A stretch of 64,000 nucleotides of DNA from an uncultured Gammaproteobacteria bacterium (GTDB taxonomy: Bacteria; Pseudomonadota; Gammaproteobacteria; JABCZS01). The DNA lies in NCBI GenBank assembly GCA_963848305.1, contig CAWKDC010000001.1:1184001-1248000 (forward strand), given 5' to 3'. Made by a program: the position numbers and the translations under genes. Shown here in pieces: positions 1 through 64,000 of this stretch. The notes under the pieces are model-generated. The model had not been told where the DNA came from. It saw only the letters and a list, made by a program, of their open reading frames with translations, and searched no databases. The first letter of the stretch is position 1. Each line of letters starts with the position of its first letter.

Positions 1-5
1 ATGAA

Positions 6-1991
6 GTGGCCAAAGAACAGGGGGCGTTGAAAGGTAAAACTGTTCAACGGATTGTCTTCAACCAAATCACCAAAGCAGCCGTGTTAGATGCCATAGAACA
101 TCCCCGTGAGTTGTCGATGGATTTGGTTCACTCCCAACAAGCCCGTCGTGCGCTGGATTATCTGGTGGGCTTCAATTTATCCCCCTTGTTGTGGAAAAAA
201 ATTCGCCGCGGTTTATCCGCCGGTCGCGTGCAAAGTCCTGCCTTGCGCATGATTGTCGAGCGGCAAGCTTTGATTGATGCATTTGTGCCTCAAGAATATT
301 GGTCGATCACCGCACACTGTCAAGCTGACAAACAAGCCTTCGAAGCAAAACTCACCTTGTTGGATGGGAAAAAATTTGAACAATTCACGATCACTGATGA
401 AGCGACTGCCAAAAAAGCGCACAAAAAATTAGACGCGCTCGCCAAAGGTCAGCTGACTGTTGTTGGTATTGAGAAAAAACAACGCAAACGCAATCCTGCG
501 GCTCCTTTTATCACATCCACCTTGCAACAAGAAGCTGCCCGCAAATTAGGCTTCACCGCACAACGCACCATGCGTACCGCGCAGCAATTGTATGAAGGGG
601 TTGATGTGGGCAATGGCGTTGAAGGTTTGATCACCTACATGCGTACAGACGCCACGCATTTGGCACCAGAAGCGGTGGCAGAGATTCGTACATTTATTGA
701 AACACGTTACGGCAAAAACAGTGTGCCTGATGAGCCGCGTATTTACAAATCAAAATCCAAAAATGCGCAGGAAGCGCATGAAGCGATACGTCCTACCCAT
801 GTTAACAATGTGCCAGAATCCATCAAAACGCATTTATCAGCGGATCAATTCAAATTGTATCAGTTGATTTGGAAGCGCGCCGTTGCGTGTCAAATGGTGC
901 ATGCAACCATTGACACGGTGGGTGTTGATTTGGCCGCTGATGATAAAAATATTTTCCGTGCGACCGGGTCGACGATTGTGGAGCCTGGTTTTATTGCTGT
1001 TTATCAAGAAGGCGTTGATGATCAAAAACCTGGCGAGGACGAAGAAAAAATATTGCCTGAATTTAAAGAAGGGCAAATCGTTCCTTTAAATAGCATTGAA
1101 CCTACGCAACATTTTACGGAGCCACCACCTGCATATACGGAAGCGAGTTTGGTGAAAGCACTTGAAGAGCACGGCATTGGCCGCCCTTCTACATATGCAT
1201 CCATTATTCATACTTTGCAAGCGCGCGAATATGTGGAGATGGACAAAAAGCGTTTTTTTCCAACGGATGTGGGGAAAGTTGTCAATAAATTTTTAACTGA
1301 ATATTTCACGAATTATGTGGATTATGATTTTACAGCGCACCTTGAAGATGAGCTCGATGCGGTGTCACGCGGTGAAGCACAATGGGTGCCGTTGCTCGAA
1401 AAATTCTGGGGTCCCTTTAAAGCATTGGTGGATGATACTGAAGTCAATGTGAAGCGCAGTGATGTGACGCAAGAAAAATTGGATGAAAAATGCCCGAAAT
1501 GCGGGAAAGATTTATCCATCCGTCTTGGGCGCCGGGGACGTTTCATTGGTTGCGTTGCGTATCCTGAATGTGATTACACGCGCAGCATGGATGGCGAAGA
1601 AACCTCTCAACCCGAAATTTTGGATCGGGACTGTCCTGATTGCGGTAAAAAATTGCAGATCCGACACGGGCGTTTTGGGAAATTCATTGGTTGTACGGGT
1701 TATCCCACATGCAAACACATTGAATCACTCGAAAAACCAGCAGACACGGGCGTGCGTTGCCCAGAGTGTTCTCAAGGCCAAATGGTCTCGCGTAAATCTC
1801 GGTATGGCAAAATATTTTATTCTTGTAGTCGTTATCCAGATTGTAAATTTGCAGTCTGGAATGAACCATTAGATGAACCCTGTCCTAAGTGCGGTTTCTT
1901 GATGATGACGAAAAAAGAAACGAAACGCAAAGGCAAAGAGAAAGTATGCCCGATTAAGAATTGTGGGCATGCGGAGCCGCTGGGGGAATAG
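6..1991 (+). CDS. topA: DNA topoisomerase I (5' end lies outside the window)
   Basis: SAGRVQSPAL, catalytic GLITYMRTD, AQEAHEAIRPT, GIGRPSTYASII and C-terminal C4 zinc ribbons. Confidence 0.98.
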   Translation: MAKEQGALKGKTVQRIVFNQITKAAVLDAIEHPRELSMDLVHSQQARRALDYLVGFNLSPLLWKKIRRGLSAGRVQSPALRMIVERQALIDAFVPQEYWSITAHCQADKQAFEAKLTLLDGKKFEQFTITDEATAKKAHKKLDALAKGQLTVVGIEKKQRKRNPAAPFITSTLQQEAARKLGFTAQRTMRTAQQLYEGVDVGNGVEGLITYMRTDATHLAPEAVAEIRTFIETRYGKNSVPDEPRIYKSKSKNAQEAHEAIRPTHVNNVPESIKTHLSADQFKLYQLIWKRAVACQMVHATIDTVGVDLAADDKNIFRATGSTIVEPGFIAVYQEGVDDQKPGEDEEKILPEFKEGQIVPLNSIEPTQHFTEPPPAYTEASLVKALEEHGIGRPSTYASIIHTLQAREYVEMDKKRFFPTDVGKVVNKFLTEYFTNYVDYDFTAHLEDELDAVSRGEAQWVPLLEKFWGPFKALVDDTEVNVKRSDVTQEKLDEKCPKCGKDLSIRLGRRGRFIGCVAYPECDYTRSMDGEETSQPEILDRDCPDCGKKLQIRHGRFGKFIGCTGYPTCKHIESLEKPADTGVRCPECSQGQMVSRKSRYGKIFYSCSRYPDCKFAVWNEPLDEPCPKCGFLMMTKKETKRKGKEKVCPIKNCGHAEPLGE

Positions 1992-2083
1992 TGCTGTCAG
2001 GTCGCCTCTGACGAGGCTGAAGCATACTCGATTTTTATGCAACAAAACCTTTTCAACGGTGGGAGGCTATATCATTTTGCACT

Positions 2084-3277
2084 TTATTGACTCTCTTCCT
2101 TATCTACCACCGCCGTCACACAAGCATCAGACCAGACATTGATCGCAGTTTCAATCATGTCGAGGAACATATAGAAAGGCAAAATCACGAACATGAGATC
2201 GAGTGGGACATCCATCGTGGTCAATAAAGCCATTGATAAAAAGTAGCAACCCATGGGGACACCAGCATTACCGAATGCGGCCAGTGTGGCAATGAAAATC
2301 CATGCAATCAGTTCTGCCACAGAAAAATGAATACCATTGCTCATCGCCACAAATAACACCGTGATTAAAATAAATGCTGCGCATCCATTCATGTTGATCG
2401 TTGTGCAAATGGGCAAGGAAAAACCAGCGGTTTTTTCAGAAATGCCCATCCGTTCTTTTGCACACTGCAATGTAACAGGTAACGTTGCCGCAGAAGATTT
2501 TGACCAAAAGGCAATGTTCAGTGCTGGGAACATGGATTTTGCCGCAAAGAGTGGCGAAATGCCTTTCATTTTCAACATCAGGGGCAATATGATAAAGGCT
2601 TGAATTAAATTCGCACCCACCACGCAAATCAAATAAACGGCAACATGGGTCAGTTCTTTCATGGAATCCATTTCAACAATGAATTGTGCGATGAAAGCCC
2701 AAATGGCAATGGGAATAAAGTTCAAAATGATTTTTGCAATGGATAACATGGCTGCAAATAAACTGGTGAACAAATCGCTTAATAAATTTTTCTGACGAGA
2801 GGGCAGTGGTAAAATCGCAAAACTCATCAATAATGCCAAAATCAACACGGCAACCACATTGCCCTCACTGAATGGCGTGATTAAATTGGAAGGGATGCTG
2901 CTCAGCAAAAAATCCCAGTAGGTTGTTTCTGGCGTGTAGGCCGGGACAACATTGCTCAAGTCAATCCCCATGTTGACGGGATTGAGGGTTAAGAAAAGTG
3001 CCAATCCGATGCTGGCTGCAGTCACCGTGGTCAGCAGGGTATATTTGAGAACTTTCCCGCCGAGCGACCTTAACTCTGTGATGCTTTGCATCTGCGTGAG
3101 CGTGCCGACTACTGCAAGGAAAATCAGCGGTAAGCTGATGAGTTTTAAGAGATTAACGAAAATGGTCGCCACGGTATTTGCAACAGCCATGATAAATGGA
3201 ATGGGATATAGCCCGGTGAGAACACCCAATACAAGTGCAGCCATCAGTAATATATAGGGTTTTTTTAGGAATGACAC
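2084..3277 (-). CDS. Dicarboxylate/amino acid:cation symporter (DAACS family)
   Basis: Multi-TM protein with SKSSAATLP, TINMNG, GNAGVP and DMIETAINVWSD motifs. Confidence 0.92.
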   Translation of the reverse strand: MSFLKKPYILLMAALVLGVLTGLYPIPFIMAVANTVATIFVNLLKLISLPLIFLAVVGTLTQMQSITELRSLGGKVLKYTLLTTVTAASIGLALFLTLNPVNMGIDLSNVVPAYTPETTYWDFLLSSIPSNLITPFSEGNVVAVLILALLMSFAILPLPSRQKNLLSDLFTSLFAAMLSIAKIILNFIPIAIWAFIAQFIVEMDSMKELTHVAVYLICVVGANLIQAFIILPLMLKMKGISPLFAAKSMFPALNIAFWSKSSAATLPVTLQCAKERMGISEKTAGFSLPICTTINMNGCAAFILITVLFVAMSNGIHFSVAELIAWIFIATLAAFGNAGVPMGCYFLSMALLTTMDVPLDLMFVILPFYMFLDMIETAINVWSDACVTAVVDKEESQ

Positions 3278-3719
3278 AGGGAACTCTCCATTGAATTAAT
3301 GTCCACATTATATACCTCCCCTGCCAGGAAGGCCAATGCCTCATTAGTGGTAGTTCAAATACTATTGAATTTGTGAGCAAACCCACATAAACTACGCGTA
3401 GTATGTTGTCATAAATGAGCATGACCGCGCCCACTTTTATGATAACCTTTATGTTGCTTATGGTGAAAATGATGATCTATGCAGGGTCTACACGACTCCT
3501 TCCGGCAAAAAGCCAACATCGCCAGCTATTTGATCCTCCGCAAAGCGATGCCTGAGCCCTTGAATAGCCCCTATCTTGAAACGTTCAACAAATCGGAGCC
3601 AGAAAACCAAGAAAGACAAATAAACAAGACCCAAGTAACCTTTGCGTGCATACCTGCCTTGCTCGGTGTATAATGTTAAGCCGACATTGAAATGCAGGCA
3701 CTAATAATAAGGAAACAAC

Positions 3720-4088
3720 ATGAAAAAAGTAATCTATGCAGCGGATAATGAATTGCCTATCATCGACTTGGCTTTTCTCGTCGATTTGGTGGGCGGCAAC
3801 GTCGAGTTCGCCCATGAAATGATGGCTATCTTCATCAATGATTTGCCCAATGCGCAGCAACATATCACTGATGCATATGTTCAGAAGGACTGGCAACAGC
3901 TTCGTCACCATCTTCATCGTTTACATGGCAGCCTGTGTTACACGGGCGCGATGCGGCTGAAATCGGTGGCTAGCCAGTTTGAGAAGCGAGTCATAGCAGG
4001 CAACGGTGACTACCGCGAGCTTTATGCGACTCTCATCCACGATATGGAGCTGACGGTTGCCGAGTACCGTAAAATGATGGACGCTTGA
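3720..4088 (+). CDS. Stand-alone histidine phosphotransfer (HPt) protein
   Basis: HRLHGSLCYTGA resembles the BarA/GacS/LetS-type HPt motif; helical; AAGGA RBS. Confidence 0.85.
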   Translation: MKKVIYAADNELPIIDLAFLVDLVGGNVEFAHEMMAIFINDLPNAQQHITDAYVQKDWQQLRHHLHRLHGSLCYTGAMRLKSVASQFEKRVIAGNGDYRELYATLIHDMELTVAEYRKMMDA

Positions 4089-4148
4089 TGGCCTCTTATG
4101 GTATCTTCAAGTACGAAAAGTATAGACAAACAACACGGGGCATGAGCC

Positions 4149-5333
4149 ATGATCAAAGTCTTAAGAAACCTATTAACGCGTGAACTCCTCGGCGGCATGA
4201 TGCTGTTCGCGGCAGCCGTGCTGGCTCTTATGGTGGCTAACTCACCGCTCAAAGCGGCTTACGGCCTTTTGCTGTCGACCTCTTTTGGTGTTTTTTGGGG
4301 TGAGCAATCTCTCGTGAAACCGGTTTTGATGTGGATCAATGACGGCTTGATGGTCATTTTTTTCCTGATGATTGCCCTTGAAGTCAAGCGTGAATGTTTG
4401 GAAGGCGAGTTGTCGACCCCTTCCCAAGTTGCTCTACCTGCGATTGGTGCCTTGGGGGGCATGATTGTGCCGGCACTGATTTACACTTTTTTCAATTATG
4501 GAAACCCTCTTTACAGTCATGGTTGGGCCATTCCAACGGCGACAGACATTGCCTTTGTCTTGGGTGTGCTGGCATTGTTGGGGCCTCGTGTCCCTGCAGG
4601 TTTGAGGATGTTCCTGCTTTCTTTGGCGATTTTCGACGATATTGGCGCCATTATAGTGATTGCACTCTTCTACTCTCATGATTTATCTGTCACCATGCTG
4701 ATCAGTTCACTGATCTGCCTAGCGATATTATTTGCTTTCAATCGATTGGGTGTGCGGAAGCTCACGCCATATATGTTGGTTGGCCTGGTGATGTGGTTAT
4801 TTGTACTGAAGTCGGGTGTGCATGCCACACTGACGGGTGTTGCGTTGGGTTTGATGATCCCCCATAAAGGGGCAAAAGGCCCCGAGGGATTATCACCCTT
4901 GAAGCAGTTAGAGTACGCGCTGCATCCTTATGTAGTCTACTTTATTGTGCCTTTATTTGCATTCGCCAATGCCGGCGTTTCCTTGAGTCACTTGACCGTG
5001 AATGATTTCCACAACACAGTGACTTATGGTGTCACACTCGGATTGTTCTTGGGCAAGCAATTAGGGATCGCGGCTTTTGTCTGGATAGCGATTCAGCTGG
5101 GTTTTGCAAGCCTGCCGCGCCATACCAATTGGCCAGCGATGTACGGCGGATGTATTTTGTGTGGTATTGGGTTCACCATGAGCTTGTTCATCGCGTCATT
5201 GTCATTTGTGCCGGGCACCATGGATGGTTTTGCGGCGGATCGTTTGGGTATTTTTATCGGTTCCCTCATATCGGGCGTGCTCGGCTATTGGATCATTAGC
5301 CGTTGTCACAGTCAGCGCTTCAAAGATCAGTAA
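4149..5333 (+). CDS. nhaA: Na+/H+ antiporter NhaA
   Basis: WINDGLM, GWAIPTATDIAF, LAIFDD, KSGVHAT, GIGFTMSLFI. Confidence 0.97.
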   Translation: MIKVLRNLLTRELLGGMMLFAAAVLALMVANSPLKAAYGLLLSTSFGVFWGEQSLVKPVLMWINDGLMVIFFLMIALEVKRECLEGELSTPSQVALPAIGALGGMIVPALIYTFFNYGNPLYSHGWAIPTATDIAFVLGVLALLGPRVPAGLRMFLLSLAIFDDIGAIIVIALFYSHDLSVTMLISSLICLAILFAFNRLGVRKLTPYMLVGLVMWLFVLKSGVHATLTGVALGLMIPHKGAKGPEGLSPLKQLEYALHPYVVYFIVPLFAFANAGVSLSHLTVNDFHNTVTYGVTLGLFLGKQLGIAAFVWIAIQLGFASLPRHTNWPAMYGGCILCGIGFTMSLFIASLSFVPGTMDGFAADRLGIFIGSLISGVLGYWIISRCHSQRFKDQ

Positions 5334-5416
5334 TATATTCTTCTCGTCATTTCGATGATCTTGTCTATACTCTAGGGTAGACAAGATCACGCCACATACT
5401 GACGCGGAGGGATAAT

Positions 5417-6340
5417 ATGTATCTTGATCACTTTGGATTGAAGGAAGTCCCATTTTCGCTGTCCCCTAACACCCAATATTTTTGCAACTTGCCAGGCCAT
5501 CAAGAGGCTTTCAATGTCATCATGTTTTCTTTGCGCAGCGGAGAAAGCTTGATCAAAGTGACCGGCGAAGTCGGGTCTGGCAAAACATTGATGTGTCGCC
5601 GTTTGATCAATGCCTTGCTCAATGAGCAATATGTGATCGCCTATATCCCCAATCCAGACCTCTCTTCTTCCGGTATTCGCATTGCATTGGCATTGGAATT
5701 GGGGCTTGAAGTGTCTGAAAGTGTTCCAGACCATTTTGTGCTGGAACTGATCACAGATAAACTGATTGATCTGCATCAAGAGGGCAAACGGGTCGTGTTG
5801 CTGATAGATGAAGCCCAATCATTGCCTGATGAAAGTTTAGAAGCCATTCGTTTGATGACGAATCTGGAAACAGAATCTGAGAAATTGCTGCAAATCGTAC
5901 TGTTTGGCCAGCCTGAGCTGGACGTGCGTTTGGGCAGTTATAAATTCCGCCAATTAAAGCAGCGGATTTCATTCGCTTGCAGAATTTCAGCCATTTCCCC
6001 AAGAGATTTGGAGGGGTATTTGTCACATCGTCTTATGGTGGCGGGCCACGCTTGTGGCGGCAACCTTTTCACGAAGAAAGCGCGAAGCATGTTATATGAG
6101 CACAGCCAAGGTATTCCGCGTGTGATCAATACGTTGTCGCATAAGGCCATGCTGGTTTCTTATGGACAAGGACGCAAAGAAGTCGATCATAAGGCGGTGA
6201 AGGCTGCTATTCAAGACAATGATTCTATCACGGAACCTGCCGTTGTCAGCTCGTACCGAGGCGGCATTGTGACCTTGGGGTTGTCAGGTGTTCTGGTGTT
6301 GTTGTTTTTTGTGTATGCCTACTTTAACCAATTTTTTTAA
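5417..6340 (+). CDS. ExeA/MshM-family AAA ATPase
   Basis: MYLDHFGLKEVPFSLSP start, Walker A GEVGSGKT, Walker B IDEAQ, LFGQPEL, GIPRVIN, C-terminal TM helix. Confidence 0.92.
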   Translation: MYLDHFGLKEVPFSLSPNTQYFCNLPGHQEAFNVIMFSLRSGESLIKVTGEVGSGKTLMCRRLINALLNEQYVIAYIPNPDLSSSGIRIALALELGLEVSESVPDHFVLELITDKLIDLHQEGKRVVLLIDEAQSLPDESLEAIRLMTNLETESEKLLQIVLFGQPELDVRLGSYKFRQLKQRISFACRISAISPRDLEGYLSHRLMVAGHACGGNLFTKKARSMLYEHSQGIPRVINTLSHKAMLVSYGQGRKEVDHKAVKAAIQDNDSITEPAVVSSYRGGIVTLGLSGVLVLLFFVYAYFNQFF

Positions 6341-6351
6341 GGGCACTCAAC

Positions 6352-7098
6352 ATGACTTTGATTAATCAAATGCTGAGGGATTTAGAGCAGCAGAAAAAAC
6401 GTTCTCCTGATAATGCAGCAAAAGGGCTCAATGCAACAGGTGACGTTGTGCAGCGCAAACCCGCTGGCCGGCATACTTTTCGAGCATTTAGCATTCTGTC
6501 GGTGGGCGCATTGTTAACCGGTGGTTTTTGGGTTGCCAGGGATATGGATGTTTCCCAGACACTCTCTGCCAGGATGGAGGCATCTGAGTCTAAGGCACCC
6601 AACGTGGTTGCATCAATGCCTGTGCCCGTGGCTCCTGTCACCCCCGTGGCTGAAGTTACTCCTGTCAAAGAGATTGTGCCTTTGGCTGATGTCGTGGCGC
6701 AACCCATGGTCACAGCAGAGCAACAACCACCCGCTGATGAGCCTATACCCTTGGTTGCGCCCAAAAATCCGCCATTAGTGATGGAAGCAATTGATTGGAA
6801 AATCAATAAACAGGCGATGGCGATGCGTTTTCGGTTACCTGCAAAAATCAATTATGAAGTCGTGGTTGATGATAAGAAAAATATTGTCACCTTGACATTC
6901 CCTCATACAGTATTCGGCGGGGATAAACCCCTTATTCTGCTTGAAAATGAGTTTGCCGATAAAGTTGAAAAAATTCAAGATGGGGATTTTTTACAGGTGA
7001 AAGCGTATTTGAAACCCAATATTGCGATTTCGTCAGTGGATTATTCGTTGGATACGAAGAAGCCGACGCTGGTCATGTCGTTATCCCGCAACTATTAG
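6352..7098 (+). CDS. MshN/ExeB-like membrane-anchored protein with Pro/Val linker and a possible AMIN-like C-terminal beta domain
   Basis: MTLINQMLRDLEQ matches the MshN N-terminus; one TM helix; directly follows mshM/exeA; no TPRs evident. Confidence 0.6.
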   Translation: MTLINQMLRDLEQQKKRSPDNAAKGLNATGDVVQRKPAGRHTFRAFSILSVGALLTGGFWVARDMDVSQTLSARMEASESKAPNVVASMPVPVAPVTPVAEVTPVKEIVPLADVVAQPMVTAEQQPPADEPIPLVAPKNPPLVMEAIDWKINKQAMAMRFRLPAKINYEVVVDDKKNIVTLTFPHTVFGGDKPLILLENEFADKVEKIQDGDFLQVKAYLKPNIAISSVDYSLDTKKPTLVMSLSRNY

Positions 7099-7173
7099 AA
7101 CGGTTCTATTTGGCCAATCTCGCGCGCAAATTTCTCGTCGAAATGCTCACATAGGAATACTATGCTGCGCTTT
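7096..7173. repeat. Degenerate palindromic MITE/RPE-like element
   Basis: TAGAAC-G-GTTCTA palindrome at 7096-7108; core AAATGCTCA-CATAG-GAATA-CTATG-CTGCGCTTT resembles Legionella/Rickettsia palindromic repeat cores (from memory). Confidence 0.5.
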
Positions 7174-7218
7174 GTCTCAGATATAACAATTCTAATTGCC
7201 GAACTCGCACCCCAATAC

Positions 7219-7800
7219 TCAGAACACCATCAAGTCAATGGCAAAGGCCTTGAGGGGCATGACGCATAAAATGTTCAGCAGAGATAAGCCAATCATCAGG
7301 GCAATCGGAGACAGATCCAGCCCAGCCACGCGTGGCATGTAGCGTTGTATGCGTTGCAACAGTGGCGCTATCAGCGGATAAATCGCTTGTAAGACCGGGT
7401 TGATGGCGTGGGGAGTGAGCCAACTGGTGACAACCCAAATCAACGTTGAAAAGATATAGATATTCAAGCACAAGCCCAGCGCATCGGCAAATGCAAACAC
7501 CGCGATCCCAAGGGGATTAGGGAACATCATCATGCGCAGGCCAATCAAGAAATATTGGTTGATGAAGCAAAAGACGAGCACGATCAGGATGGATGCCCAA
7601 TCAATCCCATTCCAGCCGGGCACGATACGACGAACAGGCAGTAAAATGGGGTTAGTTATTTTTATAATTGATTGACAGACGGGATTGTAAAAATCCGCCC
7701 GCACCCACTGCAACAAAAAACGCAACAAGAATGTGGTGATGTAGAGTGTAAACAGCGTATCGACTAAAAATTCGATCGCATGCAGTATTGGATTGCCCAT
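7219..7800 (-). CDS. yggT: YggT family membrane protein
   Basis: LLRFLLQWVRADFYNP, GIDWAS, GLDLSP; start at MGNPIL after a GGAGG RBS. Confidence 0.93.
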   Translation of the reverse strand: MGNPILHAIEFLVDTLFTLYITTFLLRFLLQWVRADFYNPVCQSIIKITNPILLPVRRIVPGWNGIDWASILIVLVFCFINQYFLIGLRMMMFPNPLGIAVFAFADALGLCLNIYIFSTLIWVVTSWLTPHAINPVLQAIYPLIAPLLQRIQRYMPRVAGLDLSPIALMIGLSLLNILCVMPLKAFAIDLMVF

Positions 7801-7952
7801 GAATACCCTCCTGGGAACGCATGATACCATACTCGAGGAATAAATAGTTCTCCCGCTTCCTTGAAAAAACCTGTTGAGCAGTATAGTCTTAGGTATGGTA
7901 CTGTGTGTTGTTTTCAGGGAACCGTGGTTAGATTGACACAAGGGAAAGCACA

Positions 7953-8708
7953 ATGATCAAACAAATTCTCATGACAATGGCACTTGCACTCTTGCTGGGA
8001 TGCAATAGCTCACCCTCTGTTAGTTACATCAGTGATTACACCGCAGCGACGGATGACAATCGTGCTGTCTTAGACACGCAAGAGGCTCTAGACACTGACG
8101 ATGTGATTGACACGCTCGCGACCATGCTGGGCAGCCCAGATCAAACCAACACCGTGATTGCATCGAATGTCCGCTTTGTGCACAACATGGAAGAACTGGA
8201 TAACCCCGCTTACAAGCATTACGATATCCGCATCGCTGATAATATACGCATGGATCATGACATGAAAGATGGTTACGTGAAGGAAAGTGCATTTGGGTTG
8301 CGATTCCGTGTCGAAGAAATCAAGGATCAACATCCCCATGCGGTGGTTGCGTTAAACAAAGAGGATAAAGTCATTGCGGTGGCCCTCGATTCATTGGAAG
8401 CGCAAGCCCTCGCCCAGAAAAGCCCTCGCGTTTTCTACGTGTTAAAAGGTCAAACGCTGAAGCACACCATCAACCGTTGGGCTAAACAATCCGATTGGAC
8501 GATGGAATGGGATTTGAAAAGGGATTATACAATGGTGGCACCTGCCACGATATTTGGCGAATTTAGTACCCAAGGTGGCTCGTTGGATCAGCTGCTGGGC
8601 ACCTTACGTCATCTCGATCAACCGCTCAAAGCGCAGTTTACGCGGAATAAATTGGTCGTGATCCGTGAGAATACGTATAACTCGAGCATTATGGCCGTGA
8701 TGCCTTAA
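7953..8708 (+). CDS. Type IVb pilus lipoprotein with C-terminal TcpQ domain (PilL/TcpQ-like)
   Basis: Lipobox LLGC; GQTLKHTINRWAKQSDWTMEW..DY..APATIFGEF is TcpQ-like; first gene of the pilus operon. Confidence 0.75.
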   Translation: MIKQILMTMALALLLGCNSSPSVSYISDYTAATDDNRAVLDTQEALDTDDVIDTLATMLGSPDQTNTVIASNVRFVHNMEELDNPAYKHYDIRIADNIRMDHDMKDGYVKESAFGLRFRVEEIKDQHPHAVVALNKEDKVIAVALDSLEAQALAQKSPRVFYVLKGQTLKHTINRWAKQSDWTMEWDLKRDYTMVAPATIFGEFSTQGGSLDQLLGTLRHLDQPLKAQFTRNKLVVIRENTYNSSIMAVMP

Positions 8709-8723
8709 ACAAGGGAATGCAAC

Positions 8724-10466
8724 ATGAAAAGATTTTTTACTGCGCTACGCCTCAGTGCAACCGTTGCGATTGTTTGTATCCTGGCGGCATGCGATTCAAA
8801 TTTTATCAATACGCAAGAAGAGTTAACACAAAACTCGAATAAGTCTCAAGAGATTTATAACAAGACCAAGGAAATCGACAGTAAGCACTCACTCATTGAG
8901 CACACGGATAGTTACAAGGTGGCTAACGAATCATTTCATATTGCCAAACCCAATGTATTGCCTCCTGTGTTTAACCAAAAAATGATTTATTCCTCTGCAA
9001 GTGAAGAAGCCCTGCCCACTATCCTGTCTGATCTTTATGCGCAAACTGGCGTCAAATTCAAGTTTTCTCCCGATGCCATTGCCTATATGAGTGGCGATAC
9101 TTCTGGTGGTTTCGCACCGCAGACCCAATCTGGGAATGCCGGCGGGTCGACGGAGAAAGGCACCGGGGCAACAGGATTGGAAACAGCTGCGATTGAAATT
9201 GGGGGCAGTGAAATCGTTTCCAGCGTGGGTGTGCTTAATAAAGTGCAATTGAATTTGCAATTCACGGGCACGTTGAAATCATTGATCGAACGATTTGCAT
9301 CTGGCTTCAATATCTATTGGGAATATGATGAAGACAAAAAAACGGTTCAATTTTTCCGTACACAAACCAAAGTGCTGGCGCTCGATGTTTTGCCAGGCCA
9401 AACAACCTTCACGAATGAAATGACTTCTTCCTCGGAAATTGGTGGGTCTGGTGCTGGATCAACAAGTGCCAATTTAAATAGTGGTGCCGTGATGGATGTT
9501 AAATACGAACAGACGGAATACAATACTTGGAAAGACACGGTCACAACGGTGCAAAATATGCTATCTCGCGAAGGGCGTGTGACACCGAATCCGCGTGCAG
9601 GGTTTGTGACAGTGACGGATATTCCTGAGCGACTTGCTAGGATTGAAGATTTTATTAACAAGATTAATGACAAGGCTCGTCGTAAAATTGCGGTGAAAGT
9701 GGATGTGTTCGACGTACTCCTTTCAAATAAAACAGACTATGGTATTAACTGGGATCTCGTTGTTGATGCATTGGGCAGTGAAGTAACGATCAATTCGTTG
9801 ATTGGGGGCAATTCACCGTTGTCAAACTTTGCCACGCCGATTGATACCCTGGTGTATACGCATACGGGCGGTGGCGCATTAAGCACATCGAATGCAATTT
9901 TCAGTGCATTGTCCCAACAGGGTGATACCAGTACGGTAACAGGAACAACAGTTTACACTGTCAATGGTGAACCCGCTCCTGTACAAGTGGTGACGCGTAC
10001 CGACTACATTAAGGAAATCACCTTTTCTGCGTTAACGGTTGATGCGCAGTCAACACAGGTGGCTGTGACACCGGGTACAGTGGTAACGGGTTTCTTCATG
10101 GTCGTGACACCCACGATTTTATCGGATAATCAAATTTTATTGAATTTATCCTTATCATTATCCACGGCGGATACCACAGGCCCTAGCAGAACAGCGGTGA
10201 TTTGTGCTCCAGGTACCACGCAAACAGCGACAACGCCTTGCCCATCCATTACCCTGCCTGAAGTGAAAAGTAAAAACTTCATGGAAAGTGTGACATTGAA
10301 CCCAGGGCAGTCTGTGATTTTATCTGGCTTCCAAGAGCTGGATAATGATGTTGGCGTAGAAAGCGTTGCCGCGCCATCCTTCTGGATGTTCGGCGGTTCG
10401 AAAGCAACCAATACACAGAAGGCGACCACTGTGACTGTCATTACTCCCTACGTGGTAGGAAGGTAA
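8724..10466 (+). CDS. pilN: Type IVb pilus lipoprotein secretin (PilN/BfpB family)
   Basis: Lipobox LAAC; VTVTDIPE, GINWD, NGEPAPVQV, TPGTVVTGF, LNPGQSVILSGF secretin motifs. Confidence 0.92.
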   Translation: MKRFFTALRLSATVAIVCILAACDSNFINTQEELTQNSNKSQEIYNKTKEIDSKHSLIEHTDSYKVANESFHIAKPNVLPPVFNQKMIYSSASEEALPTILSDLYAQTGVKFKFSPDAIAYMSGDTSGGFAPQTQSGNAGGSTEKGTGATGLETAAIEIGGSEIVSSVGVLNKVQLNLQFTGTLKSLIERFASGFNIYWEYDEDKKTVQFFRTQTKVLALDVLPGQTTFTNEMTSSSEIGGSGAGSTSANLNSGAVMDVKYEQTEYNTWKDTVTTVQNMLSREGRVTPNPRAGFVTVTDIPERLARIEDFINKINDKARRKIAVKVDVFDVLLSNKTDYGINWDLVVDALGSEVTINSLIGGNSPLSNFATPIDTLVYTHTGGGALSTSNAIFSALSQQGDTSTVTGTTVYTVNGEPAPVQVVTRTDYIKEITFSALTVDAQSTQVAVTPGTVVTGFFMVVTPTILSDNQILLNLSLSLSTADTTGPSRTAVICAPGTTQTATTPCPSITLPEVKSKNFMESVTLNPGQSVILSGFQELDNDVGVESVAAPSFWMFGGSKATNTQKATTVTVITPYVVGR

Positions 10467-10468
10467 AC

Positions 10469-11722
10469 GTGATCATTTTATTCGGTGGGAAAGAATATGC
10501 AGTAGGCCTTAGCTGGTTTTCGATCTCCTCGACCGATGAAATTGAACAATTCAAACGCGAAATGCAATTAACGCATGGCGTTTTTAAACAATCAAAAATA
10601 GAGGGAATGCCATCTGCTATCGCCCTCGCACCGACAGAATATAGCAATCAAGTATCCCTCGCTGCTGCATTGTCGTATGCGCATGAGAATTTATTGTATG
10701 TGTGTAAAACAGAATATAAAGATGAGGCTGGGCGTCCTCTCTACTATTTATGCTGCGTGAAGCGCGGGATTGTCACCGTTGATGGGGATACCATGGCGGA
10801 TGGTGAAACGATTTTATCGCTTTACACACAAAACTTAATGGATTTCCGCAATGATTTGCCAGCTGACAGCATTGAATGTTTGGGCACGCGTGTCGAAGAT
10901 CATTTTGAAAGCGCTCAGCCTATTGATGAAAGCCAAATCATCACATCTATTCAGCGGTTTGAAAGTCAATGCCTCATTAAAGAACTACGTAAAGGCGGTC
11001 CATCAAAACTTTCTTTTGTACTATTGGGTATTGGTTTTGTGGGTTTATGCTATTTGGGTTACGGTTGGTTTTTCAAAGCCCCACCACCACCTCCGCCTGT
11101 TGTACATGCACCGGCACCGCCACCTGTAGACCCCTTCACGCAGTTTTTGAACAAAGTGGAATTTCATTCGACGATCACAACAGCGGGTTTGCCTTATATT
11201 GTTCAAGTGATCAAGCAAATTCCATTGCGCATGGCGGGATGGGATGTGAGAGACATTGCTATTCATCTCGGTGATACGACTACTTTTTCTGTGACACTGG
11301 TACGTACGCCCTATTCAACCATGGAAGATATAAAAACAGTGGAAGCATCAGGTTTGATCAGTGATTTGAAACTGAATTTGAATGGCGAAGAGGCCACAGC
11401 CAATTGGACTGGTAATATCGAACATATGCCTATGTTGACACGAGAAGCATTGGCACCGATTAAAACAGCTAAGAAATTGCAGTTTCAGCAATTATTTATG
11501 AGTGAATTTCAAGCCAATAACATCATTATCAAAATAGATAATTCAACGGACGTAGGCGGATTTAGCATGAGAAGTTTTACATATGCAGGCAAAGGCTTAT
11601 GGGGTCTAGAGGCTTTTAACGATTTGTTTCATGACATGACCACTATCGGTATTACATCGGTCATCATGAAACCAAATAAGGGTGAATATGATTGGAGCCT
11701 TCGGGGGGTGATTTATGGTTAA
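10469..11722 (+). CDS. pilO: Type IVb pilus accessory protein PilO (PAP_PilO/BfpC-like)
   Basis: YAVGLSW, SLAAAL, central TM plus poly-Pro, PLRMAGW; lies after the secretin. Confidence 0.82.
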   Translation: MIILFGGKEYAVGLSWFSISSTDEIEQFKREMQLTHGVFKQSKIEGMPSAIALAPTEYSNQVSLAAALSYAHENLLYVCKTEYKDEAGRPLYYLCCVKRGIVTVDGDTMADGETILSLYTQNLMDFRNDLPADSIECLGTRVEDHFESAQPIDESQIITSIQRFESQCLIKELRKGGPSKLSFVLLGIGFVGLCYLGYGWFFKAPPPPPPVVHAPAPPPVDPFTQFLNKVEFHSTITTAGLPYIVQVIKQIPLRMAGWDVRDIAIHLGDTTTFSVTLVRTPYSTMEDIKTVEASGLISDLKLNLNGEEATANWTGNIEHMPMLTREALAPIKTAKKLQFQQLFMSEFQANNIIIKIDNSTDVGGFSMRSFTYAGKGLWGLEAFNDLFHDMTTIGITSVIMKPNKGEYDWSLRGVIYG

Positions 11723-12140
11723 TAAATACGGATTATTATTGGGTTTATGGTGTTCATTGATGGCATCAGCAGAAGATACCACGGTGGATCAATTGGATAA
11801 TTTGGAACGGCAACGTGTGGTTTTGGAAAAACAGCTTGAAGTCAGTAAATTACAAGGAGAATTGAATGAATCAGAAGGCAAGAGCAATGTCAGCCCAGTA
11901 GTTGCCACAGAAGATTTACAATCCTCTTCGTTGCACTTGATCAAAGTCGTTGGATTGGCCAGCAAACCCAAAGCCATTTTTTTGTATAACGGTTTCCGTT
12001 TATCCGCAGAGAGCGGGCAAAAAGTTTTACCCAATGTGGATCTTAAAAATGTAACAGACACCTATGTTACATTAACAGACACAAAAACCGGAAAAGACAG
12101 CATTTTGTGGTTGAGTAACAACAGCATTAACGGCAAATAG
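11715..12140 (+). CDS. pilP: Type IVb pilus protein PilP-like
   Basis: Signal peptide, TVDQLDNL coiled coil and small beta domain; lies between pilO and the ATPase. Confidence 0.72.
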   Translation: MVNKYGLLLGLWCSLMASAEDTTVDQLDNLERQRVVLEKQLEVSKLQGELNESEGKSNVSPVVATEDLQSSSLHLIKVVGLASKPKAIFLYNGFRLSAESGQKVLPNVDLKNVTDTYVTLTDTKTGKDSILWLSNNSINGK

Positions 12141-12152
12141 TGGATCAACAAC

Positions 12153-13757
12153 ATGATTAATGCACCGAAAACACAAGTGTCTCCAGGTATCAATTACGTC
12201 AACTCGATTGAGGATATGCCTCGCTTTTCAAAATTGTTGTTCACTGAAAAAGAGGCTATACATTTGACAGATGAAGAGTTGTCCTGGTTTTTGCTGGCGG
12301 AGGGCGCTCTTTCAGAAGGTGAGCGAAAGGTCGCTTACTTGCTCGTGAGTCAAAATATTCCAAGCCAGATGAACCAACGTGCAAAAACATTTGCGCAATT
12401 GTTGCGCCGCACCCACACCATCAAGGTTATTGGCACATCCCGTGATATTCTCAAGCTGGTAGAAGATCACATCATGCTGGATGAATCTCATGAAGAAAAA
12501 ATTCCAGTGAATGAAACAGAGTTGTATAATTCCATCAACGATATGTTCACACGCGCAGTGGAAATGAATGCTTCTGATATCCATATCGAAGCTTATGAAA
12601 GAAGAACAGATGTCAAATTTCGTGTCAATGGCATGTTGGTTAAGGTGCTTGAGTTTGCTCAAGAATATTCCCATGAATTGGTGCGCATTTTGTATAACGT
12701 GTTAGCTGTTGAAGGTTCAAAGGATATTCAATTTGATGAACACAAAATGCAATCTGCCATTGTTGAAAAAACCATATTGGGAAAATCATACCGTGTACGT
12801 TTACAAACAGCGCCGCGCTATCCCTACGGTTATTCCATTGCACTGCGTCTATTACCACTTGAAACACGCAGCAGTGGCGCGATTGAATCGCTGGGCTATA
12901 CCGCAGATCAAGTTAAGGTATTGCAGCGAGCAGGCATGAAGCCCACTGGCGCGCTGATTTTTGCGGGGACAACAGGTAGTGGTAAATCAACCACATTGGC
13001 GAATTTGATTGCAGATAAAATCAATAAAACGAAAGGTGTTCGCAAAGTCATCACCATTGAAAATCCCCCTGAGTACGTGATCAATGGTGCATTACAAGTT
13101 AATATCAATGACACCAGTGATGAAGCACATGCGACATTTGCAGATGCCATTAAAGTCGCCATGCGTATGGATCCCGATGTATTGATGATCGGGGAAGTCC
13201 GCGATGATAGAACTGCTAAATTATTGCAAGATTCTGTTCAATCAGGTCACCAAGTATTTACCACTGTTCATGCACAATCTGCACTTGGTATTTTCGAGCG
13301 ATTGGTGGGATTGGGTTTCGAGAGAAATGTGCTCACATCGCCTGGATTTTTAAGTTTGCTCATGTATCAAGTGTTGGTGCCCATTAATTGTCCGCATTGC
13401 GCCATGACATTGTCTGATTTTGAGAAGACAGCCGTAGATATCTTGGATAAAGAATTGATTGTTCGTGTTAAGGCAGTCTTGTCAGCGGATGAATTGAACA
13501 AACTCAGGTTTCGTCGCGTAGAGGGCTGTGATCAGTGTAACCATTCTGGATTTCTTGGTCGATCCGCTGTTGCTGAATATATTGAACCAGATGATAAATT
13601 ATTGGCTTTTATTGCGAAGGAAGATTATCAGGGCGCACAAGCGCATTGTAAAGAAGTGGGTATTATTCCTGTCTTCTCGAATGTGCTAGATAAAGTCAAA
13701 TCGGGTGAATTGGATCCTCATTATGCTGAAGATAAAGTAGGCTACTTGACGGGGTAG
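12153..13757 (+). CDS. pilQ: Type IVb pilus assembly ATPase (PilQ/BfpD, GspE family)
   Basis: ASDIHIE, GTTGSGKST, TIENPPE, MRMDPDVLMIGEVRD, GHQVFTTVHA, CPHC..CDQC. Confidence 0.95.
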   Translation: MINAPKTQVSPGINYVNSIEDMPRFSKLLFTEKEAIHLTDEELSWFLLAEGALSEGERKVAYLLVSQNIPSQMNQRAKTFAQLLRRTHTIKVIGTSRDILKLVEDHIMLDESHEEKIPVNETELYNSINDMFTRAVEMNASDIHIEAYERRTDVKFRVNGMLVKVLEFAQEYSHELVRILYNVLAVEGSKDIQFDEHKMQSAIVEKTILGKSYRVRLQTAPRYPYGYSIALRLLPLETRSSGAIESLGYTADQVKVLQRAGMKPTGALIFAGTTGSGKSTTLANLIADKINKTKGVRKVITIENPPEYVINGALQVNINDTSDEAHATFADAIKVAMRMDPDVLMIGEVRDDRTAKLLQDSVQSGHQVFTTVHAQSALGIFERLVGLGFERNVLTSPGFLSLLMYQVLVPINCPHCAMTLSDFEKTAVDILDKELIVRVKAVLSADELNKLRFRRVEGCDQCNHSGFLGRSAVAEYIEPDDKLLAFIAKEDYQGAQAHCKEVGIIPVFSNVLDKVKSGELDPHYAEDKVGYLTG

Positions 13758-13759
13758 GC

Positions 13760-14833
13760 ATGATCACAAAGAAAGAGTTGTATAAATATTGGATCTCATT
13801 TCGCAACGTCCTGCTGCGTCAGTTTGTTTTTACCCATGAAAGACGCGTTAATTTATACCGAAATTTGGAAATGATCACTGGTTCAGGTGTTTCATTGAAT
13901 GAAACCATCCGACTCCTATCTCGTAAATACCGAAAATACATGCCTCACTCTTTCATGCCGCTCATCATGGATGAATGGTTAAAGTCAATGGCAATGGGTA
14001 TGCCTTTTGTGAATGCGTTGGCTCCTTGGGCACCTGGCTGGGAAATGTTGTTGTTGCGGGCGGGGGGTACATCGCAAATGTCAGCGATGTTCAGCCACGT
14101 GGCTGAGTTGTCGAATAATATTATTCGCTTGAAATCGGGTGTGGTGGGTGCGATTCGATACCCGGTATTTGCATTATTCATGTTGTTCGGATTGATGTAT
14201 GTGTTTGCGTATTACGTGATCCCCAGTTTATCGACATTTCTCTCGCCGGATAAGTGGCCGCCTGTGACGAAAAGTTTATATACCTTTACGACGACTTTCA
14301 CGCACCACATCGTGCTGATTATCCTATGTTTAGTATTTATGATTGGCCTGATTGTACACAGTTTATCGGCGCTGCGTCCTGGCATCATACGTACCGCATT
14401 CAACCGTATTCCTCCTTGGTCTATTTACAAGCAGTTTCATGGGAGTATTTTTTTATTGAGTTTGGCGAGTTTGTTACGTGCGGGCAGTTCGATTGGACAA
14501 TCCTTGGACATGATCCGCGCAGGTTCCTCGCCCTATGTTTCTAGCTTGATCATTGTCATGCAAGCCAAGTTGCAAGCCGGCCGCCCTGCTGGTGAAGCCA
14601 TTCAATCAGAATTATTTGACACGGAAACCAAGATTAACCTAGAGGTTTATGCGGATGCGGATAAACTAGAAGAGGGAATTCAAGTTTTGGCTCAAGAGCA
14701 ACTTGAGGCGCAGATCGTCAAACTGGCCTTGTCGGCCAAGATTCTGGGGAACGCCATATTATTATTAGTGGTTGGCTTCATTGCTTGGAACTACATGGGA
14801 TTGATCGCATTGGAATCCTCCATGACAGGATGA
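13760..14833 (+). CDS. pilR: Type IVb pilus inner-membrane platform protein (PilR/BfpE, GspF family)
   Basis: SGVSLNE, YP followed by TM, PPWSIYKQFHGSIFLLSLASLLRAG. Confidence 0.92.
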   Translation: MITKKELYKYWISFRNVLLRQFVFTHERRVNLYRNLEMITGSGVSLNETIRLLSRKYRKYMPHSFMPLIMDEWLKSMAMGMPFVNALAPWAPGWEMLLLRAGGTSQMSAMFSHVAELSNNIIRLKSGVVGAIRYPVFALFMLFGLMYVFAYYVIPSLSTFLSPDKWPPVTKSLYTFTTTFTHHIVLIILCLVFMIGLIVHSLSALRPGIIRTAFNRIPPWSIYKQFHGSIFLLSLASLLRAGSSIGQSLDMIRAGSSPYVSSLIIVMQAKLQAGRPAGEAIQSELFDTETKINLEVYADADKLEEGIQVLAQEQLEAQIVKLALSAKILGNAILLLVVGFIAWNYMGLIALESSMTG

Positions 14834-14909
14834 TGGTGTTCCTTGATATATAAGGAATCTCTGTTAGACTCAACATGTATGGGGATTATTATTGTTAAGG
14901 AGAACTCTC

Positions 14910-15416
14910 ATGTTTCATGTTCGTCAAAAACGCGTTGCCGGTGTCACACTTTTCGAAGTTTTACTCGTGCTATTCATTGCCGCTTTTATCGCCGCTGCTG
15001 TGGCCACCATTTATGCCAAGGTTAGCCTTACCTTCAAGCAAAACCAATTGCAATCTGGCATACAAACGATGACAGCCAATATTGCTGCTGCGTATAATGG
15101 TCAATATCCGAGCGGTGCAATGGCCGCAGATACGTTATATAACGCAGGGTTGGTGCCTGCTGAGATGTACTCAAATGGCCCCATCACCCCATTTCAAGCG
15201 ACAGATGGCTGGAGTGTGACAGGTAACACAAGCACATTTTCTGTGACATTGAAGGCTATTCCCTCAGCAGTCTGTTCAGGGATGTACCAATCGTTGACCC
15301 AGATCAGCAATGGTGGGTCATTAACGATTGGTAATACAAGCGCCTCCCCATCATCAGATGTCGTCGCATTGTGTGGTGCTGCCCCAACGCAAGATATTAC
15401 CGTGACAGTGCGTTAA
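14910..15416 (+). CDS. pilS: Major type IVb pilin (PilS-like)
   Basis: Prepilin site KRVAG|VTLFEV with E+5, hydrophobic helix, GLVP, IPSAVC and a second Cys; AAGGAG RBS. Confidence 0.9.
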   Translation: MFHVRQKRVAGVTLFEVLLVLFIAAFIAAAVATIYAKVSLTFKQNQLQSGIQTMTANIAAAYNGQYPSGAMAADTLYNAGLVPAEMYSNGPITPFQATDGWSVTGNTSTFSVTLKAIPSAVCSGMYQSLTQISNGGSLTIGNTSASPSSDVVALCGAAPTQDITVTVR

Positions 15417-16940
15417 ATGTATCTACTGATCAAGCCGTTTAGGGCGGTGACGCTGTTTGAAATGCTGCTGGTACTGATCATGTCCGGTGTCATTGGTGTC
15501 GCTGCCTTTAAATACGAACATGATCAGCATCAACGTACCGTGGCAGGCAACTTTGCCGCCAAGATGTACATTTTTTCTCAAACCGTGCGTGAGTATGTGA
15601 GGGACAACCAGGCTGCGATCGAAGCAGGTACTTTTGTCCCCTCGCCGCCTGTTACGTCGCCATCCAGTTTTTCACAGTCGGTGAACAATGGACAGACAAC
15701 TTATATTTTCAAAGGCGTGAGCTGGCTCACGAATCCCAACCTGTTGCGTCCGAATAGCAAAATTCCCTACTTTTCAAGTCCTTTCACCTTCAATGATCTT
15801 AATCCACTTCAGTTGCGTACCAGCACAGGGCGAGAGGCGGTTGTTGGGGACGATGCAGTGACGGTGACGATCACCGGGCCTTCGATACAGATCAATTATG
15901 GGTTATTGTACGATGTCAGCAATCCTAACGTATCAGCAGTGCCTCGTGCTGCGGTGACGGCCGCTGCCGCCACGAAGGCAGCGGGCATGTTTGATCCAAA
16001 ATTAGGCGCCTCTGCCTATTCTTATACTGGAGGCATGGATGTTGCGGGTAATTCAGCGCCTGTGATTGCCACGTTGACAACACCCAGCGGGTTGGATGTG
16101 TATGTGCATCCAGATCAACCCATCGCATCGGGAGACATTAGTTTTCGGTCTGATGCCCCTCAAGGGAGTGCACAAATTCAAAATGTGCAGCAGATTGATT
16201 TCAATACAGCGCAACCTGGCTCAGCGATCGGTGGGCTCAACGTGATTCAATTTTCACCAGAAACAACAGTCAAATCTGAAGTGCTGACGGGCAGTCGTGG
16301 CGGTACTTCGTCGAATAACAATACTCCCACCGCCCCTGCTGCTGGAGGGGAAATGGATAATCTCGGCACGCTGAATTTCACGACGGAAGGGAATATTGGA
16401 ACCATCAACCAAATACAGCAGATTAATTTTACGGCGAACAGTGCGGTAAATAACCTGCAAACACTTCATTTCGATGGCACATCATCCAGTGCTATCACCG
16501 GTCTTGCCAGCGTGAATTTTGCTAATGGGGCATCTACTTTTACAGGGTTTGGTCCCAGACAACAGTTTTCCATTGTCTCAATATCCGATTGGTCTGTATT
16601 AGGGAGTGTGTCTTTGAACGATTTGGGGCATATGCTGGGAGTAGCAGGCCCCCAAGTGAATACTCCAGTGACATTTTCTGATCAGAGTATGCCCAACACC
16701 AGTTCACACCTATGCCTTTTGTATCAATATATTTTTCTGGACTCAAATCCACAGGGAATCAAAGGCTGTAGTCTCACCATTGGTGAAAATGGGGCATACA
16801 ATTTGTTGTTCAACCAAATGGCGCTGTGCACAGTGAGTTGTATCAGCTTTGTGCCTGTGCAGAAGGCTCAACCAATCATGCCCTCGATAGGAACACCATG
16901 TCAGGAGAACAATGGCGTGGCGAGTTGTTCCGGGGGATAA
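15417..16940 (+). CDS. PilV-like tip adhesin/minor pilin 1
   Basis: Prepilin motif RA|VTLFEML, PilV-like N domain, six stalk repeats, 4-Cys C-terminal domain. Confidence 0.8.
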   Translation: MYLLIKPFRAVTLFEMLLVLIMSGVIGVAAFKYEHDQHQRTVAGNFAAKMYIFSQTVREYVRDNQAAIEAGTFVPSPPVTSPSSFSQSVNNGQTTYIFKGVSWLTNPNLLRPNSKIPYFSSPFTFNDLNPLQLRTSTGREAVVGDDAVTVTITGPSIQINYGLLYDVSNPNVSAVPRAAVTAAAATKAAGMFDPKLGASAYSYTGGMDVAGNSAPVIATLTTPSGLDVYVHPDQPIASGDISFRSDAPQGSAQIQNVQQIDFNTAQPGSAIGGLNVIQFSPETTVKSEVLTGSRGGTSSNNNTPTAPAAGGEMDNLGTLNFTTEGNIGTINQIQQINFTANSAVNNLQTLHFDGTSSSAITGLASVNFANGASTFTGFGPRQQFSIVSISDWSVLGSVSLNDLGHMLGVAGPQVNTPVTFSDQSMPNTSSHLCLLYQYIFLDSNPQGIKGCSLTIGENGAYNLLFNQMALCTVSCISFVPVQKAQPIMPSIGTPCQENNGVASCSGG

Positions 16941-16949
16941 GGGGAAATC

Positions 16950-18506
16950 ATGTTACTACGTAAAAAGGTGAGAGGGGTAACCCTTTTTGAAATGCTGTTG
17001 GTATTGTTGGTGTCAGGAAGCATTGCAGTGGCTACTTTTAAATACCAGCAACAACAAAAAGTCAATGCTGTTGCCAATGTGTTGGCAAATAGGATGTATT
17101 TATTTTCACAAACCGTTCGAGAGTATGTGAGCGATAATCAGGCTGCGATCATGGCAGGCACGTTTGTGCCTACTCCTCCTGTGGTGCAACCCTCTTCTTT
17201 TCAAACCACTGGCAGCGGCGCAAAACAGACCTATGTTTTCACAGGGGTAAGTTGGATTAACAATCAAAGCCTTGTGCGCCCAAGCACTGGACAGCCTTAC
17301 GTGAGTGCTTCAAGCCCTATTTCCTTCAATAATCTTTCGCCTTTAGAATTAGGCAGTATCGATGGAAAGCTGATCGGAGATGAAGCAGTCACTGTCTCGA
17401 TTTCTGGTGCCAACATTGTGATCACCTATGGCATGTTGTATGTGCCTGCTGTGGGAAGCAAGAATCCTGAGCCGCAAGCAGCCGTTGCAGGCAATGCGGC
17501 GAAACGCGCAGAAGGTATTTTTGATCCCTTGCTTGGCGCTTCTTCTTTTTCCTATACAGGCGGTTTGGATCCTCAAGGCGCATTGGTGCCCATTGTAGCG
17601 ACGTTAAGTGAATCACTTGCGCCAGACAATGATATACAGGTGGGCCAACCCCTGAGTGGCAATATTGTTTTTGCAGGTAATAATGCTGCATCAGCGGGAT
17701 CCACAACAGAGGGTACATCGACAGAGACAGGGACAGGGACAGAGACAACAGGGACAACAGGGACGACAGGGACACAAGGAGGCACTGCCACAACAGGTGC
17801 GGCCACAACAACGACACCCGCAACAAGCCAGAATACGGGCAGTATTCAAAATGTGCAGAGTATTCAATTTAACCCCGCAAATAATAACAATGAAATTTCG
17901 GGGTTGGAAAACATGACTTTTGGATATTCAACAGCCAGTGGGCAGGCTGCACAAACCGGTGGACAAACGGGTGCCGCAGGTGGAGCCGTACAGAGTGGCG
18001 GCAGTACGCTTGGGACACCCGGGGAAATTGACAATTTGGGTACACTGAATTTTGCGCCGGAGACACCAGGCACTACGCCGACGGTGATCAACAATATTGA
18101 GACCGTGAATTTTGCCACGGGTGGCAATGTGACCAATCTTCAAACCATGAATATGGCTTCTGGGGGAACCATCGACGGTTTGGCCAGCATCAGCTTCACC
18201 CCTGCCAGTGGAGGGCCAGCGCAAGTATTCAGTGGCATTGCGATTCAGCAACCCTTTTCTTTATTTGCACAGGATGTGGGATCATCCGCATCGGGCGGTC
18301 ATACGCCTGTTTCTTGGCCCGGTGGGGCAGTGGCTAACACGGCGAATTATTTCTGCGGCTTATCAACGGCGCAGTTCATTGATGGCGTTCCTGCTTCAAC
18401 GGCAAAAGGGTGCCAATTGTTAGTGGATAGCAGCGGAAATTATACTGTGAAGATGACAGCGATGAACCAATGTAGCGTCATTTGTTTTAAATTTGCGCCG
18501 CCGTAG
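16950..18506 (+). CDS. PilV-like tip adhesin/minor pilin 2
   Basis: RG|VTLFEML; paralog of the preceding ORF (MYLFSQTVREYV, GTFVP, GDEAVTV); Thr/Gly tract; 4-Cys tip. Confidence 0.8.
   Translation: MLLRKKVRGVTLFEMLLVLLVSGSIAVATFKYQQQQKVNAVANVLANRMYLFSQTVREYVSDNQAAIMAGTFVPTPPVVQPSSFQTTGSGAKQTYVFTGVSWINNQSLVRPSTGQPYVSASSPISFNNLSPLELGSIDGKLIGDEAVTVSISGANIVITYGMLYVPAVGSKNPEPQAAVAGNAAKRAEGIFDPLLGASSFSYTGGLDPQGALVPIVATLSESLAPDNDIQVGQPLSGNIVFAGNNAASAGSTTEGTSTETGTGTETTGTTGTTGTQGGTATTGAATTTTPATSQNTGSIQNVQSIQFNPANNNNEISGLENMTFGYSTASGQAAQTGGQTGAAGGAVQSGGSTLGTPGEIDNLGTLNFAPETPGTTPTVINNIETVNFATGGNVTNLQTMNMASGGTIDGLASISFTPASGGPAQVFSGIAIQQPFSLFAQDVGSSASGGHTPVSWPGGAVANTANYFCGLSTAQFIDGVPASTAKGCQLLVDSSGNYTVKMTAMNQCSVICFKFAPP
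17718..17825 (+). repeat. Low-complexity tandem repeats (ACAGGG/ACAACAGGG) encoding a Thr/Gly linker
   Basis: acagagacagggacagggacagagacaacagggacaacagggacgacagggacacaagg. Confidence 0.85.
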
Positions 18507-18549
18507 TCTATACTGAATCGAATCTGAACAGTCATCCAAGGGGTTTTTT

Positions 18550-19566
18550 ATGTTGCGTTCCTTGAAAAAATATGCCGCTTTTTCACTGTTTGAAATTTTA
18601 TTGGTACTGGTGGTGACAAGCATCATTGCTGTCAGTGCCATGAAATATGCGCAACAAACCAAACAAAATAATGTCGCAGATGTGTTGGCTCAAAGAATGT
18701 ATTTCTTTTCACAAGCGGTGCGCGCATTCCAGAGTGATCATCCGGGCATTGAAGCGGGCACGTTTGTTTGTCCAACGCCTGTTGCGGGTTCTACCTGTCA
18801 AAAAAATGCAGATGGTTCGTATGATTTTACTGGGGTGACGTGGCTCACCTCTTTGGTTGATCCTAATACTCAGTTGCCGATTTATTTAAATGCGGATTTT
18901 ACTTTTGATAATTTGGCGCCACTGGAACTGCGCAGCCTGGATGGGCAACAGGTTGATGATGCGGCGATCGTGGTGAGGATGAGTGGCCCGAATATCACGA
19001 TTGATTATGGTTTGTTGTATGATTTGCAAGATCCCGAGAATGCGCAAATTGAGCATGCGATTTCTGCCAATGCGGCACAGAAAGCGACTACGATGTACGA
19101 TCCCCAAGTCGGTCCCTCTTCATTCACCTATGTGGGTGGATTGAGTGCGACGGATGGTTCAAGCTTGCCGATTGTCGCTAAACTGGGTTCACCTGGCACG
19201 AGCGATGCATTTTTGCGTCTGGACGGCACGAGCCAGATGCGAGGGGATATTAATGTGGGCGGAAAAAATATTCATGGGGTGGATAAGGTAGCGTTCAACC
19301 AGGGTGGGGATTTTAGGGGAATTGGGGGTAAAAAGAAGAGCAGTTTTGAAGCGGATACAACAGAGGTTAATAGACCACTGTCTGATCAATTTGGAGATTC
19401 TTATGACGATGTCAGCACCTGCTACTTGACTGAGGTTCGTATACGTTCTTCAGGTGGATATTGTGAAATTTATACTGAATCCAGTGGTGGGCCTAGAATA
19501 GCAGGAAGATATAGGATGCGAGCCAAAACGAGCATTTGTTCAGCTGAATGTATTCGATTTAGATAA
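18550..19566 (+). CDS. PilV-like tip adhesin/minor pilin 3
   Basis: AA|FSLFEIL; shared N domain; FLRLDGTSQMRGDINVGGKNI is typical of the PilV constant region; 4-Cys tip. Confidence 0.82.
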   Translation: MLRSLKKYAAFSLFEILLVLVVTSIIAVSAMKYAQQTKQNNVADVLAQRMYFFSQAVRAFQSDHPGIEAGTFVCPTPVAGSTCQKNADGSYDFTGVTWLTSLVDPNTQLPIYLNADFTFDNLAPLELRSLDGQQVDDAAIVVRMSGPNITIDYGLLYDLQDPENAQIEHAISANAAQKATTMYDPQVGPSSFTYVGGLSATDGSSLPIVAKLGSPGTSDAFLRLDGTSQMRGDINVGGKNIHGVDKVAFNQGGDFRGIGGKKKSSFEADTTEVNRPLSDQFGDSYDDVSTCYLTEVRIRSSGGYCEIYTESSGGPRIAGRYRMRAKTSICSAECIRFR

Positions 19567-20239
19567 TCTTCTCCACCCACAAATCCCACACTTGATGCCC
19601 CAAATTCAACCCGCGTGCTTCAAACGCAGACACCACGCGATTGGGGCGCGGAATAAACCCGCTGCCATCGGGTGATGCATTCACAAAACGCGGATCAGCA
19701 TTGAACACAGCAAGCATGTGCATGGCATAATCTTCCCAATCGGTTGCACAATGAATAAACGCGCCGGGTTTCAATAATGGATAAACAGTGTTTAAAAATT
19801 CAGGTTGAATCAAACGTCGTTTATGGTGGCGAATTTTCGGCCAAGGGTCGGGAAAGAAAATTTGAATGCCTGATAAAGATTGCGACGGCAAGCGTTTCAA
19901 TACATCCATCACATCTTGATGACATACACGCACATTTTTCAAACTTGCTTCATGCAGATGATTTAAAAACTGCCCAATACCGGGACGGTGCACTTCGACA
20001 CCGATAAACCCTTGATGCGGATGTTGTGACGCTTGCGCGAATAACGATTCACCCTTTCCAATCCCGATTTCTAAAATAATGTCGTCGAACGGCAACAAGG
20101 TTTTCAAATCAATGTTGTCATCACCGCGCGGGATTTCATACAAGGGCAGTAAGTTTTCCAGCGCGCGTGCCTGCGCATCCGTCAAACGGGTTTCACGTTT
20201 GACGAAACTGCGGATGCGACGGGGAAAGGGTACGGTCAT
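19559..20239 (-). CDS. trmB: tRNA (guanine-N7)-methyltransferase
   Basis: IRSFVKR, LEIGIGKG, GVEVH, FFPDPWPK.RHHKRR, ATDWEDYA. Confidence 0.97.
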   Translation of the reverse strand: MTVPFPRRIRSFVKRETRLTDAQARALENLLPLYEIPRGDDNIDLKTLLPFDDIILEIGIGKGESLFAQASQHPHQGFIGVEVHRPGIGQFLNHLHEASLKNVRVCHQDVMDVLKRLPSQSLSGIQIFFPDPWPKIRHHKRRLIQPEFLNTVYPLLKPGAFIHCATDWEDYAMHMLAVFNADPRFVNASPDGSGFIPRPNRVVSAFEARGLNLGHQVWDLWVEKII

Positions 20240-21706
20240 TTTTTCTGCATTAACTCTTTCATGCGATCAAATAATTCGAGTGATTTTTGATTGGGATGGC
20301 TGAAACGGCAACCCCACGTTGCGCCAATCAACCCCATGATAAAGCCCGGCAATAGTTCGTATAGTGTGAAAATGCCGCCGACTGTGTGACCCAATATCGC
20401 CCATACCATGGCGGTGCCAGCGCCCATCAGCATGCCATATAAGGCTCCGGTGCGTGACATGTTGCGGTAAAAAAGTGAAACAAGCACAACAGGGCCGAAG
20501 GTTGCGCCTAACCCGCCCCAGGCGTGAGAGACTAACACGAAGACGCTGGGATTGGGATGATCTGCCATTAAAAAGGCGACACTCGCGATCAACAACACAG
20601 ACAAGCGTCCCATCCACACCAATTCTTTTTGCGATGCTGCGGGGCGGAAAGCATGTTTGTAAAAATCATTCACCAAGGCAGAGCCTGCTGCCATCATGAC
20701 CGCAGCCACTGTGCTGATGATCGCCGAAATAATTGCGGCCATGATGATCGCTGACGCCCAGGGGTTCAATAACAATTTGACGAGCGCAGGCAACACGGCT
20801 TCCGATGTAGGCAGCGTGCCTATCGAGAAATAAGCGATGCCGACAAAACCACTTAGCACGGCAGAGCCCAGCGCAATGACCATCCACGTCGTGCAAATGC
20901 GGCGGCCATACGTGATCGTTTCTTCATTCCGCGCAGACATGAATCGCACCAAAATATGGGGCTGACCAAAATAACCCAATCCCCACGCAATCGATGTGAA
21001 GAAAGAAATATCCAAAGCGACATTCCACAGTGAAGTTTTCTCAGGCGCAACGGCAATGATATGCGCATACAAGTTGCTCCATCCGCCTTCAAATCCCCAT
21101 ATGGCCGCGACAGGCACCATGACCAGCGCGACCAGCATCAACGTGCCTTGAAATAAATCGACCCAGTTCACCGCAAAATAACCCCCCACCACGCAATAGG
21201 CGATAATGATGGGCACTCACCCACAGCGCTTGATGGTAATCCATGTCCGCAGCGGTGACGAGCAGTTTTGCCGCGCCGACAAAACCTGAAGCGGCATACA
21301 CGGTGAAGAAGATCAGGAAGCAGAAGGCGGCGATATAACGCAAATATCCCGCACGAATGGCAAAACGATTTTCCAGATAGGCTGGTAACGTCAATGAATT
21401 GGACGCCACTTCTGTGTACATGCGCAAGCGGGGGGCAACGAATAACCAGTTGAGGTAACTGCCCACCAATAAACTGATGGGCAACCATGCTTCTCCAAGC
21501 CCTGTGACGTAGACAATCGCCGGCAGGCTTTGCATCAACCACGCGCTCATGTCGGAGGCGGCAACCCCCATCGCGGTGATGGTCGCATTGAAGCTGCGGC
21601 TGCCCAAGATATAATCAGCATGGGTGTGCGTGCGGCGGTAGGCGAGCAAGGTGATGCATAATATGCAAAGTGAGTAGACTGAGAAAGTTGTAATCAAGAC
21701 ATTCAT
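20236..21706 (-). CDS. putP: Sodium/proline symporter (apparent frameshift near 21215)
   Basis: ORF 21089-21706 (ASDMSAWL, APRLR) and ORF 20236-21216 (WGLGYFGQPHILVRFM) are the N- and C-halves of PutP. Confidence 0.9.
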
Positions 21707-21791
21707 TTAATACACTCCAAGGCCGTCCAGTTTAACCTAATTGTGCTACGATTGACAAGAAGGTCTTTCACAGCTAATCAAAGGAACATAT

Positions 21792-23361
21792 ATGAAAAGC
21801 TTACTCGGTATCCTCATCAAATCCGTCCTTGCCCTTGTGGTTTTCTTCGGCATCGCTCTGCTCGCTCTGAGTTTTTTTGCGAATCCCGAGCGCCTCAAGC
21901 CCTACGCAATCCAATACGTACAAGATAAATTTCAGCGTACATTGTCTGTCGGTGATATTTCATGGCGTGTTTTTCCCAAATTGGGCTTATCGTTGGATAA
22001 TGTGACATTGAGCGACACGCCGGCTTTTGGGAACGCTAATTTTGCGGCGATGAAATCGGTGAGCGTGTTTGTGGACACCTTGAGTTTGTTGGCGGGTCAC
22101 GTGAACGTGAAAACGGTTGAATTCGTCGATGTGAAAGCGAATTTAAAAACCACTGCAGCGGGTGTCAACAGTTGGGATGATTTGGCGACATCCCCCACCA
22201 GTGATACCAAAGCGGATTCTGCTGAAAAGGCACAAGCCAGTGGCGGAAAGGGATTGTCCATCAGCGATTTGAGTTTCAACATTGAAAAAATTGAGATTCA
22301 AAATGGTGAATTTAATTATGTTGATGATCGCGCCAAATCGACGTATAAAATAACAGAATTGAACTTTCAAGGCGAAAACATCAGCACGGATAAAGCATTC
22401 CCTGTGTCGATGAGCTTTGGATTATCGAGCTCTTCACCAGCGGTGACTGGCAAAATCAGCGCTAAAGCATCTTTAAAGGTTCCCATGAAAAATGGTGCTG
22501 TGGATAAGAGTGGCGTTACCTTAGAGGGTACCGTTGATATCCCTTCTATCAACCTGCAAGGGATTAAAATTTCTTCTTTGAAAGCGCCTGTTAAAGTGGC
22601 GAATCGGGTGCTGAAGTTGAATGGCATGACGGCGTCATTTTACGGCGGTAGCTTGGGCGGGAATGCGACGATTGATTCGAGCAGCGTGCCTACCAAAGTA
22701 TCCGTGGATTACAATTTGAAAGGCGTGCAAATGGGCCCCATGTTGAAGGACACCGGCAGCAAGGATACCATTACGGGCACGTTGACGATGAAGGGCAATG
22801 TGTCGTTTAACACATCAGCGGATAAAAAACAAACCATGAGAACGTTGGATGGTCAAGGCCAAATGGAAGTCAAAAATGGCGTATTGAAGGGTGTGGGCAC
22901 TTGCTTATTTTTACGCGATGGGATCAAATTTGATCAATCCTAAAAATTTGATTGCATCGCGCCCCAACAATGGACAAACTGATTTTACCACCAGTACGGC
23001 GCATTTTACTTTTAACAAGGGCGTGTTGAGTAATTCCGACTTTGTGATTTACAACACCGGCATATATGGTTCCGGCGCAGGTACAATCAATTTGGTGAGT
23101 GATCAGATAAGCTATCGTTTTCGTATTCAAGGCGCAAAGCAAGGCGCCAACGGTATTGAACCTGTGGGCACTGCAATCCCCTTGCAAATTTCAGGTACGA
23201 CCAGTAATCCTACCATCGGTTTAGATATCCCCGCCTCTTTGCTGGAGGGCGTAAAGCAAGGCGTATTGCAGGGGTTGAATCCTGCGCCTCAGAAGGGTCA
23301 ACAAGGTGTGGGCGGCGTGGCTGGGCAGATCCTGAATGTGTTTGGAGGCGGGAGCAGGTGA
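21792..23361 (+). CDS. asmA: AsmA family protein (apparent frameshift near 22895)
   Basis: N-terminal anchor, WRVFPKLG, NSWDDL; second ORF supplies the AsmA C-terminus (GVLSNSDF, GAGTINL, IPLQISGT); asmA-mutY synteny. Confidence 0.85.
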
Positions 23362-23377
23362 TTAACCTCAAGACATA

Positions 23378-23436
23378 TTGCTCAAAGCAAGCCCGGGGGC
23401 TTTAATTTATATGTGTAAATGATAAACCCGGGGTTT
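23378..23436 (+). promoter_or_regulatory. Putative sigma70 promoter with two related palindromic operators
   Basis: TTGCTC-17-TTTAAT; AAGCCCGGGGGCTT (23389-23402) and AAACCCGGGGTTT (23424-23436). Confidence 0.55.
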
Positions 23437-23626
23437 GAAAATGACAGATAAGAAAGGAAGTACTTATGAATCAATACAATACATGCTAAAGCACTTCCCC
23501 TGTGTGGCTGTTATTGGTGCTAGACAGGTTGGAGAATCAACATTACTAGGTTTTGTGATTAATAATGCTGAAAAAAAAGTTTTTCTTAGGGAGAACATCA
23601 TTCAGCTGCCTGCGAATTTCATTTAA
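23435..23626 (+). pseudogene. Internally deleted AAA_14/DUF4143 ATPase remnant
   Basis: FPCVAVIGARQVGESTLL (Walker A with K to E) joined in frame to a typical C-terminus GFVINN...IIQLPANFI. Confidence 0.75.
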
Positions 23627-23761
23627 TATTTTAAGGTTAATTTTTGTTTGAATGCTATCGCATTTTTTCACACAATGGTGAAGGATTGGAATGGTCTGCA
23701 TCATGTGTTATTATGCTCATATGTATACATGTTTTTTTGAAGAGTTATCGTAGGCGTTGAA

Positions 23762-24883
23762 ATGTCTAAATCAACCATAAACCCCTCTTCCTTCTCCTCC
23801 GCCGTTTTAAAATGGTACAAACGTTTCGGGCGTAAAGATTTGCCGTGGCAACAAGATCCCACACCGTATCGCGTGTGGGTATCTGAAATCATGCTGCAGC
23901 AAACGCAGGTCTCGACCGTGATCGATTATTACGCGCGTTTCATGGCACGTTTTCCAGATGTGCAGGCGCTTGCTGCAGCACCGCTCGATGCTGTGTTAAA
24001 TCTCTGGGCAGGGTTGGGATATTATGCCCGTGGTCGCAACTTGCATAAAGCGGCACAGATGATTGTCACATCCGGGGGTGAATTTCCGAGCACATTAGAA
24101 GGGTTGATGGCGTTGCCTGGTGTGGGCGCATCCACTGCTGGCGCGATTTTGTCTTTATCTTTTCAACAACGCGCTGTGATTTTAGACGGCAATGTGAAGC
24201 GCGTACTTGCGCGTGTGCTCGCCCTCCCTGATTGGCCCGGTGAACCTGCGGCATTGGCCAGGTTATGGGAAACCGCGCAGCAATGCACGCCGATAAAAAA
24301 TGTTCGCGCATACAATCAAGCCATGATGGATTTGGGCGCGATGATTTGCACGCGCACAAAACCGCGATGCGATGCATGCCCGCTCACCTTACATTGTTTG
24401 GCTTATGCACAAGGGTTGCAATCGCGTTTGCCTGTGGGGAAAAAGCGTCGCGCGTTGCCAGAGCGTCATGCGAAAATGATGTGTATCGTACGGCAGGATG
24501 GCGCGTTATTATTGGAGCAGCGGCCGAGCCCAGGCATTTGGGGTGGTTTGTGGTGTTTCCCATTATATGATGAAACTTGTCTGAGCGCATTGCCTCTGGC
24601 GCGGCGTGAATATGGTGGCGTATCTTCTCATACATTCACGCATTATCGTTGGCATGTCGAAGTGGAGTGGTTTTTTTTGGCAGAAGAACCTCTTTCCCTG
24701 CCGGCAAATCATCTCTGGTATACTCACGACAGCGAGCCAGTAGGTTTGGCCGCAATAGTCACCAAACTTGCTCAAGGATACTCAGATGGAAGGAACAGTG
24801 TTTTGCCAAAAATACCAACAAGAATTGCCGGCTCTGGAACGCCCACCCTATCCTGGCCCCCTGGGTCAGCGGATTTTGAATAA
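23762..24883 (+). CDS. mutY: A/G-specific adenine glycosylase
   Basis: [26 protein letters not shown], HhH LPGVG, Fe-S motif [17 protein letters not shown]. Confidence 0.97.
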
Positions 24884-25064
24884 TATTTCAGCGAAAGCGT
24901 GGCAAGATTGGATTGCACATCAAACCATGTTGATCAATGAGAATCGGTTAAGCTTATTGGATCCACAGGCGCGCGTGTTTCTTGAAAGAGAAATGGAAAA
25001 ATTTTTATTTGGAGAAGGTAGCGAGAAACCTGCGGGTTATAAACCCCTTGACGCTCAGGATTAA
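24786..25064 (+). CDS. yggX: Fe(II)-trafficking/oxidative damage protection protein
   Basis: [31 protein letters not shown]. Confidence 0.95.
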
Positions 25065-25085
25065 ATGCGGTTTAATACCCGCTCT

Positions 25086-25161
<76 letters not shown>

Positions 25162-25174
25162 GTTTTCTCACACA

Positions 25175-25232
25175 CGCCCCCTTGTAGGGGCGCAGCATGC
25201 TGCGTCCTTGATAAGGCCCGCGGCCTTATCAA
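25175..25232 (+). repeat. GTAG-type REP-like palindrome followed by an 11-bp perfect hairpin (possible terminator)
   Basis: GTAGGGGCGCAGCATGCTGCGTCC at 25184-25207; TTGATAAGGCC-CGC-GGCCTTATCAA at 25208-25232. Confidence 0.65.
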
Positions 25233-25248
25233 TGTTTGGAGCCCCGGA

Positions 25249-26595
25249 ATGCAAACCTCCCGTATTGCCCAATGGTCATCTCGCTGGTTATTTATCTTGG
25301 CCGCGACGGGTTCGGCCGTAGGCTTGGGGAATGTCTGGCGATTTCCTTATATCACAGGTCAAAATGGCGGTGGTGCATTTGTCTTGATGTACATTGGCTT
25401 AGTCCTCTTGATTGGCATGCCCGTGCTGATGGCAGAAATCATGATTGGTCGTCGTGGTGCACAAAATCCCGTGCAAAGTGTTGCCAATGTGGCCGTGGAA
25501 TCAGGCTTGTCATCGCGTTGGGGCTGGTTGGGTTTTGCGGGTATTCTCACTTCTTTTTTCTTATTATCTATTTATAGCGTCGTTGCCGGTTGGAGTGCAG
25601 CGTATGTCATCCGCACATTTTCGGGCAGTTTTCATGGGTTAAGTCCGCTGGAAGTTGCTGCTTCTTACGATGCATTCATTGCCAGTCCTGGGGCGCTCGT
25701 GTTTTGGCACACGGTCTTCATTGTGGCGACGGGTGCGGTCGTCGCGCGAGGTTTGCGTGAAGGGCTCGAGAAAGCGATTGAAATCTTGGTGCCTGGTCTC
25801 TTTATTATTCTGCTCATTTTGATCGGTTATGCGATCACCACGCCCGGCTTTAAAGAAGGGATTTCATTTCTGTTGATGCCAAATTTTGAGGCGATCACGG
25901 CGAAAAGTTTTTTAACGGCATTGGGTCAAGCATTTTTCACACTCAGTATCGCGACAGCCAGCATGTTAATTTATGGCGCTTATTTGCCGAAAGACGCATC
26001 GATTTTCAAAGCGTCACTGTGCATTGCCGGCCTTGATACATTGGCTGCCTTGTTGGCGGGCATCGCGATTTTCCCGATTGTGTTCAGTTATGGTTTAACA
26101 CCGACTGAAGGGCCTGGCCTGGTATTCAAAACATTGCCGATTGCGTTTGGTGAAATGCCTTATGGCACTTTTTTTGGGGGATTGTTTTTCACGTTATTAG
26201 TGTTCGCTGCACTGACATCGGCAATATCAATGGTAGAGCCTATGGTGGCATGGATCACACAACGTTTTAATATCAAGCGTGTGTGGGCGACAGTGTGGGC
26301 GGCAGGTTCTGCTTGGTTTGTTGGATTGGGTGCGGCGTTATCATTCAATGTGTGGGCAGATTACCGATTGTTTGGCCGTTTCAATTATTATGATTTGCTC
26401 GATATTCTTGTCACCATGATATTATTACCTGCAGGTGGGTTAATGTTGGCAGTGTTCGGCGGTTGGTTTGTTTCTCGCCGCATCTCATTTGAAGAGTTGG
26501 CCATGCCAGTGTGGGTTTACAATATTTGGCGTTTTTCTGTGCGTTATTTTGCGCCGATTGCTGTCGCTGTCATGGTTTGGATGATGGTGGCGTAA
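25249..26595 (+). CDS. Sodium-dependent transporter (NSS/SNF family)
   Basis: GSAVGLGNVWRFPY..GQNGGGAF, GQAFFTLS, GPGLVFKTLP. Confidence 0.95.
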   Translation: MQTSRIAQWSSRWLFILAATGSAVGLGNVWRFPYITGQNGGGAFVLMYIGLVLLIGMPVLMAEIMIGRRGAQNPVQSVANVAVESGLSSRWGWLGFAGILTSFFLLSIYSVVAGWSAAYVIRTFSGSFHGLSPLEVAASYDAFIASPGALVFWHTVFIVATGAVVARGLREGLEKAIEILVPGLFIILLILIGYAITTPGFKEGISFLLMPNFEAITAKSFLTALGQAFFTLSIATASMLIYGAYLPKDASIFKASLCIAGLDTLAALLAGIAIFPIVFSYGLTPTEGPGLVFKTLPIAFGEMPYGTFFGGLFFTLLVFAALTSAISMVEPMVAWITQRFNIKRVWATVWAAGSAWFVGLGAALSFNVWADYRLFGRFNYYDLLDILVTMILLPAGGLMLAVFGGWFVSRRISFEELAMPVWVYNIWRFSVRYFAPIAVAVMVWMMVA

Positions 26596-26623
26596 TTTTA
26601 AAAAGGTTCACAAGGAGGTTTTT

Positions 26624-27367
26624 ATGGAATTCAAATTGCATCAAGTGGTGTCTGCCACTATTCTGGGCGTAGCGATTGGTCTGGGTTTGTCGGTGTCTGG
26701 TCACTATATTGAGCAAGGCATGGTGAAATTTCGATCCGCTGATAGGGTTGTCAGCGTCAAAGGCCTGGCTGAAAAAGAAGTCAAATCAGATTTGGGTGTC
26801 TGGAATATCACGTTTAAAACCGTTGGCAATGATTTAGAAACCAGTTATGTGGGTATATCTGCTGCGCAAGATAAAATAGAAGCCTTCTTGACTGCCAATG
26901 GGTTTGCTGCGAATGAAATGTCATTGGGTGGCATACAGGTCACCGATTTAATGGCGCGTGAATATGGCACGTCAGATGTTAAACCTGAGTACCGTTATAT
27001 TTTGCGTAATAAAGTGATTGTTCGCACGGTTGATGTGGATAAAATTGAACATGCATTACAAGCCAGTAATCAATTGGTGAAAGAAGGTGTGTTGTTGGAA
27101 GATTTAAACAGCATCCGTTATTTTTACACGCAATTGAATGCCATTCGCCCGGACATGTTGGCCCTTGCGACGCAAAGCGCGCGCACATTGGCGGAACAGT
27201 TTGCGAAGGATTCCGGTAGCGAGGTTGGGCAGATTCGCCAGGCGAATCAGGGCGTGTTCAGGATTTTACCGCGCGATGGGGCTGAAGGTGACTTCGGCAT
27301 GGAAGATACCAGCAGTGTGTATAAGAAAGTACGCGTGGTGTCGACAATAGATTACGCGTTGGAATAA
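26624..27367 (+). CDS. SIMPL (DUF541) domain protein
   Basis: RVVSVKGLAEKEV.SD, AEQFAKDSGS.VG.IR.ANQGVF, KKVRVVSTIDY. Confidence 0.9.
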   Translation: MEFKLHQVVSATILGVAIGLGLSVSGHYIEQGMVKFRSADRVVSVKGLAEKEVKSDLGVWNITFKTVGNDLETSYVGISAAQDKIEAFLTANGFAANEMSLGGIQVTDLMAREYGTSDVKPEYRYILRNKVIVRTVDVDKIEHALQASNQLVKEGVLLEDLNSIRYFYTQLNAIRPDMLALATQSARTLAEQFAKDSGSEVGQIRQANQGVFRILPRDGAEGDFGMEDTSSVYKKVRVVSTIDYALE

Positions 27368-27374
27368 TGCGATT

Positions 27375-27430
27375 GTAGGGGCGAGAGAGGGATTGATTCG
27401 CGCCATTCATGGCGCGAACCCCTTTGGGTC
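27375..27430. repeat. Partial copy of the tRNA-Ser 3' arm plus hairpin
   Basis: GAGAGAGGGATT (27383-27394) repeats part of the tRNA; hairpin TTCGCGCCAT-TC-ATGGCGCGAA; preceded by GTAGGGGCG. Confidence 0.6.
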
Positions 27431-27442
27431 ACCTAATATTTT

Positions 27443-27533
27443 TGGCGGAGAGAGAGGGATTCGAACCCTCGGTACGGGGTTACCGTACACACACTTTCCA
27501 GGCGTGCGCCTTCAGCCGCTCGGCCATCTCTCC
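27443..27533 (-). tRNA. tRNA-Ser (GGA)
   Basis: GGAGAGATGGCCGAGCGGCTGAAGGC...CTGGAAA...long variable arm...TTCGAATCCCTCTCTCTCCGCCA. Confidence 0.98.
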
Positions 27534-27824
27534 TGAGCGCGTAGCATACTGTATTTGATGTAAAAAGGAAAGCAAATTTCAAGATGCATAGGGTCAGATA
27601 CATATTGCACTCAGTTCGCCCTCTTTCAGGCGTGCGCTTCGAATCAAGGGCTGAATGGTTTCTTCTTGCCAATAAAAGTGAGGCCAATCAGCCTGTTGAC
27701 AAATCCACTGTCATTCATTGAAATACATATGTTATAACCCCTGTATGAGCCGAATAATCACCGGATTTGGCTTATTACTCGGAAGATGCTTGCAAAAATG
27801 GTCTCATTCCGTCAAAATGACGCC

Positions 27825-28472
27825 ATGGAAAAAAGCTTTCTCAAAATTCTCGAGGGTTATGAAGCCTTTCGAGACAAATACGCCCATGGGGATAGTTCTG
27901 TCATGCGCTACCTCTCTGCCTATGGCCAACAGCCGAAGGTCATGATTGTGGCTTGCTGTGACTCTCGCGTGGACCCTGCCTTGATTCTGCAGTGTGACCC
28001 GGGCGATTTATTCATCACCCGCAACGTCGCCAATATCGTGCCTCCCTACGAGCATGATACGGGTCACCACGGTACCAGCGCGGCGCTAGAGTTTGGCATA
28101 CGATTTTTGGAAGTGAACCATTTGATTTTGCTGGGCCACAGCCAATGTGGGGGTGTTCAAGCGGCGCTGGATCATGCCATGGCGCATCAAAATGACTTTA
28201 TCAGCAATTGGGTCTCCATCCTGAAAACAGATGATTTGCCCAACCACAATGTCGATGATTGCGCCAAACGCATGTTGAATCAATCTTACCAAAATTGCCT
28301 GGCATTCCCCTGGATTCAAGAAAAATTGGCACAGAAAAAACTGATGATTCACCTTTGGTTTTTTGACATTCATTCTGGGCAGATTTTCAGGTATGCAGAA
28401 GATCATCAAGCCTATGAGCCGCTTACTTCATCCCTTTTGGATGATATCAGGGCTTATACGGCCGGTTCCTGA
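27825..28472 (+). CDS. Beta-class carbonic anhydrase
   Basis: ACCDSRV, PGDLFITRNVAN, GHSQCGG zinc ligands. Confidence 0.95.
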   Translation: MEKSFLKILEGYEAFRDKYAHGDSSVMRYLSAYGQQPKVMIVACCDSRVDPALILQCDPGDLFITRNVANIVPPYEHDTGHHGTSAALEFGIRFLEVNHLILLGHSQCGGVQAALDHAMAHQNDFISNWVSILKTDDLPNHNVDDCAKRMLNQSYQNCLAFPWIQEKLAQKKLMIHLWFFDIHSGQIFRYAEDHQAYEPLTSSLLDDIRAYTAGS

Positions 28473-28474
28473 AT

Positions 28475-28568
28475 GTATTAAAATACCCAATTTAATCTAA
28501 AAAACGTATTAAAATACATTATTTATAAAATATGGCGATTTACATCGTTATAAATAATGTACTATAAT
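28475..28568 (+). promoter_or_regulatory. Promoter/operator of the HipBA-like operon
   Basis: GTATTAAAATAC twice (28475, 28506); 14-bp inverted repeat TACATTATTTATAA/TTATAAATAATGTA; TTTACA-18-TATAAT. Confidence 0.7.
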
Positions 28569-28574
28569 GCAAGT

Positions 28575-28886
28575 ATGAACACACATCCGCTCAATCCCAT
28601 GTTAGCCAAAGAGTTATTGGATTTAGGCCAATGGCTGCGCACGCTTCGAAAGAAGCGAAAAATCACCATTGAGGAGATGTGTGTACGTATTGGTGTTAAA
28701 AACCCACGGACTGTCAGCAAAATCGAAAAGGGAGACCCGACAGTGTCGCTGGGCACATTCATTGAATACATTAATATTTTGGGTTTGGCCCGCAATGTTT
28801 CTGAGCGCATTTTGGGAGATTATATATCGGTAGTCACTGACCAAAAGAGAAAACCCGTTTTTAAAGATGAGGATATGAACTTTTAA
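28575..28886 (+). CDS. XRE-family HTH protein, HipB-like antitoxin
   Basis: LRTLRKKRKIT...TVSKIEKGDPTVSLG; stop overlaps the hipA start. Confidence 0.88.
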   Translation: MNTHPLNPMLAKELLDLGQWLRTLRKKRKITIEEMCVRIGVKNPRTVSKIEKGDPTVSLGTFIEYINILGLARNVSERILGDYISVVTDQKRKPVFKDEDMNF

Positions 28887-30070
28887 TGAAAGAAGAAATT
28901 GTTTATGTATATTTAAATAATGCATTTGTTCCTGCGGGACGTTTAGCATTTGAGCCTGCTGGTCGTTTTTCTAGGGCATATTTTCGCTATGGCGAAGAAT
29001 ATCTAAAACGAAAAGATGCGATGAGTATTGATCCTGTACAACTGCCACTTGTTGGAAAAGAATTTGTTACAGAACAGGGTTTTGATATGTTTAATGGCAT
29101 CAGAGATGCTGGCCCTGATCGCTGGGGTAGATATTTGCTTGATAAAAAATATACTCGAGGATTGGATGAATTAGATTATATTACATTGCTTGGGCATGAT
29201 CGAAGTGGTGCGTTGGGTTTTGCAGATCATGCGCAAGGTATGGTTAAACCTATTTCCAAAAGACTGGATTTAAAAATATGTATCGACGCAGCAGAACAAG
29301 CCCTTTCTGGAAAAAATACCCCTGAATTGGAAGCTTTTTTAAATTATGGGCCATCATTGGGTGGTGCTCGACCCAAAGCAACGGTGACATGGAATAATAA
29401 ACCTTATGTTGCGAAATTCACGGTATCAATGGATAAAAAAAATGAAGCTTTGATTGAGTACGCCACCATGTCATTGGCAAAAATATGCGGAATGAATGTG
29501 CCACTGCTGGACAAAACACAGGTTTCAGGTCGTGATATTTTTTTAATTGAACGGTTTGATCGAAAAACAGATGCTATGGGGGAACATCCTATTCCATTTA
29601 TGTCAGGTCTCACGGCCACAGGATTTCATGAGCAGGATTATCAACAATGGAGCTATTTGTCTCTGTGCGATGCTATCAATCGCTTCAGTCAAGATCCTGT
29701 TGCAGATAAAATTGAATTATTTAAGCGTATGGTATTCAATATTTTGGTATTTAATAATGATGATCACATGCGCAATCATGGATTTATATATGTGGGTGAG
29801 CAAAAATGGCGCTTGTCACCACTCTATGATGTAGTCCCCGGCGTATTGAGCGGCGAAACCTATATGTTGGTGATGATTATCGGTGAACGGGGCAAGGAAG
29901 CCAGCCTTGAAAATGCACTGTCATCGGCAGGGTATTTTGGCTTGACCATAGATCAAGCAAAAGGGGTTTGCAAAACAATTGCAACACAGGTGAAAAAATG
30001 GGAGACCCATTTTAGGGCATGCGGCGTAAGTTCTCAAGATATTGAAAAAATTAGACATTCTTTCAGATGA
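28886..30070 (+). CDS. HipA-family kinase toxin
   Basis: DAGPDRWG, SLGGARPKA, IERFDR, NNDDHMRNHGF, LSPLYD. Confidence 0.95.
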   Translation: MKEEIVYVYLNNAFVPAGRLAFEPAGRFSRAYFRYGEEYLKRKDAMSIDPVQLPLVGKEFVTEQGFDMFNGIRDAGPDRWGRYLLDKKYTRGLDELDYITLLGHDRSGALGFADHAQGMVKPISKRLDLKICIDAAEQALSGKNTPELEAFLNYGPSLGGARPKATVTWNNKPYVAKFTVSMDKKNEALIEYATMSLAKICGMNVPLLDKTQVSGRDIFLIERFDRKTDAMGEHPIPFMSGLTATGFHEQDYQQWSYLSLCDAINRFSQDPVADKIELFKRMVFNILVFNNDDHMRNHGFIYVGEQKWRLSPLYDVVPGVLSGETYMLVMIIGERGKEASLENALSSAGYFGLTIDQAKGVCKTIATQVKKWETHFRACGVSSQDIEKIRHSFR

Positions 30071-30115
30071 TTTTATCCCGCCCCATCGAAACAGATCCAA
30101 TGGGGCGCTATAAAC

Positions 30116-30565
30116 ATGAAGCGCAAAGGATACTGGGAGCATATCCAGCATTCTCCAGCGTGGCACAGTTGGGTGGGATATGCTTTTGAACTGGTGTGTT
30201 ATAAACATATTCCTCAAATTAGTAATGCATTGCATATTACCCCCACAGCGTTGCCCTACACATGGCGACACGTGCCTGGGAAGGATGCACCCGAGCAAGG
30301 CGCTCAAATTGATTTGCTATTTGACAGAAATGATGATTCAATCACGTTGTGTGAAATAAAATATACGGATAAACCTTATGGGATAGATAAGCAATATGCG
30401 CAAATATTGCTTCAAAAAATGGAAGTTTTTAAAAAACAAACACGGACACGGAAAAATATTTTTATGGCAATGATTGCAGCGAGTGGTTTGAAAGATACGA
30501 TGTATTCAGAAGAGATCGTGCAAGGTGTTGTCACGTTGGATGATTTGTTTAAAGAGGTGCAATAG
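30116..30565 (+). pseudogene. C-terminal PD-(D/E)xK fragment of an AAA-ATPase/nuclease gene
   Basis: W.GYAFELVC..HI.QI and AQIDLLFDR.D..ITLCEIKY; no ATPase domain upstream. Confidence 0.78.
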
Positions 30566-30583
30566 TCATGAAAGGAGCCACTT

Positions 30584-30946
30584 ATGCCACATGTTACCGT
30601 TGAATATTCAGATAACCTCACCCCTTATTTTGCGATCGAAACATTGTTGCCTGCGTTGCAACAAACATTCGCCTCGTTTGATACCATTATTTTATCGGAC
30701 ATCATCACGCGCGCAAAAGCCTATGCGCACTATGAAGTCGGGGACAAGGGCCGGGAAGGCGCATTCATGCATGTGAGTATTCTCATGTACCAGGGTAGGC
30801 CTCAAGCCCTGCGTACACAAATCGGAGAAGCTTTGGTGGCAGTGTTAACTGCCCATTTGACACATTTACCCGCACAACTGGCCTATACTGTCAGTGTTGA
30901 AATCCGAGAGATGGATCGGGTTAATTATTTTTATTCAAAAGTTTGA
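30584..30946 (+). CDS. 5-carboxymethyl-2-hydroxymuconate isomerase family (tautomerase)
   Basis: N-terminal MPHVTVEYSDNL with catalytic Pro, FMHV, GRP, SVEIREM. Confidence 0.88.
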   Translation: MPHVTVEYSDNLTPYFAIETLLPALQQTFASFDTIILSDIITRAKAYAHYEVGDKGREGAFMHVSILMYQGRPQALRTQIGEALVAVLTAHLTHLPAQLAYTVSVEIREMDRVNYFYSKV

Positions 30947-30970
30947 TAGACAAGGCCAGGGAAGGGAATC

Positions 30971-31705
30971 ATGACAATTCATCAATATATAGTATCTGCA
31001 TTTTCCATACTTTGCTTGAGTGGCATCGCGTCCGCGGAAGGTTATTACGTGCGCGCAGATTTCGCTTACTCTTGGTCATGGGAGCAGGAAAGTGCACAAG
31101 ATGTGGCCACGCCCCCTCCCAGCGAAGCCCTTTTCGAGCTTTCGCCTAAAGCGGTGCCGCTTGGTCAGTTTGGTTACGGCTATTTTGCTGCACCGTATGC
31201 ACGTGCGGATATTACTGCGGCGATAACTGGCGGACGCGAATATGATGTGACCTGTGCGAACAATCTGTCCACATGTCAGCCTGGTACAAAAGGGTCCGGC
31301 AAAGTCGACAGCTCCCTTTTTCTATTGAATGTATATTATGAGCTGGCTTCTCTATGGAGCCTCGAAAAATCACGTTGGCAGCCTTACCTGGGCTTTGGGA
31401 TAGGCGGTGCTTATCAAAATGCTCACGGGTTATATCTGAAGTTGCCAGAAGCATGTGATTGTTATTCCTATGTTAGCGCAAACACCCATTGGCAATTTGT
31501 ATGGCGAGGTGTCGCGGGGCTGGCAGTAGAAGTGTATAAAGGCCTTTTAGTGGATGTTTCATATGCATATACGGATGCGGGAGAAGCGCTATTTGGGGAT
31601 ACCATTACCGCTTCCTCCATGGCGGGTTCTCTCCATGTCACCGATCCTATCGGCGTAGACATGAAAACACAGGAAGCGTATATTGGCTTACGTTACCAAT
31701 TTTAA
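30971..31705 (+). CDS. Outer-membrane beta-barrel protein (opacity/OmpA-like 8-stranded)
   Basis: Signal peptide, QPYLGFGIG, VDVSYAY, terminal GLRYQF. Confidence 0.85.
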   Translation: MTIHQYIVSAFSILCLSGIASAEGYYVRADFAYSWSWEQESAQDVATPPPSEALFELSPKAVPLGQFGYGYFAAPYARADITAAITGGREYDVTCANNLSTCQPGTKGSGKVDSSLFLLNVYYELASLWSLEKSRWQPYLGFGIGGAYQNAHGLYLKLPEACDCYSYVSANTHWQFVWRGVAGLAVEVYKGLLVDVSYAYTDAGEALFGDTITASSMAGSLHVTDPIGVDMKTQEAYIGLRYQF

Positions 31706-31718
31706 GGTTGTAAGATAG

Positions 31719-32159
31719 ATGGCCGCTGCTCATTCTGATGGTTTTTATTTGCATCAATTCTTGCAACGGTTGCAAGCGTTAGAGGCACGGTTGGTTGCGC
31801 GCTTGCCGGAATCATCCGCTTTGCCTGCCCGTGCGAGTGCATTGCGTCATCATGTGGAAAAAGCAGTCATGAGCATGGGAGATACCCTGCTCGACCAGCT
31901 TCTGGAAAATGTCTTTCTGCCAGAGTTGGATCGCCTGATGTTTGATGTGCGCGAAGCGCTTCAACTCACGCAACACGCGCGCAAAGTGAAGGGAACAGCC
32001 ATATCATCTCGGCAAGCGCGTTTATTGCAACTCGGTGCGACCCTACCAGATGAGCCAGAGGTGCCATTGTTTAAGGCAGGAACACCGCCTAAGCGTGATC
32101 CCAAGAATAAAGATAAGATTGAAGATGCGTTACGACGATTGAAGGATTTTCTGACATGA
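31719..32159 (+). CDS. Hypothetical helical protein
   Basis: 146-aa ORF, translationally coupled (ATGA) to the next gene. Confidence 0.6.
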   Translation: MAAAHSDGFYLHQFLQRLQALEARLVARLPESSALPARASALRHHVEKAVMSMGDTLLDQLLENVFLPELDRLMFDVREALQLTQHARKVKGTAISSRQARLLQLGATLPDEPEVPLFKAGTPPKRDPKNKDKIEDALRRLKDFLT

Positions 32160-32522
32160 TCAACGACATCATTCAAGCCCTTGGCATTCCCCAGATTAAG
32201 CGTCATATATTTTTGTGCTGTGATCAAACCAATCCCAAATGTTGTGACAAAGCAACGAGTTTGATCGCATGGGATTATCTCAAAAATCGTCTGAAGGCAT
32301 TAGGCTTGAGTGAGCAAGGGGGCATTTTTCGTACCAAAGCCAATTGTTTGCGTGTTTGTGTACAAGGTGCCTATTGCGGTGGTATATCCTGAAGGAGTTT
32401 GGTATCATGGTTGTACGCCGGAGGTGCTGGAGGAAATCATTCAAAGCCATCTTATCGGCGGGAAAATTGTCGATCGATATTTACTGGCTAACACCCATTT
32501 GATCAAGGAATCGTCTCAATGA
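32156..32522 (+). CDS. Thioredoxin-like [2Fe-2S] ferredoxin (apparent frameshift near 32368)
   Basis: RHIFLC...[15 protein letters not shown] then [13 protein letters not shown] in the next frame. Confidence 0.88.
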
Positions 32523-33181
32523 GCATCAATGATGACAAAAAAGCCGCCGCGCAAGCAGCCCTCAAATATGTCGAAGAAGGCATGGTGATTGGTGTTGGGG
32601 CGGGTTCAACCGTGAATATGTTTATCGATTTGCTGAAAACGTTGCCTTTTGAAGTGGCGGGTGCGGTGGCCAGTTCAAAAGAAACCGCTGCACGCCTCAA
32701 GGCTGCCGGTATCCGCGTGATAGATCCAAATGCTGCGGGCGACTTGCTGTTGTACGTCGATGGCGCCGATGAAGCCAACCGTTATGGTTATTTGATCAAA
32801 GGCGGCGGCGGAGCCCTTACCGGCGAAAAAATTGTCGCGAGTTTTTGCCGAACCTTTGTGTGTATCATCGATGAAACCAAATGGGTGGATGTCCTGGGGA
32901 ATTTCCCATTACCGGTCGAAGTATTGCCCATGGCTCGCAGCAGTGTAGCCCGTCATTTGGTGCGTCTCGGTGCCGACCCTGCTTTGCGTGAACATTTTGT
33001 GACGGATCATGGGAATGTGATCATTGACTTGTACAACTTTAAGATAGTAAATCCGATCGAGATGGAAGCCACGATTAATCAAATCCCCGGCGTTGTTTGC
33101 AACGGTATTTTTGCAAAGCGCCCTGCGGATGTGATATTGGTGGGCAGTGAGACGGGCGTTAAGACGATCAAACCTGAGTGA
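32519..33181 (+). CDS. rpiA: Ribose-5-phosphate isomerase A
   Basis: [34 protein letters not shown]. Confidence 0.97.
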
Positions 33182-33195
33182 ACGAGGAGAATAGC

Positions 33196-33333
33196 GTGGA
33201 AAAGAAGCCTTACGATACAGAAGCCTTGCGTAAAAAGTATGGCATTTTTGGGTTGAGCATCATTCAGATTGTCGGCATTATTTTTGTCTTGGCGATAACG
33301 GCAACAGTCATTTATCAATATATTTATCATTGA
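33196..33333 (+). CDS. Small 45-aa single-TM protein (not in the ORF track)
   Basis: GAGGAG RBS, GTG start, MEKKPYDTEALRKKYGIFGLSIIQIVGIIFVLAITATVIYQYIYH. Confidence 0.6.
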   Translation: MEKKPYDTEALRKKYGIFGLSIIQIVGIIFVLAITATVIYQYIYH

Positions 33334-33432
33334 ATAGTGGCGGGTTGAGTGCAATACATTGCCCGCTGATCAGAAACTGCGGCATTGGATAGGAAACAGA
33401 TTAGTGATGCAATAAAAACGCGAAGGGGTTGC

Positions 33433-33639
33433 CTACACCCCTCCCACCGCATGCGGCACTATCCACCCCATATAAAATGACAGGATCAGCACCAAGATCA
33501 GCAGCAAGCTGAGCCCCACACGCACGAAGAGCGATCTCAAGGCTTTTTGGGACGTGCCAGTTTCTTTCATCAAAAAAAACAGGCTCGCAAACAGGGCAAT
33601 GAGGATGGTGGCCATTAAGATCAATAAGATGAGTTTCAT
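33433..33639 (-). CDS. Twin-TM small protein (DUF2909/HIG1-like) of cox loci
   Basis: LFASLFFLMK...SLFVRVGLS...GWIVPH; divergent from surf1 as in cox clusters. Confidence 0.85.
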   Translation of the reverse strand: MKLILLILMATILIALFASLFFLMKETGTSQKALRSLFVRVGLSLLLILVLILSFYMGWIVPHAVGGV

Positions 33640-33708
33640 TTCGGTTCCTTTTGTCAAAATTGGCATATACTTAAGGTGTTTCAATTCACCATACATGGGG
33701 ATAGTACG

Positions 33709-34284
33709 ATGAATTCAACCAAAATCATAGTGGCCATGCTCATGATACTGTGGCTGAGCCTCTCAAGCGCGGGCTCTGTCCCTGATCCTACCCCTTGCCC
33801 GCCGGGGGCTATATGTCCTCAGCCACCCTCTATCCCTGAGCATTGGGTTTTTGATAAATCTCTCGGCAAAATGAATCATACGTTTAAATCCTTGACTGAT
33901 GAGATAAGCCTGGTGAATGGGTTGCAAGTGGCCTTGGTTGCGTTATGCAATGATCCTCAAACACCTGCAGACACCCGGACTTGTGAAGATGTCATGACGA
34001 AACCCAAATACACACAGCCCTATATGTTGAAATATGCAGGGGGTGTTTTGGATGTGAAGAAACGATTTATCTTGGGTTCATCCATCTCAGGGGTTAAAAC
34101 AGCCATCGACCAAGCGCTTGTTAACCACTCGAAGATCCATCAACTGCTTATCCAATTGAATAAGGATGCCCTGGTCAATCAGAAATCATGTGATCCTGCT
34201 AATAACCCAGGCACATTAGGAGATCTTCCTTGTGATCCTATCTATACTTCCTCTTATGAATTGTATCAGGAGACAACGCCATGA
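33709..34284 (+). CDS. Secreted Cys-containing repeat protein A
   Basis: Signal peptide, Pro-rich segment, two helix-C..C..PxYxxxYxL repeats. Confidence 0.75.
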   Translation: MNSTKIIVAMLMILWLSLSSAGSVPDPTPCPPGAICPQPPSIPEHWVFDKSLGKMNHTFKSLTDEISLVNGLQVALVALCNDPQTPADTRTCEDVMTKPKYTQPYMLKYAGGVLDVKKRFILGSSISGVKTAIDQALVNHSKIHQLLIQLNKDALVNQKSCDPANNPGTLGDLPCDPIYTSSYELYQETTP

Positions 34285-34769
34285 CAGTGGGACAATCTTT
34301 ATCACCGATAGCACGGGCACTCGCGATTCTGCTGGTAACAGCCGGGTTTTTTGTGGCCAGTGCCGAATCGCTGCCCAAACAAATTGATGAAAATTTAAAG
34401 ACTTTGCAGTCAAAATTAGGGTATTTGAACACCCATACCACTTCTTTCCTCAAAACTTGCACAAAAGCCAACAGCTGCGCACAACAAGATCAACAATACA
34501 TGCCTTATTACACGCTACAATATTGTGCGGGTACTAGCTGCGCTTATCAGCCTATTGTTTTGAAACCAGACAACGTGGCGTTGGACGGTTTGTCTTCGCA
34601 TAAGAAGGCAATAGACAACGATATTAAATATATCACGATGATCCTTGAGGTGTTGAATCACAATACGGCGACATGCTCAACTTCGAACTGTCATACGAAG
34701 CCTCAATATATTGGTGTGTATACCCTGGTTCAATGCGCTGGCCAGAATGTCAGTTCATGTCGACGCTGA
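34281..34769 (+). CDS. Secreted Cys-containing repeat protein B
   Basis: Signal peptide ending ASA; two clear internal repeats; ATGA coupling to protein A. Confidence 0.75.
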   Translation: MTVGQSLSPIARALAILLVTAGFFVASAESLPKQIDENLKTLQSKLGYLNTHTTSFLKTCTKANSCAQQDQQYMPYYTLQYCAGTSCAYQPIVLKPDNVALDGLSSHKKAIDNDIKYITMILEVLNHNTATCSTSNCHTKPQYIGVYTLVQCAGQNVSSCRR

Positions 34770-35269
34770 TCCCGCCGTCACCACCGTCCGCTCCCACTGT
34801 GGATGATCTGCTTAGCATGATCAGGGCATTGAACGTCAAGACGGAAGCCTTTTTTGCCGCATGTGACAGCAAAGTCATAAGGGATAATGGTCTTACGTCT
34901 GAGGCAGAATGTAATAATACCGGTTCTTGTCCGTATTGCGAAATCACTCTGTGGTCATGCACGAAAGGAGAAAATGGTTGCAGAGATCCCCTCGTAGCAG
35001 AGACGCGCATCACCCAGTTCTCGGGGTACCCTGCCAACTATGACTTTACCCAGTCAGCGCAAGACATTCAGGCGGCTAAAGCAGCCCTGAATACTGCAGT
35101 GAATGACCTCAATGATTCTATCGCCAATCAGAATCCACGAACCATCTATTACGTTGGCAGCAGTGCAAAATTAGGGGTGAGCGCCAGTTGTTATTATGCA
35201 GAACATTATTATTCCCAAAAGGCACCGCCGCAATGGACATTCAGGATGTCAAATGGTCAATGTTACTAG
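34757..35269 (+). CDS. Cys-rich protein C (possibly the C-terminal half of protein B through a 1-nt indel)
   Basis: No signal peptide; starts with a Pro linker and then another copy of the repeat. Confidence 0.65.
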   Translation: MSTLIPPSPPSAPTVDDLLSMIRALNVKTEAFFAACDSKVIRDNGLTSEAECNNTGSCPYCEITLWSCTKGENGCRDPLVAETRITQFSGYPANYDFTQSAQDIQAAKAALNTAVNDLNDSIANQNPRTIYYVGSSAKLGVSASCYYAEHYYSQKAPPQWTFRMSNGQCY

Positions 35270-35331
35270 GCAATGGCTTGTGAATACTCGGGCGTGGGGG
35301 GTATAATGCCCCCGCGTATCCCGAGGTTTGA

Positions 35332-36048
35332 ATGAAGCAATATCTATTAAAATGGCTCCCCACGCTGGCATTCCTGGTGATGCTGCCCTTCCTGATATCG
35401 CTCGGTTTTTGGCAGTTGTCCCGGGCGCATGAGAAAGAGGCCATTCTGGCGGCCTTGCAGGATAGCACCCATCATACCCCCCTCAGTCTAACTCAGGCTT
35501 TGCAGCATCCCGAACGATACCATTATTATGGCATTGCCATTCAAGGCCATTTCCTGCCCAACACAGATGCCTTGTTGATGCATCAAATGCAAGCGCAAGA
35601 TGTTGGGTACCATGTCCTGACCCTTTTTCAGCCAGAGACAGGCGGGAAGCCGGTCTGGGTGGATCGTGGATTTTTATCAGTCAGACACAAAAATGAAATC
35701 CCTTCGCCCCCTACCCAGCCCTTACTGATCCGTGGCATAATAGACCTCCCTGAGCCCGACCGGTTTATTCTGGGTGAGAACGTGCTGTTTCCCTCCCAAC
35801 GCCCGCTGGAAATGCAGCGTGTTGATGTGGATGAGCTTGAAAAGCTAATGGGAAAACCAGCATTACCCATCACGGTGTTGCTTGAAACAGATGTACAGGA
35901 TGGGTTGACTCGAGACTGGGAAATTGTCGTGATGCCGCCCGAAAAACATGTGGGCTACGCCGTGCAGTGGTTTGCGATGGCGCTGTGTTTGGCGGTGATC
36001 TATTTGATATTGATGTTTAAAAAGCGGGGCAAAGATGAAAAAAAATAA
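35332..36048 (+). CDS. SURF1 family cytochrome oxidase assembly protein
   Basis: LGFWQLSRAHEK, GYHVLT, VDRGF, HVGYAVQWF. Confidence 0.95.
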   Translation: MKQYLLKWLPTLAFLVMLPFLISLGFWQLSRAHEKEAILAALQDSTHHTPLSLTQALQHPERYHYYGIAIQGHFLPNTDALLMHQMQAQDVGYHVLTLFQPETGGKPVWVDRGFLSVRHKNEIPSPPTQPLLIRGIIDLPEPDRFILGENVLFPSQRPLEMQRVDVDELEKLMGKPALPITVLLETDVQDGLTRDWEIVVMPPEKHVGYAVQWFAMALCLAVIYLILMFKKRGKDEKK

Positions 36049-36556
36049 GACAGCATTAAAATTAACCTTACTACTATTGGTGTTTTTAGCCCCTTTTTTC
36101 GCCGCACTGTTTTTATACCAAGCGCGCGATGGTTTTCATTTCATGACAAACAATGCGGGGAGCTTGATTCGTCCCAGTGTTTCATTTGATCTCGTGGGTA
36201 CACTGCCTGCTGAACGGCGCTGGTGGATGGTGTATTACAGCAATGCAGGGTGTGATGCAGCGTGCGACAAAGCACTCAATCATTTTAATACCATTCGGGA
36301 GTCATTGCTTGAAGACAGCAAACGATTGGGGGTGATCCTCATCACGAAAGAGAAAGTCGAGCATGTGTCCGTGAAACATGTCGTGATCATACAAAATCAG
36401 CAACCCCTTCCAGCAGGTTTGCCGATAGAAGAAGGGCGTGCGATATGGATGGTCGACCCGCTGGGTAATATTATTTTAAATTACGATCCGGTTGCGCTAG
36501 ATAACCGATTATTATTGGATTTACGCCACTTATTAAAAGTTTCTCAAATTGGGTAA
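36035..36556 (+). CDS. Conserved cox-locus membrane protein with CxxxC
   Basis: TM anchor, N.G.LI.P, CDAAC, VDPLGN, DLRHLLKVSQIG. Confidence 0.8.
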   Translation: MKKNKTALKLTLLLLVFLAPFFAALFLYQARDGFHFMTNNAGSLIRPSVSFDLVGTLPAERRWWMVYYSNAGCDAACDKALNHFNTIRESLLEDSKRLGVILITKEKVEHVSVKHVVIIQNQQPLPAGLPIEEGRAIWMVDPLGNIILNYDPVALDNRLLLDLRHLLKVSQIG

Positions 36557-37513
36557 TGGGTCATATGATGCCACTTTTTCGACGCTTATTATTACTGTCC
36601 TGTGTATTCGCATTATTTGTAGTGATGCTGGGTGCATACACGCGTTTAACGGATGCTGGGTTAGGGTGCCCCGATTGGCCGGGATGTTACGGCCACATGG
36701 TAGTGGAAAGCACAGTTATTGACAGTACGAAAGCGTGCGACCGAAATGATTCACCGTTATTTTGCGGGCATTTTGGGTTTGTTCATCGCGGGTTTAACGA
36801 TCAGTAGTATTGTTCAGAAAAAATCAATTGCCGGTTTAATGATCATGATTTCATTGCTCGTTATTTTTCAAGCTGCACTCGGGATGTGGACAGTCACTTG
36901 GAAATTACATCCCACAGTGGTGATGGGGCATTTATTGGGCGGGATGTTGATATTCAGTTTATTGTGGTTGGCATTTTTAAAATCAGGTTCTCTTGGAAAA
37001 CAGCACGATGCGTCGTGTGGGTTTAAATTTCTATTGCGATTAGGGGTTGTGTTCGTGTTCGCTCAAATCGCGTTGGGCGGTTGGACATCCGCTAATTATG
37101 CAGCGATGGCCTGCCTTGATTTTCCCACTTGTGAGGGCAGCTGGTGGCCGGTGTCACATTTGAAAGAAGCATTCCAATTAGTCCATCCCATTGGTGCCGA
37201 TTATGAAGGCGGTGTTTTTTCACATGACGTACGCGTCACGATTCAATTTATCCATCGATTGGGCGCATTGTGCGTCACGGCTGTGTTGTTATTGATGACA
37301 GTTATTGCGATGCGAATAGCCTCATTACGCCCCGCGGCGTTGATGGTAGGGGTATTGCTGGGTGTTCAAATTGCATTGGGGATCAGCAATGTTCTATTCT
37401 TACTTCCCTTGCCTGTGGCTGTATTACATAATGGTGTGGCAGCATTATTATTAGCTGCTACCGTCGCATTGTGTTTCCGCTACAGTCACCCGCGGGGGCC
37501 ACATGTGGGATAA
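36556..37513 (+). CDS. ctaA: Heme A synthase COX15/CtaA (apparent frameshift near 36738)
   Basis: LGAYTRLTDAGLGCPDWPGCYG then EMIHRY, HLLGG, IHRLGA, LHNG in the next frame. Confidence 0.92.
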
Positions 37514-38366
37514 AGCCCGTTATTATGTTGGTCTGACAAAACCCAAAGTGGTGATCTTGATGTTGATTACCGCGTTGGTTGGGATGTTTTTATCAACAAA
37601 TACTTTGCCACCTGCGTCGATATTATTGTTGGGCACTGTTGGGATTGGGCTCGCTGCTGCGGCGGCTGCCGTGTTAAATCACATTGCCGATCAAAAAGCA
37701 GATCTGCTCATGCGTCGCACGCAAAAACGTCCGCTGCCCATGCAACAGGTGACGCAAACGCAAGCGATCATTTTTGCAATCGTCTTGACCGTGCTCAGCA
37801 TGACGATCCTCACTGTGTTTGTGAATCCATTAACCGCTGTATTAAGTTTTGCGAGTTTAATTGGTTACGCAGGCATTTACACAGGGATATTAAAACATTT
37901 GACGCCACAAAATATTGTGATTGGCGGACTGGCCGGTGCCACGCCGCCGTTATTGGGTTGGGCTGCCGTGACTGACACGATTTCTCCCCATGCGTTGTTA
38001 CTCGTGTTGATCATTTTTGTGTGGACGCCGCCCCATTTCTGGTCACTTGCCCTGCACCGCTTGGAAGATTATCGAAAAGCAAATATCCCTATGCTGCCCG
38101 TCACGCACGGCGTGCCATTCACGAAGCGTTGCATTGTTCTGTATACCGTATTGCTGTGTGCCGTGAGTATATTGCCTTTTGTCGTGGGTATGAGCCACTG
38201 GATTTATTTGATTGGCACCGTCATATTAGACGCGCTGTTCCTGGGTTTTGCGCTACGCTTATTAAGGAGGAATGAGCCTTTCATGGCGATATATACCTTC
38301 CATTTTTCGAACATTTATTTATGTGTTTTATTTACGTTATTACTGGTGGATCATTATGTACGATAA
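37503..38366 (+). CDS. cyoE: Heme O synthase (protoheme IX farnesyltransferase)
   Basis: LTKPKV, MRRT.KRPLP, NIVIGG.AGA.PPLLGW, WTPPHFW. Confidence 0.96.
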   Translation: MWDKARYYVGLTKPKVVILMLITALVGMFLSTNTLPPASILLLGTVGIGLAAAAAAVLNHIADQKADLLMRRTQKRPLPMQQVTQTQAIIFAIVLTVLSMTILTVFVNPLTAVLSFASLIGYAGIYTGILKHLTPQNIVIGGLAGATPPLLGWAAVTDTISPHALLLVLIIFVWTPPHFWSLALHRLEDYRKANIPMLPVTHGVPFTKRCIVLYTVLLCAVSILPFVVGMSHWIYLIGTVILDALFLGFALRLLRRNEPFMAIYTFHFSNIYLCVLFTLLLVDHYVR

Positions 38367-39021
38367 AAAATTAGGAAGACGGGCGATTCCCTTTGCCATT
38401 CTTGGGATATTATTGGCTGTGTTGGGTTACATGTTATTGCCGAGCACCTCGAGTGAGGGTTTAGGAAAAATTGTGCCAGTGCATGGGATTTATTTCACTG
38501 AACCTAATTATTTAAATCCTTTTCAATTGAAAAGCACCAGCAAAAGAACGACGTTCACTGATCAAGATTTGCAAGGGCACTGGACGTTGATGTTTTTTGG
38601 GTTCACACATTGTCCCGATATTTGCCCAACGACGTTGGCCATGCTGAACACTGCCATCACGGATTTTAAAAAAGCGTCACCCAAATTAAAAGAACCCAAA
38701 GTGGTTTTCGTATCAGTAGATCCTGATCGCGATAAAATCGACATGTTGAAAAAATATGTCACTTATTTCAATCCCAATTTTACAGCAGCCACTGGTAGCG
38801 AAGATGCATTGCGTGGTCTCACCCGTCAATCAGGCATTGTGTTTGATAAAATTGTATTAGATGAAGCTGATCCCAGCAATTATGCTGTTGAGCACTCAAC
38901 GAGTATCATTTTAGTGAATCCACGCGGCGCCATACAGGCGATTTTCACAGCGCCGCATGATTCGGCTACATTAACCACCGAATTAACAGCTGTTTATGAA
39001 GCTTATGGAAAGGGAAAGTAG
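38356..39021 (+). CDS. SCO family copper chaperone
   Basis: FFGFTHCPDICP, VSVDPDRD, VEHS. Confidence 0.95.
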   Translation: MYDKKLGRRAIPFAILGILLAVLGYMLLPSTSSEGLGKIVPVHGIYFTEPNYLNPFQLKSTSKRTTFTDQDLQGHWTLMFFGFTHCPDICPTTLAMLNTAITDFKKASPKLKEPKVVFVSVDPDRDKIDMLKKYVTYFNPNFTAATGSEDALRGLTRQSGIVFDKIVLDEADPSNYAVEHSTSIILVNPRGAIQAIFTAPHDSATLTTELTAVYEAYGKGK

Positions 39022-39023
39022 AC

Positions 39024-39728
39024 ATGGAATATTTATTTGACATGGGTTTGGCGTTAGTGGCCTTGACCCTGTTAGAAATTGTATTAGGGATAGATAATTT
39101 AGTATTCCTCGCGATCATGACGGAACGTTTGCCGAACGAGCAACGCAAATCGGCGCGTCGATTTGGATTAATGTTGGCGTGGATGACGCGCTTGATGTTG
39201 TTGGCGTCCGCTGTTTGGTTGACCACACTGACCGAGCCCTTTTTGACTGTTTTCAACATTGCATTTTCAGGCAGAGATTTATTTTTGTTGATTGGGGGAC
39301 TGTTTTTGCTTTATAAAGCCGTTGAAGAAATTCGCAACCTCATTGAGCCCAAGGCGGTTGAGAAATCTGTGCGAAAATCCAAACTGTTTGGCATTGTGAT
39401 CATTCAAATTGCATTATTGGACATTATTTTTTCGCTGGACAGCGTGTTGACAGCCGTTGGCTTGACGCAACAATTTGGTATCATGGCAGCAGCGATCACG
39501 GTGGCGATCATTGCCATGATATTCGCGAGCGAACCACTAACAGCCTTTATCGAGCGTCATCCCACGATAAAAATGCTCGCACTGGCATTTTTGGTATTGG
39601 TCGGTACAGTCCTAGTCGCAGATGGCATGCATTTCCACGTTCCGCGCGGCTATATTTATTTTGCCATGGGTTTTTCGTTGTTGGTGGAATGCTTGAATCT
39701 TTATCGAAAAAAAGTAAACCCCCTTTGA
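39024..39728 (+). CDS. TerC family membrane protein
   Basis: LEIVLGIDN, GRDL.L..GGLFL, DIIFSLDSV.TAVG, GYIYFAM.FS. Confidence 0.95.
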   Translation: MEYLFDMGLALVALTLLEIVLGIDNLVFLAIMTERLPNEQRKSARRFGLMLAWMTRLMLLASAVWLTTLTEPFLTVFNIAFSGRDLFLLIGGLFLLYKAVEEIRNLIEPKAVEKSVRKSKLFGIVIIQIALLDIIFSLDSVLTAVGLTQQFGIMAAAITVAIIAMIFASEPLTAFIERHPTIKMLALAFLVLVGTVLVADGMHFHVPRGYIYFAMGFSLLVECLNLYRKKVNPL

Positions 39729-39844
39729 ACTCGGGGTTGTGATTGATTAACCTACAAACCATTATCCAGCTTAGGGTATATATGCCTCTAAACGCCTAGA
39801 TAATGCTACAATAGCGCCTGTTTTCAACCTCCGAGGAGCATTAT

Positions 39845-41290
39845 ATGAACCGTACCCTTACGCCTATCACAGTAGCCCATGGCGATGGCATTGGCCCAGA
39901 AATCATGGACGCCACCCTCCGCATTCTAGAAGCAGCGGGTGCTCGGCTTGCCATTGAAACGATTGAGATTGGCGAGAAGGTTTATAAAGATGGCATCAAG
40001 GGTGGTATCCGCCCTGAAGCTTGGGAGTCCTTGCTTCGGACTAAAGTGTTTCTAAAAGCGCCTATCACAACCCCTCAGGGTGGCGGGTTCAAGAGCCTGA
40101 ATGTGACTGTGCGCAAAGCCTTTGGCATGTATGCCAATGTGCGCCCTTGTGTATCATACGCGCCATTTGTTCACACCTTGCACCCATCGATGGATGTGGT
40201 GATTGTACGTGAAAACGAAGAAGATTTATATGCCGGTATTGAGCATCAACAAACCCCGGATGTCGTGCAATGCTTGAAATTGATCAGCGTGCCCGGCACA
40301 GAAAAGATTGTGCGTTATGCGTTTGAATATGCGATCAATAACCATCGCAAAAAAGTGACGTGTTTTTCAAAAGACAATATCATGAAAATGACTGACGGTC
40401 TTTTCCATAAAATATTCGACACGATTGCGAAAGAATATCCCACGATTGAGAGCGAACATTGGATTGTCGATATTGGTGCTGCGAAATTGGCTGACAAACC
40501 CGAGCAATTCGATGTGATCGTGATGCCCAATTTATACGGCGATATTTTATCTGACGTGGCTGCAGAAATTGCGGGTTCCGTAGGGTTGGCTGGCTCTGCG
40601 AATATTGGCGATTCATGTTCCATGTTTGAAGCCATTCATGGTTCAGCCCCGCGCCGTGCGGGTCAAGACATGGCGAATCCTTCAGGTTTGTTGCAAGGCG
40701 CCATCATGATGTTGGTACACATTGGCCAAGCTGATGTTGCCACACGGGTACAAAATGCATGGTTGTCGACCTTAGAACAAGGCATTCACACATATGATAT
40801 TTACACAGAAGGTCAGAGCAAAGAAAAAGTCGGCACAAAAGCATTTGCGGATGCTGTGATTGCCCGCTTGGGCCAAACGCCTAAAATATTAAAACCTGCG
40901 CATTATGAAAACCATGAAGTGAAAAAATCACATACGTTGACGATTAACCCTGAAGTGACAGTGCGCGAATTGGTCGGTGTCGATGTTTTTGTGTACTGGA
41001 AAGCAGACGATGTGAAAGGTCTTGCAAAGGCTTTGCAAGCATCAGAAACAGCTGGTTTATCATTGTTGAGCATTGGTAATCGCGGTAGCAATGTCTGGCC
41101 TGGTGGCATGGCTGAAACATTTTGTACCACGCATTGGCGTGCACGTTTTGAAGCAAAATCAGCCATTCAAAATGAAGCCATTGTCAAATTGCTGGAAAAA
41201 CTGGTTCAGAACAATGTTGACTTCATCAAAATGGAACAGTTGTACCGTTTTGATGGGCAAGACATGTTCTCGAAAGCACAAGGGGATTAA
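39845..41290 (+). CDS. icd: NADP-dependent isocitrate dehydrogenase (long, alphaproteobacterial/Thermus type)
   Basis: GDGIGPEI, KAPITTPQGGGFKSLNV, KDNIMKMTDG, NLYGDILSD, FEAIHGSAP, C-terminal extension. Confidence 0.95.
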   Translation: MNRTLTPITVAHGDGIGPEIMDATLRILEAAGARLAIETIEIGEKVYKDGIKGGIRPEAWESLLRTKVFLKAPITTPQGGGFKSLNVTVRKAFGMYANVRPCVSYAPFVHTLHPSMDVVIVRENEEDLYAGIEHQQTPDVVQCLKLISVPGTEKIVRYAFEYAINNHRKKVTCFSKDNIMKMTDGLFHKIFDTIAKEYPTIESEHWIVDIGAAKLADKPEQFDVIVMPNLYGDILSDVAAEIAGSVGLAGSANIGDSCSMFEAIHGSAPRRAGQDMANPSGLLQGAIMMLVHIGQADVATRVQNAWLSTLEQGIHTYDIYTEGQSKEKVGTKAFADAVIARLGQTPKILKPAHYENHEVKKSHTLTINPEVTVRELVGVDVFVYWKADDVKGLAKALQASETAGLSLLSIGNRGSNVWPGGMAETFCTTHWRARFEAKSAIQNEAIVKLLEKLVQNNVDFIKMEQLYRFDGQDMFSKAQGD

Positions 41291-41292
41291 CA

Positions 41293-41848
41293 GTGCCTGT
41301 CACCCTCACATTGGATGAAGCCGCCGCCGAACTGCATGCTGGGCATGTGGTGGCGGTGCCGACAGAATCGGTGTATGGATTGACGGCCGATCCGACCCAG
41401 GAAAACGCGCTGCGTGCATTATTGGCATTGAAAGCGCGTGATCCCTCCAAAGGATTTATTCTCGTGGCAAGCACTATCGAGGCATTGAACGATTGGATTG
41501 AACCGTTCACGCCCGATATGGCTACCCGTATTCTGCCTACTTGGCCCTTGCACCTGGGTTGTCCCTGCGAAACCCAGTGTGTCCACATTGTTGCGCGGCA
41601 AGCATGCGACATTGGCTGTGCGCGTGACTGCTCACCCAGTGATGAAAAGATTGTGCGATGCATGTGGTTCCGCATTGGTGTCAACCAGTGCAAATCGCGA
41701 AGGAGAACCACCGGCACGCAGCATTGATGGATTATTACAGGCGTTTGATGTGTGTCCGCCCATTGTTGCTGGCGAATTGGGTTCACTTGCCCAGCCTACG
41801 CCTATTTATGATGGATGTACTGGTAAGGTATTGCGCTCCTCAATATGA
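41293..41848 (+). CDS. tsaC: Threonylcarbamoyl-AMP synthase (apparent frameshift near 41545)
   Basis: VAVPTESVYGL, LKAR..SKG.IL, then GPCTW, AVRV..HP, STSAN in the next frame. Confidence 0.9.
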
Positions 41849-43223
41849 CAACATACCCCCTCACCCCTTCCCCCTGTTGATCCCTCAATGATGTTTCTTC
41901 AAACGCCACCATTTCAAATCCATATACTGCGGCACATTTTTTCAAATAAGCTTGCGAATGCGCAAATCGTCCATCGAGTGATAATGTGAACATGTCGCCT
42001 TCATAAGCTTCACAAGTGAATAATACATAACCATTAGGACGCAATGCATTCGACACCGCTTCGAAAAATGGTTCTAACGCGCCGACATACACTAACGTAT
42101 CACAACACAAGATTAAATCGACATGGTGATCGAACCGTTTCAGTGTATCTAACATATTTTCGTGATATAAAATATCGTAAATAGTTTTCTCGCGTGCTTT
42201 CTCAAGCATTTTTTCAGATAAATCTGTACCAATCAATTGATCTGCGATGTCTCGGAATGCAAGGCCGCAGAGTCCGGTTCCGCAGCCGAGATCGGTTACA
42301 ACGCCCCATCTTTTGCCAGACAGTTGTGGAAGGATGCTATTAAAAATGGATCTGCATTTTGCTGGCAAATCGGATTTCAGCACTTCTGTTAAATGTGCGT
42401 CATAATCATCGGCGTAATGATCGAATAAGCTTGCTACAAAATCTGTGGGTGTTGTGTCTAAACCAGTCTCACTTTTTAAAACTGCATATAAGTAAGCGAT
42501 AAATGGATGACGAGGAGATAATGCATATGCTTTCTCAATATAATGTCGGGCGAGATTAAATTGCCTCTGTTTCTTTTTGATCAAGGCCAAATTATACAAA
42601 GCCGAAAAATGCGTAACATCCCGTGCGACAGCGGATTGAAAATGCATGTCGGCTTCATCGAAATCGCCTTTTTTTAAGGCAATCAAGCCTAGATGATAAT
42701 GGGCTTCAGGCAGCATTGAATCGAGCGCAATAGAGTGTGTTAAATGATGTTGAGATTCATCGAAACATGATAAATGAAAATATAACATGCCCATATGGCA
42801 ATGCGCATGGGCATCATCATGTCGTGCATTTATTGCCGCTTGCAAATGAATTTTTGCTTTATCAAAATCATTTTGGCGTAAATAAATCCCCCCTAATAAA
42901 TGTTGGGCATCAGCATACTCCGGTACTAATGTCACAGCAGTTGTTAGCAAGAGGGTTGCGCGATCTATATCGCCCTTTTTCATGTAGCAAAGTGCAGCGT
43001 TATAATAGGCTTTTGTAAAATCGGGTTCCACTTGAAAAAAACGCTCATACAAATCAATCGCACGTGCATAATCATTTCGCTTGGCATTCAGTGTAGCCAA
43101 ATTGTACAGAGTGGCAGGATGAGTGGGAAATTGTTCTAGAATGCGTTCATACAATGTGGCCGCCAAATCAACCTGACCCTTTTTTTCAGAGGCAACGGCT
43201 TGTTTGAAGAACGCTTCGCTCAA
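41802..43223 (-). CDS. TPR-repeat protein with C-terminal class I SAM methyltransferase
   Basis: Multiple TPRs; LFDHYA..YD.HL, DLGCGTGLCG, DTLVYVG.L, GRFAHS. Confidence 0.92.
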   Translation of the reverse strand: MSEAFFKQAVASEKKGQVDLAATLYERILEQFPTHPATLYNLATLNAKRNDYARAIDLYERFFQVEPDFTKAYYNAALCYMKKGDIDRATLLLTTAVTLVPEYADAQHLLGGIYLRQNDFDKAKIHLQAAINARHDDAHAHCHMGMLYFHLSCFDESQHHLTHSIALDSMLPEAHYHLGLIALKKGDFDEADMHFQSAVARDVTHFSALYNLALIKKKQRQFNLARHYIEKAYALSPRHPFIAYLYAVLKSETGLDTTPTDFVASLFDHYADDYDAHLTEVLKSDLPAKCRSIFNSILPQLSGKRWGVVTDLGCGTGLCGLAFRDIADQLIGTDLSEKMLEKAREKTIYDILYHENMLDTLKRFDHHVDLILCCDTLVYVGALEPFFEAVSNALRPNGYVLFTCEAYEGDMFTLSLDGRFAHSQAYLKKCAAVYGFEMVAFEETSLRDQQGEGVRGYVVILRSAIPYQYIHHK

Positions 43224-43486
43224 CGATCATCCTCATCATCTTTGTGCAAATGACGAACAGCGCCGGGAGGTGGCGTAGGGCCACTTCTGGCAGAATTGAA
43301 TGGGCCACCTGACAGTGGGCTCGCGCTCGAGCGGTTGCTGGCTTGAGGTTTGTTCGGCAAAATAAGGTTTTTGAAGATGGCCATGACTTGTTGAAAGATT
43401 TGGCTGACCATCGCACTGCCGGTTTGACTTTGTAAGCCCTGTGGGTTTTTTGAGGTTTTATGTTCGGTCCCGTAAAAAAGAGACAT
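43220..43486 (-). CDS. Hypothetical small protein (true start may be the ATG at 43514 through a homopolymer indel)
   Basis: Coupled to the TPR-MTase start; Ser/Pro-rich. Confidence 0.45.
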   Translation of the reverse strand: MSLFYGTEHKTSKNPQGLQSQTGSAMVSQIFQQVMAIFKNLILPNKPQASNRSSASPLSGGPFNSARSGPTPPPGAVRHLHKDDEDDR

Positions 43487-43596
43487 TACTTTTGGGAGGT
43501 GTTTCGGAAGACATGCTGTTAGCCCTTTTTAAAAAAGAAAATATAGTACCATAGTATAGGTCGCCTAACCAGCGTTTGCCATGGTAAACTTGACCC

Positions 43597-44517
43597 ATGG
43601 AAACCATACGTATTGCAACCCGAAAAAGCGCACTGGCCCTATGGCAAGCCCATTGGATTGGCGATTTGTTGCGTGCGCGCTATCCAGCGTTAAACATTGA
43701 ATTTGTCTTATTGAATACGCAAGGGGATCTCATTCTCGATGTCTCTCTTGCCAAAATTGGCGGTAAGGGTCTGTTCTTAAAGGAATTAGAAGCGGCTTTG
43801 CTGGAGGGTCGCGCGGACATTGCTGTGCATTCTCTCAAAGATTGTCCGGTCAAAAACACGCCTGGCCTTACCCTCGGCGCCTTTTTACCCCGAGCGACAC
43901 CCTGGGATGCTTTTTTATCTGCCTCGGCGAATTCACTTCAATCACTGCCGCAAGGCGCACGGGTGGGAACATCCAGCTTGCGTCGGCAAAGCCAGGTCAA
44001 AGCGTTGCGTCCTGATGTTGACACACTGATGTTGCGCGGGAATGTGGATACACGCGTAAAAAAACTGTTATCAGGTGAATATGATGCGATCATTTTGGCC
44101 GCATGTGGGTTAGAGCGTCTAAACTTACAAGGGCATATTCGGGGCTTGTTTTCTGCTGCAGAGATGCTGCCTGCGATTGGTCAGGGCATCGTGACAGTGC
44201 AATGTCATGATGCGAGTCCTTTTTTGTCGCATGTGCAATCACTGCATGATCCCATCACGCATGCGCAGGCCATTGCAGAACGCAGCCTGGGACTAGAATT
44301 GGGTAGCAGTTGTGAGATACCCATTGGTGGCTATGCACGGGTGGAAGGCGATGAATTGATTCTGGAAGGTTTGGTGGGTAGTTTGGACGGTACATGTATC
44401 TTGCGTGCTGAGGCAAGTCGGCCTTTGAATGAAGCGGATGCCTTGGGAAAAACGGTGGCAGCAGCGCTTATTGATAAAGGTGCGTTGGATGTGATCAAGC
44501 AGGCAATGTTAGGGTGA
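43597..44517 (+). CDS. hemC: Hydroxymethylbilane synthase
   Basis: IATRKSALALWQA, GGKGLFLKELE, AVHSLKD, GTSSLRR, RGNVDTR. Confidence 0.98.
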   Translation: METIRIATRKSALALWQAHWIGDLLRARYPALNIEFVLLNTQGDLILDVSLAKIGGKGLFLKELEAALLEGRADIAVHSLKDCPVKNTPGLTLGAFLPRATPWDAFLSASANSLQSLPQGARVGTSSLRRQSQVKALRPDVDTLMLRGNVDTRVKKLLSGEYDAIILAACGLERLNLQGHIRGLFSAAEMLPAIGQGIVTVQCHDASPFLSHVQSLHDPITHAQAIAERSLGLELGSSCEIPIGGYARVEGDELILEGLVGSLDGTCILRAEASRPLNEADALGKTVAAALIDKGALDVIKQAMLG

Positions 44518-44520
44518 AAA

Positions 44521-45303
44521 ATGGCAGATTGGGAAGGCATCCATGTGTTGGTGACACGCCCTGCGCATCAAGCAGAAGGGTTGGTCGCCGCACTCGCTGA
44601 TCGCGGGGCCACAGTGCTCTCGTTCCCTGCCCTCACCATTCATCCCGCCCCTTTGAATCAAGCAAACAAGGAAACATTATTAACACTGGGCGGATACGAT
44701 TATTTAATCTTCATCAGCCCTAATGCTGTCATGCATGGCATGCCCTATGTGTTATCTCATTTTCACCTTGATCATTTTAAACCACATTTTGCTGCGGTCG
44801 GGGAAGGCACGGCAGATATCCTCAAGACATACGGTGTGCAAAATGTGATTTTTCCGGAAGCGGACGTGGGTTCTGAAGCATTATTAAGCATCTTGCCGTC
44901 GGATTTGCAAGATAAAAAAATATTTATTTTTAAAGGCGACAGTGGCAATAATGTTCTTGAGGCGGGGTTGACAGAACGGGGGGCGATGGTGCGCAGCTGC
45001 GTCTGTTATCAACGCGAGCACACACAAGCAGATCCTACGCCGTTTATTCAAGCGCTCAAGCACAAGCACATTCATATCGCAGTTGTGACGAGTGCTGACA
45101 GTTTACGGGCATTACACGCATGGGTGCCGCAAGATTTAATCAATACGTTTTCTCGGTTACCTTTGGTGGTCGCGAGCGATCGTATTGGTGGTGTCGCAAA
45201 AAAAATGGGTTTCGATAATATTTTAAATTCGAAGGGCGCAGATGATCGTGCGATCATTGAAACGATCAGCGCGTGGGTTGAGCAACAAGGAGCAATAAGA
45301 TGA
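44521..45303 (+). CDS. hemD: Uroporphyrinogen-III synthase
   Basis: VLVTRP, FISPNAV, AVGEGTA, SEALL, CYQR. Confidence 0.95.
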   Translation: MADWEGIHVLVTRPAHQAEGLVAALADRGATVLSFPALTIHPAPLNQANKETLLTLGGYDYLIFISPNAVMHGMPYVLSHFHLDHFKPHFAAVGEGTADILKTYGVQNVIFPEADVGSEALLSILPSDLQDKKIFIFKGDSGNNVLEAGLTERGAMVRSCVCYQREHTQADPTPFIQALKHKHIHIAVVTSADSLRALHAWVPQDLINTFSRLPLVVASDRIGGVAKKMGFDNILNSKGADDRAIIETISAWVEQQGAIR

Positions 45304-46256
45304 ATGATATGTTGAAGTGGATTGCCATCGTGATGTTGGCAGCCGGTTTGGGGTGGGTTTCATGGCAGCAGTACAAGATCCAAACTGAACATGATCGTGA
45401 AAATTTAGCGCAAGCAGTACAAACCGATGAAAAACAAATCGCTGCGTTGACAGAGACGGTGAAACGTCATGAGACACAATTTCAAACATTGGCGGATCAC
45501 AGCAATCAGCTGACAGACGCTGTGAAAATGTTGGATCGCTCCATGAGAGAGGGTAATCCTCAATGGCGTTATGCACAAGTTCAATTTTATTTAGAACGTG
45601 CAGCTCAAGAAACATATGTGATGAAAGATCCTGTGTTGGCGAAGAGCTGGCTTCAGGCTGCATTACAAAGCACAGTGAGTTTGAATCAACCGAATTTATT
45701 GCCTGTTCAAGAAGCAATTCAAAGTGATATTCAAGATTTGTCTCAAAAAGGAGGCAATGCGATGTCCCAAGCGATGGTGAGTTTGTCATTGTTGGCAGAT
45801 ACGATTCAGACATTACCCCATAAGCAAGCGATCGAAAGAATGCCAACAGATGATGAACCAAATCCTGCTGCAACCCCATCAGATGATTGGCAGACTGCCT
45901 TGAAATCAGGTTGGCATGAATTAAAATCGTTGGTGCGTATTCGCACAGTGAACAGCGAAGTAGTTCCCTATTTTTCAGCCGATGAAAAGTCCATGATTGA
46001 TCAAAACGTGTCATTGATATTGATGCAAGCAAGTTTCAATGCCATGCGGGGCAATCAAGATCTGTATGCGCACGAAGTCACACAAGCAAAAGAATGGATC
46101 ATGCGCTATTACGATGTAACATCACCGAAAGTTGAACAAACACTGAATATGTTGAATCAATTATCCACCGTCCCCGTGAATTTTGTGCCGCCTACGCGAT
46201 TAAAAAGTGTGGATGCGTGGAGTGCCTTTAGCCAACAGAATGGAAAATCATCATGA
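45300..46256 (+). CDS. hemX: HemX family protein
   Basis: TM plus coiled coil, LVRIR; hemCDXY synteny. Confidence 0.88.
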   Translation: MNDMLKWIAIVMLAAGLGWVSWQQYKIQTEHDRENLAQAVQTDEKQIAALTETVKRHETQFQTLADHSNQLTDAVKMLDRSMREGNPQWRYAQVQFYLERAAQETYVMKDPVLAKSWLQAALQSTVSLNQPNLLPVQEAIQSDIQDLSQKGGNAMSQAMVSLSLLADTIQTLPHKQAIERMPTDDEPNPAATPSDDWQTALKSGWHELKSLVRIRTVNSEVVPYFSADEKSMIDQNVSLILMQASFNAMRGNQDLYAHEVTQAKEWIMRYYDVTSPKVEQTLNMLNQLSTVPVNFVPPTRLKSVDAWSAFSQQNGKSS

Positions 46257-47428
46257 GATTATTGCTCTTTATCATGCTGCTCATTGTATCCGTGATAGCG
46301 GGTGTTGCTGTCGCACAAGATCCGGGGTATTTGTTGATTGTATATCGTCACACCAGTGTTGAAATGCCCTTGTGGTTGGGGATCTTGGGCGCATTTCTTG
46401 GGCTTTATACAATATATTTTTTAGTGTACGTCATTCGGCATGTACTGGCGATTCCCAGTGGTGTGCATCATTGGTTTGAACATTCGCGAATGCATCGTAT
46501 GCGTCGACGCATGGTGCGAGGATACATCGCATTATTGGAGGGTAATTGGCGTGAAGCTGAGCGTTTGTTGGTGAAGACCAGTGATCAATGGAATACGGCG
46601 GTCATCAATTATTTATGTGCCGCAACAGCTGCTGAAAAACAGGGCAAAATGAATGAGCGTGATGAATATTTGCGAAAGGCACATCAAATTGACAACCGTG
46701 CTGAATTGGCCATTGGCATCACACAAGCGCGGTTACAAATGGACAGTGGGCAGTGGGAACAAAGTTTGGCGACCTTGCAGCGCTTGCATCAGTTATCCCC
46801 TGATCATGATTTCATTTTAGAATTGTTGCAGCAAGTGTTGATCCAGCTCAAGGATTGGAACGGTATTTTGTTACTATTGCCGACGTTGAAAAAGAAAAAG
46901 ATTTTGTCTGATGCACAATATGCATTATTATGCCGCAAAGCGTACAGTGGCTTATTATTACAAGCAAACACTATTGAGGCTAAAAAAGAAGCTTGGTCGC
47001 AGATTCCAGCTGTTTTTCGCATGGATGCAGATGTATTGTCTTCCTACTTGCCCGCGTTGACTGAGATGCACGATATGTCTGTCGCTGAGTCATTGATACG
47101 TGATAGTTTAAACCATGGGTGGGATGATCGTTTGGTTCGTGAATATGGCCGCATGCATACATTAGAGATTGACAGACAGATCAAAGTCGCAGAACATTGG
47201 TTGAAAAAACATGCCGATGATCCCACGCTATTGTTAACGTTAGGACGCTTATATGCTTTGAAAGGTATTTTTGGTCAAGCAAAAGATTTATTGATGCACA
47301 GTCTCCGCATTAAAATGGATCCCGAAACTTGTTACGTGTTAGGGAACGTGTATGAACAAATGGGAGATGCATCACAAGCGAAAGAGATGTATGCAAAAGG
47401 GTTACAAGCTATCCCAAATTTTGCGTAA
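46253..47428 (+). CDS. hemY: Heme biosynthesis-associated TPR protein HemY
   Basis: DPGYLLI, EGNWREAE, AEHWLK.H..DP.LLL.LGRL. Confidence 0.92.
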   Translation: MRLLLFIMLLIVSVIAGVAVAQDPGYLLIVYRHTSVEMPLWLGILGAFLGLYTIYFLVYVIRHVLAIPSGVHHWFEHSRMHRMRRRMVRGYIALLEGNWREAERLLVKTSDQWNTAVINYLCAATAAEKQGKMNERDEYLRKAHQIDNRAELAIGITQARLQMDSGQWEQSLATLQRLHQLSPDHDFILELLQQVLIQLKDWNGILLLLPTLKKKKILSDAQYALLCRKAYSGLLLQANTIEAKKEAWSQIPAVFRMDADVLSSYLPALTEMHDMSVAESLIRDSLNHGWDDRLVREYGRMHTLEIDRQIKVAEHWLKKHADDPTLLLTLGRLYALKGIFGQAKDLLMHSLRIKMDPETCYVLGNVYEQMGDASQAKEMYAKGLQAIPNFA

Positions 47429-48412
47429 TCCCTCTTCCAATCCAGTGCTAGGATTAAACCCCAATTTGCTGCGAGCCTGCTCAATACTCGGGACGCGGGC
47501 GGGAATATCTTGATACCCAGCGCCATATACCGATTCGGCGCGATCGCTCACAATGTTGACTTGATGGGCAAGCGGCGCAAGATGCGGCAGAGAGCGGGCT
47601 ATGGTCAGCATCATGTTCGCCAATTCAGCGATGGATGCCTGATTATTCGGATTGCCAATATTAAAAATCTGATGTGTTGCGCAATGATTTTTATTGTCAA
47701 CAATTCGAAACAATGCATCAATCCCATCGTCGATATAGGTAAAACTGCGGCGTTGCTGACCGCCATCTACCAAAACAAGATTCTCTCCCCGCAAAATCTG
47801 GTTCATGAATTGGGTGACCACGCGCGTATGTGTTTTGACGTGTGCACCAATTTCATCCAACCCGCTAAACCAATTGAAGGGGCGAAATAATGTGAAGGGA
47901 AAAGGGTTGCGTTGATTCAATGCCAAAATCACCCGATCCAATAATTGTTTTGAACATGAATAAATCCAGCGTGGTGTGGTGGTGGGACCCAATACCAAAT
48001 GCGAAGAATATTCATCAAATTGCGCATCTGGCGACATGCCATACACTTCAGATGTGGAAGGGAACACCAAATGTTTTTGATAGCGTGCGCACCAACGTAT
48101 AATAGGTATATTTGCTTCAAAATCGAGTTCATACACACTGAGCGGATCAGTCACGTACACTTGTGGGTTGGCAATGGCGACAAGCGGTAAAACGGTGTCG
48201 ACGGATTGAATGGTTTCTTCAATCCAATCGTGGGATGAACGCAGATCGGCTTGCTTAAAATGAAAACGGGGATGATTTAAATGTGGGGTGATTTTATGCG
48301 TCGAGAGATCTAATCCCCATACCTCCCAATCCGTTTTATTCAAAATCGCTGATAATAAATGGGAGCCAATAAAGCCATTCACGCCCAAAATCAATACGTT
48401 TTTCGACATCAT
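47402..48412 (-). CDS. Stand-alone ArnA-type UDP-glucuronate decarboxylase domain
   Basis: LILGVNGFIGSHL, LPLVAIA.P, FPSTSEVYG, RWIYSCSKQLLDR, FRPFNW; no formyltransferase domain. Confidence 0.92.
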   Translation of the reverse strand: MMSKNVLILGVNGFIGSHLLSAILNKTDWEVWGLDLSTHKITPHLNHPRFHFKQADLRSSHDWIEETIQSVDTVLPLVAIANPQVYVTDPLSVYELDFEANIPIIRWCARYQKHLVFPSTSEVYGMSPDAQFDEYSSHLVLGPTTTPRWIYSCSKQLLDRVILALNQRNPFPFTLFRPFNWFSGLDEIGAHVKTHTRVVTQFMNQILRGENLVLVDGGQQRRSFTYIDDGIDALFRIVDNKNHCATHQIFNIGNPNNQASIAELANMMLTIARSLPHLAPLAHQVNIVSDRAESVYGAGYQDIPARVPSIEQARSKLGFNPSTGLEEGLRKIWDSL

Positions 48413-49347
48413 TTAAATCCCACAAAACGTTGAATCAAGAAACGCGGACGGCCACCGACTTGTTGGTAAATGCGGCCAATATATTCACCCACAATGCCCA
48501 GTCCCATCAATACAATGCCCATTAAGAAAAACAGAATCGCAAATAACGTGAATAATCCCTCTGCTTCTGGACCTATCATCAACCGTCTCACGAATAAGAA
48601 TATGACGAAAGCGCCTGACAATGCGGAGACGATGATGCCGATGAAAGTGAAGATTTGCAAGGGAACCAAAGAAAAATTAGTGATGAGATCGAAGTTGTAT
48701 CGGATCAGTTTATAGAGATTGTAACTCGAGGTGCCTTCCGTGCGTGCTTCATGTTTCACCCCGATTTCGGCAGGATTGTGCGCGAAAATCATCGCGAGCG
48801 CTGGAATAAATGTGCACTTTTCATCCGTTTCTGTCATTGCTTTGACAATGTCACGGTGATACGCACGCAACATGCAACCTTCATCTTTCATTTTCAAACT
48901 TGGTGCAATTTTTTCACGCAGAATATTGTGCCATTTTGACACCCACAAACGCCAAGCGCTGTCTTGACGATCCATGCGATAACCTCCCACCACATCGTGC
49001 CCGGCTTGTGCCAATGTTAATAGTTTCGGGATTTCTTCGGGAGGATTTTGAAGATCAGCATCAAGTGTGATCACGATCTCGCCACTGACATGTTCGAAGC
49101 CCGCCATGATCGCCATGTGTTGACCATAATTACCGTTGAAATGAATGATACGAATATGTTCGGGATAGCGATTTTGATAATCATCAAGAATTGCTGCACT
49201 GTTATCTTTGGAACCATCATTCACCAAAATAATTTCATAGGATTGACTCAAGCTGTCCATCACCGGCAATAATCGCTTAAACAGAGATGGTAATACTTCG
49301 GCTTCATTGTGGACAGGAATCACAATACTGACATTCACGTGGGACAT
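48409..49347 (-). CDS. arnC: ArnC-like undecaprenyl-phosphate glycosyltransferase (GT2)
   Basis: DGSKD, NYGQH.AIMAGF, DADLQNPPEEIP, GCMLRAY, GEYIGRIY. Confidence 0.9.
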   Translation of the reverse strand: MSHVNVSIVIPVHNEAEVLPSLFKRLLPVMDSLSQSYEIILVNDGSKDNSAAILDDYQNRYPEHIRIIHFNGNYGQHMAIMAGFEHVSGEIVITLDADLQNPPEEIPKLLTLAQAGHDVVGGYRMDRQDSAWRLWVSKWHNILREKIAPSLKMKDEGCMLRAYHRDIVKAMTETDEKCTFIPALAMIFAHNPAEIGVKHEARTEGTSSYNLYKLIRYNFDLITNFSLVPLQIFTFIGIIVSALSGAFVIFLFVRRLMIGPEAEGLFTLFAILFFLMGIVLMGLGIVGEYIGRIYQQVGGRPRFLIQRFVGFK

Positions 49348-49349
49348 CT

Positions 49350-50495
49350 TTAATCCTTTTTGAGTGCTGTTTGAATGGTGTTGATGATGCGTTGGAATGT
49401 CGCTTCATCAAGATGAGGATACAAGGGCAAACTGACAACATGATCAGCTGCCCATTCTGCGTTGGGAAAATCTCCCGGTTTATAACCGAATGCTTGTTGA
49501 AAATACGTGAAGCGATGCAGCGCTTGATAATGTAAACCGGTTCCAATGCCTTGATCTTTTAATTGTTGCATGAACCCATCACGGTCTACATGTTCAGCCG
49601 TGATAAACGCAATGCACAAATGCCAGGCGTGTTTACCCTGTTGCTGATGGGTTGGCCAGGCAATACCCGGCGTGTCTTTCAGGGCTGCTTGATAACGTTT
49701 CACCCACGTCGTGCGTGCATCAATAAAGCCGTCGAGTTTCGGCAGTTGATGCAAACCAATCGCGGCTTGTAAATCCATCATGTTATATTTGAAACCGGGT
49801 TCAGTGACATCGTAATGCTGTGAACCCTTTGCTGAAAAGCGATTCCACACTTCACGATCAATCCCATGAAAACGCAGTCGTGCAATGCGTGCGGCAAATG
49901 CGGGATCGCGCGATGTGATCAGCCCGCCTTCCCCGGTGGTCATGTTTTTATTCGGATGAAAGCTGAACATTTGAATGTCACCAAAACTCCCCAGGCGTTG
50001 ATCGCCACACGTAGCGCCCAATGCATGTGCACCATCTTCAATCACGCGCAGGCCGTGATGATTCGCTATGGCGTACAATGTGTGGCAATCCATTGGTTGC
50101 CCTGCAAAATGTACGGGCATGATTGCTTTGGTGCGTGGCGTGATGGCGGCTGCTACTTTTGACAGATCCATATTCAAACTGTCATCAATATCAACAAACA
50201 CAGGTTTTGCGCCAACCAGGGCAATGGTATTCGCCGTGGCCGCAAAGGTAAAAGGTGTGGTGATCACTTCATCCCCCGGGCCAATATCACACGCTAATAG
50301 GGCAAGATGAAGCCCGGCCGTGCCGCTCGTGACAGTTTGTGCAAAAGGGGCGCCCGTGTATTCTTGAAGTGCCGTCTCAAAGGCGGCGACACGCGGGCCC
50401 GTTGTGAGCCACCCGCTGTTGAGCGTGTTCACCACTTCAGCAATAGTCGCATCGTCCAAGCATGGCTTGGCAAAGGGAATGAAGGGTTGCGTCAT
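49350..50495 (-). CDS. arnB: ArnB-like DegT/DnrJ PLP aminotransferase
   Basis: SGWLTTGP, EDGAHA.G, FSFHPNKNMTTGEGG, PGFKYNM.D. Confidence 0.88.
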   Translation of the reverse strand: MTQPFIPFAKPCLDDATIAEVVNTLNSGWLTTGPRVAAFETALQEYTGAPFAQTVTSGTAGLHLALLACDIGPGDEVITTPFTFAATANTIALVGAKPVFVDIDDSLNMDLSKVAAAITPRTKAIMPVHFAGQPMDCHTLYAIANHHGLRVIEDGAHALGATCGDQRLGSFGDIQMFSFHPNKNMTTGEGGLITSRDPAFAARIARLRFHGIDREVWNRFSAKGSQHYDVTEPGFKYNMMDLQAAIGLHQLPKLDGFIDARTTWVKRYQAALKDTPGIAWPTHQQQGKHAWHLCIAFITAEHVDRDGFMQQLKDQGIGTGLHYQALHRFTYFQQAFGYKPGDFPNAEWAADHVVSLPLYPHLDEATFQRIINTIQTALKKD

Positions 50496-50503
50496 GACAG
50501 TCC

Positions 50504-50866
50504 TTATGCGGTGCGTGAAATCATATAAACACCCACGATGATGACGGCAATGCCTGCCATGCGCATCAGTGAAAGAGGTTCATCAAAGAGGAAATAAGCT
50601 GCAATCGCCGTGACCACATACCCAAGGCTGAGCATGGGATAGGCAAAACTGACCTCCACACGTGACAAGGCCATGATCCAAAGCCCTAGGCTGACGGTAT
50701 AGCAAATGATGCCCGTCAAAATCATGGGGTTGAACACAATGTCCCATAGCAGGCTAAGGACGTTATCGAGGTGAATGACGCCGACTTTCTCAGTGCCGCC
50801 CTTCAGGAATAGTTGTCCGACAGCATTGAGAAGGATGCTGATGATGATGAGGGAGTATGTGTGCAT
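50504..50866 (-). CDS. ArnE/ArnF-like SMR/EamA flippase subunit
   Basis: Four TM helices, GQLFLK, ALSRVEVSFAYPMLSLGYV. Confidence 0.85.
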   Translation of the reverse strand: MHTYSLIIISILLNAVGQLFLKGGTEKVGVIHLDNVLSLLWDIVFNPMILTGIICYTVSLGLWIMALSRVEVSFAYPMLSLGYVVTAIAAYFLFDEPLSLMRMAGIAVIIVGVYMISRTA

Positions 50867-50878
50867 GGGTTTCGTCCT

Positions 50879-50928
50879 TAATGTATACCATAGTAGGCAT
50901 TATACCGTCTAATGTATACTATCGTAAA
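50879..50928 (-). promoter_or_regulatory. Putative promoter of the arn-like operon with two 17-bp direct repeats
   Basis: Minus-strand TTTACG-18-TATAAT; TAATGTATAC(C/T)AT(A/C)GTA at 50879 and 50910. Confidence 0.6.
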
Positions 50929-50930
50929 CA

Positions 50931-51451
50931 CTATTTGAGCTCGATCATCCATTTCCAAATGGGTTGAATGATGACATGAAATTTTTTATTCTCAACGATA
51001 AGGGTATCTGTCCCCTCGTTATCTTCGACAAGGATTAATCCAGAATCCAAGTTGTGTGCTTGCATGGCTTCTAGCAAGCCGGCATATTCACGTGTTTGGG
51101 TTTTTTTATCTTGCAGACTTTGGCACACCTGTATCGCTTGAACAATTTTCAGCCCTTGGCGAATCAGGAAATCACATTCGTTGTTGCCTTGATGGTAATA
51201 TATTTCACCGATATTCCTGCGTTTGAGTTCAAGGAAAACAGCATTTTCCAAAAATCTACCTCTTTCAGTAATTCGCGGATTTGTTTCATGAGTGTTGATT
51301 TACCGCAGCGTCTAAGCCCTGTGACGCTGATAATTTGTGGGTTGTAAAGCCATGGCTGGATCCTTGGCAGTGCCTCTCGAATGACCAGGCTTTCTATACG
51401 CCTACTGCGTTGGTCAAGGATAATTTGTTTGATAATTTCTCTAGAAATCAT
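50931..51451 (-). pseudogene. Internally deleted AAA_14/DUF4143 gene
   Basis: N-terminal VTGLRRCGKSTL joined at a poly-T run to the C-terminal LENAVF..ECDF..AIQVC..W; most of the ATPase and the HTH are missing. Confidence 0.85.
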
Positions 51452-51463
51452 AATGATAGGTAT

Positions 51464-51516
51464 TCCTCAATTGAGGATTGTGGTTTATATCATAAAACCT
51501 CAATTATCAATTGATA
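51464..51516. promoter_or_regulatory. Palindromic operator cluster upstream of the deleted ATPase gene
   Basis: TCCTCAATTGAGGA (51464-51477), CCTCAATT (51498), TATCAATTGATA (51505-51516). Confidence 0.55.
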
Positions 51517-51532
51517 TGTGAAGCAGCCTCCT

Positions 51533-52216
51533 TTACGTCAGCCTTTGGCGGATCTCAGCCAGTGTGGCCTCATAACCAGAGGGACTGCCAAAAATGGCGG
51601 TACCCATCACCAATGTGTCTGCACCCGCATCACAAATTTGGCGGATATTGTCTAAATTCACGCCACCATCCACTTCCAGTCGGATCGGCTTCCCGCTGGC
51701 GTCGATCATTTTTCGCACGCGCTTGATTTTATGCAATACTTGCGGAATAAATGCTTGCCCGCCAAAACCGGGGTTGACTGACATCAATAATACCATATCG
51801 AGATCATCTAAAATATCCGTGAGCACTTCAACCGGTGTGGCAGGATTAAGCGCAACGCCCGCTTGGCAGCCGAGGGAATGGATGAGTTGAATTGTGCGAT
51901 GCACATGAAAAGTGGCCTCTGGATGAAAGGTGATGATGGTTGCGCCCGCTTCAACAAAGGGTGCAATCAGCGAATCAACCGGCGTGACCATTAAATGCAC
52001 ATCAATCGGTGCGGTGATGCCTTCATTGCGCAACGCTTTGCACACCATCGGGCCGACAGTTAAATTAGGGACATAATGGTTGTCCATCACATCAAAGTGA
52101 ACCCAATCTGCACCCGCTTGCATGACAGCATTGACTTCTTCCGCCAGTCTGCCAAATCGTGCAGATAAAATGGAAGGAGCAATCACGGTGGGTTGTTTGT
52201 GTTTCGAAAATAACAT
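51533..52216 (-). CDS. rpe: Ribulose-phosphate 3-epimerase
   Basis: [43 protein letters not shown]. Confidence 0.98.
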
Positions 52217-52232
52217 GGTGGTTTCCTCGTGG

Positions 52233-53057
52233 TTATTTGGCGCGTGTATTCATGATCAATTCATAAGCAGCTTTGATTTCTTGTGTTTTTTCTGTCGCAA
52301 GCCGAATCATTTCTTGGGGTAATCCTTTCGCGATCAATTTATCGGGATGGTGCATGCTCATCAGTTTTCGATAGGCTTTTTTAACATCAGCATCACTGGC
52401 GCTACGATCAATATCGAGTAATTTATAGGCTTCGAGCAGCGCTGATCCCTTATGCATTTTTTGATATTGTTGATGAAAATGTGAGCGTTGATAGTTTTTG
52501 AATTTTTCTTCCGCTTGATACATGCTGTTGATTCGCGCGAAAGCCACCCGATCAAACCCTAATCGTTCTGACACGTAAATCAATTTGGTACGTTTGACAT
52601 CTGTTAAATAGCCATCTGCATACGCGGCTTGCAACTGAATTTCAATGAACATGGTGATGAGTAAACTTTGGTTTTTAATGACTGTAAGCAGCTCGTTAAT
52701 AGCGTTGTCCAAATTAAAATCAGCAACTTTTCCCTGTTTGAAATAGTCAATCGCCATTTTTCGCGCATCGCCGTGAAGCTTCAATTGTTTCATGATGCGT
52801 TCTACTTCTTGAATTTCATGTTCACTGATCACGCCATCAGATTTTGCCACGTGGCCAATGATTTGAAACGTCGCTTTTAAAAAAACAGATTGAATTTTTT
52901 CGCGCTGTTGAGTGCCACTGAATATGCTGCCGATGATCATGTGTTGCTTCATGGCTTTATCAAAAAGATAGCCAATGCAAAAGCCAATCAAGGCACCAGG
53001 AATGCGTGCCATTAGGTAACCGAGTAAAACACCGATGATGCGGCCGAGATAGTTCAT
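52233..53057 (-). CDS. djlA: Co-chaperone DjlA
   Basis: N-terminal TM, TerB-like AKSDG, J-domain HHPDKL. Confidence 0.95.
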
Positions 53058-53728
53058 GATGTGGCAGCCATGTGTGCGCAAAGTGCGTGGTATTCTGCAG
53101 GGGTACCGAGGTTATGCCATTCTCCTTTGAAATATTCACCCGTGACTTGATGCGATGATATGTAGGGATTGATCAGTGTTGTCATGTCCATAAACTGATC
53201 TGGGTGGTGTTGAAAAATCTCAGGATGAAAAATCCCAAAACCTGCATAATTTAATTTAGGTTCACCTTGAAGATCAACGATCCCATCACTCGACAAATGA
53301 AAATCTCCTTTTGGGTGAAAGGGTGGATTATCGACCATCACCAAATGGGCGTGAGACACCTGCGATGCTTTCTTCACCAAATGAGACAAATCATAATCGG
53401 TCACCACATCACTGCTCAGCATGATAAAGGGCGCATCGCCAAGCAATGGTAGGGCATGAATTGCACCGCCAGCCATGCCTAAGGGTTTGGGTTCCTCAGA
53501 ATATTGAATTGTCACACCCAAACTTTGACCCTGTTGTAAAGCAGATTCAATTTGATTGCCAAGATAAGAGACATTGATCACAATATCGGTGATCCCGGCC
53601 TGTTTGCAGCGCAAAATAGCGTGCACAATCAGCGGTTTTCCTGCCAGCATCAGCAGGGGCTTCGGAGTGTGATCGGTGAGAGGCCGCATGCGTTCACCCA
53701 GACCTGCTGCTAAAATCATGGCTTTCAT
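53054..53728 (-). CDS. murU: N-acetylmuramate alpha-1-phosphate uridylyltransferase
   Basis: MKAMILAAGLGERMRPLT..TPKPLL, NPPFHPKGDF; next to amgK. Confidence 0.9.
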   Translation of the reverse strand: MKAMILAAGLGERMRPLTDHTPKPLLMLAGKPLIVHAILRCKQAGITDIVINVSYLGNQIESALQQGQSLGVTIQYSEEPKPLGMAGGAIHALPLLGDAPFIMLSSDVVTDYDLSHLVKKASQVSHAHLVMVDNPPFHPKGDFHLSSDGIVDLQGEPKLNYAGFGIFHPEIFQHHPDQFMDMTTLINPYISSHQVTGEYFKGEWHNLGTPAEYHALCAHMAATS

Positions 53729-54726
53729 GCCGTCGCTCCCATGTGTTCAACAACGTCTGTTTCGATAAAATGGCTGAATTCTCGGAACGCGCTGTCATTT
53801 TGAGCAACTGTGCGTACGTAATGTAAGGTGCGAGGGATATCGCCCAAATAATTTGTATTATGATCGCGCAAGGATTTACGCGCAAAAATAAAAATAGCTT
53901 TGAGGTGACGTTGCATGCCCATCCATTCAAAATCATGGTAAAAACGATCGAAGCTGCCTTCATATCCGGGATACGCATCGCGCAAATGATCATAGAAATA
54001 GCGTGACAGGGATTCCACTTGTTCAACAGGCCAGCTGATGTAGGCATCTCGCAACAATGATACGCAATCGTAGGTGATAGGACCTATCATCGCATCTTGA
54101 AAATCTATCACGCCTGGGTTTTTCCCCGCATCACACACAATGAGATTGCGAGAATGGTAATCGCGATGAATGCATACCTGTTGTTGATTTTCTGCGCGTT
54201 CAATCAATTTGACATACGTTTTGTCCAATAATGTTTGGATGGTGCGTGTGACATTGATTTTGAGATAATCTTTCAAAAACCATTGTGTGAAGGATTGTAG
54301 TTCTGTATTCATGAACGCGGCATCAAAGTGTTCGAGGGGTAAGGCATCAGAAGGTTGGCATTGCGTGATACGAACCAAGCTGCTGAGTGCGTCACGATAA
54401 AGGCTGTTCGCTTGGGTGGGTTCCGCGGTCAGTGCTTGCAGGTATGAGGTGCCGCCCAGGTCTTTGACGATCAAAAATCCCTGTCCCTCATGATACGCTA
54501 ATACTTCGGGAACGTGCACTCCTGCTCGCGCGTAAGCCTGTGCGACGCGCACAAACTCAACTGTTTTTTCATGTGCAGGCGGGGCATCGACGGCCAGCCA
54601 GCCGGGATGTCCTTCTATTCTATAATAATGGCGAAAGCTGGCATCTCCCGGCAAGGGCAACAGCTTGATTTTTTCATGCGGTAAATTGGCTTGTAGCCAG
54701 GATTCAAATTGGTCATGTCGTGTCAC
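53725..54726 (-). CDS. amgK: Anomeric MurNAc/GlcNAc kinase (APH family)
   Basis: GDASFRHYYR, HRDYHSRNL, IDFQDA, YD..SLLRD; divergent from lptD. Confidence 0.92.
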   Translation of the reverse strand: MTRHDQFESWLQANLPHEKIKLLPLPGDASFRHYYRIEGHPGWLAVDAPPAHEKTVEFVRVAQAYARAGVHVPEVLAYHEGQGFLIVKDLGGTSYLQALTAEPTQANSLYRDALSSLVRITQCQPSDALPLEHFDAAFMNTELQSFTQWFLKDYLKINVTRTIQTLLDKTYVKLIERAENQQQVCIHRDYHSRNLIVCDAGKNPGVIDFQDAMIGPITYDCVSLLRDAYISWPVEQVESLSRYFYDHLRDAYPGYEGSFDRFYHDFEWMGMQRHLKAIFIFARKSLRDHNTNYLGDIPRTLHYVRTVAQNDSAFREFSHFIETDVVEHMGATA

Positions 54727-54777
54727 AAAAACTCCCTTATACTGTATAATCGCATCATACCAAGGACTCATGCTGTC

Positions 54778-57258
54778 ATGGCAAGACATTTCATCCTCAT
54801 CATAGTATACATAATCACTGGGTTCTTGATACCCATCTGTGAAGCGACCGCGAAAGATGAAATTTTGTCAGATGACAGACAAGTTTTTGTAGATTGGGTG
54901 CCTGAACCCCCGGGTCAAAGTGTGTGTCAAGGGCATTATGTGTTGCCGCATTTCACTCCAGAACAACAAGCTGAAAGTGTGATTGAGGCAGATTCGGGCG
55001 GGCTATTGCTAAATGAGGGACCTCTGTCTTGACGGGGCATGTCCAACTTGTGGAGCCTGATCGACGTTTGTTTGCCGATAAAGTCACGTTGATCCGCAAT
55101 GAGAAGGGTGAGTACGTTGATATCACTGCTGAAGGCGGCGTGATGCTTGAGGAACCTTCATTCCGTGTGTACGCTGACAAAGCGTCAGTCATATTTGCCA
55201 ATAATGAAACGACCCTTTGGAAAGCACAGTATCGCTATTACCCTCGTCACGCACGTGGAACTGCTGAACGTGCGGAAACGTCCAAAAATGGACCCATGTA
55301 TTTCTATGATGCCACCTATACAACTTGTGCCCCCGATGACAATTTTTGGGACCTTAAAAGCCAAAGAGGTGAAGTTAGATAATGCAAAGGGTCGTGGGGA
55401 TGCATGGCATTCGACGTTATATGTGGAAGATGTGCCTGTCTTTTATGTGCCTTATTTTAATTTTCCGATTGATGAACGTCGGCAGAGCGGGTTTTTATCG
55501 CCTGAGTACCGTTCTTCTCAGCAAAATGGTTTCTCCATTAAAGTGCCCTATTATTTCAATATCGCGCCCAATTATGATGCCACGCTGAGCTCAAACTGGA
55601 TGTCTGATCGCGGGTTTCAATGGGGTGCAGAGGGACGCTACCTGGATAAATACCAATTCGGCGTAGGTTACTTTGAATATTTGCATCATGATCGCAAATT
55701 CGTTCAGTTTCGTGAAGAGAACCTAGCGAGTGATGAGGTGCCTGATCCCAACGATCCTCGACGCAAAAACTTAGAGGAAGAATGCAATCGATGGTTGGTG
55801 AATGCGATCTTGAATGGCCATTATGGTGTGCATTGGCGTAGTGAAATTGAATACAATCAAATATCAGATGATGAATATTTAATTGATTTTGGTCCGAACG
55901 ATTTCAGTGAAGATGAACGTTTATTACGTCGGCGTGCGCAAGCAGATTATTTAAGTGAAGAGTGGACGGCACAATTTTTTGTACAGGATTATCAAACCAT
56001 CCAACCTTTTGAAGCCAGCCTTGTCAATCCTCCTTATCGCATCTTGCCTAATTTAAGTGCTGCTTACATGCCTTATTGGAAAGATGCACCCTTCCGGTTT
56101 ACCGGGCTCGGGCAATTCACTTTTTTCGATCATGAATATGATCCTCTAGTGGGTGAAACACCCACCTATGGCAATCGTTTTCACGTGGAACCCACCATCG
56201 CTTTTCCCCAGCGCACCATGTATGGTTTTATCACACCCTCCACCACACTTTATGAAACATTTTACGATTTAACGTTGTCTGAAACGGATGAATCATTGGG
56301 TGATCCTGTTTCTCCTAACAGCGCCATTCCCGCTGCCAGTGTTGATATGGGTTTGATATTTGAACGTGACGTCAACGTTTTTAAGAATAAATACCAACAA
56401 ACACTGGAGCCTCGTGCCTATTATGTATACATTCCTTATGTCAATCAAAATGATTTACCCCTATTCGACACTGCGCGCTATGAATTCACGACCGCACAAT
56501 TGTTTCGACAAAATCGTTTTTCAGGGATTGATCGTATTGGTGATGCCAATCAAATCAGTCTTGCACTCACTTCACGTTTTTATGATGAACACATGGGCGC
56601 GGAACGTTTCAAGGCAACGATCGGTGATATTTTTTATTTTGAAGATCGCCGCGTGCTGTTGTGTGATACGGATTCCACCCCAGATTGCTTTCACGCGGAA
56701 GACCCGGGTGCAAAGGCCAATACGTCCCCTTTTGTGGCGGATGTGTTGTATCGGTTTAATTCAGAATGGTACTTAACAGGTGATGGGCGGTTTGACACTT
56801 ATAATACACAGAGTGATTTGGTCGCATTGAGGTTCCATTATCAACCCAGCTTGCGCAGCCTCATGCATGTGGGTTTTCGCTACGAGGAGTCAGGCAACTT
56901 GGTTTCTGGTGCGACCCTTGGAGATAGTTTGGCAGATTTGCTACAATCCGACATAGGTTTTTCATGGAATGTCATTGAGAGTGTTAATTTGTTAGGTCGT
57001 TGGTATTATGATATTAAACACGGATTAACCATTGACGCCTTTGGTGGTGTAGAATATGAAAATTGTTGTTGGGCGGTGCGAGCCGGCGGGCGACGTTATC
57101 TGCAGCTGAATACAGGCGAAATCAGTGCTGGAACGTTTAACACGGAATATTATTTGCAGTGGGTGTTCAAAGGGCTGGGCTCGTTGGGTCGTTCACCCGT
57201 TGAATATTTCACGACCAACATCCCTGGGTATCAAGATCGTTTTGAGGTAAATTACTGA
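54778..57258 (+). CDS. lptD: LPS-assembly protein LptD (two apparent homopolymer frameshifts near 55020 and 55358)
   Basis: C.GHY, YTTCAP, PVFYVPY, RQSGFL.P, PYYFNIAPNYD, LEPRAYY.Y.PY, NRFSG.DRI.DANQ, CCW. Confidence 0.95.
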
Positions 57259-58550
57259 TGCGTCAATTATTATTAACAATGTTTTTGTCATTTTCTGGCT
57301 TGGTTGCTCTTGCAGCGCCTCAAAGCTTGGATAAAATCGTGGCCATTGTGAACAACGATGTGATCACTGAAAATGAGTTGGCTTTCAGAATGGCGTTGGT
57401 GAAAGAGCAGATGAAATCTGCCCCTCAAGATGTTGCACCGGTATTGCCAGGAGACGATGTTCTGTCACACCAAGTGCTGGATAGGATGATCGAACAAAGG
57501 CTGATCAAGCAAGCCGCAGAAAAGAGTGGCGTGGTGATCAGCGACGTTGATGTCCGTCAAGCCTTGGAGACTGTGGCCAGACAAAATAAAATGACGGTCG
57601 AGCAATTGAAAAATACCTTGGCGCAAGACGGCATTGAATATGATAAATTTGAAGATGATTTGCGTAATCAGGTGATGGCATCCCGTGCGCAACAGCGTTT
57701 GGTCGGGTCAACCATTAAATTGAGTGATGCGGAGATTGATCATTGGGTTGCACAAGCCGAAAATCAAATGGCGGCTCAACGGCAATATTTATTCGGACAT
57801 ATCTTGATTGCGTTGCCGAAAGATCCCACGCCAGAGCAATTGGCTGAAGCAAACAAGCAAGCTGAACTGGTCATGCAAAAATTGAATCAAAAAAATGATT
57901 TTCATCAAGTCGCCCTGGCCCACTCTGACAGCAGCGATGTATTGGAAAAAACGGATTTAGGGTGGCGTTATGCGCATGAGTTGCCCACACTGCTGAGTGA
58001 TATTGCGCCCAAGCTAGATAAGGGTGATTTAAAAGGTCCGATACGTGATGGTAGCGGGCTTCACATTGTACAACTATTGGATTTGAAAGAACGTGATTTG
58101 CCAAAACAATGGGTAGAAGAAACGCATGTTCGTCACATATTGGTTGCGACCAATCAAGTGCGTGATGAACAAAAGGCGCGCGAGCGGATCAATGAAGTTG
58201 TTCAGAAATTGAAATCGGGTGAAGATTTTGCTGCATTGGCCAAAGTCTATTCGGATGATCCAGGCTCGAAATTGGCAGGCGGAGATTTGGGTTTTGTTCA
58301 AGCCAAATCGTTGACACCCAAATTTGCAGAAACAATGAAATCACTCAAAGTCGGCGAATTGAGCGAACCCGTGCTTACCCCATTTGGTTGGCACGTACTC
58401 GAAGTGGTTGAAGTCAAAAAACGTGAAGTGACACATGAAATGTTGCGTGCAGATATTCAAGAAAAATTGTATCAACGCAAAATGAATGAAGCTTTACAAA
58501 ACTGGTACACGCAGTTGCGGGATCAAGCGCAGGTACAAACATATCTCTGA
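57258..58550 (+). CDS. surA: Chaperone/PPIase SurA
   Basis: DKIVAIVNNDVI, two parvulin domains (HIL..., GGDLG, FGWH); follows lptD. Confidence 0.96.
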   Translation: MRQLLLTMFLSFSGLVALAAPQSLDKIVAIVNNDVITENELAFRMALVKEQMKSAPQDVAPVLPGDDVLSHQVLDRMIEQRLIKQAAEKSGVVISDVDVRQALETVARQNKMTVEQLKNTLAQDGIEYDKFEDDLRNQVMASRAQQRLVGSTIKLSDAEIDHWVAQAENQMAAQRQYLFGHILIALPKDPTPEQLAEANKQAELVMQKLNQKNDFHQVALAHSDSSDVLEKTDLGWRYAHELPTLLSDIAPKLDKGDLKGPIRDGSGLHIVQLLDLKERDLPKQWVEETHVRHILVATNQVRDEQKARERINEVVQKLKSGEDFAALAKVYSDDPGSKLAGGDLGFVQAKSLTPKFAETMKSLKVGELSEPVLTPFGWHVLEVVEVKKREVTHEMLRADIQEKLYQRKMNEALQNWYTQLRDQAQVQTYL

Positions 58551-58725
58551 TGTGGCTTGTGTAGCGATTTAAAATACGCGGCATCACGTTAACGTGATTC
58601 AAAGCTGTTCGTCTCCATAAAGCCGGAACAAGCTTTAAGGCCTATCGGCCTTGTAGATTATTTAAATCTTTCCGACTTAAGGTGACGGTCAGCTTTTCCA
58701 AATGGCGGTATTTTTTCAATACTGG

Positions 58726-58950
58726 CTACTTCTTACGCCCGACCACAACCAACACGATCCCCGCAACTACAGCAAATCCACCTATATAGGGTGGAATGTC
58801 GACGGTTTTATTCGTATCCGCGGTGATATGCATATCGCCGATTTGCATGATCTTCTCTTCTTTAGGATACGTGAACGTGTGGTAGGATAAGGCCAATACA
58901 CCACCGAGAATTAACAATATGCCAAAAACGAGCGTCACAGGATATTTCAT
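58726..58950 (-). CDS. Small two-TM membrane protein
   Basis: MKYPVTLVFGILLILGG...IGD.HI...KTVDIPPYIGG; AAGGA RBS. Confidence 0.75.
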   Translation of the reverse strand: MKYPVTLVFGILLILGGVLALSYHTFTYPKEEKIMQIGDMHITADTNKTVDIPPYIGGFAVVAGIVLVVVGRKK

Positions 58951-58968
58951 AAGAGTTCCTTTTAACAA

Positions 58969-59130
58969 TCATTGATTAAATAAGTGCATCACAAGTGATA
59001 TCACAAAAAGTATTAAAAAGACGAAAAACAGAATTTTTGCAATGCCAGCAGCTTCGGCAGAAACGCCAGTAAAACCCAATAAACCTGCAATCAATGCAAC
59101 AACCAAGAACGTGATAACCCATCCTAACAT
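58969..59130 (-). CDS. DUF1328 (YtjA-like) small membrane protein
   Basis: [22 protein letters not shown]...AAGIAKILF. Confidence 0.92.
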
Positions 59131-59209
59131 GGTATGCTCCTTGTGAGTGAATAATTGAATTATAGACGTCATTGGCATCTCAGTGATGATCATTTCACAC
59201 TCGAATGAC

Positions 59210-59252
59210 TTGAAATCCGTGCAATTCTGGTATATGATCACCAGAATTGCAC
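59210..59252 (+). promoter_or_regulatory. Sigma70 promoter with a 13-bp inverted repeat around the -10 box
   Basis: TTGAAA-17-TATGAT; GTGCAATTCTGGT-N8-ACCAGAATTGCAC. Confidence 0.7.
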
Positions 59253-59265
59253 AGGAATCAAATTC

Positions 59266-60408
59266 ATGTCCTACCTTAAACGTGTGTCAGAGTCTAAGCT
59301 ATTGGAATATATGACATTTTTCTCGGTGGTTGCGCTGTCTGGCCCACGTCAATCCGGCAAATCTACCCTTTTGCGTCATTTATTACCGGATTATCAATAT
59401 GTGAATTTTGATGATTTAGGGTTACGGTCATTTTTTCTTGATGACCCTGAGGCCTTTATGTCAACCTATCGTGATAAGGTTATTTTTGATGAAGCACAGC
59501 TTGTACCCGACTTATTTTCATACATTAAACGAGCCGTGGATGCTGATCGAGAGTCACCAGGCAAATTTGTCGTTTCAGGTTCAAGCCAATTCACGTTGAT
59601 TGAGCGTATCACAGAGACACTGGCGGGGCGCATTGGGATGTTATCGTTGTTACCCTTTCAATATGCCGAAATGCCATCGAAGTTGTATACTCAAGCACAG
59701 TTTAAAGGAAGTTATCCTGAATTGGTGATGAAAGAGTATGCATCATGGCATGATTGGTATGGATCCTATTTAGATACGTATTTGAATCGGGATGTACGCA
59801 CGCTGGCTCATGTCAACGATTTGCGCGATTTTCAACGGCTCATGCAGGTATTGGCCTCCCGCGTGGGGAGTGTATTAAATATGTCAGACATTGCCAAAGA
59901 CATTGGAATTGATGTTAAAACACTCAAACGCTGGATGAGTATTTTAGAAGCATCGTATGTGATATTTTTGCTCCCGCCCTTTTATGAAAATTTTGGGAAA
60001 CGGATCATCAAAAGCCCCAAAGTTTATTTTTATGACACGGGCATTGTGTCATTTTTAACAGGCATTCAGACAGAAGATCAATATCGTTTTGGACCATTAG
60101 CAGGTTTTTTATACGAAAATTATGTGATTGCCGATATCATGAAAAAACATTTTCACTTAAAAACACATGCATCATTTTATTTTTTCAGAACATCACATGG
60201 GGATGAAATTGATTTGATCGTCGATAGAGGTGATACGCGCGATCTAATTGAAATTAAATCAAGCCAAACATTCAAGTCTGCCATGATAGACAATTTGCGT
60301 AAATACCGCCAAGAAAAAGACACAGCTTATTTGTTATACCAGGGAAAATCCATGCCGCATGTTGATGTGCACATTATGAATGCAACGGAATATTTGAAGG
60401 AGTTATAA
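59266..60408 (+). CDS. AAA_14 ATPase-wHTH-DUF4143 (PD-(D/E)xK) protein, intact
   Basis: [40 protein letters not shown]...IEIKS. Confidence 0.93.
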
Positions 60409-60549
60409 GTTTTCAAGTTCGTTCGCCTCCACATCTCTTTTGCTTGATCTTGTTGCTGGCAAGTGCTTCAATCTCTTAGATTTGCCTTGCCCCCTTGAGA
60501 GGGAGCGAAGGCATTTTTGAATGGCTGTTAGCGATCCCATTCAGAGTTG

Positions 60550-62667
60550 TTATTCAGTCCCAGTAGTGCGTTGTTTGCTTTTGTTTTTCGGTTTTGCCGG
60601 GCTCTCATTATCGGCTTGATAGCCGGAGTTGTTATCTTCTGTTAAAATATTTCGGTTCGTTGGTGTTGCGCCTTGTTCCTTCATGCTTTTTCTCAATAGA
60701 TGGCTGGGTTTAGGATGCTGATATGCAAATAAGACAGGTTTTGTTTTATTTTGACCATGTGTTTTGAGATAGCAATCATCTTCTTTGCTGAGCACTGCGT
60801 TGTATAATGCTTCACGCAATGCACGGGTTTTAGCAAAAATGCGCACAGTCCCATAAGGGTTTCTGTCGGTCATCATTTGTTCATGCTTCAATCCACTGCT
60901 GACAAATATCACTGCGCGTGTTTCCGGATCTTTAAACAAATCTTTGAGTGCCTGCCTCATTTCAGCGACAGTGCTAGAAGTCACATCCAACACAACAAAT
61001 TCATTGTTGCTCGGCAGGCTGAGCGTTTTGTGGGTTTGGGCAACGTTAGCATAATTAAGATCGAAAAAAGGAATGTTGATTTTTCCAAATTTATTTTGGT
61101 ATTTATCTCTCACGTTGAAAGAAGGTTGAAGGTTGTGTTTCCCTTCGAGTGCCTCTTCTGTTTCATAATACATATATTCAGTTGAGGCTCTGCTTGCAAA
61201 GTAACTTCTGCCGGTTTCTTCAGATTTGACAAATTTAATGGCGTAGAACGCTAATTGAATAGCTCGCATGCCTGTTGCGCAAATGAGTTTCTTTGATTTA
61301 ACTGATACAGTTTTATTTTTGCCAACGTCCAGGTCAGCTTCCACGTCAGAATCCGAGCCATAGCCATCTGTTGCCTCAATATTTTTACGAGGATGAAACA
61401 CATGAGCAGTGGATATTTTTTCGAGTTGATAGTAAAAATCTTCTCGCGGGGTTTCTGCAATGAAGCGTGTGATTTGAGCTTCAGTTTGGTTGAAAAAACG
61501 CAAATATTGAGACAGAAAATTGCGGAATTCATCATCCATGGGCAAATGAGACCCCGTATGACTCCATTCAAACGTTTCGGGCTCTTCGGCGTAAGTAATT
61601 TTGACCGTACTATTTTGAATGGTCAATGTTTCTAAGGCATCTGAAAACGGTTTGACAAAACATTTAACGAAAAGCTTTTTATTCTCCAAAATATTGGATA
61701 GTGGTTCAGGTGTTGAAAAAAGTGCACTCAACATCTGATCAATAATAGATTCCAGGGTTTTTTCATTTCTACTCAGCTGAGTCATGCCTGACTTATTTTG
61801 AAAATCACAGCCATTCCAGAGTGCTTCCCAAACTGTGTCGGCGACCTCAAGAGTTTTTTTGGCATTGCCTCGTTTTTTTGCTTTATTCTTCTTGTCAAAA
61901 TAAGATTCAATGTCTTCTTTAAAAGAGAGCAGATCAATTTCTTCATCAAAATGATCTAAATAGTGTCCTGTATTCACGATTTTGTTTAAAATTAAAATGC
62001 CTCTGACAATGAGATCGGCGTAGGCTTTAGGGATAAGACCAGGATTAATGCGCATACTTGGCTCGCAGTCAGAGACTGCCGGGCGAAGGCTACCGAAACT
62101 GGAACGCCTTACCATTTCAATGTTTATTCCTGTTTCGCACGATAATTCATTCATGATGGCAACAAAGAATATGGATAAAAAATTGACCCAACCACGTTTC
62201 TTGTCTATGCTTTCTCGCATGCCGAAATCTAATAGTATGCACGTATAGCCGTTATCACAATTTACTTTCAGCGCTTTATGGCCATCGGATTTATCTTCAC
62301 GTATCTTGGTCACAATATATTGTGCCATCATGCGTTGGTATATGATGTTCATGTCATATATGTTCGGTAGGATTGGGTGAGCGGGACCCCTGATTGGTTG
62401 TACGGCATCCTTATATTCATCATAATGAAATGGACTGAAAAAAGCACCTGTTTTGGCGAGCTGGGTAGTTTGCTTCCGGTTGGATAAAAATGTGAATTGA
62501 TATTGCGTTACATCGTTGGGATGACGTTTGTCAACGCTTCGCATATACGAATTCCAATGTTTAGCATCTGCCATATTGTGGTACTCACCAAACCGTGCCC
62601 GATATTCGCAGACAGGAAATAATGCGGAATCTTCGTTTTGAGGATTGTTCATCGAGCGGCCAACCAT
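60550..62667 (-). CDS. Large orphan protein with PLP-lyase-like motifs; effector-like
   Basis: 705-aa AT-rich ORF; RRSSFG..RINPG, ATGMRAI, YYET, VLDVTS, SSGLKHEQ. Confidence 0.7.
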   Translation of the reverse strand: MVGRSMNNPQNEDSALFPVCEYRARFGEYHNMADAKHWNSYMRSVDKRHPNDVTQYQFTFLSNRKQTTQLAKTGAFFSPFHYDEYKDAVQPIRGPAHPILPNIYDMNIIYQRMMAQYIVTKIREDKSDGHKALKVNCDNGYTCILLDFGMRESIDKKRGWVNFLSIFFVAIMNELSCETGINIEMVRRSSFGSLRPAVSDCEPSMRINPGLIPKAYADLIVRGILILNKIVNTGHYLDHFDEEIDLLSFKEDIESYFDKKNKAKKRGNAKKTLEVADTVWEALWNGCDFQNKSGMTQLSRNEKTLESIIDQMLSALFSTPEPLSNILENKKLFVKCFVKPFSDALETLTIQNSTVKITYAEEPETFEWSHTGSHLPMDDEFRNFLSQYLRFFNQTEAQITRFIAETPREDFYYQLEKISTAHVFHPRKNIEATDGYGSDSDVEADLDVGKNKTVSVKSKKLICATGMRAIQLAFYAIKFVKSEETGRSYFASRASTEYMYYETEEALEGKHNLQPSFNVRDKYQNKFGKINIPFFDLNYANVAQTHKTLSLPSNNEFVVLDVTSSTVAEMRQALKDLFKDPETRAVIFVSSGLKHEQMMTDRNPYGTVRIFAKTRALREALYNAVLSKEDDCYLKTHGQNKTKPVLFAYQHPKPSHLLRKSMKEQGATPTNRNILTEDNNSGYQADNESPAKPKNKSKQRTTGTE

Positions 62668-62711
62668 AATAATAGATGAGGTGAATATTGTAGCATAATT
62701 AAACCTAATAT

Positions 62712-63497
62712 TTAAAATAACTCCACCAATCTCACATAATCCGCCACACTCAAATTCTGTGGCCGTGCATTGGGATCAATGCCTAGTTGTGCAAAGATAT
62801 CATCTGAAATAATATTTTTCAAATTATTGCGAATTGTTTTGCGTCGCTGGCTGAAGGCTTGTTGAACAAATTTTTCAAATTTGATTTTATCAACATGTGC
62901 ATATAATGCAGCAGGATGCGGAATCAATCGCACAATGCCGGAAGTGACTTTCGGTGGCGGTGTGAATGCATCACGATCAACATCAAAACATTTTTCAACG
63001 TGACAATAAAATTGGACCATCACGGATAAACGGCTGTATTCGGAATCTCCGACGTTGGCAGCCATGCGATCGACCACCTCTTTTTGAAGCATGAAATGCA
63101 TGTCTTCAATCAAATCGATATATTCGAAACAGTGAAATAAAATCGGTGAAGAAATGTTGTAAGGTAAATTGCCGACGACGCGAATTTTTTGTGCGCCCTG
63201 CCCTAGTTGTCTGAAATCAACTTTTAATACGTCTTTTTCAATGATTGTTAATGCCCCAACATTTTTTGTTTTTTCAATCAACAATGGGATCACATCACGA
63301 TCTAATTCGATCGCTATTAATTTTTTCGTTTTACTTAATAAAGGGATCGTTAATGCTCCTAATCCTGGGCCAATTTCAATGCAAAAATTTTCAGGTGTTG
63401 GGTCGATTGCGTCAATGATTTGCTGTATAATGCGATTGTCGTGTAGGAAATGTTGTCCAAATCTTTTTCGCGGATAATGATCTAAATCGTGGTTCAT
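62712..63497 (-). CDS. rsmA: 16S rRNA adenine dimethyltransferase
   Basis: RKRFGQHFL, EIGPGLGALT, GNLPYNISSP, MLQKEV, PPPKV.S, FSQRRKT. Confidence 0.98.
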   Translation of the reverse strand: MNHDLDHYPRKRFGQHFLHDNRIIQQIIDAIDPTPENFCIEIGPGLGALTIPLLSKTKKLIAIELDRDVIPLLIEKTKNVGALTIIEKDVLKVDFRQLGQGAQKIRVVGNLPYNISSPILFHCFEYIDLIEDMHFMLQKEVVDRMAANVGDSEYSRLSVMVQFYCHVEKCFDVDRDAFTPPPKVTSGIVRLIPHPAALYAHVDKIKFEKFVQQAFSQRRKTIRNNLKNIISDDIFAQLGIDPNARPQNLSVADYVRLVELF

Positions 63498-63536
63498 GGA
63501 ATGAGTCACCAAAACAATGGAAGGGAGTATTTTATC

Positions 63537-63922
63537 ATGTTGGTCAAAAATAATCCTCATATTCATATCAAAGCACGCTCAGAATATATTATGTCTCAGT
63601 CAAGTCCAGAGGATGATCGTTACTTCTTTTCGTACACGATAGAAATCAGCAACTTGAGCGAGCAGACAGTAAAATTACTCTCTCGGCGCTGGGTTGTGAC
63701 AGATGCCCATGGGATGGAGCAAGTGATTGAAGGTTCAGGCGTGGTCGGTGAGCAGCCGGTGATCAAGCCCCAGGGGCCTTCCGATACACCAGTTGCGCAC
63801 TGTTGAAAACCCCTGTGGGGAGCATGGAGGGCAGCTATCGTTTCATGGTTCTTGAGACAACGGAGACCTTTGTTGCCCCCATCCCGGCCTTTGGTTTGGC
63901 AGATCCTGTTGTATTGCATTAA
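63537..63922 (+). CDS. apaG: ApaG protein (apparent frameshift in a G-run near 63775)
   Basis: FSYTIEI.N, LLSRRW..TD, G.GVVGEQP, then YTS..LKTPVGSMEGSY in the next frame. Confidence 0.93.
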
Positions 63923-64000
63923 AAAGATGCTGTGGATGTCTTGTCTTCTTGTCATGATCCTGAGAAAATAGCCCAGCCGCGCGTGAGCGGCATCGTGGAG

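Follow-up and report, generated by a model that had tools for sequence, protein, structure and literature searches.

A lineage-specific block of putatively exported, Cys-rich proteins with a candidate repeat unit beside the cytochrome oxidase assembly genes of an uncultured gammaproteobacterium

What are three small, Cys-rich open reading frames (ORFs) doing at the head of the cytochrome oxidase assembly genes of an uncultured gammaproteobacterium, and do they belong to that machinery? The ORFs, here called A, B, and C, occupy positions 33709–35269 on the plus strand of the window, the 64,000-nucleotide stretch of DNA that was analyzed. A preliminary description had presented them as three coupled ORFs built from one shared unit, and the coordinates and peptides that it quoted agree with the ORFs and their translations. 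Gene A (33709..34284, plus strand) encodes 191 residues; this form is present in the public protein collection, from which a 202-residue form with a GTG start is absent. Gene B (34281..34769, plus strand; 162 residues in this assembly) begins in an ATGA that overlaps the stop of A, with GGAGA upstream. ORF C (34757..35269, plus strand) overlaps B by at least 13 nucleotides and encodes 170 residues from the ATG at 34757, with alternative ATG starts at 34733, where the public gene call begins (P0004, 178 residues), and at 34673. No Shine–Dalgarno-like sequence precedes any of these three candidate starts.

On the left, divergent from A, lies a gene for a DUF2909/twin transmembrane helix small protein (33433..33696, minus strand), identified by Pfam PF11137 (5.6e-16; 58.6 bits against a cut-off of 31.4) and NCBIfam twin_helix (3.8e-13). 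The ATG at 33640 probably represents its conserved start; a DNA alignment of this region with a same-genus genome (G002) stops at this common ATG, and a terminator-like hairpin is found by the gene at 33444–33422. On the right, surf1 (35332..36048, plus strand; Pfam SURF1, 9.8e-38, 131 bits, with the cut-off at 23.4) is 75% and 70–71% identical to its same-genus orthologues and is followed in order by a PA0111-family gene (36035–36556), cox15, cyoE, and a SCO-like gene (38272–39021). The gene for COX3 is not in the window; it is located about 31 kb downstream of surf1. A promoter-like site, TTGTGA-18-TATAAT, is located between C and surf1 (35278..35307, plus strand) and agrees with the consensus at 10 of 12 positions, a pattern match from a consensus scan. 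As the block is directly upstream of surf1 on the same strand, and a scan found no terminator-like site after C, it may be co-transcribed with the cox assembly genes.

The neighborhood of related genomes gives the first part of an answer. As the preliminary description held, the block separates two genes that otherwise stand together: in the two same-genus genomes, which are 99% and 95% complete, DUF2909 and surf1 are about 38 bp apart (G002, where DUF2909 is also inverted) or co-directional and about 70 bp apart (G001), so the block of about 1.6 kb in the window is lineage-specific. Both of these genomes keep the whole surf1–PA0111–cox15–cyoE cluster without the block, and the block is therefore not needed for oxidase assembly. 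Searches with A, B, and C found no match among 11 genomes of the same family, including the two of the same genus. Across 60 relatives, one of them an unpublished genome (G050) that was counted as a negative only, the searches returned only short, chance-level matches (in 7, 5, and 4 genomes; per-genome E of at least 0.005), some of which contain internal stops. In other genera of the family the same slot is filled with different genes. A genome of another genus (G006) carries 5.3 kb between DUF2909 and surf1, with an LRR_6 gene (1.4e-45), an OTU protease-like gene (2.1e-15), and two AAA_14/DUF4143 ATPases, and a further genome (G004) has an ankyrin ORF there (4.3e-10). These unrelated genes (LRR, OTU, ankyrin), carried in the slot by sister genera, mark it as an insertion hot spot; such domains are typical of translocated effectors. 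No direct or inverted repeats flank the insertion, and there is no compositional break at the block, where GC content is 0.43–0.49 inside and 0.44–0.52 beside it.

Several lines of evidence bear on whether these ORFs are genes. For A, B, and C alike, the annotated frame has the best codon usage of the six, with mean log codon probabilities of −4.08, −4.12, and −4.16, respectively, against −4.44 or worse in the other frames; the mean for long genes in this genome is −3.97 (sd 0.07), and the three ORFs lie 1.5–2.7 sd lower. A single homologue of A was found in 5.8 billion protein clusters (P0002). It is also 191 residues long, is identical to A at 139 of 191 positions, and keeps all six Cys and both copies of the motif described below, with identity of 91–96% across the signal peptide and the Pro/Cys-containing N-terminus and of 74% and 59% in the two units. 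An exhaustive phmmer search of 1.84 billion representative proteins returned no relative of B, the sole match being B itself, and B was again its own sole match in the 5.8 billion clusters; for B and C only near-identical allelic forms were found and no diverged homologue. Contig fragments identical to the window come from four runs of four studies, all of them soil or wetland metagenomes (one of the runs may be the source of the window itself), and span the DUF2909/A, A/B, and C/surf1 junctions. Within the genome, phmmer searches of A, B, and C against its own ORFs retrieved only the queries. A scan of a collection of genome contigs with P0002 gave no match. Metagenome contigs scanned with a junction DNA pattern and with the A alignment likewise gave no match, in a collection that may leave out records very close to the window. 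On this evidence A and B are genuine genes, confined to a single lineage at the level of the species.

Both proteins contain a unit of about 55–70 residues comprising a putative amphipathic helix ending in L/V-N, a Cys–Cys loop, and a Tyr-rich Y-x3-Y-x-L stretch. The clearest case is B, where unit 1 (34365..34565, plus strand) and unit 2 (34566..34766, plus strand) were delimited by local alignment, HMM, and motif, and each carries four Cys. The two align locally with a score of 67 (Z of 8.85, matched by 0 of 500 shuffles) at 33% identity, and at the level of sequence an internal duplication in B is confirmed. In A, a Pro/Cys-rich N-terminus (C30, C36) precedes unit 1 (33844..34062, plus strand; motif match at residue 69; C80–C92) and unit 2 (34063..34281, plus strand; motif match at residue 150; C161–C175). 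A profile built from these two A units and the two B units matches A unit 1 at 3.7e-31, a self-match by construction. Expressed as a relaxed motif, [LV]N-x(2,12)-C-x(4,15)-C-x(1,12)-Y-x3-Y-x-L, the unit occurs twice each in A, B, and P0002. It occurs in none of the 3,562 other six-frame ORFs of at least 100 residues in the genome (3,564 including A and B, or 818,370 residues). None of 20,000 shuffled versions of A, and none of 20,000 of B, gave two matches, and one match was obtained in 5 and 23 of them, respectively; because the motif was written after the units had been seen, the significance of these shuffles is inflated. The retention of the motif in P0002 provides independent support for a shared unit.

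The relationship between A and B is weak by standard alignment statistics. Pairwise, the units of A and those of B reach Z values of about 3.3 or less, which 4–5 of 500 shuffles attain, and an HMM of the two B units run over 22,621 genome ORFs misses both A and C at E up to 10. Profile comparison with hhalign aligns the B unit with A unit 2 at P 2.7e-4 and with A unit 1 at P 0.046, and full-length B with full-length A at P 0.0068, against P of at least 0.08 for reversed controls. Taken with the motif, these alignments support a homologous unit in A and B. ORF C shows a partial pattern, LN-x9-C-x15-C, that falls short of the relaxed motif; the four-unit profile does not pick it up at E up to 0.01, and hhalign relates it to the unit at P 0.01 across 24 columns only. 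The claim that all three ORFs share the unit can thus be kept for A and B, through motif and hhalign, and not for C, with its partial pattern that the profile misses. As to the statistical significance of the repeat, which the preliminary description had left to be established, it is secured for B1 against B2 by the Z of 8.85, while for A against B the Z of about 3.3 and hhalign P values of 2.7e-4 to 0.046 are far more modest. Run over 400 class-level genomes, the four-unit profile recovered its own four units and matches in 2 of the 399 other genomes (E of 0.003–0.004), compared with about 1.6 matches expected by chance.

By inspection, the N-termini of A (K5, a 13-residue hydrophobic core, and SSA before G) and B (R12, a hydrophobic core, and ASA before E) have the n-h-c organization of signal peptides, which bears out the export signals first described for these two proteins; the translation of C, inspected in the same way, contains no signal peptide and no hydrophobic N-terminus. 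Cys residues are even in number in each protein (6 in A, 8 in B, and 8 in C) and amount to 3.6–6.0% of residues, compared with 1.2% in 800 long ORFs, so that A and B stand at 3–5 times the level of the genome. Several of the Cys in A and B form CX4-5C pairs, and C has a Pro-rich start and a CPYC motif. All three proteins are rich in Tyr as well as Cys and contain few His and Met (4/3, 4/2, and 1/3 in A, B, and C). The genome has genes for DsbB (1.8e-32) and a DSBA-family protein (5.3e-7), together with GspG (3.2e-40), a pseudopilin of type II secretion systems (T2SS), and DotI/IcmL (4e-55). By these features, both A and B have the appearance of exported proteins with disulfide bonds.

Searches of Pfam, NCBIfam, PHROGs, and PADLOC at E up to 0.1, and of PDB sequences at E up to 1, returned nothing for A, B, or C beyond noise, and the ESM Atlas held no usable match for A or C. 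The family is, as originally noted, one that these collections do not recognize, and the unit appears to be previously undescribed. AlphaFold2 run without an alignment gave models with pLDDT values of 44.6 (B) and 45.8 (C), which are unusable for fold assignment. Both low-confidence models contain a long helix followed by beta-strands, twice per protein, and the Y-x3-Y-x-L stretch is predicted as a beta-hairpin; with pLDDT below 50 in both models, this helix–hairpin description is a guess at secondary structure alone. A pilin or pseudopilin identity for A, B, or C was rejected, as they have no leader motif and no Pfam or NCBIfam pilin match at E up to 0.1. Identity with a copper chaperone (SCO1/SenC, PCuAC) was rejected for the lack of a family match and the small number of His and Met residues. 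For C, a thioredoxin or glutaredoxin fold was considered and set aside: CPYC is present, but no Pfam, NCBIfam, or PDB sequence match accompanies it.

The junction between B and C (34758..34765, plus strand), which lies within a short palindrome, was identified as variable from its alleles and a comparison of contigs. Three assemblies carry three alleles at 34760–34762 in DNA that is otherwise identical around them. In the window allele, GT-CG-AC, B terminates after C-R-R and C begins at ATG 34757. A second allele, GT-G-AC, has one base fewer (a 9,239-nucleotide Logan contig; P0005 and P0003) and gives a B of 174 residues and a C of 173 residues from ATG 34748. The third (the X3 contig, covering 34704–34962) has GGGC inserted and G changed to C at 34762, yielding the palindrome GTGGGCCCAC; in this GT-GGGCCC-AC allele, B and C form one open frame of 330 residues with a Pro-rich linker between them. 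The fused allele is represented by a single contig with a depth of 4.4, and B and C are split in the other 2 of the 3 assemblies, in which the Cys-rich C would remain cytoplasmic. Programmed frameshifting between B and C was rejected, as inspection found no slippery heptamer in the overlap.

Because C has neither a signal peptide nor a Shine–Dalgarno sequence, it probably forms the C-terminal portion of a B–C protein, and given its eight Cys the fused form makes the most biological sense. The state of the assembly bears on the same point: relative to G002, a one-base insertion splits cox15 in the window (near 36736), and a sodium:solute symporter gene is split too (near 21230). These frameshifts make the indel state of the window unreliable, and the B/C split may itself be an assembly error; split ORFs in this assembly should not be trusted as read. 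We consider it somewhat better than an even chance that, in some or all of the population, B–C forms a single gene. The picture of three coupled ORFs accordingly needs amending, in that C may be no gene of its own. A more adventurous reading, which we rate as a long shot, is that the palindromic indel acts as a contingency switch between a secreted two-unit B and a 330-residue B–C in a newly born, locally duplicated family. On that same reading, the switch would alter what a Dot/Icm-bearing soil bacterium shows to hosts or predators.

Our overall reading, in which we place about half of our belief, is that A, B, and C are ordinary lineage-specific accessory genes and not oxidase assembly factors. 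On this proposal, the four units (two in A and two in B) would have arisen through local duplication. The block sits in the DUF2909–surf1 intergenic slot, where related genera harbor other, unrelated lineage-specific genes. A and B (or B–C) would be exported by the Sec pathway and have their Cys paired by the DsbA/DsbB system of the genome, and they would act outside the cytoplasm, whether in the periplasm, at the surface, or after release through the T2SS. A Dot/Icm system suggests a host-associated lifestyle like that of the Legionellales, and in such a bacterium A and B(–C) may serve as accessory proteins that probably face the host or the environment. The association of the block with the cox genes appears to be positional only: the same gene cluster occurs in sister species that lack the block, and surf1 is preceded by the promoter-like site with 10 of 12 matches. 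If this reading is true, the unit represents a new small disulfide-stapled domain among exported bacterial proteins, and the locus offers a clean case of gene birth or expansion by tandem duplication within an insertion hot spot of host-associated bacteria, with no bearing on cytochrome oxidase assembly. Orphan secreted proteins are common in genomes of this kind, and the finding of A and B is a lead for structural genomics rather than a surprise.

Other explanations of the locus have to be weighed against this one. The block could be an insertion, either young or in decay, that now has little function or none; its ORFs would still be open, with the B/C junction breaking up and the cluster surviving in one lineage only. 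The occurrence at one site, in otherwise identical DNA, of three alleles, with B cut short and C orphaned in two of them, would fit such a history, as would the absence of the block from both same-genus genomes and codon scores of 1.5–2.7 sd under the long-gene mean. We nevertheless consider decay unlikely, as A is conserved in P0002 (139 of 191 residues, with all Cys and both motifs), the contigs of the four studies (one perhaps the source of the window) are otherwise identical where they cover the block, and, in an assembly with frameshifts in cox15 and a symporter gene, the split may be an error. The proteins might alternatively be disulfide-cross-linked subunits of a surface fiber, coat, or non-canonical pilus. 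Their richness in Tyr and Cys suits a structural role, the predicted helix followed by a beta-hairpin with terminal disulfides recalls the layout of pilins (in low-confidence models), and genes for a type IVb pilus are clustered 14 kb upstream. This idea is improbable in light of the missing prepilin-type signal and pilin family match, the unrelated housekeeping genes between the pilus cluster and the block, and the lack of any usher, chaperone, or sortase-like gene adjoining it.

That A and B act as a secreted toxin or bacteriocin, with C as the cytoplasmic partner or immunity protein, is decidedly improbable. Translational coupling of the genes, a separate C without an export signal in two of the three alleles, and the lineage-specific character of a locus in a variable slot could all be accommodated by such a system; however, no toxin, immunity, or defense family was matched in Pfam, NCBIfam, PHROGs, or PADLOC, eight Cys would be unusual for a cytoplasmic protein, and a fused B–C allele exists. 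The suggestion made at the outset, that the proteins assist oxidase assembly as copper or redox accessories in the periplasm, is the least probable of the readings weighed here. In its favor are the position of the block on the same strand and directly upstream of surf1–PA0111–cox15–cyoE–sco, with no terminator-like site after C, the CPYC of C, and the several CX4-5C pairs of A and B. Against this, sister species have the entire assembly cluster but lack the block, the DUF2909–surf1 slot is occupied elsewhere by LRR, OTU, and Ank genes, no SCO, PCuAC, thioredoxin, or glutaredoxin family is matched in Pfam or NCBIfam, and there is little His or Met (4/3, 4/2, and 1/3); by a rough estimate, about one third of proteins with such a Cys content would contain a CxxC by chance. 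Given the genomes without the block, the variable slot, and the lack of a match to a copper-chaperone family, the suggestion is unsupported. Weighing the neighborhood for a cox against a pilus connection, we find that the former appears to be one of position, and that the pilus cluster stands 14 kb upstream, beyond housekeeping genes.

Comparison with known systems helps to place these accessory proteins. SCO1/SenC and PA0111-family proteins resemble A, B, and C in neighborhood, in having Cys pairs, and in predicted periplasmic location, but there is no family match between them, and the block is missing from sister genomes. The type IV pilin fold consists of a long helix followed by beta-strands that are closed by a disulfide near the C-terminus, and the layout of pilins and pseudopilins thus resembles the one guessed for A, B, and C from the low-confidence models of B and C. 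Type IV pilins, however, have a prepilin leader and a hydrophobic N-terminal helix, whereas A and B begin with what look like ordinary signal peptides of the Sec type and have tandem units. The real PilS-type pilin of the window is located at 14892–15416. The LRR, OTU, and ankyrin genes of the sister genera are, like A and B, lineage-specific cargo at the DUF2909–surf1 insertion point; they encode known domains, whereas A and B instead have Sec signals and a new unit.

A further comparison can be made with the Legionella type II substrates NttA–NttG, whose sequences, according to the abstract of the source, are generally not seen outside the genus, and of which NttA, NttC, and NttE have reported structures (PMC7325957). 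The tandem Cys-rich unit of A and B is not among the features that this abstract describes for Ntt proteins. A comparison with PDB sequences at E up to 1, which should include NttA, NttC, and NttE, revealed no sequence similarity to A, B, or C. What the two groups would have in common, going by the same abstract and the predicted export of A and B, is that they are exported proteins of a narrow lineage in a bacterium with genes for both a T2SS and a Dot/Icm system. By analogy, and as far as the abstract describes them, the genus-restricted T2SS substrates of Legionella may thus be the closest functional counterpart of A and B(–C).

The DUF2909 gene at the 5′ edge of the ORF A-B-C block is a small gene on the minus strand (window 33433-33696), and comparison of its direction at loci L027 and L028 in relatives shows that the arrangement is not constant. 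It runs opposite to surf1 in the window's genome and in G002, a same-genus genome that lacks the block, and the two genes are co-directional in G001, the other such genome, and in the other genera examined. This difference in orientation points to a tiny local inversion. Within the block, the variable B/C junction is flanked by the arms of a 13-nt inverted repeat (window 34728-34740 and 34822-34834), which are 92% complementary and separated by 81 nt, and which may have arisen by chance.

Three other genes in the window have disrupted or possibly disrupted reading frames. When compared with the intact orthologue in G002, cox15/ctaA, which encodes haem A synthase, is broken by one extra base near 36736-36742 into two overlapping ORFs (window 36556-37513); either the assembly is wrong at this position or an oxidase assembly gene has truly been inactivated. 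A sodium:solute symporter on the minus strand (20236-21706) is likewise divided into two ORFs, which match positions 1-129 and 130-406 of the Pfam SSF profile, and an extra C within a C-run near 21225-21240 looks responsible for the split. A further frameshift may be present at 21792-23361 (plus strand), where a 383-aa AsmA-family ORF covers only the first third of its profile and is overlapped at its 3′ end by a 156-aa ORF that belongs to no assigned family.

A type IVb pilus-like cluster (7953-19566, plus strand) contains TcpQ, a secretin, a T2SSE ATPase, T2SSF, and a PilS-type pilin. Pfam assigns no family to two further ORFs within it (417 and 141 aa) or to three large ORFs that follow it (507, 518, and 338 aa), and a 705-aa ORF on the minus strand (60550-62667) matches nothing in Pfam at E up to 1e-5. 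A HipA-like kinase gene (28886-30070, plus strand; HipA_C, 1.4e-44) lies ~3.6 kb 5′ of the block.

In the sister genera, the interval between DUF2909 and surf1 holds eukaryote-like genes (L029 1131-6259; L030 2799-3149): an LRR_6 protein, an OTU-like protease, and two AAA_14/DUF4143 ATPases in G006, and an ankyrin-repeat ORF in G004. COX3 immediately precedes DUF2909 in both of these genomes, whereas in the window's genome it is found ~31 kb downstream of surf1, ~3 kb past the window's end (G000:C1:1250971-1251840), so that in the window's genus the oxidase structural genes lie apart from the assembly cluster.
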